Shown one piece after another: positions 1 through 64,000 of a stretch of 64,000 nucleotides of DNA. Source of the stretch: Bacteroidota bacterium (GTDB lineage: Bacteria > Bacteroidota > Ignavibacteria > UBA10030); contig JALONQ010000001.1 in the NCBI GenBank assembly GCA_025454835.1, positions 392,990-456,989 of the forward strand. The letters run 5' to 3'. Numbering within the stretch: the first letter of the stretch is position 1; the number at the start of each line of letters is the position of its first letter. The notes under the pieces are model-generated. The model was not told the DNA's origin. It ran no database searches and saw nothing but the letters and a program-made list of their open reading frames with translations. The position numbers and the translations under genes are program-made.

Positions 1-497
1 GACCGGTAGCTGGGCGGCAGGCGAACGATGACGTTCCTTCGGTATCGCAACCCCTTCCCAGCCAGATCGGGATGGATGTCGGCCGAGCCGGTCAACGTAC
101 TCGAGGGCTTGGGCATCGAGTCCTTCCAGCCCACCGGCGCAAGCGTGATGGTCGTGTCGCCTTCGACCATGAGCGTCGTGTTCTGAGGTGGGTGCCCGTC
201 ACGTTCGAAGATAGCTTCCGTCTCCCACGATCCTCGCGTGGCCTTGAATTCCATCCGAAGGCCTTTCGGCATGCGGAACGATCGCTCCGCCGTCATCGCT
301 TGGGTCCGTGTCAGTCGTATGATGCTTGGGTCCCAGGTCCCCAGGTCCTCATGATTGCCGGCAACGGTGATCGTGTCACCGATCGGCGTGCTCGGGGGCA
401 GTTGGATGCGAATCGTGACGTCGGAACTCTCTCGACAGCCCGCAAGCATCAGCAACGAGATCGTGACAGGCAACAGCGACCGACGGCAGAAGCGCAT
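1..497 (-). CDS. Partial (3'-truncated at window edge) lipoprotein with a CBM20-like starch-binding-type module; absent from the ORF track
   Basis: Manual minus-strand translation: frame open for 182 codons from 548 down to position 1 with no stop; ATG at 497 gives MRFCRRSLLPVTISLLMLAGC (lipobox LAGC), then ITVAGNHEDLGTWDP..FRMPKG..FKATRGSWETEA resembling CBM20. Alternative ATG at 548, 15 nt after the gdh stop. Confidence 0.45.
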   Translation of the reverse strand, partial: MRFCRRSLLPVTISLLMLAGCRESSDVTIRIQLPPSTPIGDTITVAGNHEDLGTWDPSIIRLTRTQAMTAERSFRMPKGLRMEFKATRGSWETEAIFERDGHPPQNTTLMVEGDTTITLAPVGWKDSMPKPSSTLTGSADIHPDLAGKGLRYRRNVIVRLPPSYR

Positions 498-562
498 CAC
501 ATCAGCGTCCTTGCGGGACGCGGCGTTGTATTCGGTCATGAGTGCCATGTCGTGAGCGGGGT

Positions 563-1810
563 TCATACCCATCCACGCAGTTTGCAGGCCTCCGCGACTC
601 TCGCGACACCGACCACCATGGCCGCAAGACGCGGATGAGTACCCTTCTCTTGCATAGCCTGCTGCACCGAATGCGACGCCCGCGTCAATTGGGCGTCGAG
701 CCGTTCGTGAACGAGGGATTCTGCCCAGAAGTACGAGTAGCGGTCCTGCACCATCTCGAAATACGAGACCGTCACCCCGCCGGCACTCGCCAGGATGTCC
801 GGGATGACGTGGATCCCCCGGCGATGGAGGATGAGGTCGGCCTCGGGCGTCGTGGGTCCATTGGCCAGCTCACAAATGATGCGGGCCTTGATGCGTTCCG
901 CGTTCACCTCGGAGATGGCATTCTCGAGTGCAGCAGGGTAGAGAATATCGACGTCCAATTCCAGGAGGTCATCCTGCCGGATGGGCTCGCTCTCGGGGAA
1001 GCCTGTCACGCTCCCGGTCGTGAGCTTGTGGGTGACGAGGTTCTTCGCGTTCAGGCCTTTCGCGGAATAGACGGCTCCGCGCGAATCGCTGACGGCGACG
1101 ATCTTGCCGCCGCCGAGCAGTTCCTGATGCAGGAGGGCGGCCCGTTGGCCGGCGTTGCCGAATCCCTGGATGGCCACCCGGCTGCGGGGGTCGACGCCGA
1201 GCGCCCGGCATGCCTCGCGAACGGCGATGACACCGCCCCTGGCCGTGGCACTCCGCCGTCCTTCCGTACCGCCGATCTGCAACGGTTTGTCGGTCAGCAC
1301 GCCGGGTTGATGGCGATGCGTGATCGTTTCGTACTCGTCCATCATCCACGCCATCGTCTGAGGATTCGTGTAGACATCCGGTGCGGGCACGTCTTTGTCG
1401 ACGCCGATGTATTCGGCGACGGCGCGGATATAGCCGCGGGAAAGCGACTCCAACTCCCGCTGTGACATCGATTTGGGCTCGCACACGACCCCCCCCTTGC
1501 CTCCACCGAGGGGCAGATCGGCCACGGCGGTCTTCCAGGTCATCCAAGAGGCGAGGGCCCGTATCGTATCGGCCGTCTCTTCCGGATGGAAGCGGATCCC
1601 GCCCTTCGCGGGTCCTCGCGCCGTGTTATACTGCATGCGATACCCGTGGAAGATCTTCGTGGTCCCATCGTCCATACGGACGGGGATCGTAAAGGAAAAC
1701 TCACGCTGCGGCCAAAGGAGCAGGTCGATCGTCGCTGCGTCGAGGTGAAGCAATCGCGCAGCCTCGAGCACCTGGCGCTGCGTCACGTGGAACGAATTGT
1801 ACGAGGTCAT
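563..1810 (-). CDS. gdh: Glutamate dehydrogenase, ~415-aa hexameric type (Glu/Leu/Phe/Val dehydrogenase family)
   Basis: GPAKGGIRFHPEET, LPLGGGKGGVVCEP catalytic-Lys/Gly-rich motifs, GFGNAG NAD(P) Rossmann motif; length typical of Thermotoga/Bacillus-type GDH. Confidence 0.85.
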   Translation of the reverse strand: MTSYNSFHVTQRQVLEAARLLHLDAATIDLLLWPQREFSFTIPVRMDDGTTKIFHGYRMQYNTARGPAKGGIRFHPEETADTIRALASWMTWKTAVADLPLGGGKGGVVCEPKSMSQRELESLSRGYIRAVAEYIGVDKDVPAPDVYTNPQTMAWMMDEYETITHRHQPGVLTDKPLQIGGTEGRRSATARGGVIAVREACRALGVDPRSRVAIQGFGNAGQRAALLHQELLGGGKIVAVSDSRGAVYSAKGLNAKNLVTHKLTTGSVTGFPESEPIRQDDLLELDVDILYPAALENAISEVNAERIKARIICELANGPTTPEADLILHRRGIHVIPDILASAGGVTVSYFEMVQDRYSYFWAESLVHERLDAQLTRASHSVQQAMQEKGTHPRLAAMVVGVARVAEACKLRGWV

Positions 1811-2004
1811 GGCATGGGCCCTTCGGACCGGTCCGCTGAGTGACGCTCATCGCGAACGTCGAGGATGATGCGATACCAGCAATGCTTGCACATGAGCGCC
1901 CGGTCGACGCTCAGGAGCACTTGTTCCCATCGGCTGAGGGAATGCCCGCAGTGCGGACACGTCTCAATCGGCGACGGGGGTCGTGGCTGTTGATCCGTTG
2001 CCAT
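1807..2004 (-). CDS. Candidate 65-aa zinc-ribbon micro-protein (CPHC-x21-CKHC), translationally coupled to the downstream gdh
   Basis: ORF overlaps the 3' end of the upstream 1016-aa gene by 41 nt; its TGA stop overlaps the gdh ATG as ATGA (1807-1810); two CxxC pairs. Could be chance in high-GC DNA. Confidence 0.25.
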   Translation of the reverse strand: MATDQQPRPPSPIETCPHCGHSLSRWEQVLLSVDRALMCKHCWYRIILDVRDERHSADRSEGPMP

Positions 2005-5000
2005 GCTTCACACCCGGTTTCAATATGACGCCTTTGTTGGAATGCCCGTTGATGCGGATGAGCAGCGGGTCGGCGAAGCGGACATGCCGGACGAATTCCT
2101 GCGACGAATGCGGCGGTTGTGAGAGCAACCACTCCCAGTCGAGAAAGCCCAGGGATTCATTCCGGTCGACGCTGAAGTAAGCGACCATGAAGGAGGTGAT
2201 ATTCTGAAAGAAGTGCGATCCCTGCGACGGAGTCACGGCAAGGTCCCGGAACGACGATTCGACGATCGCCTTCGCCCCGCAGATCTCGTTCCACGCTACC
2301 GGGATCCCCAACCAGGGATCCAGACTTCCCCATCGGCCGACGCCGACGAGCAGATACGGCCGTCCTTCGGAAAGAAGGAGAGAATTGAAGTGGGCCACCT
2401 CGGCCGCCACGAGACGGCTTTTCGCCCGGTCGAACCGATGATCGTCGACGACGACGACGTCGCGGATATCGTCGATCACACCATTCCCAAGAACGCGTGA
2501 GCTCTGGCACACCAGCTCGTTCCGGTTGAACATTTCGACGTTCAGTTCGTCGATCTCCCGATGGAGCACCAACGGCCGCATCTGCAGAAGGCCGAATTCC
2601 TTGGGTCGGCCGGCGGGCGGCGTCAGATTCACCGCAAACTCCAGCTCGACGGGCGTGCCCATGCCCCACGTACCCATGTCGAGCAGAAGATCGACGACCG
2701 CTGGCAGCGGAAACGACCTGCCCCGGAGAAGAGGCCCGAATGTGACGAGCCGGATCCCCTCTCGCGAGATGCCGTCGACGACAACGTCGTTGTCGGGGGA
2801 GAAGGTCGAACCGACGGGCGCCAACGTTCCATGCGACTCTGCCACGCTCAGGTCGAAGGCGCTGACGTGTTGATCGGTCGTGACGTCCCAGACCGCCGAC
2901 TCCGTATCCTCATCAAGCCGGAGCGCGAAGAAATCCCGCTGCGTGGTCGCGATGGCCTCATCGGCGGAGTAGAATTGGATGAGGTCGGTCGGATAGCGTG
3001 GACAGAACCGGACGACCGTTCCGCCTTCGACCACCATCTTGCCAAGCCCAAGCGCCACAGCCACGGTGCCGTCCGATGGCTTTTGCGTGGGGAGCGGGTA
3101 GAAATTGTATGACCGGGCCACGCCGGCGAAGCTTGGATAGAACGTCGCACCGTGGCGCGTCCCCACGAGCTTCTGGATGATCACCGCCATCTTCTCCTCC
3201 TCCTGGCGGTAACTCGTCATCCGAATGTAATTCTTTGCTCCTTGATAGTACGTCGACGCATAGACCCGCTTGATCGTCGTCAGGAGCTCGTTGAGCCGGA
3301 CAAGAGGATTGGCGTGCGTGTTCGGGAGCATGTACGTCTCGTACACTCCGGCGAACGGATGGTACTGCGAGTCCTCAAGGAGGCTCGAAGAGCGGACGGC
3401 GAGCGGAGCCCGCACGAGGTCGAGGAAGGCCACGAGCGCGGCCACCGCCTTTTCCGGAAAGTACGAGGCTTCCACGAATCGGCGCGTGATCTCCAGGTCA
3501 TCCGTGCTTGTCAGGGCAAAAGACCGCAGGCCGTTCGTGTCCACAAAATCGTCGAACACGTCGGTCGCAACGACGACCGCAGGGGGAACGGCGACCTCCA
3601 CCCCCCCGAACCGGTTGCGCACGTCGTAGTCGTTGATGATCGTGCTGATGAAACCCAGGCCGCGTCCCTTGCCCCCGAGCGATCCGCCGCCGATCCGGGC
3701 GAAGCTGCTGTCGGGGTCGAACGTGTCCCGGGCAAACTCGGCAATGATCCCGCGTTGCCTGACGGCGCGATACTCGCGGAGCGATTCGATGAGGTCCACA
3801 CGCAGGGCCTCACCCGTCGGATAATCGCTCACCTTGCGCGGCCGGAGCCGGTGGGCAAGCCAGAACTCCGTCCTCGCCTTCAACCAGTTCGAGAAGTGAT
3901 TCCGCTCCGCATGGTAGATGATGCTCTCGACCGGGACCCGGGCGAGCTGCTCCTCGAGCAGCCGCATGTCGCCCGCACGACCCACCTCCATCCCTCCTGG
4001 CATCCGGAATACGAAGTCGCCGAAGCTGAAGTACTGCATCATGAACGACCGGATATCCGACTGGAGAGTTGGGGAATCCTTGACGGAGAAGGCGGCGCCT
4101 TCGCCATGCGCCCGCGGCCCATTGTCGGGATTGTTCGAAAGGAGAAGCATCGGAAGGTCCGGCTGGCGTTGCTTCACCCGTCGGGCGAACTCGAGTCCCG
4201 ACCCGGCATCAAGTTTGCCGTCCCGCGGAAATTCGATGTCGGAGATGATGCCCAGCATGAAATCGCGGTAACGATCGTAGGTCTCCCAGGCCTCTTCGAA
4301 CGTCGTGCACAGAAGGATCTTCGGACGAGCGCGCATGCGCAGGAGTTTGTGGGAGAGGTTGATCCCCTCCGAAAGGAGTCGCCGCGACTGCTCCAACACC
4401 TCGGTATAGACCACTGGAAGGAGCGACGAGTACGCTTTGACGTTGTCTTCAACGACCACGATCGTTTGGACTCCCACCATGCTCGCATCGTGGGCGACGT
4501 TCATCCGGTCTTCGAGATACTTGATGATGGCGATGATGATCCGGAAGTCACCTTGCCATACGAACACCCTGTCGAACGCGTTGGGCGACGCCGACAGTAG
4601 GAGCTGCTGTAGCTCCCGGTTGTCGTGCGTCAGAAGCACGACAGGGATATTGAGACCCTCCTCCTTCACGAGGCGTGAGAAATGCGCCGCGTGCATGTCA
4701 TCGATGTGCAGCGTCGTGACGATCAGGTCAAAGCGCCGCTCTTCCTTCGCCAGCCGGATGGCCTCCCGGCCGCTCGAAACGCGCGTGAGCTCAGGAGAAT
4801 ACCCGAGGTTGAATCCCTCATACTCGTTGCGGATCAACTCGTAGAGCCGGCCGTCCTCCTCGAACAGATACAGATCGTACAGGCTCGACACCAGCAGGAT
4901 ATCGCGGATGCGGAGCCGCATCAGGTTCTGGAAACCCTGGAAGCGATTGCCGTATCCGTGCTCGACGAGGAGGATGTCGAGCGAGGAGGCCGTTTGTTCC

Positions 5001-5014
5001 TGGCTGGGATGCAT
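1964..5014 (-). CDS. Multidomain protein: degenerate receiver-like domain + canonical CheY-like receiver + PEP/pyruvate-binding (PPDK_N, ATP-grasp) domain + conserved C-terminal region of unknown function (paralog 1)
   Basis: IVVVEDN...GIISDIEFPRDG...LLLSNN...FSVKDSP is a canonical receiver; N-terminal ILLVSS/FDLIVTT copy lacks the acidic pocket and phospho-Asp. GGGSLGGKGRGLG, AVRSSSLLEDSQYHPFAGVYETY, MAVIIQ, GLGKMVVEGG match PpsA/PPDK N-domain motifs. No GGxxSHAAI His-swivel or TIM-barrel domain. Confidence 0.8.
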   Translation of the reverse strand: MHPSQEQTASSLDILLVEHGYGNRFQGFQNLMRLRIRDILLVSSLYDLYLFEEDGRLYELIRNEYEGFNLGYSPELTRVSSGREAIRLAKEERRFDLIVTTLHIDDMHAAHFSRLVKEEGLNIPVVLLTHDNRELQQLLLSASPNAFDRVFVWQGDFRIIIAIIKYLEDRMNVAHDASMVGVQTIVVVEDNVKAYSSLLPVVYTEVLEQSRRLLSEGINLSHKLLRMRARPKILLCTTFEEAWETYDRYRDFMLGIISDIEFPRDGKLDAGSGLEFARRVKQRQPDLPMLLLSNNPDNGPRAHGEGAAFSVKDSPTLQSDIRSFMMQYFSFGDFVFRMPGGMEVGRAGDMRLLEEQLARVPVESIIYHAERNHFSNWLKARTEFWLAHRLRPRKVSDYPTGEALRVDLIESLREYRAVRQRGIIAEFARDTFDPDSSFARIGGGSLGGKGRGLGFISTIINDYDVRNRFGGVEVAVPPAVVVATDVFDDFVDTNGLRSFALTSTDDLEITRRFVEASYFPEKAVAALVAFLDLVRAPLAVRSSSLLEDSQYHPFAGVYETYMLPNTHANPLVRLNELLTTIKRVYASTYYQGAKNYIRMTSYRQEEEKMAVIIQKLVGTRHGATFYPSFAGVARSYNFYPLPTQKPSDGTVAVALGLGKMVVEGGTVVRFCPRYPTDLIQFYSADEAIATTQRDFFALRLDEDTESAVWDVTTDQHVSAFDLSVAESHGTLAPVGSTFSPDNDVVVDGISREGIRLVTFGPLLRGRSFPLPAVVDLLLDMGTWGMGTPVELEFAVNLTPPAGRPKEFGLLQMRPLVLHREIDELNVEMFNRNELVCQSSRVLGNGVIDDIRDVVVVDDHRFDRAKSRLVAAEVAHFNSLLLSEGRPYLLVGVGRWGSLDPWLGIPVAWNEICGAKAIVESSFRDLAVTPSQGSHFFQNITSFMVAYFSVDRNESLGFLDWEWLLSQPPHSSQEFVRHVRFADPLLIRINGHSNKGVILKPGVKHGNGSTATTPVAD

Positions 5015-5079
5015 GTCGTCGCGTGAGCCCGCGGACGAGGCGATGCATGTCCCCGTCCGCGGGCGGTCCGCGCCTTCGT

Positions 5080-6441
5080 TTACACGACGCCCTGGTCAAC
5101 CATGGCGTCGGCGACCTTCAAGAAGCCGCCGATGTTCGCGCCGTTGACGTAGTTTCCGGGCGTTCCGAACCGGTCGGCCATCTCGACGCACGTCTTGTGG
5201 ATGCTCTTCATGATGAGATGGAGCCGCTGGTCCACCTCTTCGCGTGTCCACGGAAGCCTCATGCTGTTCTGAGACATTTCGAGACCGGACGTGGCCACGC
5301 CACCGGCGTTCGCCGCCTTGCCCGGACCGTACAGCACCTTCGCGTCGAGGAAGACCTTCACTCCGTCGGGCGTCGTCGGCATGTTCGCGCCCTCGGCGAT
5401 ACAGTGTACGCCGTTCCGCACGAGCGTTGCCGCGTCTTTGCCGTTGATCTCATTCTGCGTGGCGCTCGGAAAGGCGCAATCGGCCTTGTGCGTCCACAGC
5501 GGATTCGCGTCGGCCTTCGGATCGATCGGGAAATAGACCGCGCCCTTGTACTTGTCGGTGTATTCCTTCATCCGTCCACGACGGACGTTCTTCAATTGCA
5601 TGACAAAGGCCAGCTTCTCCCGGTCAATGCCCGCCTCATCATAGATATAGCCGTTCGAATCCGACAACGTGACCGCCTTGCCACCGAGGTCGAGGATCTT
5701 CTCGACCGTGTACTGGGCCACGTTGCCGCTGCCCGACACCAGGCAGCTCTTTCCCTTCAGCGTCGTTGAGCGCGTACCGAGCATTTCCGCCGCGAAGTAC
5801 ACCGCACCGTAGCCCGTCGCTTCCGGACGGATGAGCGACCCCCCCCAGTTGAGCCCCTTGCCCGTCAAGACGCCGGTGAACTCGTTCCGGAGCTTCTTGT
5901 ACATGCCGAACAGATACCCGATCTCACGTCCACCGACCCCGATGTCGCCGGCCGGTACGTCGGTGTTGGGACCAATATGGCGGGACAGTTCGGCCATAAA
6001 AGCCTGGCAGAACCGCATGATCGAGAGCTCGCTCTTTCCCTTCGGGTCAAAGTCCGATCCACCTTTGCCCCCGCCCATCGGAAGCGTTGTCAGGCTGTTC
6101 TTGAACACCTGTTCGAATGCCAGAAACTTCAGGATCCCGAGCGTGACGGAAGGATGGAATCGCAATCCTCCCTTGTAGGGTCCGATCGCGCTGTTCATCT
6201 CGATCCGATAGCCCCGGTTGACATGGATGTCCCCTCGGTCGTCGACCCAAGGAACACGGAAAGTGATCACGCGCTCGGGTTCGACCATCCGTTCCAGGAT
6301 CCGGGCCGTGCGGTACTCCGGATGCCGCTCGAGAACGAGCGCGAGTGAATCGACGACCTCCTGAACGGCTTGGTGAAATTCCGGCTCCGCAGGATTCTTC
6401 GCCTTCACTTCAGCCATGAAATCAGAGACGAAAGTTGACAT
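5080..6441 (-). CDS. gdhA: NADP-specific glutamate dehydrogenase, ~50 kDa GdhA type (copy 1)
   Basis: Strong similarity to E. coli-type GdhA (NPAEPEFHQAVQEV, GPYKGGLRFHPSV, LPMGGGKGGSDFDPKGKS). Start moved from the track's 6528 to ATG 6441 (MSTFVSDF), preceded by GAGGAGG. Confidence 0.9.
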   Translation of the reverse strand: MSTFVSDFMAEVKAKNPAEPEFHQAVQEVVDSLALVLERHPEYRTARILERMVEPERVITFRVPWVDDRGDIHVNRGYRIEMNSAIGPYKGGLRFHPSVTLGILKFLAFEQVFKNSLTTLPMGGGKGGSDFDPKGKSELSIMRFCQAFMAELSRHIGPNTDVPAGDIGVGGREIGYLFGMYKKLRNEFTGVLTGKGLNWGGSLIRPEATGYGAVYFAAEMLGTRSTTLKGKSCLVSGSGNVAQYTVEKILDLGGKAVTLSDSNGYIYDEAGIDREKLAFVMQLKNVRRGRMKEYTDKYKGAVYFPIDPKADANPLWTHKADCAFPSATQNEINGKDAATLVRNGVHCIAEGANMPTTPDGVKVFLDAKVLYGPGKAANAGGVATSGLEMSQNSMRLPWTREEVDQRLHLIMKSIHKTCVEMADRFGTPGNYVNGANIGGFLKVADAMVDQGVV

Positions 6442-6534
6442 AGAAACCTCCTCGCAGGTGAGTTGTGGAGCGTGATGGGGCTGGGCCCTACCAGAAACCG
6501 CCACGAGCCCGTATGGCGTCGAACGCAACAGCGA

Positions 6535-9531
6535 TCAGGTCACTCCGGGTTTCAGGATGACCCCGCGATTCTTGTGCCCATTGATCTTTGCGATCAGCGG
6601 CCGGTCGAAACACAGGTGTCGGGCCATCGAAAGCTCACGGACGGCCGGCTGCGAACGCAACCAGTCCCAGTTCACCCGCCCGAGGTGTTCGAACGGGTTG
6701 ACGGTGAAGTATCCTACACGGAACGACGTGATGTTCTGGAAGAAATGCGATCCCTGGGACGGTGTTACATTGAAATCGCGGAAGGCCGACTCGACGATGA
6801 CCGAGGCGCCGGCGATCTGATCCCAGCTGACCGGTATTCCAAGCCAATGGTCGAGACTTCCCCAGCGACCGACTCCGATGAGGATGTAGGGACGCTTCTG
6901 TGAGAGCAGGACCGCATTGAGCTCAGCGACCTCGCTCGCCACGAGCTTGCTCTGTTCCCGATCGAACGATTCGATGTCGACGACGATAGCATCGTAGATA
7001 TCGTTGATCATCCCGTTGCCGAGCACCCGTTCGCTCGAGCAAACCACGTCGGCCTCTTCGTAGGTGCCGATCTCAAGCTCATCGAGCTCCCGATGGAGCA
7101 CCATCGGACGGATCTGCAACATCGCGAACTCCTGCAGCCGACCATCCAGACCGGTGAGCGTCGCCGCGAACTCGATCTCGACGGGCGTGCCCATACCCCA
7201 CGTTCCCATTTCGAGCATGAGATCGACGATCTCAGGCAGCGGAAAGATCTGATGCTTGAGGACCGGAGCGAAGGTTACAACGCGCTTGCCTGGACGCGAG
7301 ATGCCGTCATACACGGCCTCGTTCTCGGGGGACCAGGTTGAACCGACGGCGTACAGCGTTCCGTCTGCCTCGGACGATGCGAGGTCGTAGCGGCAGATGA
7401 AGGTCTCGGGGGCATGCGCCGCACCATCGCGCAGGTCAGCCTCCAGGTCGAGGGCATAGAACTGTTGCTGCGCGTGCTTGATCGTTTCGTTCGTCGAGTA
7501 GAACTGCATGAGATGGCGCGGATGCTTCGGGCAGAACCGGACGACATTGCCGCCGTCGACGACGGTCTTGCCAAGGCCGAGAGCCACCTGGACGATGCCG
7601 TCGGTCGCAGACTGCGGTGGTACTGGATAGAAATTGTAGGATTTCGCCACGCCGGCAAAATCGGGATAGAAGCGGCCATTGTGCCGTTCGCCGACCACAC
7701 ACTGGATGATCACGGCCATCTTCTCTTCTTCGAGCCGATAGGCCGTGGCCTTCATGTAGTCCCGTGCCTGCCTCGCGAACGTCGAGGCATAGACCAGCTT
7801 GATGCTCTCGATGAGCTCTTGCATCCGGAGGTGCTTGTCCGGATTGTTGTTCGGGATCATATACGTCTCGTAGACCCCTGCGAACGGCTGATACTGTGCG
7901 TCCTCCAGCAGGCTCGACGAGCGGATCGCCAGCGGCTCCTTGACGATGTCAAGATAGTCCCAGAGTTTGCGGACCACCTCGTGGGAGAAGTGCGGGGCCT
8001 CGAGGAATCGATCCCGGAGTTCCTTGTCGTCCGGTCCCGACAGTGCGAACGCCTCCAGATGATTCTTCTCGAGGAACTCGTCGAAGACATCCGTGGCGAT
8101 GATGACAGCCGAGGGAACGCTGATGACCACGCCCGGGAAGCGGTGGCGGAGACCGTAGTTATTGATGAGCGAATTGACGAATCCCAGGCCGCGCGCCTTG
8201 CCACCGAGCGATCCGCCACCCATCCGTGCCAGGGTATTCTTCGGGTCGAAGCTCTCCGCCGAGAACTCGAGAATGACCCCGCGCTGGCGCATCTCGCGGT
8301 ACCGACGCAGATCGCCGATCAGCGATTGGCGGAGCGCTTCTGGCGTAGGATAGTCATCGACCTTCTGGGGCCGGAGCCGATATGCCAGGCCGAACTCCGT
8401 TCGGGCCTTCAGCCACTTCGAAAAGTGATTCCGGTTCGCGTGGAAGACGATCGACTCCTCCGGCACCGACATGAGGCCTTCTTCGAGCGTCGTGAGATCG
8501 ACCGCCCGGCCGACCTCGGTTCCATCAGCCATTCTGAACTGGAAATCGCCGAAACCGAAGTTATTGAGAACAAAGGCCCTGAGCTCGTGCAAGAGTCGGG
8601 GATCGCCTTTCCGGAGGAATGCGGCACCGCACTCGTGCGCCGACGCTTCAAAGTCCGTATTGCTCGACTGGAGCAGCACGGGAATATCGTCTTGAAGCTC
8701 GCGGACTTTGCGTGCGAAGAGGAGCCCGGCCTCCGGGTCCTTCACGCCGTTGCGGACGTAGTTAACGTCGGAGACAATACCGAGGACGTGCTCTCGATAG
8801 GTCTGGAATGCCGCCCACGCCTCGTCGTACGTGTGACAGAGCAGGATCTTGGGCCTGGCGCGCATGCGCAGCAGCCGGTGAGAGATGTTGACGCCTTCAC
8901 GGATCAGGCGTTGCGATTGATTGAGGACCTCCGAATAGAGGATGGGCAGGTAGGAAGAGTAGAATTTGACATTGTCTTCGACGAGGATGATCACCTGCAC
9001 GCCGGCCATCCGGGTGTCCTCTTCGACATTGCGCCGGTCCTCGATATCCTTGATGATGGCGATCAGAAGCCGGTAGTCGCCGAGCCAGATGAAGATGCGC
9101 TCGAAGATCGACGTGTCGTACTGCGTCACGATCTCTTTGCGCTCCTGGTTGTCATACGCGAGGAGGATGATCGGGATGTCGTACCCGGCGGCGCGGACCG
9201 CCTGCGCGAACTTCACGACATGCATATCCTCAATATGCATCGTCGAGATAATGAGGTCGAACGCTCGGCCGTCCCTCATGAGCTCGAGGGCTTCGGCAGC
9301 CGTCGAGGCGTGGGTGAACTCGGGAACGAAGCTCAGATTAAGAGCCATCGCCTCCTGGTGCACGAGTTCGTACAGCCGGCCATCCTCTTCGAACAGATAG
9401 TTGTCGTAGAGGCTCGAGACCAGGAGGATGTCGCGGACACGGAAGCGCATCAAGTGCTGAAAGCTCTTGATGCGGCTCCCCTGGATGTCTTCGGTATGGC
9501 GGAGGTCGGCGTTCTCCATCATCATCGGCAT
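6535..9531 (-). CDS. Paralog 2 of the receiver/receiver/PPDK_N-domain protein (998 aa)
   Basis: Collinear with 1964..5014 (~60% identity): VIILVEDN...GIVSDVNYVRNG, MGGGSLGGKARGLG, AIRSSSLLEDAQYQPFAGVYETY; identical C-terminal blocks VGRWGSLD.WLGIPV.W and VTPSQGSHFFQNITSF. Confidence 0.8.
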   Translation of the reverse strand: MPMMMENADLRHTEDIQGSRIKSFQHLMRFRVRDILLVSSLYDNYLFEEDGRLYELVHQEAMALNLSFVPEFTHASTAAEALELMRDGRAFDLIISTMHIEDMHVVKFAQAVRAAGYDIPIILLAYDNQERKEIVTQYDTSIFERIFIWLGDYRLLIAIIKDIEDRRNVEEDTRMAGVQVIILVEDNVKFYSSYLPILYSEVLNQSQRLIREGVNISHRLLRMRARPKILLCHTYDEAWAAFQTYREHVLGIVSDVNYVRNGVKDPEAGLLFARKVRELQDDIPVLLQSSNTDFEASAHECGAAFLRKGDPRLLHELRAFVLNNFGFGDFQFRMADGTEVGRAVDLTTLEEGLMSVPEESIVFHANRNHFSKWLKARTEFGLAYRLRPQKVDDYPTPEALRQSLIGDLRRYREMRQRGVILEFSAESFDPKNTLARMGGGSLGGKARGLGFVNSLINNYGLRHRFPGVVISVPSAVIIATDVFDEFLEKNHLEAFALSGPDDKELRDRFLEAPHFSHEVVRKLWDYLDIVKEPLAIRSSSLLEDAQYQPFAGVYETYMIPNNNPDKHLRMQELIESIKLVYASTFARQARDYMKATAYRLEEEKMAVIIQCVVGERHNGRFYPDFAGVAKSYNFYPVPPQSATDGIVQVALGLGKTVVDGGNVVRFCPKHPRHLMQFYSTNETIKHAQQQFYALDLEADLRDGAAHAPETFICRYDLASSEADGTLYAVGSTWSPENEAVYDGISRPGKRVVTFAPVLKHQIFPLPEIVDLMLEMGTWGMGTPVEIEFAATLTGLDGRLQEFAMLQIRPMVLHRELDELEIGTYEEADVVCSSERVLGNGMINDIYDAIVVDIESFDREQSKLVASEVAELNAVLLSQKRPYILIGVGRWGSLDHWLGIPVSWDQIAGASVIVESAFRDFNVTPSQGSHFFQNITSFRVGYFTVNPFEHLGRVNWDWLRSQPAVRELSMARHLCFDRPLIAKINGHKNRGVILKPGVT

Positions 9532-9619
9532 GTCACCATCCGTCAGTTCGCAACCGCTGCGATGCCACCGGACGGTATGCGTCTGGAGCCTTCGTCCGGC
9601 AGATCCGGACGGTCCCCGA

Positions 9620-10960
9620 CTACACCAGCCCCTGGTCCATCATCGAGGTCGCCACCTTCAGGAATCCGGCGATGTTCGCACCGGTAACGTAGTTCCCCGG
9701 TGCGCCATACGTCCGTGAGACTTCGAGACAGGTGTCGTGGATCGTTGTCATGATCTGATGGAGGCGCTGGTCGACCTCGTCGCGGGGCCAAGCCAGCCGC
9801 ATGCTGTTCTGACTCATTTCGAGGCCCGAAGTGGCCACCCCGCCGGCGTTCGACGCCTTGCCGGGCGAGAACAGCACCTTCGACTCCTCGAACACGCGGA
9901 TACCGCCCAGCGACGTCGGCATGTTCGCGCCTTCGCAGACGCAGAAGCATCCGTTCTTCACGAGTTCTTTCGCGTCATTCTCGTCGAGCTCATTCTGCGT
10001 CGCGCACGGAAGTGCCACGTCGACCTTCGTGCCCCACGGCCGCTTGCCGGCGTGGAATTCGACCTTGAACTTGTCGGCGAAGTCTTTCACGCTGTCGCGG
10101 GCGCTGGCCCGCATCTCGAGCATGTATTCGATCTTCTCCCCTGAAATGCCGCTCGGGTCGTGGACGAACCCGTCCGGTCCTGAGAGGGTGACGACCTTCG
10201 CGCCGAGTTGGGTCGCCTTCAAGACGGCGCCCCATGCCACGTTGCCGAAGCCGGAGACCGCCACGCGCAACCCGTCGAAGCTCTTGCTGCGCGTCTTGAG
10301 CATCTCCTGCGCAAAGTAGACGACGCCGAAACCGGTCGCCTCGGGCCGGATACGTGAGCCACCCCAATTGAGGCCCTTGCCCGTCAGGACGCCGGAGAAC
10401 TCGCGCGTCAGGCGCTTGTACTGGCCGAACAAGTACCCGATCTCACGCGCGCCGACGCCAATATCGCCCGCAGGCACGTCGATGTCTGGACCGATATGCC
10501 GGTAGAGCTCCGTCATGAAGCTCTGGCAGAACCGCATCACCTCAAGATCGCTCTTCCCCTTCGGGTCGAAATCCGAACCGCCTTTGCCGCCTCCCATGGG
10601 GAGCGTCGTGAGGGCGTTCTTGAAGACCTGCTCGAACGCCAGGAACTTCAAAGTGCCGAGTGTGACCGACGGGTGGAAGCGCAGACCGCCTTTGTAGGGA
10701 CCGATGGCGCTGTTCATTTGAACGCGAAAACCCCGATTGACGTTGAACTCGCCACGATCGTCGAACCAAGGGACGCGGAAGATCACCACGCGTTCGGGTT
10801 CGACCATCCTTTCGAGGATCTTCGCCGAGCGGTATTCGGGGTGGCGTGCCAGCACCGGCTCCAGGGAATGCAATACCTCTTGTACTGCTTGATGGAACTC
10901 GGGTTCCGCGGGGTTCTTCGTCTTGACCAGGGTGAGGATCGATTCAGAGTAGGAATTCAT
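9620..10960 (-). CDS. gdhA: NADP-specific glutamate dehydrogenase GdhA (copy 2, ~85% identical to copy 1)
   Basis: Same motifs as copy 1. Start moved to ATG 10960 (MNSYSESILTLVKTKNPAEPEF), preceded by GGAGAA. Confidence 0.9.
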   Translation of the reverse strand: MNSYSESILTLVKTKNPAEPEFHQAVQEVLHSLEPVLARHPEYRSAKILERMVEPERVVIFRVPWFDDRGEFNVNRGFRVQMNSAIGPYKGGLRFHPSVTLGTLKFLAFEQVFKNALTTLPMGGGKGGSDFDPKGKSDLEVMRFCQSFMTELYRHIGPDIDVPAGDIGVGAREIGYLFGQYKRLTREFSGVLTGKGLNWGGSRIRPEATGFGVVYFAQEMLKTRSKSFDGLRVAVSGFGNVAWGAVLKATQLGAKVVTLSGPDGFVHDPSGISGEKIEYMLEMRASARDSVKDFADKFKVEFHAGKRPWGTKVDVALPCATQNELDENDAKELVKNGCFCVCEGANMPTSLGGIRVFEESKVLFSPGKASNAGGVATSGLEMSQNSMRLAWPRDEVDQRLHQIMTTIHDTCLEVSRTYGAPGNYVTGANIAGFLKVATSMMDQGLV

Positions 10961-11192
10961 AGAAGGTTCTCCAAGGGACTCGGATTTCAGTTCCTGCAGC
11001 GGAGGTGGTAGGGAGGGATCTCCGCGTTGGACAGTTCGCCGCTCTGGCAGCAATCGTCATGCCCGAGGACGGGTACAGATGTTCCTCCAAATTCAGTGGA
11101 AATGCAAGGCAGACAATCGGTGCCACGCCCACATGGGACTTCCGGAGGACCATTTCTTAGCGGTGGGAAGGCTATTCCCGGGAAGACGCACG

Positions 11193-11227
11193 GTGCAAAA
11201 ACGCGAAGGTCCCCGGAGAGGGGACCT
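11193..11227 (-). terminator. Rho-independent terminator after the B12-uptake gene cluster
   Basis: Minus-strand RNA GGUCCCCUCUCCGGGGACC followed by UUCGCGUUUUUGC, 24 nt downstream of the stop of the 175-aa membrane protein. Confidence 0.6.
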
Positions 11228-11250
11228 TCAAAGGCACAGACCGGAAACGT

Positions 11251-11778
11251 TCAACGGGATGCGGGTTCTGTCGACATCGCCCAGGAAGGCATCCAGCGGC
11301 GGGCGAACTCGAACGTGCCCGAGAGGATGGCGACATACACAAGGTCCCCGAGCACCGTGTTGCGGAAGAAGGGAATGGCGACCACATAGCATTCAACGAG
11401 GCCCGCCCACGTTTTCGGATAGACGCCTCCATCTCCCACCAACCACACACCGAAATTCGTCACAAGGAAGAAGAACACCGATCCGCCGAGCGTTGCGCCG
11501 GCAACGACGGGCACGGACCGGCGATCGCGCAACCAGAGGCCGATCGCACTGCTCGCGGCAAAGCTGACATAGACGAACGGCATGATGCCATGCATGCCCA
11601 GGAAGAGGTCGCTCACGAGCATCGCCGCCAACGGAAGGATGAAGGCATACCGGCGATCGAGATACAACGCGCCCGTGAGGGCCAACGCCGCCAGCGGGGT
11701 CACGTTGGGCGGGTGCGGCAGGAACCGCGTGAGCGCGGCAATGCCGATGACGACCGTGGCGAAAAGAACGTGCTTCAT
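11251..11778 (-). CDS. Small polytopic membrane protein (175 aa, ~5 TM), function unknown; the 3'-most CDS of the riboswitch-btuB gene cluster
   Basis: Hydrophobic segments throughout; 57-nt gap to the upstream propeller gene, same strand, followed by a terminator. Confidence 0.6.
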   Translation of the reverse strand: MKHVLFATVVIGIAALTRFLPHPPNVTPLAALALTGALYLDRRYAFILPLAAMLVSDLFLGMHGIMPFVYVSFAASSAIGLWLRDRRSVPVVAGATLGGSVFFFLVTNFGVWLVGDGGVYPKTWAGLVECYVVAIPFFRNTVLGDLVYVAILSGTFEFARRWMPSWAMSTEPASR

Positions 11779-11835
11779 ATCAGCCTCCAGGTGAACGTAT
11801 GCGTGAATGATGGTACAGAAAAATCCGTTCGCATG

Positions 11836-12960
11836 CTACGGCAGGAAGACAAATCCATTCGGCGCCACGCCGATCCCTGCAACATAGGTCCGCACGGGGG
11901 TTCCCGACAGCGTGTGTACCTGCACGGTCCCATTGCTGACGAAATCGCCGGCCAGCGACAGATACAGTTCCGAGCGCGCGCGGTCCACGCCAACGCCATA
12001 GAAGTTCCCGGCGACGAGCAATGTCGACACGATCATCGGCGATGATCCTCCGGTCAGTTTCATCACACCCGATCCTCCCGCCCCGGAGACCGTGACGTAG
12101 AGGTCTCCCGATGCATCCACCGCGATCCGACCGGCGGGCTGGGAGAGGCGAACCGTATCGACCACATTGCCGGAGGCCCCGTCGATCGTCAGTACCGCTC
12201 CGGGCACGTCGAGCCCTCCTCCCCACGCCACCGATCCCGTGCACAGGACATGCATCAGTCCGGAAGTCCCGAGCACCCCGTATGACGGTCCGTGTGGCGT
12301 CGAGATCGTCGCCATCACGTTGTCGGTCTTCAGGTCGATGACGCTCACGCTCGAACCGTATCCCCATCCCCCATTGAAGACATACAGCCGGTCGCCGAAT
12401 CGGATCAATCCCTCCGGGTTGGTTCCGACGACGATCTCCTTGGCCACGACACCTCCGCTCAGGTCGAGCACGGAGACCGTTGAGTCCATATTCGTCACAT
12501 AAGCTAGGAGAGACGAGACGACCTCAATGGATCGCGGGGCGCGCGTGAGCATGATCGTCTGCAGCCAACGATGTGTGCCCGCTTCGATCACTTCGATCTT
12601 CCGGGAGTTGTTCACGACGACATACAACTTGCCGTTGGCGAGGGCAGCATGTTGGGCAACGTCTCCGAGCGTCCGTCCTGAATTGGCGGTCGAGAACACG
12701 GCCCCCGAGACGTTCGTCCGGTCCTCACCAATGAACGAGATCTCCGCGTTCGAAGCCAAGAACGACCCTTCGTTGATCACGTAGATGCCCTTGGGTCCAC
12801 TGACGGCTGGACCCGGGTCGACGACCGGGTCGCACCCTCCTCCAAGAATGACCGCCAGAAGCATGGAGCACACCCAGCCACCACGAAGGCGGATCTGTCG
12901 ACCTCGACTGAGGCCGCCGTTCACTGAAGATCCTGACACTGCACTACTCTCATTCGTCAT
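11836..12960 (-). CDS. Beta-propeller lipoprotein (YVTN/YncE-like repeats); candidate BtuG-like surface B12-binding protein
   Basis: Repeated blade-like motifs (LYVVVNNS, AYVTNMDSTVSVLD, LYVFNGG, LYVTVSG); lipobox LLAVILGGGC if translation starts at the internal ATG (12864). Sits immediately downstream of the btuB-like gene. Confidence 0.6.
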   Translation of the reverse strand: MTNESSAVSGSSVNGGLSRGRQIRLRGGWVCSMLLAVILGGGCDPVVDPGPAVSGPKGIYVINEGSFLASNAEISFIGEDRTNVSGAVFSTANSGRTLGDVAQHAALANGKLYVVVNNSRKIEVIEAGTHRWLQTIMLTRAPRSIEVVSSLLAYVTNMDSTVSVLDLSGGVVAKEIVVGTNPEGLIRFGDRLYVFNGGWGYGSSVSVIDLKTDNVMATISTPHGPSYGVLGTSGLMHVLCTGSVAWGGGLDVPGAVLTIDGASGNVVDTVRLSQPAGRIAVDASGDLYVTVSGAGGSGVMKLTGGSSPMIVSTLLVAGNFYGVGVDRARSELYLSLAGDFVSNGTVQVHTLSGTPVRTYVAGIGVAPNGFVFLP

Positions 12961-14857
12961 GTGCGATGAGACCTATGGAGACGCCCAACCTGAAGCTGCG
13001 GCCGGGGAGTGGATATCCGGGAATGGACGTACCGGCGACGTCTAGGAGATTGTCCACGGTACCGATCAAGCTCATGCGTCGACCGACGAAAACGCCCACG
13101 AGACGGCCGGCGACCGACACCCGCGTGGTCGGCGGAAGACTCAGAGCCGCCAGATTGTCCAGTGTCGTGAATCGCCGGGAAAGGTAGCGAACGACCGGAC
13201 TGAGGATGAGCGGGCCCACGCTCACGTCCAGACCTGTCGAAGCGAGCCACCGCGGAACAAAGGGTACTTGCCGCCCCGGCAACGAGGGCGACCTCGATTC
13301 CACCATGGCGTAGGTGGCATTCGCCCACCACCGGAAGACCCCCGTCCGCCAGACGGCGTTCACATCGGCCCCTTCGCTCACCGTACGCGCCAAGTTGACC
13401 GGTGGCCATCCGGTGATCCGGTCGCGCGTGTCCGCGAAGAAGGCGTTGATGGAAGCTGAGAAAGCGCCGTCGGGGTGCGTCCTCAAATGGACTCCCGCGT
13501 CGGCCGTCACCACGCGTTCCGGCCGCAGATGCGGGTCGCCCCCCGGCTGCCAATACAGCTCATTGAAGTTGGGAGTGCGCACACCCGCGCCAAGACTGGC
13601 CCTGGCCGTCAGCATCCCGTCAGCGACAAGGGGCAACTCGGCGGCCAGCCGGGGACCGAATGAAGGACGCTGGTCCGACATCAGCTCCCAACGGACCATG
13701 GGCAGGATCCTCAAGCCGGAAGTGCCGTTCGTCCAGTCGGCCGAGGATGTGATGCTTGCCGCGACCCTCCGTGTTTCTTGCGTGAAGGCGTCTCCCTCAA
13801 GTTCCGCCGTCGAGACCTCAATCCCGGTTCCGGCCACCACCGCGTCTGAGATCCTCCACCGCCCCTGAACCCAGCCGCTCAGGATCCTGGTGACGAATCG
13901 ATCGGGGGGCGTAATGATGTCGTTCCGTTCCTCATACGACTCCTCTTGAAAAGAGGCCGACATTCCGCCTTCCCAACCAGTCCCGCCTGCTTCCTGGTGT
14001 ACGGCTCGGATGACAAGGTGGGCGACCTTGTCCCGAAGGCGGGCCAACGTCGTCGGTCCGGCGGTGACCGGTCCCGGCGATCCGCGGTCGGAGGAAACGG
14101 CCATGACAGTCGCTTCGACGTGGCCCCACGGGACTCCATGTACGACGGCCGAAGCAGCAGCGTGCCAGCGCTGGTACGACGCTCCTTCCCTCAACCGATC
14201 GGAAGCGCCGTCGGCGTCGACCCACGTGAATGGAAAGTCGCCGTCCGAACGGTCCACGCCGAATCGAACGCTCGTGGAGGCATATCGCCCAGCCTGATCC
14301 CACCGTAGATCAGCGCCCCCTTCGCCAAACGACCCGGAGCGCGCGCCGATCGTCAGGTCGTTCTTCATCGAGGGCCAGATCCCGAGCACGACGGCTCCGG
14401 CATTGGCGTCGGAGCCGAACAGAAGGGATTGTCCTCCCCGCACGACCGCGACCGCGTCGAAGATCGCCGCGGGATACAGGCCAAAGTCGACAAGGCTGTT
14501 CTGCGGACTGTTCAGCCGCATGCCATTCAACTGGACGACGGTCTGGGTTGCAGGAGCGTTTCGCAGGCTCACCGTCTTGATCCCACCCGGGCCGCCGATG
14601 TCACGAATGAACAGTCCTCCTTCGTCTTCGAGGACGGCGTCGAGCGACCGCCCGTCGAGCCGGCGGATCGACCATCCGTCCAGCCGAACGACGGTACCCA
14701 TCGTCTCTGCCGACCTCGGCACCAGTCGCGTCGCCGACACGACCACGACCGGCTGGGTGTAGCTTACTGATGAATCCGCAACGGACTGGCCCAGGAGGAC
14801 GTCCGAGGACGTCTGCACCAATAGGCAGATTGCGGCATGGGAGATGCGTCGATACAT
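12950..14857 (-). CDS. btuB: TonB-dependent outer-membrane receptor, BtuB-like (635 aa)
   Basis: Plug-domain motifs (VVVSATRL, DAVLEDEGGLFIRDIGGPGG..VSLRN, G.RL), long beta-barrel region; sits directly downstream of a cobalamin riboswitch. Confidence 0.8.
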   Translation of the reverse strand: MYRRISHAAICLLVQTSSDVLLGQSVADSSVSYTQPVVVVSATRLVPRSAETMGTVVRLDGWSIRRLDGRSLDAVLEDEGGLFIRDIGGPGGIKTVSLRNAPATQTVVQLNGMRLNSPQNSLVDFGLYPAAIFDAVAVVRGGQSLLFGSDANAGAVVLGIWPSMKNDLTIGARSGSFGEGGADLRWDQAGRYASTSVRFGVDRSDGDFPFTWVDADGASDRLREGASYQRWHAAASAVVHGVPWGHVEATVMAVSSDRGSPGPVTAGPTTLARLRDKVAHLVIRAVHQEAGGTGWEGGMSASFQEESYEERNDIITPPDRFVTRILSGWVQGRWRISDAVVAGTGIEVSTAELEGDAFTQETRRVAASITSSADWTNGTSGLRILPMVRWELMSDQRPSFGPRLAAELPLVADGMLTARASLGAGVRTPNFNELYWQPGGDPHLRPERVVTADAGVHLRTHPDGAFSASINAFFADTRDRITGWPPVNLARTVSEGADVNAVWRTGVFRWWANATYAMVESRSPSLPGRQVPFVPRWLASTGLDVSVGPLILSPVVRYLSRRFTTLDNLAALSLPPTTRVSVAGRLVGVFVGRRMSLIGTVDNLLDVAGTSIPGYPLPGRSFRLGVSIGLIAHDE

Positions 14858-14868
14858 CGATCAGGTAC

Positions 14869-14902
14869 AAGAAAAGGCCCCGTCTCCGGAGGAGAAGGGG
14901 CC
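14869..14902 (-). terminator. Terminator hairpin of the riboswitch expression platform
   Basis: Minus-strand RNA GGCCCCUUCUCCUCCGGAGACGGGGCC followed by UUUUCUU, ending 11 nt before the btuB ATG. Confidence 0.6.
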
Positions 14903-14967
14903 AAGGGGTGCGCCGAATGGCGCAACCAACGATCCCGGTCCCTTCCCGCGAAGGCACGGTGCAGTTG

Positions 14968-15161
14968 CGATCTGGCAGGTCTCCTGGCTCTCCCGGCACC
15001 GACCGCCTTCTCAACCCTCCCGGGTCAATGGCGTTTCCGTCGATGCGCAGGCCCTTGCGGGCCGGGATCACAGTTGCGGGGCAGCTTCCGAATGGTCCCG
15101 CCGGAGCGGGACGCACGGAATTCCCTTTTCATCCCGCCGTGCGCGGCGGGACACCAGATCG
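14968..15161 (-). promoter_or_regulatory. Cobalamin (B12) riboswitch
   Basis: On the minus strand: P1 halves CGAUCUGG / CCAGAUCG; GGUGUC...AAAAGGGAA; GCUGCCCCGCAACUGU; B12-box GAGCCAGGAGACCUGCC (fits the rAGYCMGgAgaCCkGCC consensus). Lies in the 5' UTR of the BtuB-like receptor. Confidence 0.85.
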
Positions 15162-15240
15162 TGATGAGACAAAGAACAGGACACAAACAACGTACGCCAA
15201 GGATCAGCCAAACGCAACCAACGCTTCCAGATCTCGGACC

Positions 15241-16956
15241 TCAGTACCCTACCGCGCCGCCGTCGGGATCGCGCGGGTCCGCCACGCCCCAACGGAGCCT
15301 CGTCGCCGGATCGACGAGGATGCCGTGCACGCGGCCCTGCGTTCCACCGAAGGACACGCGATGACCTTTGGCCCGCAACAGTTCCTCCGTGTCCCTCGAG
15401 ACGCCGAACCTCTCGATCCTTAGCACGTTCGGTTGCCACTGATGGTGGACCCGCTTCGCGGCCACCGCATCGATAAGGCTCATGCGATGGTCGACGAGAT
15501 TCAGCGTCACCTGCAGCACGGTATTGATGATCGTCCGGCCTCCAGGGCTCCCGATGAGCGCCCACGGCTGCCCATCCTTCATGATGATCGTCGGGGTCAT
15601 GCTCGACAACATCCGCTTCCCCGGTGCCACACGATTGGCCTTCGTACCGATGAACCCCAACGAGTCGGTGCGTCCAGGGACAGGGTTGAAGTCTCCCATC
15701 TCGTTGTTGAGGAGGAAGCCCAGCCCATCCGCAACGATACGCGATCCGTAGCCGTATTCCAGCGTGTACGTGACCACCACGGCGTTCCCCTCGGCGTCCA
15801 CGACCGAATAGTGGGTCGTCTGATCGCTTTCCGACGCTGATTCGACGGCGCTGACAGGGATGTCGCCGGCCCGCGCGCGGTCGATTCCCGCCCGCACGTG
15901 CTCGGCATACGTTTTTGAGGTGAGACGAGCGATCGGAAGCTGCGAGTTCGCGTCGGGGTCGCCCATGTGCGCTGCGCGGTCCGCAAACGCCCGCCGCATG
16001 GATTCGGTCACGAGATGAAGATACTCCGCCGAATTGTGGCCCAGGGCTTGGAGATCATACCCTTCGAGGATATTCAGCATTTCGATGAGCGCCGTACCGC
16101 CGGAACTCGGCGGGGGCATCGACACGATCTCGTGATCCCTGTATGTTCCTCGAATCGGAACGCGCTCGACGGCTTCGTACTCATTGAGGTCCGCCTCGCT
16201 GACGAGGCCTCCGTTCGCCCGCATGTCGACAGCCAGCAGGCGGGCCGTCGTACCTTGGTAGAATCCGTCGCGTCCGTCCGTCATGATGCGCCGGAGCGTC
16301 TCGGCCAGGTCGGGCTGCTTCCACGTCTCCCCCATTTGGTAGTTCGACCCGTCGGGCTTGAGGAAGACCTTGGCTGATGCGGGATAGCGTTTCCAGTCCG
16401 CCGTCAGGGCCTTAAAATCTGACGCCATGGACCAACTCAGCGGAAAGCCCTCTGCGGCGAGCCGCACGGCCGGCTCCGTCACCTCGCTCCAGGCCCGCGT
16501 ACCGAACCGACGCAGTGCCAGATCGAATCCTGCGATCGTGCCCGGCACCCCGACGGACAAGTAGCCCTCGTGGTTGAGGTCGTCAACGTACCGACCGTTC
16601 GCATCCAGGTACATCCGTTCGTGTGCCCCGGCAGGCGCCTTCTCCCTGAAATCGAAAGAGGTGGTCGTGCCATCCTTCCACCGGACGATCATGAATCCCC
16701 CGCCGCCGATATTCCCGGCGGCGGGATGAACGACAGCCAACGCCAATCCGGTGGCAACCGCCGCGTCCACAGCGTTTCCGCCCGACTTCAGCACCTCCAT
16801 CCCGACGCGAGAAGCCAGGACGTGTGCCGACACGACCATGCCGTGCTTCGCGACGGACGGACCGTTCGACGTCTGATCGGCGACTGTGACCGAGGGCGGT
16901 GCACAACCCCAGGTGACCGCAACCAGGGCGAGAGAGGCGAGGATGGCACGACGCAT
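15241..16956 (-). CDS. ggt: Gamma-glutamyltranspeptidase (lipoprotein-type signal peptide)
   Basis: GGT family motifs (GGGFMIV, TTHYSVVD, GSPGG); start moved to ATG 16956 (MRRAILASLALVAVTWGC), leaving a 10-nt gap after ssb. Confidence 0.85.
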   Translation of the reverse strand: MRRAILASLALVAVTWGCAPPSVTVADQTSNGPSVAKHGMVVSAHVLASRVGMEVLKSGGNAVDAAVATGLALAVVHPAAGNIGGGGFMIVRWKDGTTTSFDFREKAPAGAHERMYLDANGRYVDDLNHEGYLSVGVPGTIAGFDLALRRFGTRAWSEVTEPAVRLAAEGFPLSWSMASDFKALTADWKRYPASAKVFLKPDGSNYQMGETWKQPDLAETLRRIMTDGRDGFYQGTTARLLAVDMRANGGLVSEADLNEYEAVERVPIRGTYRDHEIVSMPPPSSGGTALIEMLNILEGYDLQALGHNSAEYLHLVTESMRRAFADRAAHMGDPDANSQLPIARLTSKTYAEHVRAGIDRARAGDIPVSAVESASESDQTTHYSVVDAEGNAVVVTYTLEYGYGSRIVADGLGFLLNNEMGDFNPVPGRTDSLGFIGTKANRVAPGKRMLSSMTPTIIMKDGQPWALIGSPGGRTIINTVLQVTLNLVDHRMSLIDAVAAKRVHHQWQPNVLRIERFGVSRDTEELLRAKGHRVSFGGTQGRVHGILVDPATRLRWGVADPRDPDGGAVGY

Positions 16957-16966
16957 GATGCAGGCC

Positions 16967-17401
16967 TCAGAACGGTAGATCGTCGTCCTTGGCGGAAGGT
17001 CCGGGACCGGTCGGAGGCGAGGAAGGCCCGGGGTCCGAGGCTCCGCCGCCGGCGGCGGCGTCACGATTGCGGCCGTCGAGCATCACCATCTGATCGATGA
17101 CGATCTCCGTGACGTAGCGCTTCACGCCGTTCTTGTCGTCGTACGTTCGGTATTGCAGACGGCCTTCGACGTAGATCTTGCTCCCCTTCTTGAGGTATTC
17201 ACCGATGACCTCCGCCAGTTTCCGCCAGGCGACGAGGTTGTGCCATTCGGTGCGTTCCTGCGTGTTGCCCTCGGCATCGCGCCATGACTCGTTGGTGGCG
17301 AGCGTGAATGTGGCAACGGCGACACCGCTGCCGGTGTAGCGCACTTCGGGATCTTTCCCGAGGTTGCCGATCAAGATGACCTTGTTGACGCTGCGTGACA
17401 T
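16967..17401 (-). CDS. ssb: Single-stranded DNA-binding protein
   Basis: OB-fold SSB N-terminus ([19 protein letters not shown]), Gly/Pro-rich linker, acidic tail DDDLPF. Confidence 0.9.
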
Positions 17402-17466
17402 AGGACCCCCGTCCAGTGTGATGTGTGATCGGTGAACGGTCTGCCGGCATGTTCCGGCAGCACCGG

Positions 17467-18333
17467 TTACTGCTCAAGTCGTATCCGTGCGATCGATCCG
17501 GCACTCAGTACGATCAAGTGCCCATCCTGCCAGCCGACGCTCCAGAGGTCCTGCAACGCGATCCCCGGCACGATCGACCCCCGATGCCAGCGATAGATGC
17601 GGCTCTCCGCCTCGTGAACGAGGAAAAGCGTGTCCGCCGAGACCGCTGCCAGCCAACCTCCCGCTCCGGCTGCGGCCCGGATGACCGTCCTGCCGCCCAA
17701 CTCCACGCGGCGCAGCTGATTGCCGAACAGGTCAACGATGCGAACGCCACCCGCCTCTCCGACAAGCAAACGCTCGGTGCCATCGACGCTCACGCAAGTG
17801 GGACCGTCAAGCGGAGGTCCACCCGATACCTCTCTGCCGATGCGAAAGGCGACCCGCCCGTCCGGCCGAAAGCCGACCACCTCGTCGGACTCTCCGTCGA
17901 GCACGACGAGGTCACCCCGTCCGCTGACGGCAACGCCGTTCGGAAATCCGAATCGGGCTCGCAGGTCCGCCGTGTCGCGGGTAGCGAACGAACTCAGCGG
18001 CCGCAGAGCGCGGTCATACGAGACGATGCGATGATTCCCGCGATCGGCGACATAGACCCGGTTTCCGTCGGTCGCCAGGCCCGAAGGCTGATCGAGCGCC
18101 GACAGACTCCAGCCGTAGCCACCGACCATTCCTCCGGACGTGCCGTCCGGCCGCTGCCAGACCACCTCATGTCGTTCCGGATCGGCCAGATACCAGGAGC
18201 CTCCGATGCCCACGGAGAGCGCTCGCACGGAGGAAGCGACCTCGACGCGCGCGACCTCGATGAGCAGCGGACGTGATTGCGGACCTGGCGGCGTCAGGAG
18301 CCAGAGGAGCGTCACTGCAACAAGCGCTGCCAT
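17467..18333 (-). CDS. NHL-repeat beta-propeller protein, secreted
   Basis: Repeated NHL-like blades ([28 protein letters not shown]), hydrophobic N-terminus. Confidence 0.6.
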
Positions 18334-19688
18334 CCCTCGTCCCGCAGTTCTCCCCTCTTGGTCGAATGGCCCAATATATACTCACCGAAGCCGGTACGAT
18401 CAATGAAGATGAACTGAACGCCGCTTTCGATCTGGTTGTAGTACCAGATCTCGTACGGCTTCGTGTCCTCGTTGCTTGGTACTCGCTCGATGTCGTCGGG
18501 GTCACCGTACAGCAGATAGACCCGCCCGCGGTCCGATTGCCACCCCTCACGGCTATGAACGCGGTACTTCAGATTCGCCGTCACCACGCGCTGCAGGTAC
18601 GCCATTCGCGTGATGGGCGTGAATCCGGGGCGGCCGCGTTCGACCGATTCCCAGAACATGGCCAGGAACTCGCGGCGGGCTTCTGCCGTCGTCAGCTTCG
18701 CAAACGAGGCCTTCTCTTGCTCCGTCGAAAGATACCGGGCGCGCTGGAATTCCTCCCCCAGTTCATCGAGCGTCAGACCCGCCATCTCGCTCGCCTTCAT
18801 CGATGAGGCGCTCACCGCACGGGGCTGGATGTGGGGATTGTACACGTAGAAGGTCTTGGAGGTCTTAGCGACCTCTTCTACGCTGTCGCGCAGAACGCGG
18901 TAGACCAGCGTGTACCGGCCCGACGGCACGGAGCCGACGTTGATCGTGCCCACGTCGACGGAATTCGGTGACGAAAAACTCCGGACTCGGGCGTTCTGCC
19001 GCACGACGTTGCCGCGGGCGTCCTGAATGCTCGACAAGAGCGCATACGATGCGGTCGACGACAGCTGATACAGCTCCGCATAGTGGAACAGCACAGGGTG
19101 GCTGGTCACGCCGAACACCAGCGTGGCATTCGGCACCACCTCAAGCGTGTTCTTGATGAATGCGCCACCCTCCTTGCCGGTCGAGATCGAGGAGCAGAGT
19201 TCCAGGTCGCTCACCGAGACGCCCGGCCCGACCGGTACGACCTCGATGGGAAGCGAGATGCTGTCCTGCCGTGTCGGGTTGAGCGAATCGACGGCCGAGA
19301 CCGTCAGTTGATACGAGCCGAAGGGCAGGGCATATCCTGCCTGACTGACGGATGTGAGCCCCGCGTTGAGCTGCGACGTGTCGCGCACCCGGATCGTCAG
19401 ATAGCGGCGCTCGAAGAGCACTTGGTCACCTGTCGCCCGTTCGGTCAGCTTCTCAGTCACAACGACCCAGCCCTGCAACCCCCCTTCGGGCGTAGGATCG
19501 CAGGTGACGAGGTTCGGGTAGAATGCGTAGTACAGCTCCAGGTAGCCCGAACGGTCGTCATTGCGAAACCGCGCGTAGTCCAGGTTGAGAAGGAACGACG
19601 ACGCGGGGTAGTGGCGTTGACCCTGGGCGGAGGGCGCGAGGAGGACGATGGCAACGACGAGGACAAGCGAGCGCATGGTGATCATCAC
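18312..19688 (-). CDS. GWxTD-domain secreted protein
   Basis: Signal peptide; C-terminal GWQSDRGRVYLLYGDPDDIER...YEIWYY matches the GWxTD domain signature. Confidence 0.65.
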   Translation of the reverse strand: MMITMRSLVLVVAIVLLAPSAQGQRHYPASSFLLNLDYARFRNDDRSGYLELYYAFYPNLVTCDPTPEGGLQGWVVVTEKLTERATGDQVLFERRYLTIRVRDTSQLNAGLTSVSQAGYALPFGSYQLTVSAVDSLNPTRQDSISLPIEVVPVGPGVSVSDLELCSSISTGKEGGAFIKNTLEVVPNATLVFGVTSHPVLFHYAELYQLSSTASYALLSSIQDARGNVVRQNARVRSFSSPNSVDVGTINVGSVPSGRYTLVYRVLRDSVEEVAKTSKTFYVYNPHIQPRAVSASSMKASEMAGLTLDELGEEFQRARYLSTEQEKASFAKLTTAEARREFLAMFWESVERGRPGFTPITRMAYLQRVVTANLKYRVHSREGWQSDRGRVYLLYGDPDDIERVPSNEDTKPYEIWYYNQIESGVQFIFIDRTGFGEYILGHSTKRGELRDEGWQRLLQ

Positions 19689-19700
19689 CGATGGAATGTG

Positions 19701-21980
19701 TCAAGAAGCCGTCAGGTTCGCCAGCAAGCGATACGCAGCCGGGTGCGCGTTCAGGAGCTGATGATGCAGGTTCAGATTCACATACGTGAACGAACCGCGG
19801 CCCACCGACCATCGGACGATGCCCGGGATCGCATCGTCGCCCACCACGACCGGGACCTCCGAGCCGACGTCCTTCAACGTCAGGCGATGTGGAACTCGAC
19901 GGTTGATCCAACCTTCCCAAGACTCGGACACCAGCGGGTTCGGGCCAAGCGTCACCGGGTCGCCGGCTGCGATCGTCAGAGCCGTGGTGCTGTCGGTGGT
20001 ACCGTCCGGCACTGCCTCACCGATGGGGGAGCCGGGCAGTGCCATGGTGACGTCAGCGTGCTGTGCCAACACGATCACGCGTCCACCCTGTTCGGCGAAG
20101 GTGCGCAACGCGCTCCAACCCGAACTTTCCAACGACCGACCGCTCCACTCCGGGACGACGACGGTCCTCACGCCGGAGAGATCGGACGCAGCCAGGTTCG
20201 TAGGATCGATCCACTGCGCGGGCACCCCAAGCCGTCTGACCGCCAGGCCGGTCACGGTGGCCCCTGATCCCCCGACCACCGCCAGCGTGGCCGTCCGGTC
20301 GACCGCCACGGGGAACTTGCGGACGAGGAAACGTGCGACAGGTTCGAGCCCGATCAGAACATCGGTAACGCTCGTTCCGTCGGGATAGCCGTCGTCAAAC
20401 TCGAGGTCCAATGTGTCGATCTCCGTCGACCCCTTGGCGTTCATGCGAAAGTACATCGGGCGAGACCGGACATACGCGTCATGCACCTCGAGCGTATCAC
20501 GGACGCCGTCGCGGGAGTTGTTGGTGATCCGCACTGCCAGTCGTTCTCCCGGGACGGCCATCTGAATCGGCGTCAGGACGTCCACGGAAAAGCGCGGTGC
20601 GCCGTACAAACGAGCGTCCACGCGCAAGGAGAAACTCCGCTCGGGCTGCGCCGCCCGATGGATGACAAAGAAGTTCCAGGGCGTGCGGAACCGGTTCTGC
20701 TCCAAACCCGAAAGCTCACGCGGGAGGTCATGGGGAATGTCGCGCGAAGAGACGATCTGGTATGGTGTTCCCGTGACGAGCGCCGCTTTGTTCTCGGGGC
20801 TCTCGTTCAAGATCCAGCCCTTCGACACCATCGGGAAAAGGACCTGCGACTCTCCGGCGGGTCCCACGCCGCGCACCGAATCGATCGTCAGATACGTAAG
20901 TTGGGTGTTCGTCAAGACCGTATCCGAGACGCGGAAGAAGGCCTCGGCGCCGATCACGCGCAGGCGCACCGCCTCCAGGGCCGCCCGGCGGTCGAGCAGC
21001 ATGCGACGGTCGGGCTCACGATCTCGCGGATTGACCTGCAGCCAGGTGTCGATCTGCACGAGCAACGGAACTGCCTGACGAAGGACGCGGTCGGCCGAGG
21101 TCCCCCTTGGCACGGATCTCCATCCGCTGACCTGGTCAGCGAAGGCCCGGCTCATCGAATCGATCGATCGGAGAGACGTCGGAGCCGCCCGGCGCAAGAG
21201 GGCGTCAACGTCCGAGACGGCTGCCAATGGGGTCCTGGGATACCCGGCCAGTGACCGATAGCGCGGCTCCTTGAGCGGAAAGACCGCAGACCGGGCGGCA
21301 TAGGCCGCGCGACCTGATGCCAACAACGCGTTCGTGACACGCTCGGCTCTTGTGCGACGGCTCTCGACCGCACGTGCCCGTTGTCGCGCCTCTGCCACGG
21401 CCACGACGGCCGGCACGTGTCGCCGATAAGACGCGATGCGCGCGAGCACGTCACTCAGGTGAGACAGCACTTCTGAAGCCAGTACGCGCGGCGTTTCCGG
21501 ACGCTCGAGACCGTTCACGATGATGAGGTCCGGCTGGAATTCTTCGACCTGGCCGCGAAGACGAGCGCGGAGTGTGTCGGTGGTCCACGCATCACGGACG
21601 ATCTCGACGCTCGAAGCCCCGTCCAGATATGCCAGATTCAGAAAGACATGATCGGCCCCGAGTGCCGTCGTGGCGTGGTAGGCCTGTTCCCTCGCGACCG
21701 CGGCCACCTGATTCGGGAAGAGGACCGACGGCTCCACGATGGAACCTTCGCCGTTGGTCAGATAGACCACCCGGATCTGGGCTCCAGCCACGGCTCGATA
21801 TCTGGCCGCGGCGGCGAGATCTTCGTGGCCGGGGGCAACCGCCAGAAACATGACACGGCCGCCGTATCGGAGCTCTGCGGATCGAAGCTGCGTGAATCGC
21901 TCAAGGTCGTCGCCGCTGGCGGCGCCGGAAGAGGAGACGAACGACACGATGAGGCAAACGAACGCAAGACGTCGGGACAT
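19701..21980 (-). CDS. Large secreted hypothetical protein (759 aa); the N-terminal region shows a weak resemblance to LmbE/PIG-L-like deacetylases (its GHEDL segment deviates from the AHPDDE motif), C-terminal region unassigned
   Basis: Signal peptide MSRRLAFVCLIVSFVSSSGAASG; long ORF with non-repetitive composition; no confident motif. Confidence 0.5.
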   Translation of the reverse strand: MSRRLAFVCLIVSFVSSSGAASGDDLERFTQLRSAELRYGGRVMFLAVAPGHEDLAAAARYRAVAGAQIRVVYLTNGEGSIVEPSVLFPNQVAAVAREQAYHATTALGADHVFLNLAYLDGASSVEIVRDAWTTDTLRARLRGQVEEFQPDLIIVNGLERPETPRVLASEVLSHLSDVLARIASYRRHVPAVVAVAEARQRARAVESRRTRAERVTNALLASGRAAYAARSAVFPLKEPRYRSLAGYPRTPLAAVSDVDALLRRAAPTSLRSIDSMSRAFADQVSGWRSVPRGTSADRVLRQAVPLLVQIDTWLQVNPRDREPDRRMLLDRRAALEAVRLRVIGAEAFFRVSDTVLTNTQLTYLTIDSVRGVGPAGESQVLFPMVSKGWILNESPENKAALVTGTPYQIVSSRDIPHDLPRELSGLEQNRFRTPWNFFVIHRAAQPERSFSLRVDARLYGAPRFSVDVLTPIQMAVPGERLAVRITNNSRDGVRDTLEVHDAYVRSRPMYFRMNAKGSTEIDTLDLEFDDGYPDGTSVTDVLIGLEPVARFLVRKFPVAVDRTATLAVVGGSGATVTGLAVRRLGVPAQWIDPTNLAASDLSGVRTVVVPEWSGRSLESSGWSALRTFAEQGGRVIVLAQHADVTMALPGSPIGEAVPDGTTDSTTALTIAAGDPVTLGPNPLVSESWEGWINRRVPHRLTLKDVGSEVPVVVGDDAIPGIVRWSVGRGSFTYVNLNLHHQLLNAHPAAYRLLANLTAS

Positions 21981-22058
21981 GGCAGGTCGTGGAGATGGAG
22001 GAACACAAAGGGCTGCCCTTCGCGGGCAGCCCCTTGCGTTATCGAACGATGGATCAGA

Positions 22059-23105
22059 TCAGAAGCCGAACTTCACGCTGAACACGTTGTTCCCGTCGAA
22101 GAACGTCGCCGACCTGTAGCCATAGTCGACGGTAATGTCCACGCCGGGCGCGTTCCAATGGACGCCGAGGCCGAAACTTTCACCGAAGATGTTGTCATCG
22201 GTTTCTGCTTGCGGCACGAAGCCCATACCGACGCGGCCAAACAGCTCGATCACATCGAGCATCAGACCGACCTCGGCCCCGACCTTGTACTCATCAAGGT
22301 ACAGGTTGTTGTTGGTGAAGGTCCCGTTGACGCCATACATGATGTTGTTCTCGACCTTACCCTCATACGTCAGGCCGATCTCCACCACGGACGGCAATTC
22401 GAAGCCCGCCGCCTCAGAACGATAACGCTGTTCCGGACGACGACCGTCGGACGAGCGGGCGACGCGATAAAGAGCCGCGCCGTCGTACTTCATCTGCGGT
22501 CCGATGTTCTTGACCGCAACGCCGAGCTCCAAGCCCGAGACGCCGATGAGGTTGTTGTACTGGATACCGATATCCAGCGCAAACCCCGTGGCGCTCGTGC
22601 GTCCGATCTGCTCATTGATGATCTTCCCCGTGAATCCGACGGCGATGGCGTCGGTCAGGCCGCGACCGTAGGCCAGTCCGAGGGTAACGAACGTCGGCGA
22701 GTAGAAGCGCCCGCTGACATTCTCCGGATCATCTTCCGTCGTCAGCGGAATATCGCCGAAGTTCATCGACGTCACTGCGAAGCCGAGCGTCCCGAAATCA
22801 CCAAAGGTGCCCGCGACCCCGCCGTAGCTGACGTTGATATCGGCGATGTAGCTCATCGACGAGAACATGCCTTCGGCCGAATTGCTCATCCGACCGAGTC
22901 CGGCAGGATTCCAGTAGATGGCTTCCACTCCCTTCGTGTTGGCCAGCTGCGAGCCGCCGAGCGCCACACCTCGCGCGCCCACCGGGATCAGCAGCTGTGT
23001 CGAGCTCGCGGTCCCGATCCTCTTGTTCTGCGCAAGCCCGCCGTCAGCCAGCACGACGAGGCAGAGCAGGACCGCCACTGCCGTGAACAATGTATTGGAT
23101 TTCAT
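22059..23105 (-). CDS. Outer-membrane beta-barrel protein of the PorV/PorQ (FadL-like, T9SS-associated) type
   Basis: Signal peptide, alternating amphipathic beta-strand pattern, C-terminal F (VFSVKFGF), length ~350 aa. Confidence 0.55.
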   Translation of the reverse strand: MKSNTLFTAVAVLLCLVVLADGGLAQNKRIGTASSTQLLIPVGARGVALGGSQLANTKGVEAIYWNPAGLGRMSNSAEGMFSSMSYIADINVSYGGVAGTFGDFGTLGFAVTSMNFGDIPLTTEDDPENVSGRFYSPTFVTLGLAYGRGLTDAIAVGFTGKIINEQIGRTSATGFALDIGIQYNNLIGVSGLELGVAVKNIGPQMKYDGAALYRVARSSDGRRPEQRYRSEAAGFELPSVVEIGLTYEGKVENNIMYGVNGTFTNNNLYLDEYKVGAEVGLMLDVIELFGRVGMGFVPQAETDDNIFGESFGLGVHWNAPGVDITVDYGYRSATFFDGNNVFSVKFGF

Positions 23106-23153
23106 CTGATAGTCTCCTTGATCGTCGTGAAGAACACGAGTTCTGCGTTCACC

Positions 23154-26100
23154 TTAATAGGTGTTCAGGATCTCTTGTTCCTGGATTACACCGAGCTTGA
23201 GGATCTTCGTCACCGTGGAACCATCCGTCGGCAAGGTCAGCTCGATATGTACGATATACATACCGCTTGCCACCGGGAAGCCTGACTGATTCATCAGGTT
23301 CCAGCGATAGAACTGGGACGGCTCGTTCTTGTCGAGCGTGCGCACCAGCTGGCCCGCCAGGTTAAAGATCCGGATCTTCGCGACCGGAGGCAGATTGTTG
23401 AATGTCACAAAGCGCTGGAACCGGTTGGTCTCAGCCGCGTTGAACGCATAGTACGGGTTCGGGAAGACCCCGACGCGTGCGGCGTCGAGCTTCTCTGCGG
23501 CCGCGTCACGGACAACCGGCGCTGGCGCCGTGAACGTGTAGAGGTCCGTGCCCGGCGTGGTCGGGTTCGGGACGGAGATCTTCACGACATCGCCCGTTCT
23601 CCATAGCGGTTGCGACGTCACGCCCATGGCGAACATCCACGTGCCCTTGGGGTTGTCGCGCGGAACAGCGGTGATCCCCGCGGCGGTCGCATCCGAGGTA
23701 TAGGGCGTGGAGACCGCGCCGATATAGGCACGTCCACCGAATCGGAGATAGAGCGGCACGCCGCCTGATCCCCAGGGTGACGCCGCGTCGGCATTGCGAT
23801 CGCGGACAACGGCGTTGATCTGCCGGCTTCGGCCCAATGCCGGGTCGACCTCCCACAGCTCAAACGGAACTCTGATACGGACGATGTTCGCCGCATTCGA
23901 GCTCGCCACCGTCGCGATGGAGCCGCCGGAGACGATCAGGGTGTCGTTCGGGAAGGTCCCGTTCGCGCGTGTGGCGCGAACTCCCGTGAACCGCATCTCG
24001 ATGTCCGACACCATGTCCTGCGCGGTCGTCGTATTCGTGGATTGGGGCAGGAGATTCACGTACTGAATTCCGAACCCGTAGTAGAACGATGCGTCGAGGC
24101 CGGTTCCGGTGCCTGCCGTTTGCTGTGTCGAGTAACTATCCGGCAGCTTGAACACCGGGCTCCCCACTTTGAGCTGCAAACCATCGAAGATGGGATAGTC
24201 ATCATCTTCAGAGTAGTTCTGCTGGTAGGTGAGCAGCGAGCTAGCTCCCTTCGTGACATAGTAAGGGTAGGTGTCGAAGAAGATCTGCGCTTGCGAGGTG
24301 TCCACGGTCGTGATCACCGTGACATACATGCGCTCGCCCACCAACGCCTGCCGGAATCCTGCCGTGAACGGCTTCGACGTATCCGTGGACGTCCACTTCC
24401 CTGTCGCCGTCGCGTTGCCGACGCTCACGGTGTACGGCAGACCTCCCTTGTTGCCGGCAGTTCCGGTCGTATCGAAGTACAGACCGACGACAGGACCGGC
24501 CAACGACGAAATGGCCGAAAGGTCGACCGTGTAGGTGACCGAGGTGCCCGCCGCATCCAGGAGCATGCTGGCGCTGAGCGACGACACGGGATTGCCCGCC
24601 ACGTCGAACGTCAAGTCCTCGTGACCGGAGAATCGATCCGGCTGAGTCGACCAACCGATCGTGTAGGTCTGGCCGTTGACCTTCGTGGGATCGATGACCT
24701 TGACTTCGATCGGCACGTCGCCAATACCGGTGGTGTGCGTCACCGTCAACCCGGAATTGGTTTCGGCGATGGGGGTAAGACCGTACGGGGTCCGAGGACG
24801 GACCGTGTAGACTCGCGGGTCGGATTCCAACGAGGCCGGCAGATAGCCCGGCGTCGTCGTGCGGCTATAGGCCGTCACGACCAGGTAGTACTCCTGCCCG
24901 TTGTAGATCTTGTTGATGTCATTGATGTAATCGCGGTTGAAATTGAAGAACCGCTTCAACCCGCTGTTTGAGCCAAACTGCACAGGCAGGTTGAGGATCT
25001 GGCCCGAGCCTTCGTCGAACTGCTCATCCAGGATGACCGTGGGGTCCGTCGGAAGGTCGAACGTAGCGATCCGGCGCCCTTCGGACGTGCGTGAATTGGG
25101 CGAAGGCAGCTGGTACACATTGTAGCCCTCGAAGATGTAGCCACCGGGCTCGTTCCTCTTCGTCTCTGTATCTGCAACGCGGGCGAGGTTCGATCCCCAT
25201 TCCAGCGTGATCTCACCGTCGAGCTCCGCCACCTGGACATCGGGCGACGCCGGAGGACGCGGCACCTGGAACAACGCGTTGAACGTGTTCTGGACGAAGC
25301 GGTCGTTGAACTTCATGACCGCAACGCTCGTCAGGCGGTCCGCGCCGAGACCGGCCACGACGCCGACGTAGATCTCCTGCGTGTCACCCGGAGCCATCGA
25401 GAAGGGTCCGGTCGTGCAGAGCAAGCGTCGGTCGCCAGCAGCGAAGGAGTACGGCGTGCCGAGACCGTCGACGAATCCCGTACGAGTAACAGGGTCCCCC
25501 GACAACGGGAACTTTGTGATCGCGACACCCGGGGGATGCGCATATGGCTGGTCTGCGGTGTTCAGATCCCCCAGCGGGGCGAACCCGCGCAGCATCTTCC
25601 ACCAGCGGCCTGTGCCCTGAAGGTAGTTAGCTGAACCGGTCGGAGGATCGCTGTACGGCGAGCCGGCCGAGAAGTACGAGAAGGACGACATGCCGCGATT
25701 GGCCTTCCCATACACGCGCTTCAAGTTGAAGACCGCCGAATCGCCGGGGGCATTGTAGAGCGGGCCCGCCAGGAAGTCGTATCCGACCGCCGGAGGCGGC
25801 AGGTTGAAGCCGCGATACTCAGCATCGACCGCGTTGCCGTTATAGCAGAAGCCCAGCGAACGCAACGAGTCCGTTCCCAGCAGATCGTCGCCGGCGTTCC
25901 CAAGATCGGGATCGGACCACTGACAGACGTACATCGAGTCGATCCAGAATGCGCCGAATTGATTACCGGTGGCTGCCGAGGTATCCACACCCCCCTTGTT
26001 GATCAGCTTGTAGCGATTGAAATACAGGTTGCCGAGCGCGTCGGTGCGCTTGTAGCCCCACACCGTCTTCTGCACTTCGATACCCATCGGCTCCGAACCT

Positions 26101-26927
26101 TCAAAGCTCGTGGATGTCGACACGTTCAGGTCGTTGTAAACCGTCCAAATGACCTGGTCGGCCGGAGAATTCGGGTCGCCACCCGCAACGCCTGGCTCGT
26201 CCAGGCCCCGCGAGATCAAGCTGTCGGCCGTGAAAACCGGGCCCGCCAGCGGATCTGTGTTGAATGCGGGAGGCACGTTGTAGACGCCGTCGCCATTGCG
26301 ATCGATGTACGGAGCACCCTTCGCATGCGGCCAATTGTCCCAATCCAGCTTGTACTGTGCTTTGACCGCCGCGATCTGCGTTGGCGTCACGGCTGCTTCT
26401 TGGATCTCGTTCACAACGGCCGCGTCACGCGCATACTCGGCGTCCGACATTGTCGCGAAGTCTCGACGGATCCGGTAGATCCGGACACTTGCCGCCGCCG
26501 GATCCTCGACGCCCACTCCGACCACTGCGCCGGAGTCTGGCAGCAGGATCTTTCCGGCACGGGTACCGACGCCGTACGTGCCGCCACCCACGCGAACAGA
26601 CTGCCGCGGGCCGGGCCTCGTCAATCCAACATTTGTGTAGACTTTGCCGCCCCAGACCACGCAGTCTTGGTAGAGCGCGCTGCCCGTTCCACGCGGGTAG
26701 TAGAAGCCGTCGTCCGCCGACGGTGAATGGTTCGAATGGCCGTCCGCGCGGAGCCAGGTTGTCAGATTGTTGATATTGAGAACGGCATACACGGGCGAAC
26801 CAGCGCTCTTGGCGAGCGTTTGCCCCCTCTTGCTCTGGTCGGCCGGCTCCTTGGCCAGCGAGACCAGGCTGACCAGGGCACCAATCGCCAGGACCAGTCC
26901 TGCCCTCAGGAAATTCGTCGCTTTCAT
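23154..26927 (-). CDS. Very large secreted protein (1257 aa) with a type IX secretion C-terminal sorting domain
   Basis: Signal peptide MKATNFLRAGLVLAIGALVSLVSLA after an AAGGAG RBS; C-terminal ~80 aa (KIRIFNLAGQLVRTL...GMYIVHIELTLPTDGSTVTKILKLGVIQ) matches a T9SS CTD. Start moved to ATG 26927. Confidence 0.75.
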   Translation of the reverse strand: MKATNFLRAGLVLAIGALVSLVSLAKEPADQSKRGQTLAKSAGSPVYAVLNINNLTTWLRADGHSNHSPSADDGFYYPRGTGSALYQDCVVWGGKVYTNVGLTRPGPRQSVRVGGGTYGVGTRAGKILLPDSGAVVGVGVEDPAAASVRIYRIRRDFATMSDAEYARDAAVVNEIQEAAVTPTQIAAVKAQYKLDWDNWPHAKGAPYIDRNGDGVYNVPPAFNTDPLAGPVFTADSLISRGLDEPGVAGGDPNSPADQVIWTVYNDLNVSTSTSFEGSEPMGIEVQKTVWGYKRTDALGNLYFNRYKLINKGGVDTSAATGNQFGAFWIDSMYVCQWSDPDLGNAGDDLLGTDSLRSLGFCYNGNAVDAEYRGFNLPPPAVGYDFLAGPLYNAPGDSAVFNLKRVYGKANRGMSSFSYFSAGSPYSDPPTGSANYLQGTGRWWKMLRGFAPLGDLNTADQPYAHPPGVAITKFPLSGDPVTRTGFVDGLGTPYSFAAGDRRLLCTTGPFSMAPGDTQEIYVGVVAGLGADRLTSVAVMKFNDRFVQNTFNALFQVPRPPASPDVQVAELDGEITLEWGSNLARVADTETKRNEPGGYIFEGYNVYQLPSPNSRTSEGRRIATFDLPTDPTVILDEQFDEGSGQILNLPVQFGSNSGLKRFFNFNRDYINDINKIYNGQEYYLVVTAYSRTTTPGYLPASLESDPRVYTVRPRTPYGLTPIAETNSGLTVTHTTGIGDVPIEVKVIDPTKVNGQTYTIGWSTQPDRFSGHEDLTFDVAGNPVSSLSASMLLDAAGTSVTYTVDLSAISSLAGPVVGLYFDTTGTAGNKGGLPYTVSVGNATATGKWTSTDTSKPFTAGFRQALVGERMYVTVITTVDTSQAQIFFDTYPYYVTKGASSLLTYQQNYSEDDDYPIFDGLQLKVGSPVFKLPDSYSTQQTAGTGTGLDASFYYGFGIQYVNLLPQSTNTTTAQDMVSDIEMRFTGVRATRANGTFPNDTLIVSGGSIATVASSNAANIVRIRVPFELWEVDPALGRSRQINAVVRDRNADAASPWGSGGVPLYLRFGGRAYIGAVSTPYTSDATAAGITAVPRDNPKGTWMFAMGVTSQPLWRTGDVVKISVPNPTTPGTDLYTFTAPAPVVRDAAAEKLDAARVGVFPNPYYAFNAAETNRFQRFVTFNNLPPVAKIRIFNLAGQLVRTLDKNEPSQFYRWNLMNQSGFPVASGMYIVHIELTLPTDGSTVTKILKLGVIQEQEILNTY

Positions 26928-27024
26928 AGGTTGAAGCTCCTTATGGTTGAACTCGTGGCGGAGATCTTGGTTGTCAGTATGGCGACCAGGCGTCCGCCGT
27001 CGCACGGCGGACGCCCGCAGTCGC

Positions 27025-30000
27025 TTACAGTTCCAGCTTCATACCGATCCGGATCTCGCGCGGCGAACCAAAGAGGTCATTACCACCCTGTTGACCCAGG
27101 CCACCGCCGCCGCCGACGCTCATGTAAGCATGACGGTTGGCCAGATTGACAGCCTTATACCAGGCTTCGTAGTTCGGGATCGCCTTGTACGACACGGCGA
27201 ACGGGGACTTCAGCCAGCCATCGTCGTTCGGAGTGCCCGTGGTCGGGTAGACATTGAGCACGCTCTTCGCGTTGAAGAGGTTCAGCACCCGGGCATAGAT
27301 CTCCAGATTGACGAAGTCGAGGTAGAACATCTTACTGATGTTCATGTCGACGTTGAACACCCACGGCGTCGCCGATGTGTTGACCGGCTCGACCGGAACG
27401 CGGGTACGGGAATCGATGAGGGCGCGCACGCCGACGTTCCAGGCGGTCGCTTGTCCGAGGTTCTGCGGCTCCTGGATCTTGGTGTAGTTGTGGCCGCTGT
27501 TGAAGGTGGTCAGCAGATTCACGCCCAATCCTTCGAGCATACCACCCTCGCCCTTGCCCCAACGATAGTCGAGCAGGATCGAGCCCTTGTGGGTCTGGTT
27601 CTGGTCGAGCGGATACACGAAGCGCGGGAAGAGCGACGAAGCCTCGTCCGTCACTGAATTCTGAGACGAGCGGTTCGAAGAGGCCGTGCCTCGGGCATCC
27701 GACAGCGTATAGTTCACCTTCGCCGCCAGTCGGTTCGTCCGGCGCAGTTCGAGCGTCATCTCAACGCCCTTCTGCGTGCCGAAGTCCTCGTTCTGGTAGG
27801 CCGTCGACATCGGCACGCCAGACGAGTTGAACAACCGGGCGATCTGGATCTGGTCGCGCGTGTCCTTGTAGAAACCCGTGACCGTGAGGGCGAAGTTGTC
27901 CGTCAAAGTCTGACGGAGACCGATCTCATACTGCGTCAGGCGCTCCGGCCGGATAAGGAACCCGATCGTCGCACCGCCAATGTTGTAGCCCACGCGGCTC
28001 AGAGGATCGAGCAGGCTCGACATCGTGATGTTGTCCTGATACATCAGGTTCAGGGACGGCAGCTGGGCGTACTTGCCATACAGGGCGTAGAAGACCGTAC
28101 GGTCCGTCACAGGGAACGAGAAGCTGATGCGGGGCAGCAGCAGCTGGAAGGCATCCGTCTTCGTCAGCTTGTCCTCCTGGAACGTCTCATACGTGTAGTC
28201 CCAGATCGCATCGAGGTTCTGGTAGTCGAACTGGTTCGTCGCCGGGTTCAACTGCTTCGGCACCGACACCGCCTTCGGGTCGATGAGCTCGTAGCGGACG
28301 CCGACGTTCAGGATGAGGTCCTGATACTCGAACTTGTTCTGCACGTATGCCGAAGCGAGGAACGGTTCGCCGGGGGCGTTGACGCCGTCGTCGACCTCGA
28401 CGCCGTAGTTGTCATAGCCGACTGTCGCGATGACACCGGCATTGTTCACGAACGTGCGCTCTTCGAGCGGATTGGCGAACGTGCGGTCAATGATGCCATC
28501 TTCGTTCGAGTCCATGAACTTCAGGTAGCCGGCGATGTTGCCGAAGTTGTACGACCTGATCGTCCACGTCTCGATCTGGCCGCCCGCCTTCAATTCCCAG
28601 TTCGTGTTGATCTGCGACGTGAAGGCCACGTTCGCGATGATCGCACTCTGCTGGTTCTTGGCGTAGGCGTTGTTGGGGGCATCCTCGTGCGCGAAGAGGA
28701 ATTGCTGGATGGCCGAATACGCGAACGGCGTCGAATAGCGTGACCGCCAGCCCCCGTACCCCAGCTTCGCGTTCTCGAGGCTGTCGGGATACTTGAGCCA
28801 ATCGGCGAACGTCGTCCCCTTGAACTCGGGGTCGAACGTCTCCGCGAAGCGGTCCTGGTACGACACGCCGACCTCGTAGAACGTGCTCGGGCTGAGGACG
28901 TGCGTCAAGCGGGCACCGGCGAGCAGGCGAGTGGTCTCGCTCGTGCTGTAGCGGCGCGTGACACGCGTCGAGCCGTCGGGCATCGTCACCTGACGCGACT
29001 GCGACCGGAAGTAGTTGGCCAATCCGCCCGGCCAGCCGCCACCGTTCGGGTTGCTGCTCAGTTCGTACGAACCCGTCAGCTTCACCTTGAACGGGTTGAA
29101 GTCGAGAAGCAGCGTTCCTTGGAGCTGGTTGCTTTCGAACGAGTTGTCGTACAGGTAGTTCTTCTTGTATTCAATGTCGCCGCCGAACGGCAACAGCGTA
29201 CCCTCCACCGACGGACCACGCGAACCGAGCGCGTCCTGCGTCAGACCCGCAAACTTGAACGGCTCGATGAAGGTCGACTGACGGTTGCGGAAATAGTTGT
29301 GCTGACCCGCGACGAAGAAACGGATGTCGTTCGACACGATCGGTCCGCCGGCCGTAACGACCACGTTCCGATACCCGCGAGAGCTCGTGCCGAGGAACTC
29401 CTCGCCCGGCTTCGCGAAGTCGTCGGTCTGGGCGTCCAGGGTGAACTGGTACTTCGTGCCGCCCGTCCTCGTCGTGGTGCGCACGAGGCCCGACATCGCG
29501 CCGCCGTACTCGGCCGTGAAGCCGCCGGCTTGCACCTGGACCTCTTCGATCGCTTCCTGAATGACGTTGACGTTACTGCTGTTGAAGAACGGGTTCGTCA
29601 CGTTCGTGCCGTCGATCGTGTAACCGACCTCACCGGCGCGTCCACCTCGCACGTACAAGTTCCCGTTGCGCTCCACAACACCCGCCTCGAGCGCGACAAT
29701 GTTCTGCAGACCGCGGACGGGAAGCGACGCCAGGTTCTCCTGCGTGTTCACGCGAACCGTGTTCGTCGTGTTACGCTGGATCAGCGGACGCTCAGCCGTG
29801 ATCACGACCTCACTCGCCTGAACGGCGGTGCTGGACATCTGAATGTCCTGCGTCGTCGTGAGATTTGACAGAACACGCACGTTCGAGATCGTCACCGGGG
29901 CGTACCCGATGTATGAAGCCTTGAGCGTGTACGTGCCGGGAGGAACGGAGAGAATGACATACTCGCCGTTGACATCGGACGCCGCGCCGAGACTGGTGCC

Positions 30001-30141
30001 GTCGACCACGACGTTTGCACCGATCAGCGGCTCGCCCGATTCTTTGTCCGTCACCAAGCCGCGCAGTTTGCCATCCTGCGCCAGCAAGACGAGCGGCACC
30101 AGCAACAACACGAACAGGGCCAACGCAATCTTGCGAAGCAT
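27025..30141 (-). CDS. SusC/RagA-like TonB-dependent receptor with an N-terminal carboxypeptidase-regulatory-like domain
   Basis: MLRKIALALFVLLLVPLVLLAQDGKLRGLVTDKESGEPLIGANVVV (CarbopepD_reg-like), plug, ~800-aa barrel, C-terminal ...GMKLEL. Confidence 0.85.
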   Translation of the reverse strand: MLRKIALALFVLLLVPLVLLAQDGKLRGLVTDKESGEPLIGANVVVDGTSLGAASDVNGEYVILSVPPGTYTLKASYIGYAPVTISNVRVLSNLTTTQDIQMSSTAVQASEVVITAERPLIQRNTTNTVRVNTQENLASLPVRGLQNIVALEAGVVERNGNLYVRGGRAGEVGYTIDGTNVTNPFFNSSNVNVIQEAIEEVQVQAGGFTAEYGGAMSGLVRTTTRTGGTKYQFTLDAQTDDFAKPGEEFLGTSSRGYRNVVVTAGGPIVSNDIRFFVAGQHNYFRNRQSTFIEPFKFAGLTQDALGSRGPSVEGTLLPFGGDIEYKKNYLYDNSFESNQLQGTLLLDFNPFKVKLTGSYELSSNPNGGGWPGGLANYFRSQSRQVTMPDGSTRVTRRYSTSETTRLLAGARLTHVLSPSTFYEVGVSYQDRFAETFDPEFKGTTFADWLKYPDSLENAKLGYGGWRSRYSTPFAYSAIQQFLFAHEDAPNNAYAKNQQSAIIANVAFTSQINTNWELKAGGQIETWTIRSYNFGNIAGYLKFMDSNEDGIIDRTFANPLEERTFVNNAGVIATVGYDNYGVEVDDGVNAPGEPFLASAYVQNKFEYQDLILNVGVRYELIDPKAVSVPKQLNPATNQFDYQNLDAIWDYTYETFQEDKLTKTDAFQLLLPRISFSFPVTDRTVFYALYGKYAQLPSLNLMYQDNITMSSLLDPLSRVGYNIGGATIGFLIRPERLTQYEIGLRQTLTDNFALTVTGFYKDTRDQIQIARLFNSSGVPMSTAYQNEDFGTQKGVEMTLELRRTNRLAAKVNYTLSDARGTASSNRSSQNSVTDEASSLFPRFVYPLDQNQTHKGSILLDYRWGKGEGGMLEGLGVNLLTTFNSGHNYTKIQEPQNLGQATAWNVGVRALIDSRTRVPVEPVNTSATPWVFNVDMNISKMFYLDFVNLEIYARVLNLFNAKSVLNVYPTTGTPNDDGWLKSPFAVSYKAIPNYEAWYKAVNLANRHAYMSVGGGGGLGQQGGNDLFGSPREIRIGMKLEL

Positions 30142-30530
30142 ACAGAACCTCCTTCTAGTGGAGATTAGATTGAGATGGAGATGGGGTGACTTCGTACAGC
30201 CGTCCCGATCGCATCACGATCAGGACAGTGGTGGTGTGGAAAGCTGTCCCAAGTATTCGTTCCTCGCGTTGCAACTCTGATCCTTCGCGAGGGTCGGCAA
30301 GTGGGCCTCCTTTCAGTCCTGTAATGGAACAATTGTGATATGCGACACGTCCAATGGCCAAAATATAGAACGACTGCCTCGGTTTGTCAAGGGGGTTGTG
30401 AAGAAAACTTCACAAATCCTTCACTCATGGTCTCCTGGCCGTCCCCCCCGATTCCCCCAGCCCCCCAGAAAAGAGAAGACGCGGGAGCACCAGATTCGGG
30501 CTCCCGCGCTCGGTGGTTCGACGCTTGTCT

Positions 30531-32105
30531 CTATAGAGATATCGCCCTGACTTCAAAGACCCCCTCGATACGCCCAACGCGGCCCAAGATCTCGGCCGGT
30601 ATGGGTGTGTCGACGCTGATCACCGTCAAGGCCGTTTGCCCCGGCTTGTCGCGTCCCAAGGCCAGCCCACCGATGTTGATCCCGGCCGCCGCCAGTTCCG
30701 CCCCGACCTTGGCCAGCATTCCTGGCCGGTCGACATTTCGATACAGCAACAAATGCCCTTCGGGATTGACCTCGAGCTTGAAACCGTCGAACTCGACCAG
30801 CCGCACCAAGCCTGTGCCGAAGACCGTGCCGGCAAATGTGCGGCGTTCCTTGTCCGTTTCGACGGTCAACGAGATCTGATTGGTATACGCCGAGCCCCCA
30901 CCTTCATTGCCGAGCTCGAGCACGACCCCCATCTCCTTTGCGAGCAGAGGTGCATTTACCAGGTTGACCTGCTCAGTGCGGTGCGACAGCACGCCCGTCA
31001 GAACCGAAGCCGAAATGGCCTCAGCCGCTTCGCCTGGGACGGAACCCGAAAGCCCGAGGATCAGACGCTTCAATTGACCGGTCATCAGCTGCGCTTGCAG
31101 GCGTCCAAGCCGCTCGCCTAGCGCAAGGTAGGGACGCAGGTCGCTGCGGAACGCGTACCGAACCGCCTCGCCGTTGACGGCGCCCGCGATGCCCCGCTGC
31201 TTGAGCACGTCGGCGAGCTGCTGGCCGATCTGCTTCGCCACCTTTTCCTGCGCTTCCTCGGTCGACGCTCCGAGGTGCGGCGTCGCCACGACATGCGGAT
31301 GCTTGAAGAGGGGCGAATCGCCAGGCGGCTCCTTGACGAAAACGTCAGCCGCATAACCGGCGACATGGCCATGCTCCAAGTACTTCAAGACGGCCGTCTC
31401 ATCGACGATGCCACCGCGCGCGCAGTTGACGATGCGCACACCCGGCTTGCATTTCGGGAGCGTCGTCTCACCGAGCAGATTCCTCGTTTCGTCGTTCAAC
31501 GGCGTGTGGACCGTGATGATGTCCGACCGCTGATAAATGACGTCGAGCGACACGAGCTCGATATTCTCGCGCGCCGCCACTTCAGCGGCCAAGATGGGGT
31601 CGTAGCCGATGACGTGCATGCCGAACGCCCGGCATCGAACGGCGACCTCGCGGCCCACTTTGCCGAGGCCGACGACGCCGACGGTCTTGCCGAACAACTC
31701 CGTGCCCGTGTACTTCTTGCGGTCCCACTTCCCGGCTTTGAGCGAATCGTTGGCCTGGGGAATGTTGCGGGCCATCGACAGGAGCAGCGACATCGTGTGC
31801 TCGGCGGTCGAGACCGTGTTGCCGCCGGGCGTATTCATGACGATGACGCCGCGGCGCGTGGCCGCCTCGACGTTGATATTGTCCACGCCCGCCCCGGCTC
31901 GGCCGATCGCCTTGAGCCGTGTTCCGGCGGCGATGATGTCGGCGGTGACCTGTGTTCCGCTGCGCACGACGAGCCCATCATAGTCGCCGATGATCGCTTT
32001 CAGGTCGTCGGGCTTGATGCCCGGCTTGTTGTCGACGGTGAAGCCTTCGGCGGTCAGGATGTCCGTGCACACCTGCTCGACCGGGTCGCTGATCAGGATC
32101 TTCAT
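30531..32105 (-). CDS. serA: D-3-phosphoglycerate dehydrogenase with a C-terminal ACT domain
   Basis: 2-hydroxyacid dehydrogenase motifs (GRAGAGVDNINVEAATRRGV, GLGKVGREVA), ~524 aa with a regulatory tail. Confidence 0.9.
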   Translation of the reverse strand: MKILISDPVEQVCTDILTAEGFTVDNKPGIKPDDLKAIIGDYDGLVVRSGTQVTADIIAAGTRLKAIGRAGAGVDNINVEAATRRGVIVMNTPGGNTVSTAEHTMSLLLSMARNIPQANDSLKAGKWDRKKYTGTELFGKTVGVVGLGKVGREVAVRCRAFGMHVIGYDPILAAEVAARENIELVSLDVIYQRSDIITVHTPLNDETRNLLGETTLPKCKPGVRIVNCARGGIVDETAVLKYLEHGHVAGYAADVFVKEPPGDSPLFKHPHVVATPHLGASTEEAQEKVAKQIGQQLADVLKQRGIAGAVNGEAVRYAFRSDLRPYLALGERLGRLQAQLMTGQLKRLILGLSGSVPGEAAEAISASVLTGVLSHRTEQVNLVNAPLLAKEMGVVLELGNEGGGSAYTNQISLTVETDKERRTFAGTVFGTGLVRLVEFDGFKLEVNPEGHLLLYRNVDRPGMLAKVGAELAAAGINIGGLALGRDKPGQTALTVISVDTPIPAEILGRVGRIEGVFEVRAISL

Positions 32106-32237
32106 GGATTCTTCCTTTCAGTCAATAAGTCGAACCGCCATGGCGCCAAGTCCGGGGGATGCGGATATCAACATCTCGTTCTGACTTGGCGTCTTGGCGG
32201 TTGTGGATCGCCTCCGGCACGCCGGAGAACAGGAGTC

Positions 32238-33371
32238 TCACATCAGCTGCTGCATCACCGTCCCCACGCCCTTCCCCAGCTCGACCTTGTAGCCGCACTC
32301 GGCCAGCGACCACTCGATCGCCGCCATGACCGTGACCATATCGAGGGCGTCGTAGTAGCCCAGGTGCGACACGCGGAAGATCTTCCCCGTGTAGTCGTCT
32401 TGGCCCCCCGCGATCGTAATGCCGTGCTTCCCCTTGATGATCTTGTTGAACGCCTTCCACTCGACCCCCTCGGGTACCCAGACGGGCGTGACGGCGTACG
32501 ACGGCGTCTCGGAGAACAACTTGAGGCCGATCGCTTGAACGCCCATCCGCAGGGCCGTCGCCAGCTTCCGGTGACGCTCCCAGATCTTTTCGATGCCTTC
32601 CTGGCGGAGCATCTGGAGGGCTGCATCGACGCCGATGACGAGACTGACCGCAGGCGTCCACGGCGTATCGTTCTTCTCCCACGCCTTGACCGCCTTGCGG
32701 AGGTCGAAGTAGAACCTCGGAAGCTTGGCGGTCTCCATGGCCGCGATCGCGCGCTGACTGAGCGCCACGAACGCCAGGCCGGGCGGGATCATGAGACCTT
32801 TCTGCGAACCGGTCACGCACACGTCGATGCCCCAGTCGTCGAACCGCATCTCGTGCGCTCCGACGGCCGTGATGCCGTCGACGCAGACAAGGGCACCCGA
32901 TTCCTTGCGGATGACCTCGGAGAGGGTCTTCACGTCCGTCGCGGCTCCGGTCGATGTCTCGGAATGGACGAGGTAGACCGCCTTGGTCTCAGGGTGCTTC
33001 TTCAGGAGTTCGCGGATCTGGTCGGCGGTCGGCGCCTTGCCCCATTCGACCTTGAGCTCGACAACGTTCAGGCCGAACGCCTTGGGCATCTTGACCCAAC
33101 GTTCGCCGAACTTGCCGCCGTTCGCGGCGATGATCGTATCGCCCGGAGAGAAGAGGCTGGTGAAGGTCGCCTCAACGCCGCCGGTGCCGGAACTCGTCAG
33201 GACGACCACGGGTCCCTTGGTCTGGAAGAGATACTGGAGGTTCTCGTGGACCCGCGTGAGGATCTCTCCGAACTCCGGATTGCGGTGGTGGATGATGGGC
33301 TCCGCCATGCGGAGCATGACGCTCTCGGGGATCGGCGTCGGGCCCGGGGTGAAGAGTCGTTTCTTGATCAT
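32238..33371 (-). CDS. Class V (AGXT-family) aminotransferase, likely phosphoserine/serine-pyruvate aminotransferase
   Basis: PLP fold type I, class V motifs (TGSQKGL Lys region); adjacent to serA. Start moved to ATG 33371 (MIKKRLFTPGPTP). Confidence 0.8.
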   Translation of the reverse strand: MIKKRLFTPGPTPIPESVMLRMAEPIIHHRNPEFGEILTRVHENLQYLFQTKGPVVVLTSSGTGGVEATFTSLFSPGDTIIAANGGKFGERWVKMPKAFGLNVVELKVEWGKAPTADQIRELLKKHPETKAVYLVHSETSTGAATDVKTLSEVIRKESGALVCVDGITAVGAHEMRFDDWGIDVCVTGSQKGLMIPPGLAFVALSQRAIAAMETAKLPRFYFDLRKAVKAWEKNDTPWTPAVSLVIGVDAALQMLRQEGIEKIWERHRKLATALRMGVQAIGLKLFSETPSYAVTPVWVPEGVEWKAFNKIIKGKHGITIAGGQDDYTGKIFRVSHLGYYDALDMVTVMAAIEWSLAECGYKVELGKGVGTVMQQLM

Positions 33372-33493
33372 GTCGTGCTCAGGCTGAGAGGTGGCGAGAG
33401 AGTTAGGTACCACGCTCGAAATATATGGAGCGGTCAGGCCAGAAGCCACGTCGGGCGCTCGCCGGCATGCGAGGGGGGGGCATGAACGACGAA

Positions 33494-33516
33494 GGGCATC
33501 GATCGTCTCGATGCCC
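33494..33516 (-). terminator. Candidate hairpin terminator downstream of engB
   Basis: Minus-strand RNA GGGCAUCGAgacgaUCGAUGCCC followed by UUCGUCGUU; weak U-tract. Confidence 0.3.
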
Positions 33517-33541
33517 CTCGGAACCACGATATGAAGCGGGT

Positions 33542-34171
33542 TCAGACCGCCTTTTTCTTCGCTTGCGGACGCTCGGAGAGGTGCTCTTCGATGATCTTCA
33601 GCACGTCGACCCGGCCCTCGGCCTTGAGGATGGAGAAGGGCACGACGCCGTGGCAGCAGCCTTCGGTCAACTGGCCGTGGAAGCGCTCCCGGTACGCCTC
33701 GACCGTCTTCCCCAGCTTGCTGAAGGGCAGCTTGTCCGACTTGGTCAGGACGAGGAGGTAGGGAACCTCATAGTACTCGAGCCAGTCCATCATCATCAGG
33801 TCCAACGGGGTCGGCTCCTGCCGGGCGTCGATGAGCTGCATCGCGAGGGCGATGGGCTCGCCGCGCTGGAGGAACTCCTCGATGAGCTTCTTCCATCCGG
33901 CGCGCATCTGCTCCGGGACCTTGGCGTAGCCGTAGCCCGGCAGGTCGACGAAGTAGAATCCGTTGTTGACGATGTAGTAGTTGATCTCGCGCGTCTTGCC
34001 CGGCGTCGAGCTGGACCGGGCCAGGTTCTTCTTGTTGCACAGCTTGTTGAGGAGCGACGACTTGCCGACGTTGGACCGTCCGATGAAGACGATCTCCCGC
34101 AGCTCGTTCTTCGGCAGCTGTCGCAGGTCAGCCACTCCCTGCAAAAACTCTGCGGATGTGATCTTCAGCAT
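33542..34171 (-). CDS. engB: Ribosome-biogenesis GTPase EngB/YihA
   Basis: G1 GRSNVGKSSLLN, G3 DLPGYG, TKSDK; start moved to ATG 34171 (MLKITSAEF); the track start at 34195 is GTG. Confidence 0.85.
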   Translation of the reverse strand: MLKITSAEFLQGVADLRQLPKNELREIVFIGRSNVGKSSLLNKLCNKKNLARSSSTPGKTREINYYIVNNGFYFVDLPGYGYAKVPEQMRAGWKKLIEEFLQRGEPIALAMQLIDARQEPTPLDLMMMDWLEYYEVPYLLVLTKSDKLPFSKLGKTVEAYRERFHGQLTEGCCHGVVPFSILKAEGRVDVLKIIEEHLSERPQAKKKAV

Positions 34172-34252
34172 GGGTATTCCTCGTCGTGTCGACACATTCT
34201 CCGTCGGCCCTTGCGCTCTCGGGGGCCGATCACGGTCCGTCCGGGCACAGCC

Positions 34253-34792
34253 TTAGGCGCTGGCGGACGGCGTTTCGGCGGGGGCCTCCGCCGATTCCTT
34301 CCCCTGCTTCTTCGGTGCTGTCTTCCTCGCGCCGGCCGACTTCTTCTTCGTGCCCTTCGCGTCTTTTTTCGCGGCCGGCTTCGCTGCAGGCTTCTCCGCA
34401 CCGAGCTGGAAGTCGACGAGTTCGATCACGGCCATCTCGGCTCCGTCGCCCGGGCGGCGTCCGAGCTTCACGACGCGCGTGTAGCCGCCGGGCCGTGATG
34501 CGACCTTTGGAGCGATGTCCTTGTACAGCGCCGTGACGGCATCGCGGTCCCGGAGAAAGGCGAACGTGACGCGGCGCGCATGGACGTTCTTCGGACCGTC
34601 CGCCGTCTCGCCAGACACGGCGTTCTTGGCCCTCGTGATCACGGGCTCGACGACGAGGCGAAGTTCTTTCGCCTTGGCAAGCGTGGTCTTGATACGCTTG
34701 TGCGTAATGAGCGCGACGCTGAGCGCCGAGAGGGTGGCCCGCCGATGGCTCGCGGTGCGCTTGAGTTTACGTCCGGACTTTTGGTGACGCAT
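34253..34792 (-). CDS. rplQ: 50S ribosomal protein L17 with a ~60-aa Ala/Lys/Pro-rich C-terminal extension
   Basis: MRHQKSGRKLKRTASHRRA...GYTRV; gene order after rpoA. Confidence 0.9.
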   Translation of the reverse strand: MRHQKSGRKLKRTASHRRATLSALSVALITHKRIKTTLAKAKELRLVVEPVITRAKNAVSGETADGPKNVHARRVTFAFLRDRDAVTALYKDIAPKVASRPGGYTRVVKLGRRPGDGAEMAVIELVDFQLGAEKPAAKPAAKKDAKGTKKKSAGARKTAPKKQGKESAEAPAETPSASA

Positions 34793-34816
34793 ACGGATCT
34801 TTGTTGAGGATACGAG

Positions 34817-35806
34817 TTAGTCGTTGCCGTCGTTGAGGTACTTGTCGACGTCCATACCGAACGTCAGGCCGTACTGCTCGACGATCTCGGAAAGCTCGGC
34901 GAGGGACTTGCGGCCGAAGTTGCGGAATTTCAACAGCTCCGACTCGGTCCGGCGGACAAGATCGGACATGGTCTTGATGTTCGCCGACCGCAGACAGTTG
35001 TGCGACCGGACGGAGAGTTCGAGCTCGTCGACGGACATTCGTAGAAGCTTGCGGATGTGACCGGCCTCGGCCTCTTCGGCTGAATCCGCCTTTTCCGCCG
35101 CCGGCTCCTGGCCGATGTTAATGAAGAGCTGGATATGGTCGCGCAGGATCTTGCCCGCGTGCGTCAGCGCTTCCTGAGGATGGATCGAACCGTCGGTCTC
35201 GATCTCGATCGTCAACTTCTCAAAGTCGGTCTGGCCGCCGACGCGAGTGGGCTCGACGGTGAAGCGCACGTTCCGGATGGGCGTGAAGATCGAGTCGATC
35301 GCAATGGTGCCGAGCGGCTCCTCCGGCGACTTGTTTTCCTCCGCCGGCACGTAGCCCTTGCCGCGGCCGAGTTTGATCTCGAGCTCGAACGCCGCGTCCT
35401 TGCCGAGGTGGGCAAGAACGAGGTCAGGGTTGAGGATCTCAACCTCCGGAGACGCCTTCTGGATGTGCCCGGCGGTGAGCGGGCCGGCCCCCTTTACGGG
35501 CACCGTGATCTTGCCGACCTTCTTGTTCGTGGCGCGAAGTCGGACCTGCTTCAGGTTCAGGATGAAGTCTGCGACGTCCTCGACCATGCCTTTGATGGTC
35601 GAAAACTCATGCTGGATCCCGTCGATCCGGATGGCGGTGATGGCCGACCCGGGGAGCGACGACAGGAGGACGCGGCGCAGGGAATTGCCGATGGTGACGC
35701 CGAATCCTTTGTCGAGCGGCTGCAGGACGAAACGGCCGAACGACGCGGATGCCGACGCGGCATCCAATTCCACTTTTTCTGGCATCTGGACAAGTGTTGT
35801 GCTCAT
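34817..35806 (-). CDS. rpoA: DNA-directed RNA polymerase alpha subunit
   Basis: 329 aa; N-terminal dimerisation domain and alpha-CTD motifs; operon position. Confidence 0.95.
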   Translation of the reverse strand: MSTTLVQMPEKVELDAASASASFGRFVLQPLDKGFGVTIGNSLRRVLLSSLPGSAITAIRIDGIQHEFSTIKGMVEDVADFILNLKQVRLRATNKKVGKITVPVKGAGPLTAGHIQKASPEVEILNPDLVLAHLGKDAAFELEIKLGRGKGYVPAEENKSPEEPLGTIAIDSIFTPIRNVRFTVEPTRVGGQTDFEKLTIEIETDGSIHPQEALTHAGKILRDHIQLFINIGQEPAAEKADSAEEAEAGHIRKLLRMSVDELELSVRSHNCLRSANIKTMSDLVRRTESELLKFRNFGRKSLAELSEIVEQYGLTFGMDVDKYLNDGND

Positions 35807-35872
35807 AGGAGGTCTGCGGTCCTCTGGGTGCCTGGACCCGGCTGCGCGGTCGCCGCGCGGCCGGCACTGACG

Positions 35873-36502
35873 TTACTTCGAGTACAACTCGACGACAAGC
35901 TGTTCGTTGGCGGTGAGCGGGATGTCCGCCCGTTCCGGGATATTGAGGAACGTGCCCGACAAGTTCGCCTTGTCGAGGCTCAGCCACGGCGACAGCGCGT
36001 TGTCCTTCATCCGCTTCAGCGAGCTGTGGATGAGGTCAAGCTTCTTGCTGTGCTCGCGCACCTGAATGACGTCGCCGGCCTTCAGCAGGTACGACGGAAC
36101 GTTGACGATCTGGCCGTTCACCGTGAAGTGGCGGTGCAGGACGAGCTGGCGCGCCGACTTTCGCGACGGGGCAAGCCCCAGGCGGTAGACGACATTGTCG
36201 AAGCGACGCTCGAGGATCTTCACGAGCGCATCGCCCGTACGGCCGGTCGCCCGCGTCGCCCGCTCAAAGTAGTTGCGGAACTGGGTCTCCTGCACGCCGT
36301 AGATCCGACGCACTTTCTGTTTCTCGCGCAGCTGCACCCCGTACTCCGAGATGCGCTGACGGCGCGATTGGCCGTGCTGTCCCGGCGGGTAGGCGCGCTT
36401 GTCCAACGGGCATTTTTCGGTGTAGCACTTCGTGCCCTTGAGGAAGAGCTTCTGCCGTTCCCGGCGGCACAACTTGCAACTGGCGTCCGTATACCGTGCC
36501 AT
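35873..36502 (-). CDS. rpsD: 30S ribosomal protein S4
   Basis: MARYTDASCKLCRRE...; conserved S4 sequence and gene order. Confidence 0.95.
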   Translation of the reverse strand: MARYTDASCKLCRRERQKLFLKGTKCYTEKCPLDKRAYPPGQHGQSRRQRISEYGVQLREKQKVRRIYGVQETQFRNYFERATRATGRTGDALVKILERRFDNVVYRLGLAPSRKSARQLVLHRHFTVNGQIVNVPSYLLKAGDVIQVREHSKKLDLIHSSLKRMKDNALSPWLSLDKANLSGTFLNIPERADIPLTANEQLVVELYSK

Positions 36503-36523
36503 ACGTCTCCTGTCGACCTTCGA

Positions 36524-36922
36524 TTAGACCCGACGCCGCTTCGGTGCGCGGCAGCCGTTGTGCGGAATGGGTGTGATGTCGCGGATCAGCGTGACCTCGA
36601 GGCCCGCCGTCTGTAGCGACCGGACAGCGGCTTCGCGCCCGCCACCGGGGCCCTTGATGAAGACCTCCACTTTGCGCAGACCGAGGTCGTACGCTTCTTT
36701 CGCGGCCGCTTCGCCCGCGACCTGGGCGGCGAACGGCGTGCTTTTTCGGGAACCCTTGAAACCGTTCTTCCCGGAAGTTGACCACGCAATCACGTTGCCG
36801 TACGTGTCGGTCAGCGTGATGATGGTATTGTTGAAGGTCGCCTTGACGAACGCCTTGCCGCTGGCATCGACGTGGACCTTCTTCTTTTTCTTGGTAACGG
36901 GTGCGCTGGTGGTCTTGGCCAC
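36524..36922 (-). CDS. rpsK: 30S ribosomal protein S11
   Basis: Conserved S11 sequence ([18 protein letters not shown]-like), gene order. Confidence 0.95.
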
Positions 36923-36964
36923 AAATGATCTCCTGATTGTCCGGACGCTCGGTGAAGTATCCGG

Positions 36965-37345
36965 TTACTTCTTCTCTGCCTTCTTCTTGCCGGCCACGGT
37001 CTTCCGCTTCCCCTTGCGGGTACGGGAGTTTGTGCGCGTTCGCTGACCCCGCGTCGGGAGCCCTTTCCGGTGCCGGAGCCCGCGGTAGCAGCCGATATCC
37101 ATCAGACGCTTGATGTTCAGCTGCGTCTCGCTGCGCAGCGCGCCCTCGACCTTGTAGTCGTTCTGAATGATGGCGCGGATCGTCGCCACTTCCTCGTCCG
37201 AAAGGTCGGCCACCTTCTTTCCGGGGGTCACCTTCGACTTCTTGAGGATCTCGAGCGCCGTCGAGCGGCCGATACCGTAAATGTAGGTCAGGCCGATCTC
37301 GGCCCGCTTGTTCTTCGGAAGATCCACGCCTGCGATTCGTGCCAC
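36965..37345 (-). CDS. rpsM: 30S ribosomal protein S13
   Basis: [14 protein letters not shown]...; gene order. Confidence 0.95.
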
Positions 37346-37360
37346 AGAGCCACTCCTCGA

Positions 37361-37474
37361 TTAACCTTGACGTTGCTTGTGCTTGGGGTTCTTGCAGATG
37401 ACCTTGACGACCCCTTTGCGACGGATGATCTTGCAGTTCTCGCAGATCTTCCGGACGGACGAACGGACTTTCAT
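37361..37474 (-). CDS. rpmJ: 50S ribosomal protein L36 (37 aa; below the track's size cut-off)
   Basis: Manual translation [37 protein letters not shown]; lies between infA and rpsM. Confidence 0.9.
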
Positions 37475-37594
37475 GCCTTGCCTCTATTCACGATTCTCTG
37501 ACGCCATCTCAGGGATGTTGCTCGCGGCGTTCGCAGCGTCAGCAGCGACCGCAACGTTGGTTGTAAGATTGATCTCCTGTCGCTGCGAGCGCCG

Positions 37595-37813
37595 CTACTT
37601 GTACCGATACGTGATCCGCCCCTTGGTCAGATCGTAGGGCGACATCTCTACCGTGACGCGGTCTCCGACGAGGATCTTGATGTAGTGCATGCGCATTTTG
37701 CCGGAAATGTGCGCCAAGATCTCGACCCCATTGTCCAACTTCACGCGAAACGTTGCGTTCGGCAACGTGTCCGTGATGACTCCATCCAGCTTGATCGGTC
37801 CTTGTTTGGCCAC
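37595..37813 (-). CDS. infA: Translation initiation factor IF-1
   Basis: [29 protein letters not shown]...; S1-like fold, 72 aa. Confidence 0.95.
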
Positions 37814-37902
37814 GTTCTTTGTGAGTTCAGTGACCGCAGTTGAAGATCGCTGCTCGGGAGTCGTCCCGGGCCTGCGGCTGTACCTTCTTGCGGCTCAGGC
37901 AG

Positions 37903-38658
37903 TCAGAGCGTCAGGATCTCCGGACGCCCGTTTACCAGTGCCACCGTATGTTCAAAATGCGCGGACGGTTTGCCGTCCTTCGTGACCACCGTCCAACCGT
38001 CGTCGAGCACCCGCACCTGCCACCCGCCGGCGTTCACCATGGGTTCGATCGCCAGCGTCATGCCGTCAACCAACGCGGCCCCCGTTCCCTTCTTGCCGAA
38101 GTTCGGAACGCTCGGTTCTTCATGCAGTTCCTTGCCGACGCCGTGCCCGCACAGGTCCCGCACGACCGAGAACCCGGCCCCTTCGACGTGAACCTGGACG
38201 GCGGACGAGATGTCATGCACCCGGTTGCCCGCGAGCATCACCTCGATCCCCCGCTCCAGCGATTCTTCCGTCACCCGCAACAGTCGCTGGGTCTCCGCGT
38301 TGACCGTGCCGACCGCGAAGGTCTTCGCCGCATCGCCATACCACCCGTCTTTGAGGACCCCCACATCGATCGAAACAATATCGCCGTCGTTGAGCACCCG
38401 CCGGCCCGGTATGCCGTGCACCACTTCTTCGTTCACCGACGTGCAGAGCGTGGCCGGGAACGGATTGTCGGCGGAACCGTAGCCTTTGAAGGCCGGGACC
38501 CCTCCGCGAACGCGGATGAACTGTTCCGCCGCTGCGTCCAATTCCCCCGTCGTCACGCCGGCACGCACCTGCTGCCCGACCAGTCGAAGCACTTCGCCGA
38601 CGATGCGGCACGACTCCCGCATCCGGTCCAACTCTCGCGCGCTCTTCGTCCTTGCCAT
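37903..38658 (-). CDS. map: Methionine aminopeptidase type I
   Basis: Pita-bread fold metal-ligand motifs (CHGIP, GHGVG, EPM); follows secY directly (no adk). Confidence 0.9.
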   Translation of the reverse strand: MARTKSARELDRMRESCRIVGEVLRLVGQQVRAGVTTGELDAAAEQFIRVRGGVPAFKGYGSADNPFPATLCTSVNEEVVHGIPGRRVLNDGDIVSIDVGVLKDGWYGDAAKTFAVGTVNAETQRLLRVTEESLERGIEVMLAGNRVHDISSAVQVHVEGAGFSVVRDLCGHGVGKELHEEPSVPNFGKKGTGAALVDGMTLAIEPMVNAGGWQVRVLDDGWTVVTKDGKPSAHFEHTVALVNGRPEILTL

Positions 38659-38668
38659 CCCGTCCGGT

Positions 38669-40009
38669 TCAGGCGCGGCGTCCGCGCAGCTTTCCGCTCT
38701 TCATGAACCCATCGTAATGGCGCATGAGCAGGTGCGATTCGACCTGTTGAAGCGTGTCGAGCGCGACGCCGACGATGATCAGCAGGCTCGTGCCGCCAAA
38801 GAACGACGCGAAATTGGGCGTGATACCCATCTTGATGAGCGCCGTCGGCAAAATGGCGATGATCGCCAGGAAGATCGAGCCCGGGAGCGTGATCTTCGTC
38901 AGAATGTTGTCGACAAAATCGGCCGTGTGAGAACCCGGCCGGATGCCAGGGATGAACCCGCCCTGCTTCTTCATGTTGTCGGCCACGTCCTTTGGGTTGA
39001 AGGCGATGGCCGTGTAGAAGTACGTGAAGAAGACGATAACGAGAGCATAGATGATCGAGTATGTCCAGGAGTCATACGAGAACCATTCCGTATGCACCGT
39101 CTGCATCCACTCGCTCTCGGGAAAGAACGAGAAGACGATCTGCGGAATGAACATGACCGCCTGGGCGAAGATGATCGGCATGACGCCGGCCGTGTTGACA
39201 CGCAGGGGGATGTACTGCGTCACGCCCCCGTAGACCTTTCGGCCGACGACCCGCTTCGCGTACTGGACCGGGATGCGCCTTGTCCCCTGCGTCACCAGGA
39301 TGACCGCCGCGACGATGAAGCCCATGGCCGCGAAGATCACCAGCTCGACGATAAGGTTGCGCGCCCCCGACGTCACAAGCTGGAACTCATCCAGCACGGC
39401 GTGGGGGAACCGGGCGATGATGCCGATGAAGATTATGAGCGAGATCCCGTTGCCGATACCCCGCTCCGTGATCTGTTCGCCGAGCCACATCATGAAGACG
39501 GTGCCAGACGTCAGGATGAGCATCGTGCTGATCGTGAAACTGAGGCCGCGCACCGCCTCGGGGACGATCGGACCGGCCGGCGTGTCCGTCGACAGCAGTT
39601 TCACGACGACGCCGCTCGCCTGGAGCAACGAGACGAGCACGGTGCCGTAGCGCGTATACTGGGTGATCTTCTTCCGTCCATCCTCACCCTCCTTCTGCAG
39701 CTTCTGGAAGTAGGGGATGACCGCGCCGAGGAGCTGGATCACGATCGACGCGCTGATGTATGGCATGATGCCGAGCGCGAAGATCGCTGCGTTGCTGAAC
39801 GCGCCGCCGACGAACAGGTCGTAGAGGCCGAACAGCGTGTTCTCGCTGCTCTTGCGGATGGTGTCCGCCAGAAGAACGGCGTCGACGCCGGGCAGCGTCA
39901 CGTGCGAGCCGATGCGGACAACGATGAGGAGCAACGCGGTGAACAACAGCCGCTCGCGGAGCTCCTGGATCTTGAAGATGTTCGTGAACGTCTCTGTCAG
40001 CTTGCTCAT
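38669..40009 (-). CDS. secY: Preprotein translocase SecY
   Basis: 446 aa, 10 TM; conserved SecY sequence; overlaps the rplO stop. Confidence 0.95.
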   Translation of the reverse strand: MSKLTETFTNIFKIQELRERLLFTALLLIVVRIGSHVTLPGVDAVLLADTIRKSSENTLFGLYDLFVGGAFSNAAIFALGIMPYISASIVIQLLGAVIPYFQKLQKEGEDGRKKITQYTRYGTVLVSLLQASGVVVKLLSTDTPAGPIVPEAVRGLSFTISTMLILTSGTVFMMWLGEQITERGIGNGISLIIFIGIIARFPHAVLDEFQLVTSGARNLIVELVIFAAMGFIVAAVILVTQGTRRIPVQYAKRVVGRKVYGGVTQYIPLRVNTAGVMPIIFAQAVMFIPQIVFSFFPESEWMQTVHTEWFSYDSWTYSIIYALVIVFFTYFYTAIAFNPKDVADNMKKQGGFIPGIRPGSHTADFVDNILTKITLPGSIFLAIIAILPTALIKMGITPNFASFFGGTSLLIIVGVALDTLQQVESHLLMRHYDGFMKSGKLRGRRA

Positions 40010-40497
40010 GCGTTCGCCGGAGCTGTGGCCGCCGCAAGCACGGTCACCGTGCCGCCGGCCGCTTCGATCTTCGTCCGCGCCGCCTTGCTGACAGCATGGG
40101 CTGAGACGTCGACCTTCGATGTCAGGTTTCCATCCGCCAGGATCTTCACGGGCACCAGTTTCTTCCTGATAGCCCCCGCCTCATACAGCGAGGCCGGCGT
40201 CACCGCGCCGGTGATCCGCTTCTTCTCGATGAGGACCGCGATCTGGCCGACGTTGACGACCTGCGCCTCGACCCGATGGGGCGAGGTGAAGCCGTGCTTC
40301 GGCACGCGTCGCGTCAGCGGCATCTGGCCCCCTTCGAACCAGATCTTGAACTTGTGGCCCGACCGCGCCTTGGCGCCTTTGTGGCCCTTGGTCGCGGTGC
40401 CGCCATGGCCGGAACCCTGCCCACGGCCGATGCGCTTGACCTTCTTGCGGGAATTCTTTGCCGGCCGGAGATTGGCCAGGATCGATGGTGCCATCAC
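40006..40497 (-). CDS. rplO: 50S ribosomal protein L15
   Basis: Conserved L15 (KRIGRGQGSGHGGTATKGHKG). Confidence 0.95.
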   Translation of the reverse strand: MMAPSILANLRPAKNSRKKVKRIGRGQGSGHGGTATKGHKGAKARSGHKFKIWFEGGQMPLTRRVPKHGFTSPHRVEAQVVNVGQIAVLIEKKRITGAVTPASLYEAGAIRKKLVPVKILADGNLTSKVDVSAHAVSKAARTKIEAAGGTVTVLAAATAPANA

Positions 40498-40685
40498 TTC
40501 ACCTCTTCGACGGTCACGAGGTGCCGCACGACGTTGATCATGCCGCGCACCTGCGGGGTATCGGTCTTGACGACGGAGTATCGCGGACGCCCGAGTCCGA
40601 GCGCCTTGATCGTGCGCTTGGTCCTCTCGAGCTCGTCGATGATGCTCCGATGCTGGGTGATCCGGATCTTCTTGAGTTCAGCCAT
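40494..40685 (-). CDS. rpmD: 50S ribosomal protein L30
   Basis: 63 aa, MAELKKIRITQHRSIID; gene order. Confidence 0.9.
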   Translation of the reverse strand: MAELKKIRITQHRSIIDELERTKRTIKALGLGRPRYSVVKTDTPQVRGMINVVRHLVTVEEVK

Positions 40686-40696
40686 GACGCTCTCGC

Positions 40697-41203
40697 TCAG
40701 TTCATCTGGAACATTTCCTGAACGCTCATGCCCCGGCGTGCAGCTGCCGTCCTGGCATCCGTCAGGCTCAACAAGGCCTTCAAAGTGGCCTTGACCACGT
40801 TGTGCGGGTTCGACGATCCCATCTGCTTCGTCAGCACGTCCTTGACGCCGGCCGATTCGAGCACGGCGCGAACGCCGCCGCCGGCGATGAGACCCGTTCC
40901 TGGCGAAGCCGGACGCAGCATCACCTTGCCCGCCCCGAACTTGCCGATCACTTCGTGCGGGATCGTCCCCTTCACGATCGGAACGGTGTAGACGACCTTC
41001 TTCGCGTCCTCCACTCCCTTCGCGATGGCATCCGCCACCTCATTCGCCTTGCCCAGCCCGATGCCGACGTGGCCTTTGCCGTCGCCGACGACGACGAGCG
41101 CGCTGAAGCTGAAGCGACGTCCGCCCTTCACCACCTTCGCCACACGGTTCACGTGGACGAGGCGGTCCTTCAGTTCGAGTTCACCTGCCTTGATCTTGGC
41201 CAT
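40697..41203 (-). CDS. rpsE: 30S ribosomal protein S5
   Basis: Conserved S5 ([14 protein letters not shown]). Confidence 0.95.
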
Positions 41204-41220
41204 GCGTAGGGTTCCCTGCG

Positions 41221-41589
41221 TCAGAATTTCAGTCCGCCTTCGCGTGCACCCTCAGCCAGGGCCTTGACCCGCCCGTGGTAGAGGTAGCCGCTTCGGTCGA
41301 AGACAACGGTGGTAATGTTCTTCTCGAGCGCCAGCTTGGCCGTGATGACGCCGAGCTGCTTGTAGCGTGCGATCGGGCTCTTGATCGCCGACAGTTCCGC
41401 GCGCAGGTCCTTCGACAGCGTCGACGCCGCGACGAGGGTCTTCCCCGTCATGTCGTCGATGATCTGTGCGTAGCCGTTGCGGCCGCTGCGGTAGACCGTC
41501 AACCGAGGTCGGGACGTCGTCCCCACCACCTTCTTGCGAATGCGGACCTGTTTCTTGGCCCGGCGCTTGTGTGCATTAGAGCTGTTCAT
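41221..41589 (-). CDS. rplR: 50S ribosomal protein L18
   Basis: Conserved L18; gene order. Confidence 0.9.
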
Positions 41590-41600
41590 GATCGCCTCGT

Positions 41601-42149
41601 TTACTTGGCGCCGGACGCGGCGGCCTTACCGGCCTTGCGACGGATCGCCTCGCCTTCGTATTTGATCCCCTTGCCCTTGTACGGCTCGGGGGGCCGGAAC
41701 GACCGGATCTTCGCCGCCGTCATGCCGACGAGCTGCTTGTCGATCCCGCTGATGAGGATGTTCGTCTGGGACGGGGCCTCGACCTTGATCCCTTCGGGAG
41801 GACCGAACAGGATCGGATGGCTGAACCCGACCTGGAGATTGAGCTTCTTCCCCTTCATCTCAGCACGGTAGCCGACGCCGACGATCTCGAGCTTCCGCTC
41901 GTAGCCGGCCGATACGCCCACGACCATGTTCTGGATGTTGGCCCGCCACAGCCCGTGAAGAGCGCGATGGAACTTCTCGTCCGTCGAGCGGTTCACGCGC
42001 ACGGTCTGTCCTTCGACGACGACCGAGATCGCGGGATGCACACGAGCTTTCAACTCGCCCTTCGGGCCCTTCACCGTCACGTTGCTGCCTTCGACGGCGA
42101 CGTTGACGCCCTTGGGGAGTTCGATGATCTTCCTGCCGATACGCGACAC
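41601..42149 (-). CDS. rplF: 50S ribosomal protein L6
   Basis: [15 protein letters not shown]...; conserved. Confidence 0.95.
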
Positions 42150-42176
42150 GGGATTCTCCTCAGTTCCGCGGTTCGA

Positions 42177-42572
42177 TTACCACACGTAGGCGAGCACTTC
42201 GCCGCCCACGTTCTGCTTCTTCGCTTGCGCGCCGGTCATGATACCGCGCGAGGTCGACACGACGGCCATGCCCAGCCCGCCCTGGACCCGGGGCATGGCT
42301 TCCGCCCCGCGATAGATCCGGATACCCGGCTTGCTGATACGACGCAGTCCCATGATGACCGGCCGTCCGTCGTGATACTTCAGATTGATGCGCAGGATGC
42401 CCTGCTTCTGGTCCTCGAGGACCGTGTAGTTGGCGATGTACTTCTGGTCGAGAAGCACCCGGGCGATCGCCGTCTTCATCTTCGAAGCAGGAACGTCCAC
42501 GCGGCGATGCTTCGCCTTGTGCGCGTTGCGAATGCGGGTCAACAGGTCACTGATCGGGTCAACAGTTGCCAT
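42177..42572 (-). CDS. rpsH: 30S ribosomal protein S8
   Basis: DPISDLLTRIRNA...; conserved. Confidence 0.95.
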   Translation of the reverse strand: MATVDPISDLLTRIRNAHKAKHRRVDVPASKMKTAIARVLLDQKYIANYTVLEDQKQGILRINLKYHDGRPVIMGLRRISKPGIRIYRGAEAMPRVQGGLGMAVVSTSRGIMTGAQAKKQNVGGEVLAYVW

Positions 42573-42598
42573 GAGGAGGCCTTCAGATTCGACGTGGA

Positions 42599-42784
42599 CT
42601 ACCAGGACGCCTTGCGGACGCCGGGGATCTTGCCATCAAGCGCCAGCTTACGGAAGCAGAGACGGCAGAGGCCGAACTTCCGGTAGAAGGCGCGCGGGCG
42701 ACCGCACTGGCCGCACCGGTTGTGCTGGCGGACCTTGTACTTGGGCGTCCGCTTCGCCTTGACGATCATTGCTAGACGAGCCAC
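42599..42784 (-). CDS. rpsZ: 30S ribosomal protein S14, zinc-binding short (type Z) form
   Basis: 61 aa with CGQCGRPRA...CRLCFR zinc-ribbon cysteines. Confidence 0.9.
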
Positions 42785-42801
42785 TCTCGCGTTCCTTTCG
42801 A

Positions 42802-43464
42802 TTACGCTGCGTTCGTGGTGACGATCTCTTGCCGCTTCACGAAGGGCATGCCGAGCTCCTTCAGAAGCTCGTACGCCTCGACGTCGGTCTTGGCGGACGT
42901 CACGATCGTGATGTCCATGCCGGTGATCCGCGTGACCTTGTCGACGTCGATCTCGGGGAAGATGATCTGCTCCTTCACTCCGAACGTGTAGTTGCCGTGT
43001 CCATCGAACGACTTGTCAGGCACGCCGCGAAAATCACGCACGCGCGGCAACGCGACGGCGATGAAGCGATCCAGAAACTCATACATCTTCTCACGGCGCA
43101 GCGTGACGCGGCAACCGATCGAGAGCCCCTCGCGGAGCTTGAAGTTCGAGATGGCCTTCTTCGCCTTCGTGATGACGACCTTCTGGCCCGTGATCTGCTC
43201 GAGCTCACGCACCGCGACCTCGAGAAGCTTCGGATCCTGCGTCGCCTCGCCAACGCCCATGTTGATCGCGACCTTCACGACCCTCGGCACCATCATCCGG
43301 TTCTTGTAATGGAACCGCTTCATGAGGGCCGGAACGACCTCCTGCCCATAACGGGTCTGGAGGCGAGGCGTGGCCCCTTTCTCCTGGTGCCCGGGTTCGA
43401 CCTTGGCGGCGGCTTTTGACTCGCCCTTCGCCGGCTTCTCTTTTTTCTGCTGATCCTTCGCCAT
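42802..43464 (-). CDS. rplE: 50S ribosomal protein L5 with a ~40-aa Lys/Ala-rich N-terminal extension
   Basis: Conserved L5 core from ...[18 protein letters not shown]; basic N-terminal extension. Confidence 0.9.
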
Positions 43465-43473
43465 GACCTGTCC

Positions 43474-43809
43474 TTAGAACATTTCGCCGGTCGCCCGGCT
43501 GACGCGCATCGACTTGCGCTTGCCGCTGGACGCATCGCGCACGTGGGCGCGGCCCGTCCGCGTGGGTTCGCCGCTCTTGGGGTCGAGCACCATCACATTC
43601 GACGCGTGGATGGGCACTTCTTTCTGCACGATCCCGCCCTGCGGATTCTTCTGCGTCGGGCGCGTATGACGTTTGCGCACGTTGACGCCTTCGATGATGA
43701 CCCGGCCGGTCTCGGGGAACACTTTGAGGACCTTCCCCTTCTTCCCCTTGAAGTTGCCGGAGATGACGACGACCTGGTCGTTCTTCTTGATGTGGGTCTG
43801 TACGCTCAT
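43474..43809 (-). CDS. rplX: 50S ribosomal protein L24
   Basis: KOW motif ([22 protein letters not shown]). Confidence 0.95.
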
Positions 43810-43811
43810 GA

Positions 43812-44180
43812 TCAGAGAACCTCCGGGGCAAGCGAGATGATCTTCATGAACTGCCGCTCGCGGAGCTCGCGGGCCACGGGCCCGAAGATGCGCGTTCCGC
43901 GCGGTTCGCCCTGGGGGTTGAGGAGCACCGCCGCGTTCTCGTCGAACCGGATGTACGAACCGTCCTTGCGGCGAACCTCCTTCACCGTGCGGACGACGAC
44001 GGCGCGGGACACCTCCCCCTTTTTCACGGGGGCACCGGGGATCGCGGCCTTGACCGAAACGACGATCAGGTCGCCGAGGCTCGCGTAGCGTTTGTCATGG
44101 CCGCCGAGGATGCGAATGCAACGTATCTTCTTCGCACCCGAATTGTCGGCGACCGTCAGATTGGTCTCTTCCTGGATCAT
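43812..44180 (-). CDS. rplN: 50S ribosomal protein L14
   Basis: [18 protein letters not shown]...; conserved. Confidence 0.95.
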
Positions 44181-44205
44181 ACCTTTACCTGTCGGAGAGC
44201 AGCGA

Positions 44206-44487
44206 TCACTTGGCCTTGGTCACGATCTCGACGAGCCGCCACCGCTTCCGCTTGCTCAGCGGGCGCGTCTCCATGACCTTCACGACATCGCCGATCTTGG
44301 CCTGTTGTTGCTCGTCGTGAGCCATGAGGGTCGTCGTGACGCGGAAATACTTCTTGTAGAGCGGGTGGGCCTTCTGGCCTTCGATGGCCACCACGATGCT
44401 CTTCGTCATCTTGTTCGAGATGACCTTCCCGACACGGGTTTTACGCCGCGGCCGGGCCGCCGGCATGCTGGGTGCGTTCGTCGTCAT
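44206..44487 (-). CDS. rpsQ: 30S ribosomal protein S17
   Basis: [22 protein letters not shown]...; conserved. Confidence 0.9.
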
Positions 44488-44696
44488 TGCGGCTTCTTCG
44501 TCGTCATGGAACGTTCCCGGAGGATCGACTGCATCCGGGCGATGTCTTTGCGGGCGGCGCTGATCCGGTGCGGCTTCTCGAGCTGACCGAGCACCTTCTG
44601 GAAGCGCAGGTTCGCCAACCCCTGCTCCTCCTCGGCGATCCGCTTGAGAAGCTCGGCGTCCGAAAGCTGCCGAAGTTCATGTGCTTTCATGGGCAT
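44484..44696 (-). CDS. rpmC: 50S ribosomal protein L29
   Basis: [14 protein letters not shown]...; 4-nt overlap with rpsQ. Confidence 0.9.
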
Positions 44697-44702
44697 CCTT
44701 CC

Positions 44703-45119
44703 TTATCCGAGGTCCACGCGGGACACGAATCGGGTCTTCAACGGCAGCTTGTGTGACGCCAGCTTCATGGCCTCGGCGGCCGTCTCGCGGTTGATCCCGC
44801 CAAGCTCGAACAGCACGCGACCCGGCTTGATGACTGCCACCCAGTATTCCGGGATGCCCTTGCCGGAGCCCATACGGGTCTCGGCGGGCTTCTTCGTGAC
44901 CGGCTTGTCCGGGAAGATGCGGATCCACACCTTGCCTTCTCGCTTCATCATGCGGGTGAGCGCCACGCGCGACGCCTCGATCTGGCGCTGCGTGATCCAC
45001 CCGGCTTCCATGGCCTTGAGGCCGTAATCGCCGAAAGCGATCGTCGCGCCTCGCGTCGCCTTGCCGCGACGCCGACCCTTCTGGGTTTTTCGGAATTTGA
45101 CCCGCTTGGGCATCAACAT
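44703..45119 (-). CDS. rplP: 50S ribosomal protein L16
   Basis: [19 protein letters not shown]...; conserved. Confidence 0.95.
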
Positions 45120-45134
45120 GGCTGCATCGACTCC

Positions 45135-45797
45135 TTATCCGCGCTGCTGAGCTGGCTGGACCTGCTGCATTCCCGTGAGGATCTCACCTTTGCAGATCCA
45201 CACCTTGATGCCGATCGTGCCGTAGATCGTGAACGCCGTCGAAACGGCGTAGTCGATGTCGGCCCGAAGCGTCTGCAACGGAATGCGGCCTTCCTTGTAC
45301 TGTTCGGTGCGGGCGATCTCGGCTCCGCCAAGCCGCCCGGCGCACATGATCTTGATCCCCTCGGCCCCCATCCGCATCGCCGCCGTCAACGACTGCTTCA
45401 TCGCGCGACGGAACGAGATGCGTCCTTCGAGCTGGCCGGCGATCGCGTCCGCTACGAGGGCCGCCTCGAGCTCGGGGCGCTTGATCTCGTGGATGAGGAT
45501 CTTGACCTCCTTCGAGGTCACCTTCTTCAACTCTTCCTCGAGCTGGGCGATCTCCTTCCCGCTCTTGCCGATCACGATGCCCGGCCGGGAGGTGTGGATC
45601 GTAATGACGGCCCGCTTCGGCGTCCGGTCGATCTGGATCCGGGCGATGCCCGCCTTCTTCAGGCGGTTCTTGATATAGTTGCGGACGACGATGTCCTCCT
45701 GCAACTTGCCCGCCATATGCTTCTCATCGTACCAGTTCGCGTCCCAGCCGCGGACGACGCCCAGACGAAAGCCATTGGGGTTGGTTTTCTGGCCCAC
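45135..45797 (-). CDS. rpsC: 30S ribosomal protein S3
   Basis: [22 protein letters not shown]; KH domain. Confidence 0.95.
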
Positions 45798-45812
45798 TGT
45801 GTTCTCCGGTGA

Positions 45813-46232
45813 CTACTTCGTGTCGGCCGCTTTAGGTGCGGCTTCAGCCTTCGCGGCAGCGCGGGGCTTCGCGGCTTTGGCCGCCGCAACCTTGCGTTGT
45901 CCGAGGATGATCGTGACATGGTTCGAGCGCTTGCGAATGCGGTATGCCCGACCCATCGGTGCCGGCGAGATGCGCTTCATCATCGCCCCACCGTCGACGA
46001 AAGCTTCCTTGACGAACAGCGTCGACGTATCGACCCGGCCGCCCTGGTCCTTGTTCTGCATATTGGCGATCGCCGACCGCAGGACCTTTTCGGCGGTCTT
46101 GGCGGCGTGCTTCGGCGCGAAATGCAGGATGGTCAACGCCTCGTCGACGGCCTTGCCGCGGATGAGGTCGATGACCAGCCGCATCTTACGCGGCGAAGTT
46201 CCGATATATCGATTGATGGCGCGAGCTTCCAT
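45813..46232 (-). CDS. rplV: 50S ribosomal protein L22
   Basis: Conserved L22 core, Ala/Lys-rich tail. Confidence 0.9.
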   Translation of the reverse strand: MEARAINRYIGTSPRKMRLVIDLIRGKAVDEALTILHFAPKHAAKTAEKVLRSAIANMQNKDQGGRVDTSTLFVKEAFVDGGAMMKRISPAPMGRAYRIRKRSNHVTIILGQRKVAAAKAAKPRAAAKAEAAPKAADTK

Positions 46233-46257
46233 GACGGACCTTGATGGTGCGAGTGGC

Positions 46258-46545
46258 TCAGGCGGGCGACGTCGACTTTTCGCTCCTCACGCCCGGATGG
46301 GCGCGAAAGATGCGCGTGGGGGCGAACTCACCCAACTTGTGCCCCACCATCGCCTCGTGCACGTAGACCGGGATGAATTTGTTCCCGTTGTGCACCGCGA
46401 ACGTGTGCCCGACGAACTCGGGGATGATGGTGCAATCCCGGGCCCACGTCTTGACGACCTTCTTCTGGTTGACCTTGTTCAGCGCGTCGACCTTCGCTTG
46501 CAACTTGGTGTCGACGTACGGGCCCTTCTTGATCGAACGGCTCAT
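46258..46545 (-). CDS. rpsS: 30S ribosomal protein S19
   Basis: [12 protein letters not shown]...; start set at the internal ATG 46545 (the track ORF extends spuriously into rplB). Confidence 0.9.
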
Positions 46546-46550
46546 GGTGG

Positions 46551-47384
46551 TTACTTCCGGCGCTTGACAATGTATTTGTTGGACATGTTCTTCTTCTTCC
46601 GGGTCTTGAGACCCTTCGCGTACTTGCCCCACGGCGATTCTGGATGCTGGCCGCCGCCGCCCGATTTCGACTTGCCCTCGCCGCCGCCCATCGGGTGATC
46701 GACCGGGTTCATCGCCATGCCTCGGGTCTGCGGGCGGATGCCAAGCCATCGCGAACGACCAGCCTTGCCGTAGCTGATGTTCTCATGGTCCGTGTTCCCC
46801 ACCGTACCCAGCGTCGCGTAACAGTCGCTGCGAATCTTCCTCACTTCTCCCGACGGAAGCTTCACCGTCGCGAACTGACCTTCCTTGGCCATCAGCTGCA
46901 GCGCATTGCCGGCGCTCCGGCCAAGCTGACCCCCCTTGCCGGGGCGGAGCTCGACGTTATGAATGAACGAACCGACGGGGACGCTCTTCAAGGGCAGCGC
47001 ATTGCCCGTCTTGATCTCAACATTCTCACCCGATTCGACCGCCGCCCCGACCGTCAGTCCGTCCGGCGCGAGCATGTAGCGCTTCTCGCCGTCCGGATAA
47101 TGGACAAGGGCGATGCGGCAGGACCGGTTGGGGTCGTACTCGATCGATGCGATGGTGCCGGCGACGCCCCGCTTGTCGCGCTTGAAGTCGATGATCCGGT
47201 ACTGGCGCTTGTGTCCGCCGCCCCGGTGACGCGAGGTCACCCGGCCGGTATTGTTGCGTCCACCCGATTTCGTCAGCGGCGAAAGCAGCGACTTCTCGGG
47301 CGTCGTCTTCGTGATCTCCTCGAACGACGCGACCGAGTAGAATCGGGTCGCGGGGGTCCGGGGTCGTAGCTTGCGAATGGCCAT
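46551..47384 (-). CDS. rplB: 50S ribosomal protein L2
   Basis: 277 aa; [15 protein letters not shown]... and the conserved [11 protein letters not shown]. Confidence 0.95.
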
Positions 47385-47399
47385 GGGAATGCGCCTTGA

Positions 47400-47690
47400 T
47401 TACTCGTTGGTGAAGAGGTCGATCTTGTCGCCCTCATGCAGGGTGACGATGGCCTTCTTCCAGGCCCGCGTCCGTCCTTCGAATCGGCCGCGCTTCGTCA
47501 ACTGCTGCTTCGACTTGGACCGGACCCACATCGTGCGGACCGACGTGACCTTGACCTTAAAGCGCTTGGAGACGGCCTTGCCGATCTCGATCTTGTTGAC
47601 GCCGCCGGAGACCTCGAACGCGTACTGCCGCTTGTCCTGAAGCGCCGTCACCTTCTCCGTGAGGATCGGCCGAATGATGATCTCGGACAT
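47400..47690 (-). CDS. rplW: 50S ribosomal protein L23
   Basis: 96 aa; conserved L23. Confidence 0.9.
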   Translation of the reverse strand: MSEIIIRPILTEKVTALQDKRQYAFEVSGGVNKIEIGKAVSKRFKVKVTSVRTMWVRSKSKQQLTKRGRFEGRTRAWKKAIVTLHEGDKIDLFTNE

Positions 47691-47698
47691 GATGAACC

Positions 47699-48328
47699 TC
47701 AGTTCTTCAGCGGCTGCTGGAGCGCGTCAACCGCGCTCTTCTGGATCAGCAGCACCTGGTGATTCACGATATCGTAGGTCGACGCCTTGTCGGCGGCGTT
47801 GATCTCGAGCCGGGGGATGTTCCGTCCGGACTTATAGAGCGATACGTCGGTCGCCTTCGTCAGCAGCAGGGTCTTCTTGCCGTTCAGCGACAGGGCCTTC
47901 AGGAGCGCGGAGACCTGCTTCGTCTTCGGCGCATCGAAACTGAAATCCTCAACGACGACGATCGCCTTGTCCTTCGCTTTGTAGCTGAGGGCCGAACGCC
48001 GGGCGAGCTTCTTCATCTTCGCTGTCAGCTTCACGACGTAGTCATGCGGCATCGGTCCGAAGATGGATCCGCCGCCGGGCATGAGCGGTGACCGCGACGT
48101 GCCCTGACGGGCCTGGCCGGTCTTCTTCTGCTTGAACGGCTTCCGGCCGCCGCCGCGAACCTCGTTCCGGGGCTTTACCTTGTGCGTACCCTGGCGCTGG
48201 TTGGCCATCGTGCTCCGCACCATCATATAGATGGCATGGTCGTTCGGCTCGATCTCGAACACGGCCGGGTCCAGGGTCACCATCTCCCCGGTCGGCTTTC
48301 CGTCGGTCTTGTATACTTCGAGTTGCAT
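47699..48328 (-). CDS. rplD: 50S ribosomal protein L4
   Basis: 209 aa; conserved L4 loop region (KPFKQKKTGQARQG). Confidence 0.95.
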   Translation of the reverse strand: MQLEVYKTDGKPTGEMVTLDPAVFEIEPNDHAIYMMVRSTMANQRQGTHKVKPRNEVRGGGRKPFKQKKTGQARQGTSRSPLMPGGGSIFGPMPHDYVVKLTAKMKKLARRSALSYKAKDKAIVVVEDFSFDAPKTKQVSALLKALSLNGKKTLLLTKATDVSLYKSGRNIPRLEINAADKASTYDIVNHQVLLIQKSAVDALQQPLKN

Positions 48329-48345
48329 CGCGTTCCTCGCCGGGC

Positions 48346-48972
48346 TCAGTTGCTTTTCACGACCTCGACGTACCCGTTGATAGCGCCGGGGATCGAGCCC
48401 TTGATGATCAGAATGTTGGATTCGGGGATGACCCGAAGGATCTGCAGGTTCCGGACCGTTACCTGGTCGTGGCCCATGCGTCCCGCCATGCGCATGCCCT
48501 TGAAGACACGCGACGGATAGGATGAGGCGCCGATCGATCCGGGGGCCCTCACGCGGTCCGACTGACCGTGGGTCGTGTGCCCGACGCCGCCGAAATGGTG
48601 ACGCTTGACGACGCCCTGGAAGCCGCGACCCTTCGAACGGCCGCGCACGTCCACGACGTCGCCCTGCGCGAAGATGTCGACGCGAACCTCAGCGCCGAGC
48701 TCGGTCGGAAATCCGTTCACTTCGCGAAATTCGCGAAGCCAGCGGAGCGCCTTCGACTTCGCACGGGCGAACTGACCTTTCATCGGCTTCGAGACGAGCC
48801 GCTCCGGCTTCTCATCGAAACCAAGCTGCACGGCATCGTAGCCGTCCTTGTTCTTCGTTTTAACGTGCGTGACGAAGCACGGTCCTGCTTCAATGATCGT
48901 GCAGGGAATCGCTTCCCCGTTCTCACTGAAGATGCTCGTCATGCCAAGCTTTTTGCCGAGAATGCCGCTCAC
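48346..48972 (-). CDS. rplC: 50S ribosomal protein L3
   Basis: [15 protein letters not shown]...; conserved. Confidence 0.95.
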
Positions 48973-49047
48973 GGATAGGTTCCTTTCACTGCCCGTCGGT
49001 CCTTGTGCCGCCGGGACGGTTCATCGTCCTCAGGTGACCGACGCTGT

Positions 49048-49356
49048 TCAGACCTTGATCTCCACATCGACGCCGGCGGGCAGCTCCAGCTTCATCAGGG
49101 AGTCGACCGTCTTGCTCGTCGAGTTGAGGATGTCGATGAGACGCTTGTGCGACCGCGTCTCGAACTGCTCCCGCGACTTCTTGTCGACGTGCGGCGAGCG
49201 GTTGACCGTGTACACGCTGCGTTTTGTCGGCAGCGGGATCGGGCCGGAAACGATGGCGCCGGTCTGCCTCACGGTCTTGATGATCTTCTCCGCCGACTTG
49301 TCGATCAAGTTGTGATCGAAGGACTTCAGTTTGATCCGGATCTTCTGGCCTGCCAC
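49048..49356 (-). CDS. rpsJ: 30S ribosomal protein S10
   Basis: [21 protein letters not shown]...; 102 aa. Confidence 0.95.
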
Positions 49357-49429
49357 GGTACGTCCTCGTGTGGTTGAGACGCCCCGCCGGCCTCGGCAAC
49401 GTCAAGGCCGGCGGGAACGACTGCGATGA

Positions 49430-50641
49430 TTAGGCGATGATCTTTGACACGACGCCGGCGCCCACCGTACGACCGCCCTCGCGGATGGCGAAGCGGAGAC
49501 CTTCCTCCATGGCGATCGGCGAAATGAGCTCGATGTTGACGGCATCAAGGTTGTCGCCGGGCATGACCATTTCCACGCCCGCGGGCAGTTCCAACACGCC
49601 CGTCACGTCCGTCGTACGGAAATAGAACTGCGGACGATAGCCGGTCAGGAACGGCGTGTGACGGCCGCCCTCTTCCTTCTTAAGCACGTAGACCTGTGCC
49701 GTGTACTTCGTGTGCGGCGTGATCGAACCGGGCTTCGCGATGACCTGGCCGCGCTCCAGTTCCGTCTTCTCAACGCCACGGAGGAGCAGACCGGCGTTGT
49801 CGCCCGCCACCACTTCGTCGAGCTCCTTTCGGAACATTTCGGCGCCGGTGATGACCGTCTTCTTGTGAGCGCCCAGACCGATCACCTCGACTTCGTCGCC
49901 GACCTTCGCGCGTCCGCGCTCGACGCGACCCGTACCGACCGTACCGCGGCCGGTGATCGAGAACACGTCTTCGACGGGCATCAGGAACGGCTTCTCGACG
50001 TCGCGCACCGGGAGCGGAATGTAGGCATCCACCGCCGCCATGAGCTCTTCGATCGACTTGAACGCCGGATCATCGCCCTTCACGTCGGGACGCAGCGCCG
50101 CTTCCATGGCCTTCAAGGCTGAGCCGCGGATGATGGGGATCTCGTCGCCGGGGAACTCGTACTTCTTCAGCAGGTCGCGAACCTCAAGCTCGACCAGGTC
50201 GAGCAGCTCCGGATCGTCGACCGCATCGCACTTGTTCATGAACACCACGATCTTCGGCACGTTCACCTGACGGGCAAGCAGGATGTGCTCGCGCGTCTGG
50301 GGCATCGGACCGTCGGTCGCAGCAACGACGACGATCGCGCCGTCCATCTGGGCGGCACCCGTGATCATGTTCTTCACGTAATCGGCGTGGCCCGGGCAGT
50401 CGACGTGCGCATAGTGGCGGTTCTGCGTCGAGTACTCGACGTGAGCCGTGTTGATCGTGATGCCGCGCGCCTTCTCCTCAGGAGCGTTGTCGATCGAGTC
50501 GAACGTACGCACCTGCGACAGACCCTTCTTGGCCAGCACCATCGTGATGGCGGCCGTCAGCGTCGTCTTGCCGTGGTCAACGTGGCCGATGGTGCCGATG
50601 TTGACGTGCGGCTTGCTTCGGTCGAATTTTTCCTTTGCCAT
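49430..50641 (-). CDS. tuf: Elongation factor Tu (403 aa)
   Basis: [22 protein letters not shown]-motifs. Confidence 0.97.
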
Positions 50642-50690
50642 ACAGGGTTCTCCTTAGAGTTGATCAGATTCTGGTGTCGTTCACGTTCGA

Positions 50691-52793
<2,103 letters not shown>

Positions 52794-52877
52794 ACGACTC
52801 CGATACAGGACACCTCACCCCGGTCGGGCGGGCGTCGCCTGCGTCACTGGATCCTACGATGCACAACCGGGTTCCGC

Positions 52878-53348
52878 TTACCAGCGGAAATGCGCAAAAG
52901 CTTTGTTCGCTTCGGCCATGCGATGGACGTCATCCTTCTTCTTGATAGCGCCACCGTCCCCCGCGGATGCCGCGAGGAGTTCTGCCGCGAGCTTCTGCGA
53001 CATCGACTTCCCTTCCGAGCGTTCTTTGGCGTTGCTGATCAGCCATCGGATAGCAAGAGCGGTTCGCCGCTCGGGGCGAACTTCTGTTGGAACCTGATAG
53101 GTGGCGCCGCCCACACGTCGGGCACGCACCTCAATGAGGGGCGAAGCGTTCTCGACTGCCTTACGGAAGACATCGACCGGATTCTTCTCGGTCTTGGTGC
53201 CGATCGTGGCCAGAGCGTCGTACATGATGCCCCGGGCGGTGGCCTTCTTGCCGTCCTTGAGAATGTTGTTGATGAAACGCGCGACCATGATGTCGTTAAA
53301 CTTCGGGTCGGGCGCGATACGGCGTCGGGTAGAGCGTTTCTTTCTCAT
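52878..53348 (-). CDS. rpsG: 30S ribosomal protein S7
   Basis: 156 aa; conserved S7. Confidence 0.95.
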   Translation of the reverse strand: MRKKRSTRRRIAPDPKFNDIMVARFINNILKDGKKATARGIMYDALATIGTKTEKNPVDVFRKAVENASPLIEVRARRVGGATYQVPTEVRPERRTALAIRWLISNAKERSEGKSMSQKLAAELLAASAGDGGAIKKKDDVHRMAEANKAFAHFRW

Positions 53349-53354
53349 AGCCGG

Positions 53355-53726
53355 TTACTTGGGCCTCTTGGCACCGTACTTGGAGCGGGCCTGTTTGCGG
53401 TCCTGCACCCCCTGCGTATCGAGCGTGCCACGGACGATATGGTAGCGAACGCCGGGAAGATCCTTCACGCGACCGCCGCGGATCATGACGATCGAGTGTT
53501 CCTGCAGGTTATGGCCTTCGCCCGGAATGTACGCCGTCACCTCGATCTGGTTCGACAGACGCACTCGGGCCACTTTCCGGAGGGCCGAGTTCGGCTTCTT
53601 CGGGGTGGTCGTATACACGCGCGTGCAGACCCCGCGCTTCAGGGGGCTTCCCTGCAGGGCCGGGGATTTGCTCTTGTAGGCCGTAACCTCGCGGCCTTTG
53701 CGAACCAGCTGGTTGATCGTCGGCAA
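53355..53726 (-). CDS. rpsL: 30S ribosomal protein S12 (apparent TTG start codon)
   Basis: [12 protein letters not shown]... conserved; the first codon on the minus strand is TTG, with no upstream in-frame ATG before the stop. Confidence 0.93.
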
Positions 53727-53767
53727 CGCTTGGCGCTCCAGATAGGTGCGTTGAAAAATAGCCTTTT

Positions 53768-53796
53768 AAGATACGATATTAATTTGTTTCTGTCAA
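53768..53796 (-). promoter_or_regulatory. Candidate sigma-A promoter of the str operon (rpsL-rpsG-fusA-tuf...)
   Basis: Sharply AT-rich 60-nt island in a 65% GC genome; minus strand reads TTGACA (53796-53791), a 17-nt spacer, then TATCTT (53773-53768), ~40 nt upstream of the rpsL start. Confidence 0.4.
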
Positions 53797-53812
53797 TAGC
53801 CCCTGCCCACTA

Positions 53813-58117
<4,305 letters not shown>

Positions 58118-58171
58118 GGATGCCTCCGAGTCTCTCGATGATGGTGTCCTTCACGCGGGGTCGATACACGG

Positions 58172-61948
<3,777 letters not shown>

Positions 61949-62007
61949 CGTATCCTCTCTTTCGGGGAACGTGATCGCGGGGCGAGTGCCCCCTGAATAT
62001 GGGGAGA

Positions 62008-62105
62008 GCCGATGGTCCGGGACCCCCCCGTTTTGCGAGGGAGCGACGGAACCATCGGCTCACCGCCTGTGGACGTGCGACTCCGAGCGTGTTTCCGGAG
62101 TCGCG
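62008..62105 (-). promoter_or_regulatory. Structured rplL-rpoB intergenic region (two strong hairpins; candidate attenuator or processing site)
   Basis: Minus-strand GCGACUCCGgaaacacgcuCGGAGUCGC (62105-62078) directly after the rplL stop, then GCCGAUGGUUCCG...CGGACCAUCGGC (62059-62008), a 12-bp stem. Confidence 0.45.
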
Positions 62106-62111
62106 GTCGAG

Positions 62112-62495
62112 TTACTTCAGCTCGACCTTGGCGCCGGCCTCTTCGAGTTCCTTCTTCAGCTTCTCGGCTTCGTCCTTGTTCAGACCTTCCTTGACGACCT
62201 TCGGTGCGCCGTCGACCAGGTCCTTCGCCTCTTTAAGGCCCAGACCCGTGGCCGCGCGGACGACCTTGATGACGTTGATCTTCTGCGCTCCGCTTTCCTT
62301 GAGCTCGACGGAGAACTCCGTCTTCTCTTCAACGGCGGGTGCGGCCGCGGCACCGGCGGCCGGCATCATGGCGCCCATCATCATCGGGGCGGCGGCGGTG
62401 ACGCCGAACTTGTCTTCGAGGGCCTTCTTCAGCTCAACGGCCTCGAGCAGGGTCAGCTTTTCGATCTTTTCGACGATCTCGGCAACTGCAGACAT
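62112..62495 (-). CDS. rplL: 50S ribosomal protein L7/L12
   Basis: 127 aa; Ala-rich hinge, C-terminal ...[10 protein letters not shown]. Confidence 0.95.
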
Positions 62496-62541
62496 GGTGT
62501 TTCTCCTGTGAATAGATAATGTCGTTGGAATGATGCGGAAC

Positions 62542-63066
62542 TCAGGCGGCCTTCTTCTTCTCGGCGATCTGGTCGATGACGCTCACCAGGTCTCGAGCGA
62601 CGGCGTTGACCGCGCCCACGACGCCCTGGATCGGCGCCTGCAGACTGCCAACGACGCTCGCCATGAGGTCCTTGCGCGAAGGGATCTGCGCCAGCTGATC
62701 GATGGCCTTGCCGTCGTACACGACCTTCTCGAGCACGGCTGCCTTCAGCTTCAGCTTGCCCGCTTTCTCACTGAACTTCTTGATGATCTTCGCCGGAGCG
62801 GCGATATCCTCTCCGCAGAACGCCACACCGGTCGGTCCGATGAGGTAGTCATACACCTTGTCGTAGCCGGTGACGCGCTCCAGGGCCTTACGGATGAGCG
62901 TGTTCTTGACGACGGTATATTGCACACCCACCTTCCGGAACTCGCGGCGCAGTTCAGTCTCATCTGCGACCGTGAGTCCGGAGAAGTCGGCGAAGTACAT
63001 CGCCGTCGTCGCCGAGACCCGCTCGACCATCTCGTCGATGATCGCGTCTTTCTCGCTGCGTTTCAT
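62542..63066 (-). CDS. rplJ: 50S ribosomal protein L10
   Basis: [17 protein letters not shown]...; start moved to ATG 63066, preceded by AGAGGA. Confidence 0.9.
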
Positions 63067-63295
63067 ATGGTCCTCTGTGATGCTGGTGCGACCCGGAGAA
63101 GCGAGCCTGTCCGCCACCCCGTCAAGGATTTCCGGCGGTGTCAGGGGACCGGGTCAGAAGCGGTGAAGAGTGCGTAAATTCGTTGGGGTTTCACGCGGCG
63201 ACCGCGACGGAAGCAGTGATCGCTGCGAAACAGGGTACATCTTCAAGCGCTGCAAACGCAGCCACCGCTGCGACCGCTGCGCGCAACTGATCTCC
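63067..63295 (-). promoter_or_regulatory. Candidate L10 (rplJ) autoregulatory leader
   Basis: 229-nt untranslated gap between rplA and rplJ containing repeated GCUGCG/GCAGC elements; by analogy to the known L10-leader position. Confidence 0.35.
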
Positions 63296-63994
63296 TCAGT
63301 GGACGCCCGCGGCGGCGCGGTCGATGTGCACGCCCGGGCCCATCGTCGTCGACAGCGCGATGCTCTTGACGTAGACGCCCTTGGCTGTCGAAGGCTTCAG
63401 GCGGGTGATCGTCGCGAGGAACGCGTTGACGTTGTCAACAAGCTTCGCGGCTTCGAAGTTCGCCTTTCCGACAGTGGCATGGACGATGCCCGCCTTGTCG
63501 ACGCGGAATTCGATCTTTCCAGCTTTGATCTCCTTCACGGCCGTGCTGACGTCCAACGTCACCGTCCCGCTCTTCGGGTTCGGCATCAGCCCGCGGGGAC
63601 CGAGGATCTTGCCCATCTTGCCCAGGTCGCCCATCACGTCCGGCGTCGCGATGATCACGTCGACGTCCGCCCATCCGCCCTGGATCTTCTCGAGGTAGTC
63701 CTTGTAGCCGACGTGGTCGGCTCCGGCGGCCTTGGCCTCTTCGTCCTTCGGCGGCTTCGCGATGACGAGCACGCGCACCTGCTTGCCGATGCCATGCGGA
63801 AGCGCGACGGTGCCGCGGAGGGCCTGGTCGGCCTTGCGCGGATCGACGCCCAGACGGACGGCGATGTCGACGGCTTCTGAGAACTTGGCCGTGGCCGACT
63901 GCTTCACGAGCGTGACGGCTTCGGCAATCGAGTATTCTTTGCGGACGACGACCTGTTTCGCCGCCGCGTTGAACCGCTTGCTGTGCTTCTTCAT
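63296..63994 (-). CDS. rplA: 50S ribosomal protein L1
   Basis: 232 aa; [15 protein letters not shown]...; conserved L1. Confidence 0.95.
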
Positions 63995-64000
63995 GTTCGT

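Follow-up and report, generated by a model that had tools for sequence, protein, structure and literature searches.

Glutamate dehydrogenase (GDH) is the point where carbon metabolism meets nitrogen metabolism, and it is a main route of ammonia assimilation in Bacteroidota, which, to our knowledge, do without the classical GlnE/NtrBC logic. Large enzymes that stand beside, and are specific for, a single carbon/nitrogen branch-point enzyme are represented by AceK (isocitrate dehydrogenase kinase/phosphatase), GlnE (glutamine synthetase adenylyltransferase), and PDRP/PSRP. Enzymes in which a phospho-His domain accompanies a PPDK_N ATP-grasp domain, as in rifampin phosphotransferase (Rph) and PEP synthase, phosphorylate small molecules, water or phosphate, and we know of none that acts on proteins.

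The analysed stretch of DNA (64,000 nucleotides, hereafter the window) carries GDH genes interleaved with two copies of a gene for a large protein, designated X. The recurring pairing of GDH and X across many phyla, human gut Bacteroides included, probably marks an undescribed control system; no description of the X family or of such a GDH system was found in the literature. We tentatively favour the reading that X, encoded in a conserved five-gene cluster, is an enzyme of the response-regulator class that is dedicated to GDH and would modify it.

Organisation of the gene cluster

The cluster comprises three GDH genes and the two X copies, all on the minus strand, in the order gdhA1-X1-gdhA2-X2-gdh3 (Table 1). 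A preliminary description of this DNA had recognised the same-strand order gdhA, X, gdhA, X at positions 1964–11053, and four minus-strand genes were indeed found so arranged. The unit reaches past these coordinates, since gdh3, placed 153 nt downstream of X2, had been overlooked, while the end at 11053 came from a TTG-extended reading of the frame, the likelier gdhA1 start being the ATG at 10960. With ATG starts, the spacers within the two modules and between them are 88, 93, and 65 nt, as short as had been reported. The terminator of the upstream DUF6580 gene is the 5' boundary of the cluster.

Table 1. Features of the GDH cluster in the window.
Feature	Position	Strand	Remarks
Intrinsic terminator of upstream DUF6580 gene	11204..11230	-	11-bp stem, 7 GC pairs, then T-run
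gdhA1	9620..10960	-	446 aa, NADP-type family-I glutamate dehydrogenase
GC-rich stem-loop directly past gdhA1 stop codon	9593..9611	-	CGTCCGGATCTGCCGGACG
X1	6535..9531	-	998 aa; pseudo-receiver, receiver, linker, ATP-grasp, C-terminal His domain
X1 D255 codon	8767-8769	-	receiver Asp
X1 H929 codon	6745-6747	-	C-terminal His domain
gdhA2	5080..6441	-	453 aa, NADP-type family-I glutamate dehydrogenase
GC-rich stem-loop between gdhA2 and X2	5027..5064	-	14-bp; spacer fold z = -3.7
X2	1964..5014	-	1016 aa; PPDK_N and Response_reg
X2 REC1, degenerate receiver	4520..4912	-	aa ~35-165; weak Response_reg match at aa 71-133
X2 REC2, canonical receiver	4055..4474	-	aa ~181-320; ~25-aa insert
X2 D259 codon	4238-4240	-	REC2 phospho-acceptor Asp
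X2 linker domain	3755..4030	-	aa ~329-420; two strands and helical bundle
X2 ATP-grasp nucleotide-binding domain	2555..3694	-	aa ~441-820; PEP synthase/PPDK/Rph type
X2 C-terminal domain	2015..2515	-	aa ~834-1000; GVGRWG and PSQGSHFFQN motifs
X2 H934 codon	2213-2215	-	invariant His of C-terminal domain
gdh3	563..1810	-	415 aa, Pyrococcus/Thermotoga-type hexameric glutamate dehydrogenase

The proposed tandem duplication of a two-gene module is evident at the DNA level: the modules align with 66.8% identity over 4364 nt, so the repeat did not arise by chance. Sequence comparison also upholds its presumed age; the gdhA1-X1-gdhA2-X2-gdh3 order and the orthologous pairs recur in Ignavibacteriota, Bacteroidota, and Calditrichota, by which the duplication is judged to be ancient. 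X1 and X2 share 56.9% identity, near the estimated ~60%, and GdhA1 and GdhA2 share 65.6% instead of the ~85% given originally.

Both GdhA proteins belong to the NADP-specific family I (~50 kDa), with the coenzyme preference predicted: GdhA1 and GdhA2 scored 735 and 749 bits, respectively, with the NCBIfam equivalog NF006929 for NADP-specific GDH (cutoff 536), GdhA1 matched both the ELFV_dehydrog and ELFV_dehydrog_N domains of Pfam, and GdhA2 matched PDB 5ijz (E 2e-176). The gdh3 product carries ELFV_dehydrog (E 8e-70) and ELFV_dehydrog_N (E 2e-56) domains and is similar over its full length to solved members of the Pyrococcus/Thermotoga/RocG-type hexameric GDHs (PDB 1bvu, E 4e-139 across residues 5–415).

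Domain structure of X

The X family has more than 7900 homologs; residue conservation was followed in an alignment of 119 members, down to ~33% identity, with little or no variation at the ATP-grasp catalytic residues, H934, and the D/S/K residues of the receiver. The receivers agree with the preliminary description, which had reported one canonical CheY-like receiver and an extra degenerate one. REC1 is, by its residues, a pseudo-receiver lacking the acidic pocket and phospho-acceptor of CheY-like receivers, with S/A at the DD positions and T/M at the D position among the 119 members. In REC2, which was aligned by the receiver of a NarL-type response regulator, E189/D190, S258/D259, S293, and K312 are all present and conserved (D259, K312, and S/T293 each in 115/119). 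In the AF2 model of X2 (mean pLDDT 77), REC1 and REC2 are predicted to form a tandem-receiver fold resembling PleD (Foldseek E 3e-8). The linker that follows is weakly DUF5752-like (E 2e-4, below the Pfam cutoff) and is missing from receiver-less X forms of ~585 aa.

PPDK_N (Pfam PF01326, profile positions 3–315 of 328) was detected in X1 (E 1.5e-34) and X2 (E 2e-37), and every PEP synthase/PPDK-like motif quoted previously was found in X2. K449, R541, E547, D548, E790, E792, and Q811 are invariant among the 119 members. The ATP domain of X2 resembles that of Rph (5hv1, Foldseek E 9e-12, with the alignment confined to this domain) and HpeI (9goj, E 8e-10). Partial NCBIfam matches were to PigC, RedH, PEPS, and Rph: the PEPS equivalogs gave 35–49 bits against cutoffs of 598–883, at N-domain positions only, and the Rph equivalog NF041857, whose cutoff is 999, gave 23–35 bits and covered just Rph residues ~18–190.

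X had been said to lack both the phospho-His swivel and the TIM barrel of these enzymes. The absence of the barrel stands, as there was no match to PEP-utilizers_C in X and the protein stops after its His domain, while the absence of the swivel is doubtful. The C-terminal His domain, of ~180 residues, is not recognised by Pfam or hhalign and carries the motif PSQG[ST]HFF[QH]N where GGxTSHAA is expected; it is a probable phospho-His carrier. No counterpart of the rifampin-binding domain or the PEP/pyruvate barrel was found in X, whose only surplus is ~60 residues inside the ATP-grasp region, and no DNA-binding domain was found by the Pfam domain search.

Linkage of X and GDH genes

The adjacency of gdhA and X seen at this locus is conserved across genomes. 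A GDH gene lies directly beside X in 69/70 testable species-level genomes of close relatives, a set made up of Ignavibacteriota, Bacteroidota, Calditrichota, and Acidobacteriota-labelled and Chlorobi-labelled MAGs. These are mostly related FCB-group lineages, in which synteny can last by descent. GDH also adjoins X in 29/59 distant relatives, including nine divergent arrangements, one convergent, and clusters with a gdh3-type gene upstream; in about 40% of the distant relatives, the 3 kb around X contain no GDH gene.

The two modules are kept apart in evolution. Orthologs of gdhA1 (74–80% identity) lie upstream of X1-type genes, themselves 60–67% identical to X1, and orthologs of gdhA2 (77–86%) directly precede X2-type genes in 66 of the 77 testable loci, so that gdhA1/X1 and gdhA2/X2 are distinct orthologous pairs and each X has been kept with its own GDH. 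Of the 73 related genomes or loci that were testable, 59 have gdh3, with 68–82% identity, directly downstream of the X2-type gene.

The family also occurs in Bacteroides, Phocaeicola, and Parabacteroides. According to its title, a 1996 report found that GdhA activity of B. thetaiotaomicron depends on trans-acting genes near gdhA. A match between these genes and X is unproven, because X in the Bacteroides loci is divergent from a peptidase-gdh-peptidase operon and not downstream of gdh.

Expression and partner genes

The gdhA1-X1 spacer folds more stably than shuffled sequences (z = -2.3), and the stem-loop in the gdhA2-X2 spacer is a candidate terminator or attenuator; at the same position in 62 homologous loci, the median z is -3.6 and a T-run is frequent. 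Such terminator-like hairpins between gdhA and X, present here and in most relatives, fit a low-abundance regulator encoded behind an abundant enzyme, and suggest that X is made at a much lower level than GDH.

A PAS-HisKA_3 histidine kinase and a NarL-type regulator are encoded inside the cluster in 11–14 of 80 related genomes, and this cytoplasmic kinase is a candidate partner of X. No homolog of it was found within the window, and the ORFs that were checked, in the first ~36 kb, included no kinase gene.

In Planctomycetota, Gemmatimonadota, and Acidobacteriota, receiver-less X cores follow a GDH gene on 7/7 contigs, together with a metallophosphoesterase and with a paralog that bears a Pol-beta nucleotidyltransferase domain; these are parts that a modification/demodification cycle would be expected to have. 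None of the PADLOC defence-system models matched X1, X2, or the short receiver-less version, and the long paralog and metallophosphoesterase gave no more than short local matches to models of candidate systems (PDC-S09, E ~1e-5; PDC-S10, E 3e-8).

Possible function of X

Under the reading favoured here, a histidine kinase, unlinked in the window and in some relatives the cytoplasmic PAS-HisKA_3 kinase of the cluster, would phosphorylate Asp259 in the second receiver of X2, and the PleD-like tandem would turn on the C-terminal catalytic core. This core may act like Rph or PEP synthase minus the PEP/pyruvate barrel: the ATP-grasp domain would bind ATP and charge His934 of the carrier with a phosphoryl or pyrophosphoryl group, which would then be handed to a target, most likely the adjacent GDH hexamer. 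The result would be a post-translational activity switch tracking nitrogen and carbon status, with an X paralog of its own for each NADP-type GdhA. The earlier idea of a signal-gated ATP-dependent modifier or sensor wired to the glutamate/2-oxoglutarate node finds partial support in the domain anatomy and the GDH linkage; we infer both catalysis through His934 and the identity of GDH as the acceptor. The lack of known protein substrates among PPDK_N and phospho-His enzymes counts against this acceptor. Adjacency is equally compatible with a metabolite target, and X is linked to two GDH subfamilies of only ~30% identity, with no obvious common modification site. With less assurance, it is conceivable that in many phyla GDH is subject to dedicated covalent modification by an unrecognised ATP-grasp and phospho-His family, receiver-gated in the FCB group and teamed with a nucleotidyltransferase and phosphoesterase elsewhere.

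A somewhat unlikely alternative is that X is a small-molecule dikinase akin to Rph, phenylphosphate synthase, or HpeI. It would phosphorylate some glutamate/2-oxoglutarate-node metabolite or cofactor, or else make a signalling molecule, and would work alongside GDH instead of modifying it, with its receivers tuning flux. The closest structures of the ATP domain (Rph and HpeI) are small-molecule phosphotransferases, the partial NCBIfam matches point the same way, and the partner nucleotidyltransferase and phosphoesterase could equally act on a small molecule. However, X has no equivalent of the rifampin-binding domain or PEP/pyruvate barrel, the gdhA/X terminators suggest an X level far below that of GDH, one X paralog per GdhA paralog would be odd if the metabolite were shared, and response regulators do not usually gate a core metabolic step.

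It is improbable that X is a GDH-binding regulator sensing ATP or energy charge together with a two-component signal and transferring no phosphate, its His serving only autophosphorylation or as a switch. The linkage evidence fits such a regulator equally well, an X that stays with its own GDH suits a specific complex, and accessory-protein control of GDH has precedents in GarA/OdhI and the Thermus GdhA-GdhB-APRTh complex. Nevertheless, invariance of the ATP-grasp residues and His motif among the 119 members argues for chemistry and not mere binding, and the sub-stoichiometric X implied by the terminators is ill-suited to a stoichiometric subunit of an abundant hexamer.

Still less probable is an atypical kinase or phosphorelay whose core autophosphorylates, passes the phosphate to its own Asp259 or to another regulator, and ultimately controls gdh transcription. 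One database record calls a homolog a histidine kinase, His and Asp sites occur together in one protein, and some genomes encode a NarL-type DNA-binding regulator inside the cluster. Yet in other phyla all seven GDH-linked clusters have a core free of receivers, which rules out the receiver as its obligatory substrate; tandem receivers N-terminal to an enzyme domain are a response-regulator layout, as in PleD; X itself has no DNA-binding domain, and the adjacent kinase, where present, is a conventional HisKA_3. Finally, a meaningless adjacency, that is, inherited synteny of unrelated genes, is hardly credible: FCB-group lineages, with synteny by descent, do dominate the close-relative set and ~40% of distant relatives have no nearby GDH gene, but the linkage persists despite changes in gene order, strand, GDH subfamily, domain architecture, and phylum, and since a genome with thousands of genes has just one to a few for GDH, adjacency by chance would be expected in well below 1%.

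If GDH is modified by X, a GDH-specific, signal-gated, ATP-dependent family would add a new level to nitrogen control, would be to GDH what GlnE is to glutamine synthetase and AceK to isocitrate dehydrogenase, and would account for the long-reported, unexplained post-translational control of GDH in Bacteroides; X could thereby settle the old reports of trans-acting genes controlling GDH activity. Dikinase-type phospho-His chemistry would gain a new carrier-domain variant and possibly a protein substrate. The thousands of homologs range across Ignavibacteria from the environment and dominant genera of the human gut, whose cultured, genetically tractable members (Bacteroides, Phocaeicola, Parabacteroides) make direct testing feasible.

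Comparison with known systems

Compared with Rph, PEP synthase, PPDK, HpeI, PigC, and RedH, X is without the PEP/pyruvate TIM barrel and the rifampin-binding domain, differs from Rph-type dikinases in its His motif, and adds N-terminal tandem receivers, a helical linker, and linkage to GDH genes. Enzyme I and EI-Ntr also differ: Enzyme I is charged by PEP via a TIM barrel, whereas X would be charged by ATP through its ATP-grasp domain, and Enzyme I has neither receiver domains nor GDH linkage. PleD, like X, has an enzyme domain preceded by tandem receivers, one of them degenerate and the other phosphorylatable; however, the receiver order is reversed, with the degenerate domain first in X, the canonical receiver of X has an insert of ~25 residues, and the output is GGDEF in PleD and an ATP-grasp/His core in X. 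The likeness to AceK, GlnE, and PDRP/PSRP is conceptual, an analogy only. Sequence or fold relationship to X is absent for AceK and PDRP, while GlnE is of the same fold class as the Pol-beta nucleotidyltransferase domain that joins the X core, with a phosphoesterase, in other phyla. In contrast to these systems, the input of X is a two-component receiver and not PII or metabolites, and by analogy with them its output may be modification of GDH.

Organisation of the GDH–X gene cluster

The cluster contains two NADP-type glutamate dehydrogenase (GDH) genes, gdhA1 (G1) and gdhA2 (G2), each paired with a gene for a large protein, X1 or X2, that carries receivers and a PPDK_N (ATP-grasp) domain. 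The gdhA–X–gdhA–X tandem recognised in the preliminary description was confirmed: all four genes lie on one strand, the G1–X1 and G2–X2 modules share 66.8% DNA identity over 4364 aligned nucleotides, and the intergenic spacers G1/X1, X1/G2 and G2/X2, measured to the ATG starts, are 88, 93 and 65 nt, matching the claimed range of 65–93 nt. X1 and X2 proved 56.9% identical, slightly below the estimate of about 60%, while G1 and G2 share 65.6% of their residues rather than the supposed 85% or so. The module is therefore real, but the cluster is larger than was described, since a third GDH gene, G3, beginning 153 nt 3′ of X2, had been missed. The position of G3 and the terminator at the 5′ edge define the unit as G1–X1–G2–X2–G3. 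G1 and G2 score 735 and 749 bits, respectively, against the NCBIfam equivalog for NADP-specific GDH (cutoff 536), and PPDK_N is present in both X1 and X2 (E-values of 1e-34 to 2e-37).

Features of the GDH–X cluster and domains of X2 (residue numbers refer to X2)
Feature	Position	Strand	Description
Strong terminator of upstream DUF6580 gene	11204–11230		5′ edge of the GDH unit
gdhA1 (G1)	9620–10960	minus	446 aa, ATG start
GC-rich hairpin after G1 stop	9593–9611	minus	z = -2.3
X1	6535–9531	minus	998 aa, ATG start
gdhA2 (G2)	5080–6441	minus	453 aa, ATG start
GC-rich hairpin after G2 stop	5027–5064	minus	z = -3.7
X2	1964–5014	minus	1016 aa, ATG start
G3, Pyrococcus/Thermotoga-type hexameric GDH	563–1810	minus	415 aa; Pfam; PDB 1bvu, E 4e-139
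REC1	X2 aa ~35–165		receiver fold; acidic pocket S/A, phospho-Asp position T/M (119 members)
REC2	X2 aa ~181–320		E189, D190, D259, S293, K312; ~25-residue insert
Linker	X2 aa ~329–420; window 3755–4030	minus	two strands and helical bundle
ATP-grasp domain	X2 aa ~441–820		K449, R541, E547, D548, E790, E792, Q811 invariant (119 members)
C-terminal domain	X2 aa ~834–1000		His934 in PSQG[ST]HFF[QH]N

The G+C content of the window is 62%, and its genes include those for SusC-like receptors and a GWxTD domain, a combination that points to a lineage of the FCB group not yet sampled. Upstream of the cluster, minus-strand genes at 11251–17064 encode DUF6580 and DUF5074 proteins, a TonB-dependent receptor, and gamma-glutamyltranspeptidase, a further glutamate-related enzyme. 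Two other minus-strand regions deserve mention. At 22059–30141, ORFs of 348 and 1283 aa with no Pfam match adjoin a SusC-like TonB-dependent receptor carrying a CarboxypepD_reg domain, and may represent an uncharacterised uptake locus; at 30531–33527, a gene for D-3-phosphoglycerate dehydrogenase with an ACT domain adjoins a class-V aminotransferase gene, a pair that looks like serA/serC-type serine biosynthesis.

Linkage of X to GDH genes in close relatives

The best homologs of X2 are only about 70% identical to it. The association with GDH genes is conserved. Relatives were scanned with one genome per species, and the best 80 of at least 542 were used, all being MAGs labelled Ignavibacteriota, Bacteroidota, Calditrichota, Acidobacteriota, or Chlorobi. 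Among these, the gene directly upstream of X, in the same orientation, is a G2-type gdhA (77–86% identical) in 66 of the 77 testable loci, and the one directly downstream is a G3-type GDH gene (68–82%) in 59/73; at least one of the two stands beside X in 69 of 70, so that the adjacency seen in the window holds across lineages. The entire G1–X1–G2–X2(–G3) order was found in about 20 loci, with G1-type proteins 74–80% identical to G1 and X1-type proteins 60–67% identical to X1. All of these orthologs are nearer to their counterparts in the window than the window paralogs are to one another, indicating that the duplication is older than the divergence of these lineages and that each X has remained with its own GDH.

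Domain anatomy of X

The anatomy of X was derived from fold searches, from an AlphaFold model of X2 (mean pLDDT 77) and from alignments, first of 15 homologs and later of 71; residue conservation was scored in 119 family members with about 33–100% identity. REC1 and REC2 jointly match the tandem receivers of PleD (E 3e-8 in the fold search), and in REC2 both D259 and K312 are retained in 115 of the 119 members. The linker shows only a sub-threshold resemblance to DUF5752. Fold searches match the ATP-grasp domain best to the ATP domain of rifampin phosphotransferase (E 9e-12) and to HpeI.

According to the preliminary description, X has no phospho-His swivel, which is probably wrong. His934 in the C-terminal domain is invariant (119/119 members, ~33–100% identity). 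In the X2 model this residue stands at the start of a helix, preceded by a beta-strand (AKAIVES) and a flexible loop, a placement shared by the catalytic His of dikinases. Searches for known counterparts of this domain gave no significant match: the isolated C-terminal 200 residues had no Pfam match at E<=10, X2 and the family profile, when run against PDB sequences, matched through the ATP domain and receivers only, Foldseek comparison of the C-terminal model with the PDB yielded nothing significant, and C-terminal alignments compared by hhalign with five swivel-domain sequences likewise fell short of significance. Four of these five sequences came from PDB alignments, and the fifth, an E. 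coli PpsA segment, was confirmed as swivel by its PDB matches. An alternative hhalign register (WLGIPV versus ELGIPAVV) was rejected because the X2 model has no helix there. The C-terminal domain occurs in 1917 clusters among 1.84 billion representatives, and PPDK_N precedes it in every architecture examined, indicating that the two constitute one catalytic core.

Receiver-less forms and distant relatives

A receiver-less form of X of about 585 aa, consisting of the ATP-grasp and C-terminal domains alone and lacking the linker, is 42–43% identical to residues 424–1000 of X2 and is common in Planctomycetota, Krumholzibacteria, Longimicrobiales, and Acidobacteriia. Its gene lies directly 3′ of a gene for a GDH of 418–430 aa in 7/7 contigs examined (L161–L167), in the four-gene order GDH, ~585-aa core, ~1060-aa paralog, and convergent metallophosphoesterase (e.g., L163, 4702–11811). 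The paralog comprises an unknown N-domain, PPDK_N, the same C-terminal domain as the core (motifs GPGRWGS and FGTHFFQD), and a nucleotidyltransferase domain of the Pol-beta type. Fused versions, 1500–1650 aa long, were also seen (P0129, P0142), and one Acidobacteriia contig carries both system types side by side. These receiver-less clusters tie the catalytic core itself to GDH and indicate that the receivers are an input module gained in the FCB group; in other phyla the core is accompanied by parts expected of a modification/demodification cycle.

A metagenome scan seeded with members 30–40% identical to X2 gave a distant set of 80 loci, in which a GDH gene is adjacent to X in 29 of 59 testable cases and within 3 kb in 34. 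Among the arrangements, 23 are upstream on the same strand, 9 divergent, 10 downstream on the same strand and 1 convergent. In some distant clusters the order is a GDH of the G3 type, then X, then a receiver-less X paralog, then a GDH of the NADP type, with GltD-like and aminotransferase genes at the flanks. At L082 (629–13987) the X bears receivers, the receiver-less paralog has 771 aa, and the flanking genes encode GltD-like/DHODB-type iron-sulfur oxidoreductases and a class-V aminotransferase.

The family also extends to cultured gut Bacteroidales (Parabacteroides merdae, Bacteroides fragilis, B. xylanisolvens, and Phocaeicola vulgatus). In B. xylanisolvens (L105, 687–8889) and B. fragilis (L137, 794–8889), X is divergent from a peptidase–gdh–peptidase operon encoding an S9 prolyl oligopeptidase, a 445-aa GDH, and an M24 Xaa-Pro peptidase, which suggests that the locus is tied to peptide catabolism; in contigs of Jilunia, Bacteroides sp. 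CAG:443, and P. vulgatus, X is convergent with a gdh gene. In 14 loci of the Ignavibacteria type, too, an M24 peptidase gene lies close to the cluster.

By its title, a 1996 paper of Baggio and Morrison ties the GdhA activity of B. thetaiotaomicron to trans-acting genes near gdhA. A downstream fragment of about 3 kb reportedly restored the activity in E. coli, and B. fragilis GDH is said, in a 1987 study, to undergo reversible inactivation in vivo. X may be the trans-acting factor of 1996, although the gene order around X varies among Bacteroidaceae and X does not lie downstream of gdh in the contigs of B. fragilis and B. xylanisolvens. BT_1971 was considered as the B. thetaiotaomicron gene beside gdhA, wrongly, as it encodes catalase. 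In the protein table of a B. fragilis 2D-DIGE study (PMC4539542), NAD(P)H-GDH accounts for three separate spots that do not differ in mass, which is compatible with charge isoforms but is no proof of them.

Expression signals and a candidate kinase

The stable hairpin after G2 has counterparts elsewhere: the first 70 nt past the G2 stop have a median fold z of -3.6 in 62 homologous loci (among L001–L080), often with a T-run, and in lower-GC genomes the G2–X2 hairpins resemble canonical intrinsic terminators with T-runs. The stem-loop between gdhA and X thus has the appearance of an intrinsic terminator or attenuator. With hairpins in this position, synthesis of X probably depends on read-through or on a promoter of its own, and its level is probably much lower than that of GDH, as would be expected of a catalytic regulator more than of a stoichiometric pathway partner.

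Genes for a cytoplasmic PAS-PAS-HisKA_3-HATPase_c kinase and a NarL/LuxR-type regulator lie within the cluster in 11–14 of 80 related genomes, mostly between X1 and G2 (L004, 4277–6383; L005, L010, L013, L014, L041, L052, L068, and others). This kinase is a candidate partner of the X receiver. The window has no homolog of this kinase and lacks the regulator as well, and the ORFs checked in its first ~36 kb include no histidine kinase.

Proposed mechanism and comparison with known systems

The interpretation of X as a receiver-gated ATP enzyme linked to GDH was borne out. We tentatively propose a four-step mechanism in which the GDH encoded next to X is the most probable target, a reading which, taken whole, we place somewhat short of an even chance. 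A kinase would phosphorylate D259, the pseudo-receiver/receiver pair would switch on the core in a PleD-like manner, His934 would be charged by the ATP-grasp domain, and the phosphoryl group would then be passed from His934 to the target. GDH appears the likeliest target because there is one X per GdhA, expression signals point to sub-stoichiometric X, X has no obvious small-molecule-binding domain, and a nucleotidyltransferase and a phosphoesterase are companions in other phyla.

With its dikinase-type core, X might instead be a small-molecule dikinase acting beside GDH, which the missing binding domain makes rather unlikely. That X is an ATP-sensing binding partner of GDH and transfers no phosphate seems improbable for a family with an invariant His934. 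An atypical His-to-Asp signalling kinase or self-phosphorelay would make use of the receiver, and is disfavoured by the GDH-linked receiver-less forms to the point of being very unlikely. Coincidental adjacency is hardly credible across so many loci. A role in defence was rejected, as X1, X2, and the receiver-less short form had no PADLOC match.

Homologs of X are named in databases as "PEP/pyruvate-binding domain-containing protein", "response regulator", "CheY-like chemotaxis protein", or "phosphoenolpyruvate synthase", and we found no description in the literature of the X architecture, its output type, or a GDH dikinase. X differs from PEP synthase and PPDK in having no PEP-utilizer TIM barrel, in agreement with the preliminary description, and from Rph in having no rifampin-binding domain; it falls far below the equivalog cutoffs of all of them. 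By its receiver, X qualifies as a response regulator. X joins known kinds, a dikinase-type core and a response-regulator input, in an undescribed and phylogenetically broad GDH-associated system.

Follow-up and report, generated by a model that had tools for sequence, protein, structure and literature searches.

Results

Two paralogous proteins interleaved with glutamate dehydrogenase genes

The window, by which we mean the whole stretch of 64,000 nucleotides that was analysed, contains a five-gene cluster in which two paralogous genes, X1 and X2, alternate with three genes for glutamate dehydrogenase (GDH). The cluster and its boundary are made up as follows.

563..1810, minus strand: GDH of the archaeal/GdhA type, 415 aa, 153 nt downstream of X1, with ELFV_dehydrog and ELFV_dehydrog_N domains
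1964..5014, minus strand: X1, an uninterrupted ORF of 1016 aa plus stop, with Pfam matches to PPDK_N and Response_reg
5080..6441, minus strand: NADP-type GDH between X2 and X1, 453 aa if read from the ATG at 6441, in an ORF that reaches 6528
6535..9531, minus strand: X2, the paralog of X1, 998 aa, with the same five-part architecture by Pfam
9620..10960, minus strand: NADP-type GDH upstream of X2, 446 aa if read from the ATG at 10960, in an ORF that reaches 11053
11204..11230, minus strand: terminator-like hairpin, 11 pairs and a T run, which closes the preceding gene

The five genes are co-directional, in the order GDH-X2-GDH-X1-GDH, and are separated by four gaps of 65-153 nt. All three GDHs contain both the ELFV_dehydrog_N and the ELFV_dehydrog domain (E 1e-50 to 1e-85). 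Against the NCBIfam model PRK09414 (cut-off 536 bits), the GDHs at 5080..6441 and 9620..10960 scored 749 and 735 bits, respectively; the 415-aa GDH scored 536 bits against GdhA_Arch, which is under the cut-off of 750. The hairpin at 11204..11230 forms the upstream edge of the cluster, and the four gaps have nothing like it on the minus strand. Apart from this hairpin, the minus strand has a single terminator-like site, at 6499-6518 (6 pairs), which falls within the long-form ORF of the middle GDH; it is intergenic if that GDH starts at the ATG at 6441. Within the window, no stand-alone receiver gene adjoins the cluster and no sensor kinase gene was found near it.

We compared 80 genomic loci of X, from Ignavibacteria, Bacteroidota, KSB1, Calditrichia, Eisenbacteria, Acidobacteriota, Gemmatimonadales and Thermoleophilia. 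In 65 of them, X has a neighbouring GDH gene in the same orientation. The full GDH-X-GDH-X-GDH order was repeated in locus L001 and in at least six genome loci, a GDH neighbour was absent at about seven well-flanked loci, and a stand-alone receiver gene of 146-158 aa was a recurrent neighbour (L001, L002, L004, L035 and L064). Shorter, receiver-less forms of X (about 585 aa) retain the conserved tail histidine described below as well as the GDH linkage: GDH lay immediately upstream in five of five such loci examined, and in each of them GDH and X share a cassette with genes for a PPDK_N-nucleotidyltransferase protein and a metallophosphoesterase. This linkage, which was absent from the first-pass annotation of the X domains, is the strongest functional clue to X. 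We take gene adjacency to indicate a probable functional coupling of X and GDH; it does not by itself make GDH a phospho-acceptor.

Domain architecture of X

X1 and X2 are 57% identical across 990 residues. Each consists of a pseudo-receiver, an intact receiver, a linker, a PPDK_N ATP-grasp domain and a tail of about 175 residues. Homologs of X1 number in the thousands (7918 scored candidates at E <= 1e-5), and the sources name family members 'PEP/pyruvate-binding domain-containing protein', 'CheY-like chemotaxis protein', 'histidine kinase' or 'hypothetical protein'. The parts of X1, and one equivalent site in X2, are listed from the N-terminus.

4475..4918, minus strand: pseudo-receiver REC1, residues 33-180, from a Response_reg match of 34.9 bits and alignments to solved receivers
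4070..4474, minus strand: intact receiver REC2, residues 181-315, from alignment to NtrC; its helix 1 is followed by a long insertion
4238..4240, minus strand: codon of Asp259, the predicted REC2 phospho-acceptor, from alignment to NtrC
3683..4069, minus strand: conserved linker, residues 316-444, with faint similarity to DUF5752
2540..3682, minus strand: PPDK_N-type ATP-grasp nucleotide-binding domain, residues 445-825 (PF01326, E 2e-37)
2006..2539, minus strand: unassigned C-terminal alpha/beta module with GRWGS and PSQGSHFF motifs, residues 826-1003, modelled by AF2
2324..2338, minus strand: GRWGS motif, residues 893-897; R894 is present in 197 of 197 sequences
2213..2215, minus strand: codon of His934 (SQGSHFF), candidate phospho-carrier or catalytic residue, conserved in 196 of 197 sequences
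6745-6747: codon of X2 His929, the equivalent of X1 His934

The first-pass annotation had described the first receiver as lacking its acidic pocket and phospho-Asp and the second as intact, and both descriptions hold. In REC1, ILLVSS occupies residues 39-44 and FDLIVTT residues 95-101. S43 and S44 stand at the site of the acidic pair and T101 at that of the phospho-Asp (FDLIVTT aligns with FDLIITD and PDLILTD of solved receivers), and all three are invariant in 75 homologs. Thus, REC1 is a pseudo-receiver. Its score against PF00072 (cut-off 30.2 bits) is above the cut-off in X1 and below it in X2 (22.3 bits), and among close homologs no other stretch of the protein is conserved as strongly. 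In REC2, E189 and D190 (VEDN), D259 (GIISDI), S293 and K312 are all invariant in the 75 homologs, and D259 and S293 align on Asp54 and Thr82 of NtrC. The excised REC2 region matches PF00072 weakly (E 0.016, 15.8 bits), probably because some 30 inserted residues behind helix 1 break the profile; the AF2 model shows the alternating strand/helix pattern. In a Foldseek search, the model of whole X1 matched receivers and the REC-REC protein PleD (E 3e-8). The linker carries a conserved motif, FSFGDF..FR...NHFS.WLKARTEFWLA, and its similarity to DUF5752 (PF19027, E 0.0022-0.038) is below the family cut-off.

The ATP-grasp domain appears to have an intact nucleotide site, and ATP use is predicted from its residues. 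The PF01326 match covers residues 445-821 of X1 and positions 3-315 of the 328 in the profile, with scores of 129.7 bits for X1 and 120.3 bits for X2 against a gathering cut-off of 27. By Foldseek, the nearest structures are those of rifampin phosphotransferase (RPH), as the whole enzyme (5hv1) and as the ATP-binding domain (5hv6); for 5hv6 the E-value is 7e-13 and the TM score, on the target, 0.71. A profile search also matched RPH (E 1.7e-6). The motifs GGKG, VRSS..ED..FAG and VIIQ of X1 aligned to 5hv6, with GGKG, VRSS and ED corresponding residue for residue. Across 75 sequences there is no variation at K449 (GGKG), R541 (VRSS), E547/D548, FAG554-556, Q614, E790/E792, Q811 or R813; by analogy with PPDK, the terminal E..E / Q.R strand is presumably the Mg/beta-phosphate site. 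As the first-pass annotation had noticed, this dikinase ATP-grasp comes without a His carrier: Pfam detected neither PEP-utilizers nor PEP-utilizers_C in X1 or X2. A third, substrate-binding domain (a PEP-utilizers_C TIM barrel or a rifampin-binding domain) is likewise absent, as no Pfam family matched and no unassigned stretch is long enough. To our knowledge, the characterized PPDK_N enzymes (PPDK, PEP synthase, glucan water dikinase, RPH and PigC) all use a phospho-His carrier.

A conserved C-terminal module follows the ATP-grasp

The first-pass annotation had placed a block of about 230 nearly identical residues, starting near residue 780, after the ATP-grasp. The two tail motifs that it quoted are exact in both paralogs (at 892 and 927 in X1, 887 and 922 in X2). 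Residues 780-1016, however, are only 59% identical between X1 and X2, close to the whole-protein value, and just the core at 886-950 reaches 75%; moreover, the module begins near residue 826, past the end of the ATP-grasp. Strict conservation of the C-terminus was borne out in a set of 197 sequences, with identities as low as about 38% and with a sister family included. R894, G903, S930 and G932 are present in all 197, G896 and H934 in 196 and E919 in 195, which is far above chance. The polar residues R894, D899, E919, S930, H934 and N938 form a conserved constellation.

The module directly follows the ATP-grasp in each of the 63 representatives that are 560 aa or longer. It is present in at least 1555 cluster representatives (50% identity clusters) and in at least 595 stretches of species-representative genomes. 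The sister family, Y, has the same module (GRWGS...SxGTHFFQ) after a second PPDK_N (E 1e-20 to 6e-22), together with an additional catalytic domain of its own, a nucleotidyltransferase. The isolated module was modelled by AF2 with a pLDDT of 89.5 and a pTM of 0.87, and H934 is placed at the N-terminus of a predicted helix (108-116 in module numbering), right behind Gly-Ser. In the full-length model, a low-confidence linker (817-823) joins the module to the ATP-grasp, and the His loop (932-942) is the sole low-confidence part within the module.

The tail had been reported as not assignable to any family, and profile searches and structure comparison left it so. It has no Pfam, NCBIfam or PDB-sequence match; at E <= 10, Pfam yielded no family, PEP-utilizers (PF00391) included, for the X1 tail or for any of 44 family tails. 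A family profile of the module found no match among PDB sequences, full-length RPH included. HHalign of the module against a 124-sequence swivel alignment gave a probability of 0.2-0.4% (E 0.16-0.29 for a single comparison). Foldseek against the PDB gave nothing significant (best E 0.066, TM <= 0.28), and the top 50 contained no PPDK, EI, PEPS or RPH chain. In these searches the tail did not align significantly to a PEP-utilizer mobile or TIM domain.

There are nevertheless likenesses below these thresholds. The weak Foldseek matches of best TM were to Cpn60/GroEL (PDB rank 22; BFVD ranks 6 and 8) and to a PA-domain protein (BFVD rank 7), with E 0.2-0.5 for both kinds. We take Cpn60/GroEL and the PA domain to share the swivelling beta/beta/alpha fold (SCOP c.8) of phosphohistidine domains. 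The module and the swivel domain also have their elements in the same order: a hairpin, a strand (YLLVGV ~ ILV), a loop (DPW ~ TDPsW), a strand (AIVE ~ glvT), a loop ending in [ST]-H, a helix, a strand and a terminal hairpin (INGxxxKGV ~ vdGxxGxv). The relaxed HHalign path picks that same register. The module is about 60 residues longer than the swivel domain. The co-linear order and the weak matches to swivelling folds suggest that the module could be a swivel-type domain that has diverged past detection.

Discussion

From its sequence, X appears to be an enzyme that uses ATP under the control of a signal and that is akin to pyruvate phosphate dikinase; we infer its chemistry throughout. X shares PF01326 and the GGKG, VRSS and FAG motifs with PPDK and PEP synthase. 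However, its NCBIfam scores for these enzymes are 35-56 bits against cut-offs of about 600-1350, and it lacks the PEP-utilizers mobile domain and the PEP-utilizers_C TIM barrel. Thus, X is not a PEP synthase or a PPDK. The best structural and sequence match to its PPDK_N ATP-grasp is found in RPH (PDB 5HV1, 5HV6) and the PEP-synthase-like PRK06241 proteins, in which, as in X, the ATP-grasp comes before a C-terminal His-bearing domain. Unlike RPH, X has two receiver-type domains in front, lacks the 430-residue rifampin-binding domain and the PF00391 swivel domain, and has a tail that does not match the RPH swivel. The prodigiosin ligases PigC and RedH are the best partial NCBIfam matches to the ATP-grasp (E 2e-15), but at 55 bits against a cut-off of 1300, with only about 150 residues aligned and an unrelated genomic context; in addition, PigC has swivel and substrate domains.

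Two other systems offer partial precedents. The plant dikinases GWD and PWD are PPDK_N enzymes that phosphorylate a macromolecule, and their phosphohistidine domain has diverged so far that it escapes annotation as PEP-utilizers. They are a precedent for a hidden carrier domain and for a polymer or protein acceptor, although their His domain precedes PPDK_N, they have starch-binding modules and no receivers, and they are eukaryotic/plastidial. PleD-type response regulators, like X, use tandem REC folds to govern an enzyme domain, and PleD combines a receiver with a pseudo-receiver that lacks the phospho-acceptor (10.1101/2025.06.23.661182). In X, by contrast with PleD, it is the leading domain that is degenerate, and this domain is better conserved than any other; the receivers would act on an ATP-grasp unit where PleD has a GGDEF cyclase.

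Based on the domain anatomy, the residue conservation, the missing carrier domain and the gene linkage, we propose a model, which we hold tentatively, in which X is a response-regulator-gated, dikinase-type ATP-utilizing enzyme that is functionally coupled to GDH and uses H934 as its carrier. We infer the chemical steps, the direction of control and the acceptor in this model. A sensor kinase would phosphorylate Asp259 of the intact REC2, the invariant pseudo-receiver would serve as an adaptor or dimerization partner, as in PleD, and the REC1-REC2 pair would then turn on the catalytic half of X. This half would be a two-domain unit, in which the PPDK_N ATP-grasp binds ATP and is followed by the family-specific alpha/beta module of about 175 residues. 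His934, amid R894, D899, E919 and S930, may accept a phosphoryl (or pyrophosphoryl) group from the ATP-grasp, so that the module fills the role that a swivel domain has in PEP synthase, PPDK and RPH, and may hand the group on to an acceptor. As there is no third substrate-binding domain and the GDH linkage spans phyla, the acceptor would most likely be GDH or a GDH-linked metabolite. The outcome would be a signal-dependent control of glutamate/2-oxoglutarate interconversion.

That H934 is a phospho-carrier is plausible, given its near-invariance (sister family included), its position at a helix N-terminus, the placement of the module after the ATP-grasp and the retention of the nucleotide-site motifs. 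An invariant histidine could just as well act as a general base, bind a metal or serve the structure. The first-pass annotation had offered a choice between a histidine carrier that replaces the missing swivel domain and a new effector or binding domain. The absence of a carrier domain and the conserved tail agree with it, but 'replacing' may be the wrong framing, and the effector or binding domain is possible.

Alternatively, the module may be a true, extremely diverged PEP-utilizers swivel, with H934 as the canonical carrier, which would make X a PEP-synthase/RPH-type dikinase minus the third domain. The mechanism would be as in our model and only the ancestry would differ. The order of secondary elements, the HHalign register, the Cpn60/GroEL and PA-domain matches and the location after the ATP-grasp, as in PPDK, PEPS and RPH, all fit this ancestry; yet every statistical test of it failed, from Pfam and the HMM search of PDB sequences to HHalign and Foldseek, the GroEL/PA matches have poor E-values and the module is longer than a swivel domain by some 60 residues. 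We regard this ancestry as somewhat unlikely. If the lack of a detectable relation to carrier domains is instead taken at face value, the module could be a substrate- or target-binding or catalytic domain without a phospho-His, next to an ATP-grasp that passes phosphate or AMP straight on to its target, either a small molecule or GDH bound by the module, with H934 as a base or ligand. The conserved polar constellation resembles a binding or active site and X has no other candidate substrate-binding domain. We nonetheless think direct transfer unlikely. The characterized PPDK_N enzymes listed above all have a His carrier, the modelled flexible linker and mobile His loop would suit a carrier better than a fixed site, and family Y keeps the module despite having its own nucleotidyltransferase domain.

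Two further readings seem improbable to us. X could be a self-contained His-Asp phosphorelay, in which the ATP-grasp phosphorylates H934 and the group passes to D259 or to a stand-alone receiver nearby. An intact receiver and a candidate His do share one polypeptide, one source names a homolog (P0029) 'histidine kinase', and stand-alone receivers recur beside X. However, Pfam found no HisKA, HATPase_c or HPt domain (E <= 0.1), the cluster in the window has no such receiver beside it, and the receiver-less forms retain both the His and the GDH linkage, which argues that the role of the His is independent of the receiver. Slightly less probable still is a non-catalytic regulator, whose ATP-grasp senses ATP/AMP and whose module binds GDH allosterically. 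The tight GDH linkage would suit it, and allosteric protein partners of bacterial GDH exist (an APRT homolog in Thermus, GarA in mycobacteria), but the full retention of ATP-grasp motifs and the near-absolute conservation of polar residues in the module exceed the usual needs of ligand sensing.

A bolder form of our proposal, which we put forward as a long shot, is that PPDK_N and the GRWGS/SQGSHFF module make up a new class of protein-directed dikinase that phosphorylates GDH via a new phosphohistidine carrier domain. Two-component control would operate in the long forms, and a nucleotidyltransferase paralog and a metallophosphoesterase 'eraser' in the receiver-less forms. This would be a GlnE-like switch for GDH, widespread and missed in many phyla.

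GDH stands at the junction of carbon and nitrogen metabolism. Control by covalent modification is well known for glutamine synthetase, whereas we know of no general covalent-modification system for bacterial GDH. The presence of X beside GDH genes in many phyla points to a layer of control over central nitrogen metabolism that is as yet unstudied, and with GDH as a concrete partner the question is directly testable; H934, R894, E919, S930 and D259 are the residues singled out for mutation. The C-terminal module is well enough defined as a domain to merit a family model of its own. If it is a carrier unrelated to the swivel domain, or related to it by fold alone, the known repertoire of dikinase chemistry would widen.

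Domain organization and receivers of X

X1 and its paralog X2 align over 990 residues with one gap and are 57% identical. Each is overlapped by a long antisense ORF, which we did not count as a gene: in composition it looks like the shadow ORFs commonly seen at 62% GC.

Open reading frames of X1 and X2
1964-5014, minus strand: X1, uninterrupted ORF of 1016 codons
6535-9531, minus strand: X2, ORF of 998 aa
3152-4600, plus strand: antisense ORF of 482 aa, opposite X1
7414-9687, plus strand: antisense ORF of 757 aa, opposite X2

Pfam detected PPDK_N in both paralogs (X1 residues 445-821, E 2e-37) and Response_reg on the first receiver-like domain of each, but no PEP-utilizers, PEP-utilizers_C, HisKA or HATPase_c domain in either. 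The NCBIfam matches to PigC, RedH, PEP synthase and rifampin phosphotransferase (RPH) were partial, confined to the ATP-grasp, and scored 35-56 bits against cut-offs of about 600-1350 bits. Thus, X lies outside these four families.

The first-pass annotation had described a first receiver stripped of its acidic pocket and phospho-Asp, followed by an intact second one, and our alignments bear this out. The strings ILLVSS and FDLIVTT occur in both paralogs. When the first receiver (REC1) is aligned with solved receivers, Thr101 takes the place of the phospho-acceptor (FDLIVTT compared with FDLIITD or PDLILTD), and S43, S44 and T101 are invariant among 75 sequences. In the second receiver (REC2), D259 aligns with NtrC Asp54 and S293 with NtrC Thr82, and E189, D190, D259, S293 and K312 are all invariant in the same alignment. 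REC2 is barely detected by Pfam (E 0.016); the long insertion that follows its helix 1 is the probable cause.

The full-length AlphaFold model of X1 (pLDDT 76.3) matched PleD in Foldseek at E 3e-8. The signal input of X is PleD-like in combining receiver, pseudo-receiver and enzyme (for the receiver and pseudo-receiver logic of PleD, see 10.1101/2025.06.23.661182), but the order is reversed in X, with the pseudo-receiver first. Among 122 close homologs, the best-conserved stretch of X is the start of REC1 (window 4780-4940, X1 residues 26-78; 97% mean column conservation; QGFQNLMR.R....LLVSSLYDL.LFEEDGRLYELIR), which outranks the catalytic domains. Degenerate domains are seldom conserved to this degree, which suggests a protein-protein interface.

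The linker between receivers and ATP-grasp (window 3683-4069, X1 residues 316-444) is also strongly conserved (FSFGDF.FR...NHFS.WLKARTEFWLA..LRPR) and faintly resembles DUF5752, at scores below the threshold (E 0.002-0.04). It is missing in forms of about 585 aa and kept in some receiver-less forms.

The ATP-grasp and the C-terminal module

The closest structure to the whole X1 model was RPH (5hv1, Foldseek E 7e-13), and 5hv6, the isolated ATP-binding domain of RPH, gave a TM-score of 0.71 on the target. The X1 motifs GGKG, VRSS..ED..FAG and VIIQ align with 5hv6 and are invariant in X, as is the terminal E790/E792...Q811.R813 strand; the nucleotide site therefore looks functional. By Pfam and the model, the ATP-grasp of X1 ends near residue 825, after a low-confidence linker (817-823).

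The rest of the protein, here called the module, was predicted well when residues 826-1016 were modelled alone (pLDDT 89.5, pTM 0.87). The predicted order is a hairpin, a long helix, the strand YLLVGV, a 20-residue loop with GRWGSLDPWLGIPVAW, the strand AIVES and the loop PSQGS, then a helix from H934, the strand VAYFSV, a short helix and a three-stranded sheet running to INGHSNKGVI. Across 197 sequences R894, G903, S930 and G932 never vary, G896 and H934 are kept in 196 and E919 in 195, so the strict conservation claimed for the tail holds across homologs. Near-identity between the paralogs' tails does not hold overall: X1 and X2 are about 60% identical there, like the rest of the protein, and only residues 886-950 come closer, at 75%.

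Searched alone, the module returned 1555 cluster representatives at E <= 1e-3, 368 of them at E <= 1e-30. Ignavibacteria and Bacteroidota account for most of the family's database matches; one locus, L068, belongs to a Melioribacter MAG. It directly follows the ATP-grasp in all 63 representatives of at least 560 aa.

Architectures of the 63 representatives
REC1-REC2-linker-grasp-module: 43
grasp-module, about 585 aa: 7
forms with one or no receiver: 10
tandem grasp-module-grasp-module fusions: 3

Proteins of a separate family, Y, correspond to the second grasp-module unit of these fusions. They have about 860-1066 aa and consist of an N-terminal extension, PPDK_N, the same module as in X (GRWGS...SFGTHFFQD; E 1e-20 to 6e-22) and a nucleotidyltransferase domain of the Pol-beta type. 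In P0128, P0134 and P0136 (1523-1654 aa), X and Y form one polypeptide. Elsewhere the Y gene always directly follows receiver-less X and precedes a convergent metallophosphoesterase.

Genes for Y
L003 9846-13022
L005 10434-13016
L086 8785-11979
L087 8778-11978
L088 8796-11978

From its constant pairing, conservation and recurrence in Y, ATP-grasp plus module is, judged by sequence, an old, conserved two-domain unit. We rejected X as a defence system, since neither X nor its receiver-less form (short X) matched PADLOC; the Y nucleotidyltransferase domain gave weak PADLOC (PDC-S09) and NCBIfam MntA matches.

Gene linkage of X to glutamate dehydrogenase

In the window, five co-directional genes encode glutamate dehydrogenase (GDH, 446 aa), X2, GDH (453 aa), X1 and GDH (415 aa), separated by 88, 93, 65 and 153 nt. 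Just upstream of this cluster, at 11204-11230, is a strong terminator-like hairpin that has no comparable counterpart between the genes. The two GDH copies of about 450 aa pass NCBI's NADP-GDH model. The same GDH-X-GDH-X-GDH order occurs in L001, L009, L012, L015, L037, L060 and L069. A same-strand GDH gene adjoins X in 65 of the 80 module-bearing loci retrieved, which come from Ignavibacteria, Bacteroidota, KSB1, Calditrichia, Eisenbacteria, Zixibacteria, Acidobacteriota, Gemmatimonadales and Thermoleophilia; by our estimate (1-3 copies per 3-4 Mb genome), chance would place GDH in about 1% of random 18-kb stretches. About half of the 15 loci without an adjoining GDH are cut by a contig end, and the well-flanked ones have unrelated neighbours. 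All five receiver-less loci examined carry a cassette of GDH, short X, Y and the convergent metallophosphoesterase.

No sensor kinase was found near the window cluster and no Rfam family in window 1-12000; outside the cluster, the window is core chromosome from a member of the FCB group. The gamma-glutamyltranspeptidase gene at 15241-17064 (minus strand; E 1e-158) is found 4 kb upstream, on the far side of a TonB-dependent receptor and a DUF5074 protein; it is possibly glutamate-related context, or a coincidence.

Three further genes recur at other loci. A Pat-like protein lysine acetyltransferase of 892 aa (CoA_binding, Succ_CoA_lig, ATP-grasp_5 and Acetyltransf_1), another protein-modifying enzyme, follows the receiver-less cassette in two of the five loci. 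A stand-alone receiver of 145-158 aa (KKSVLIVEDS...) is convergent to the last GDH or X in several Ignavibacteria and Bacteroidota loci; tblastn found no counterpart in window 1-560. In some Ignavibacteria loci a GDH-like gene in opposite orientation lies just past the array, so that 13 kb can hold as many as four GDH paralogs.

Additional genes near X loci
L003 14370-17048; L086 13242-15746: Pat-like acetyltransferase
L001 12489-12929; L002 5570-6010; L004 12498-12935; L035 10038-10514; L064 10016-10480: stand-alone receiver
L008 11835-12974; L037 11170-12354; L082 11226-12386; L045 10797-11579, all minus strand: extra GDH-like gene

Trans-acting genes reportedly lie downstream of Bacteroides gdhA, to go by the title of a 1996 report by Baggio and Morrison. 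We take BT1970 to be this gdhA locus; BT1971, the next number, was dropped as a lead to such a partner because its product is a catalase.

A model for X

We tentatively favour, at somewhat short of even chances, a model in which X is a receiver-gated phosphotransferase of the dikinase type. Phosphorylation of D259, read through the pseudo-receiver, would switch on the catalytic unit; the ATP-grasp would then load H934 (SQGSHFF motif) of the module, which may pass the phosphoryl group to GDH or a GDH-linked acceptor. Domain anatomy, conservation and gene linkage are observed, whereas the chemistry, the acceptor and the direction of control are inferred. H934 is our candidate carrier because, to our knowledge, a His serves as carrier in the PPDK_N enzymes characterised so far, because it sits at a predicted helix N-terminus after small residues, because the linker and His loop are flexible in the model, and because no third domain is present.

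The closest functional models are RPH and PEP synthase, but neither their swivel domain nor their substrate domain is recognisable in X. The same mechanism with a different ancestry would apply if the module were a cryptic true swivel domain, a rather unlikely rival. The motif GSHFFQNI resembles TSHAAIVA of the PEP-utilizers swivel domain, and the motif order looks swivel-like. We compared the tail with an alignment of 120 database proteins with PF00391 and four seeds: one PPDK sequence, E. coli PpsA, Listeria RPH and E. coli EI (the PpsA and RPH seeds recurred almost verbatim among the database matches). HHalign gave a probability of 0.2-0.4%, likewise with the enlarged 197-sequence tail profile; its relaxed path alone follows the co-linear swivel register, without statistical weight. 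Pfam found nothing at E <= 10 in the X1 tail or 44 family members searched one by one, NCBIfam had no match to the module, the family profile retrieved nothing relevant to it from PDB sequences, and the full-length X profile aligns with full-length RPH over the ATP-grasp only. At E <= 0.001, the tail model had no Foldseek match in PDB or BFVD. From the HHalign, Pfam, NCBIfam and PDB-sequence results, the tail does not align with a known PEP-utilizers domain, in keeping with the first-pass annotation, which could assign it to no family, and we keep a diverged swivel domain as a rival, not a finding. Module and swivel domain may still share a fold. The JmjC protein JMJD5, a phmmer match to residues 861-973 (E 0.05), was discarded as a relative, being absent from the family-profile and Foldseek results.

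It is less likely again that X acts directly as a kinase or ligase, its module serving as the substrate site. A His-Asp relay inside X would employ both H934 and a receiver, but receiver-less forms retain the His and the GDH link, which weakens this reading to a slim chance. Slimmer still is that of a non-catalytic nucleotide sensor.

The X family is abundant in databases, where its members bear generic names only, and full-text searches found no literature on it or on a GDH-dikinase pairing. In sum, we class X as an enzyme of the dikinase type, tied to GDH, that is controlled through receivers and carries at its C-terminus a His module not described before. A more radical reading is possible, in which X would be a putative GlnE-like covalent switch for GDH.
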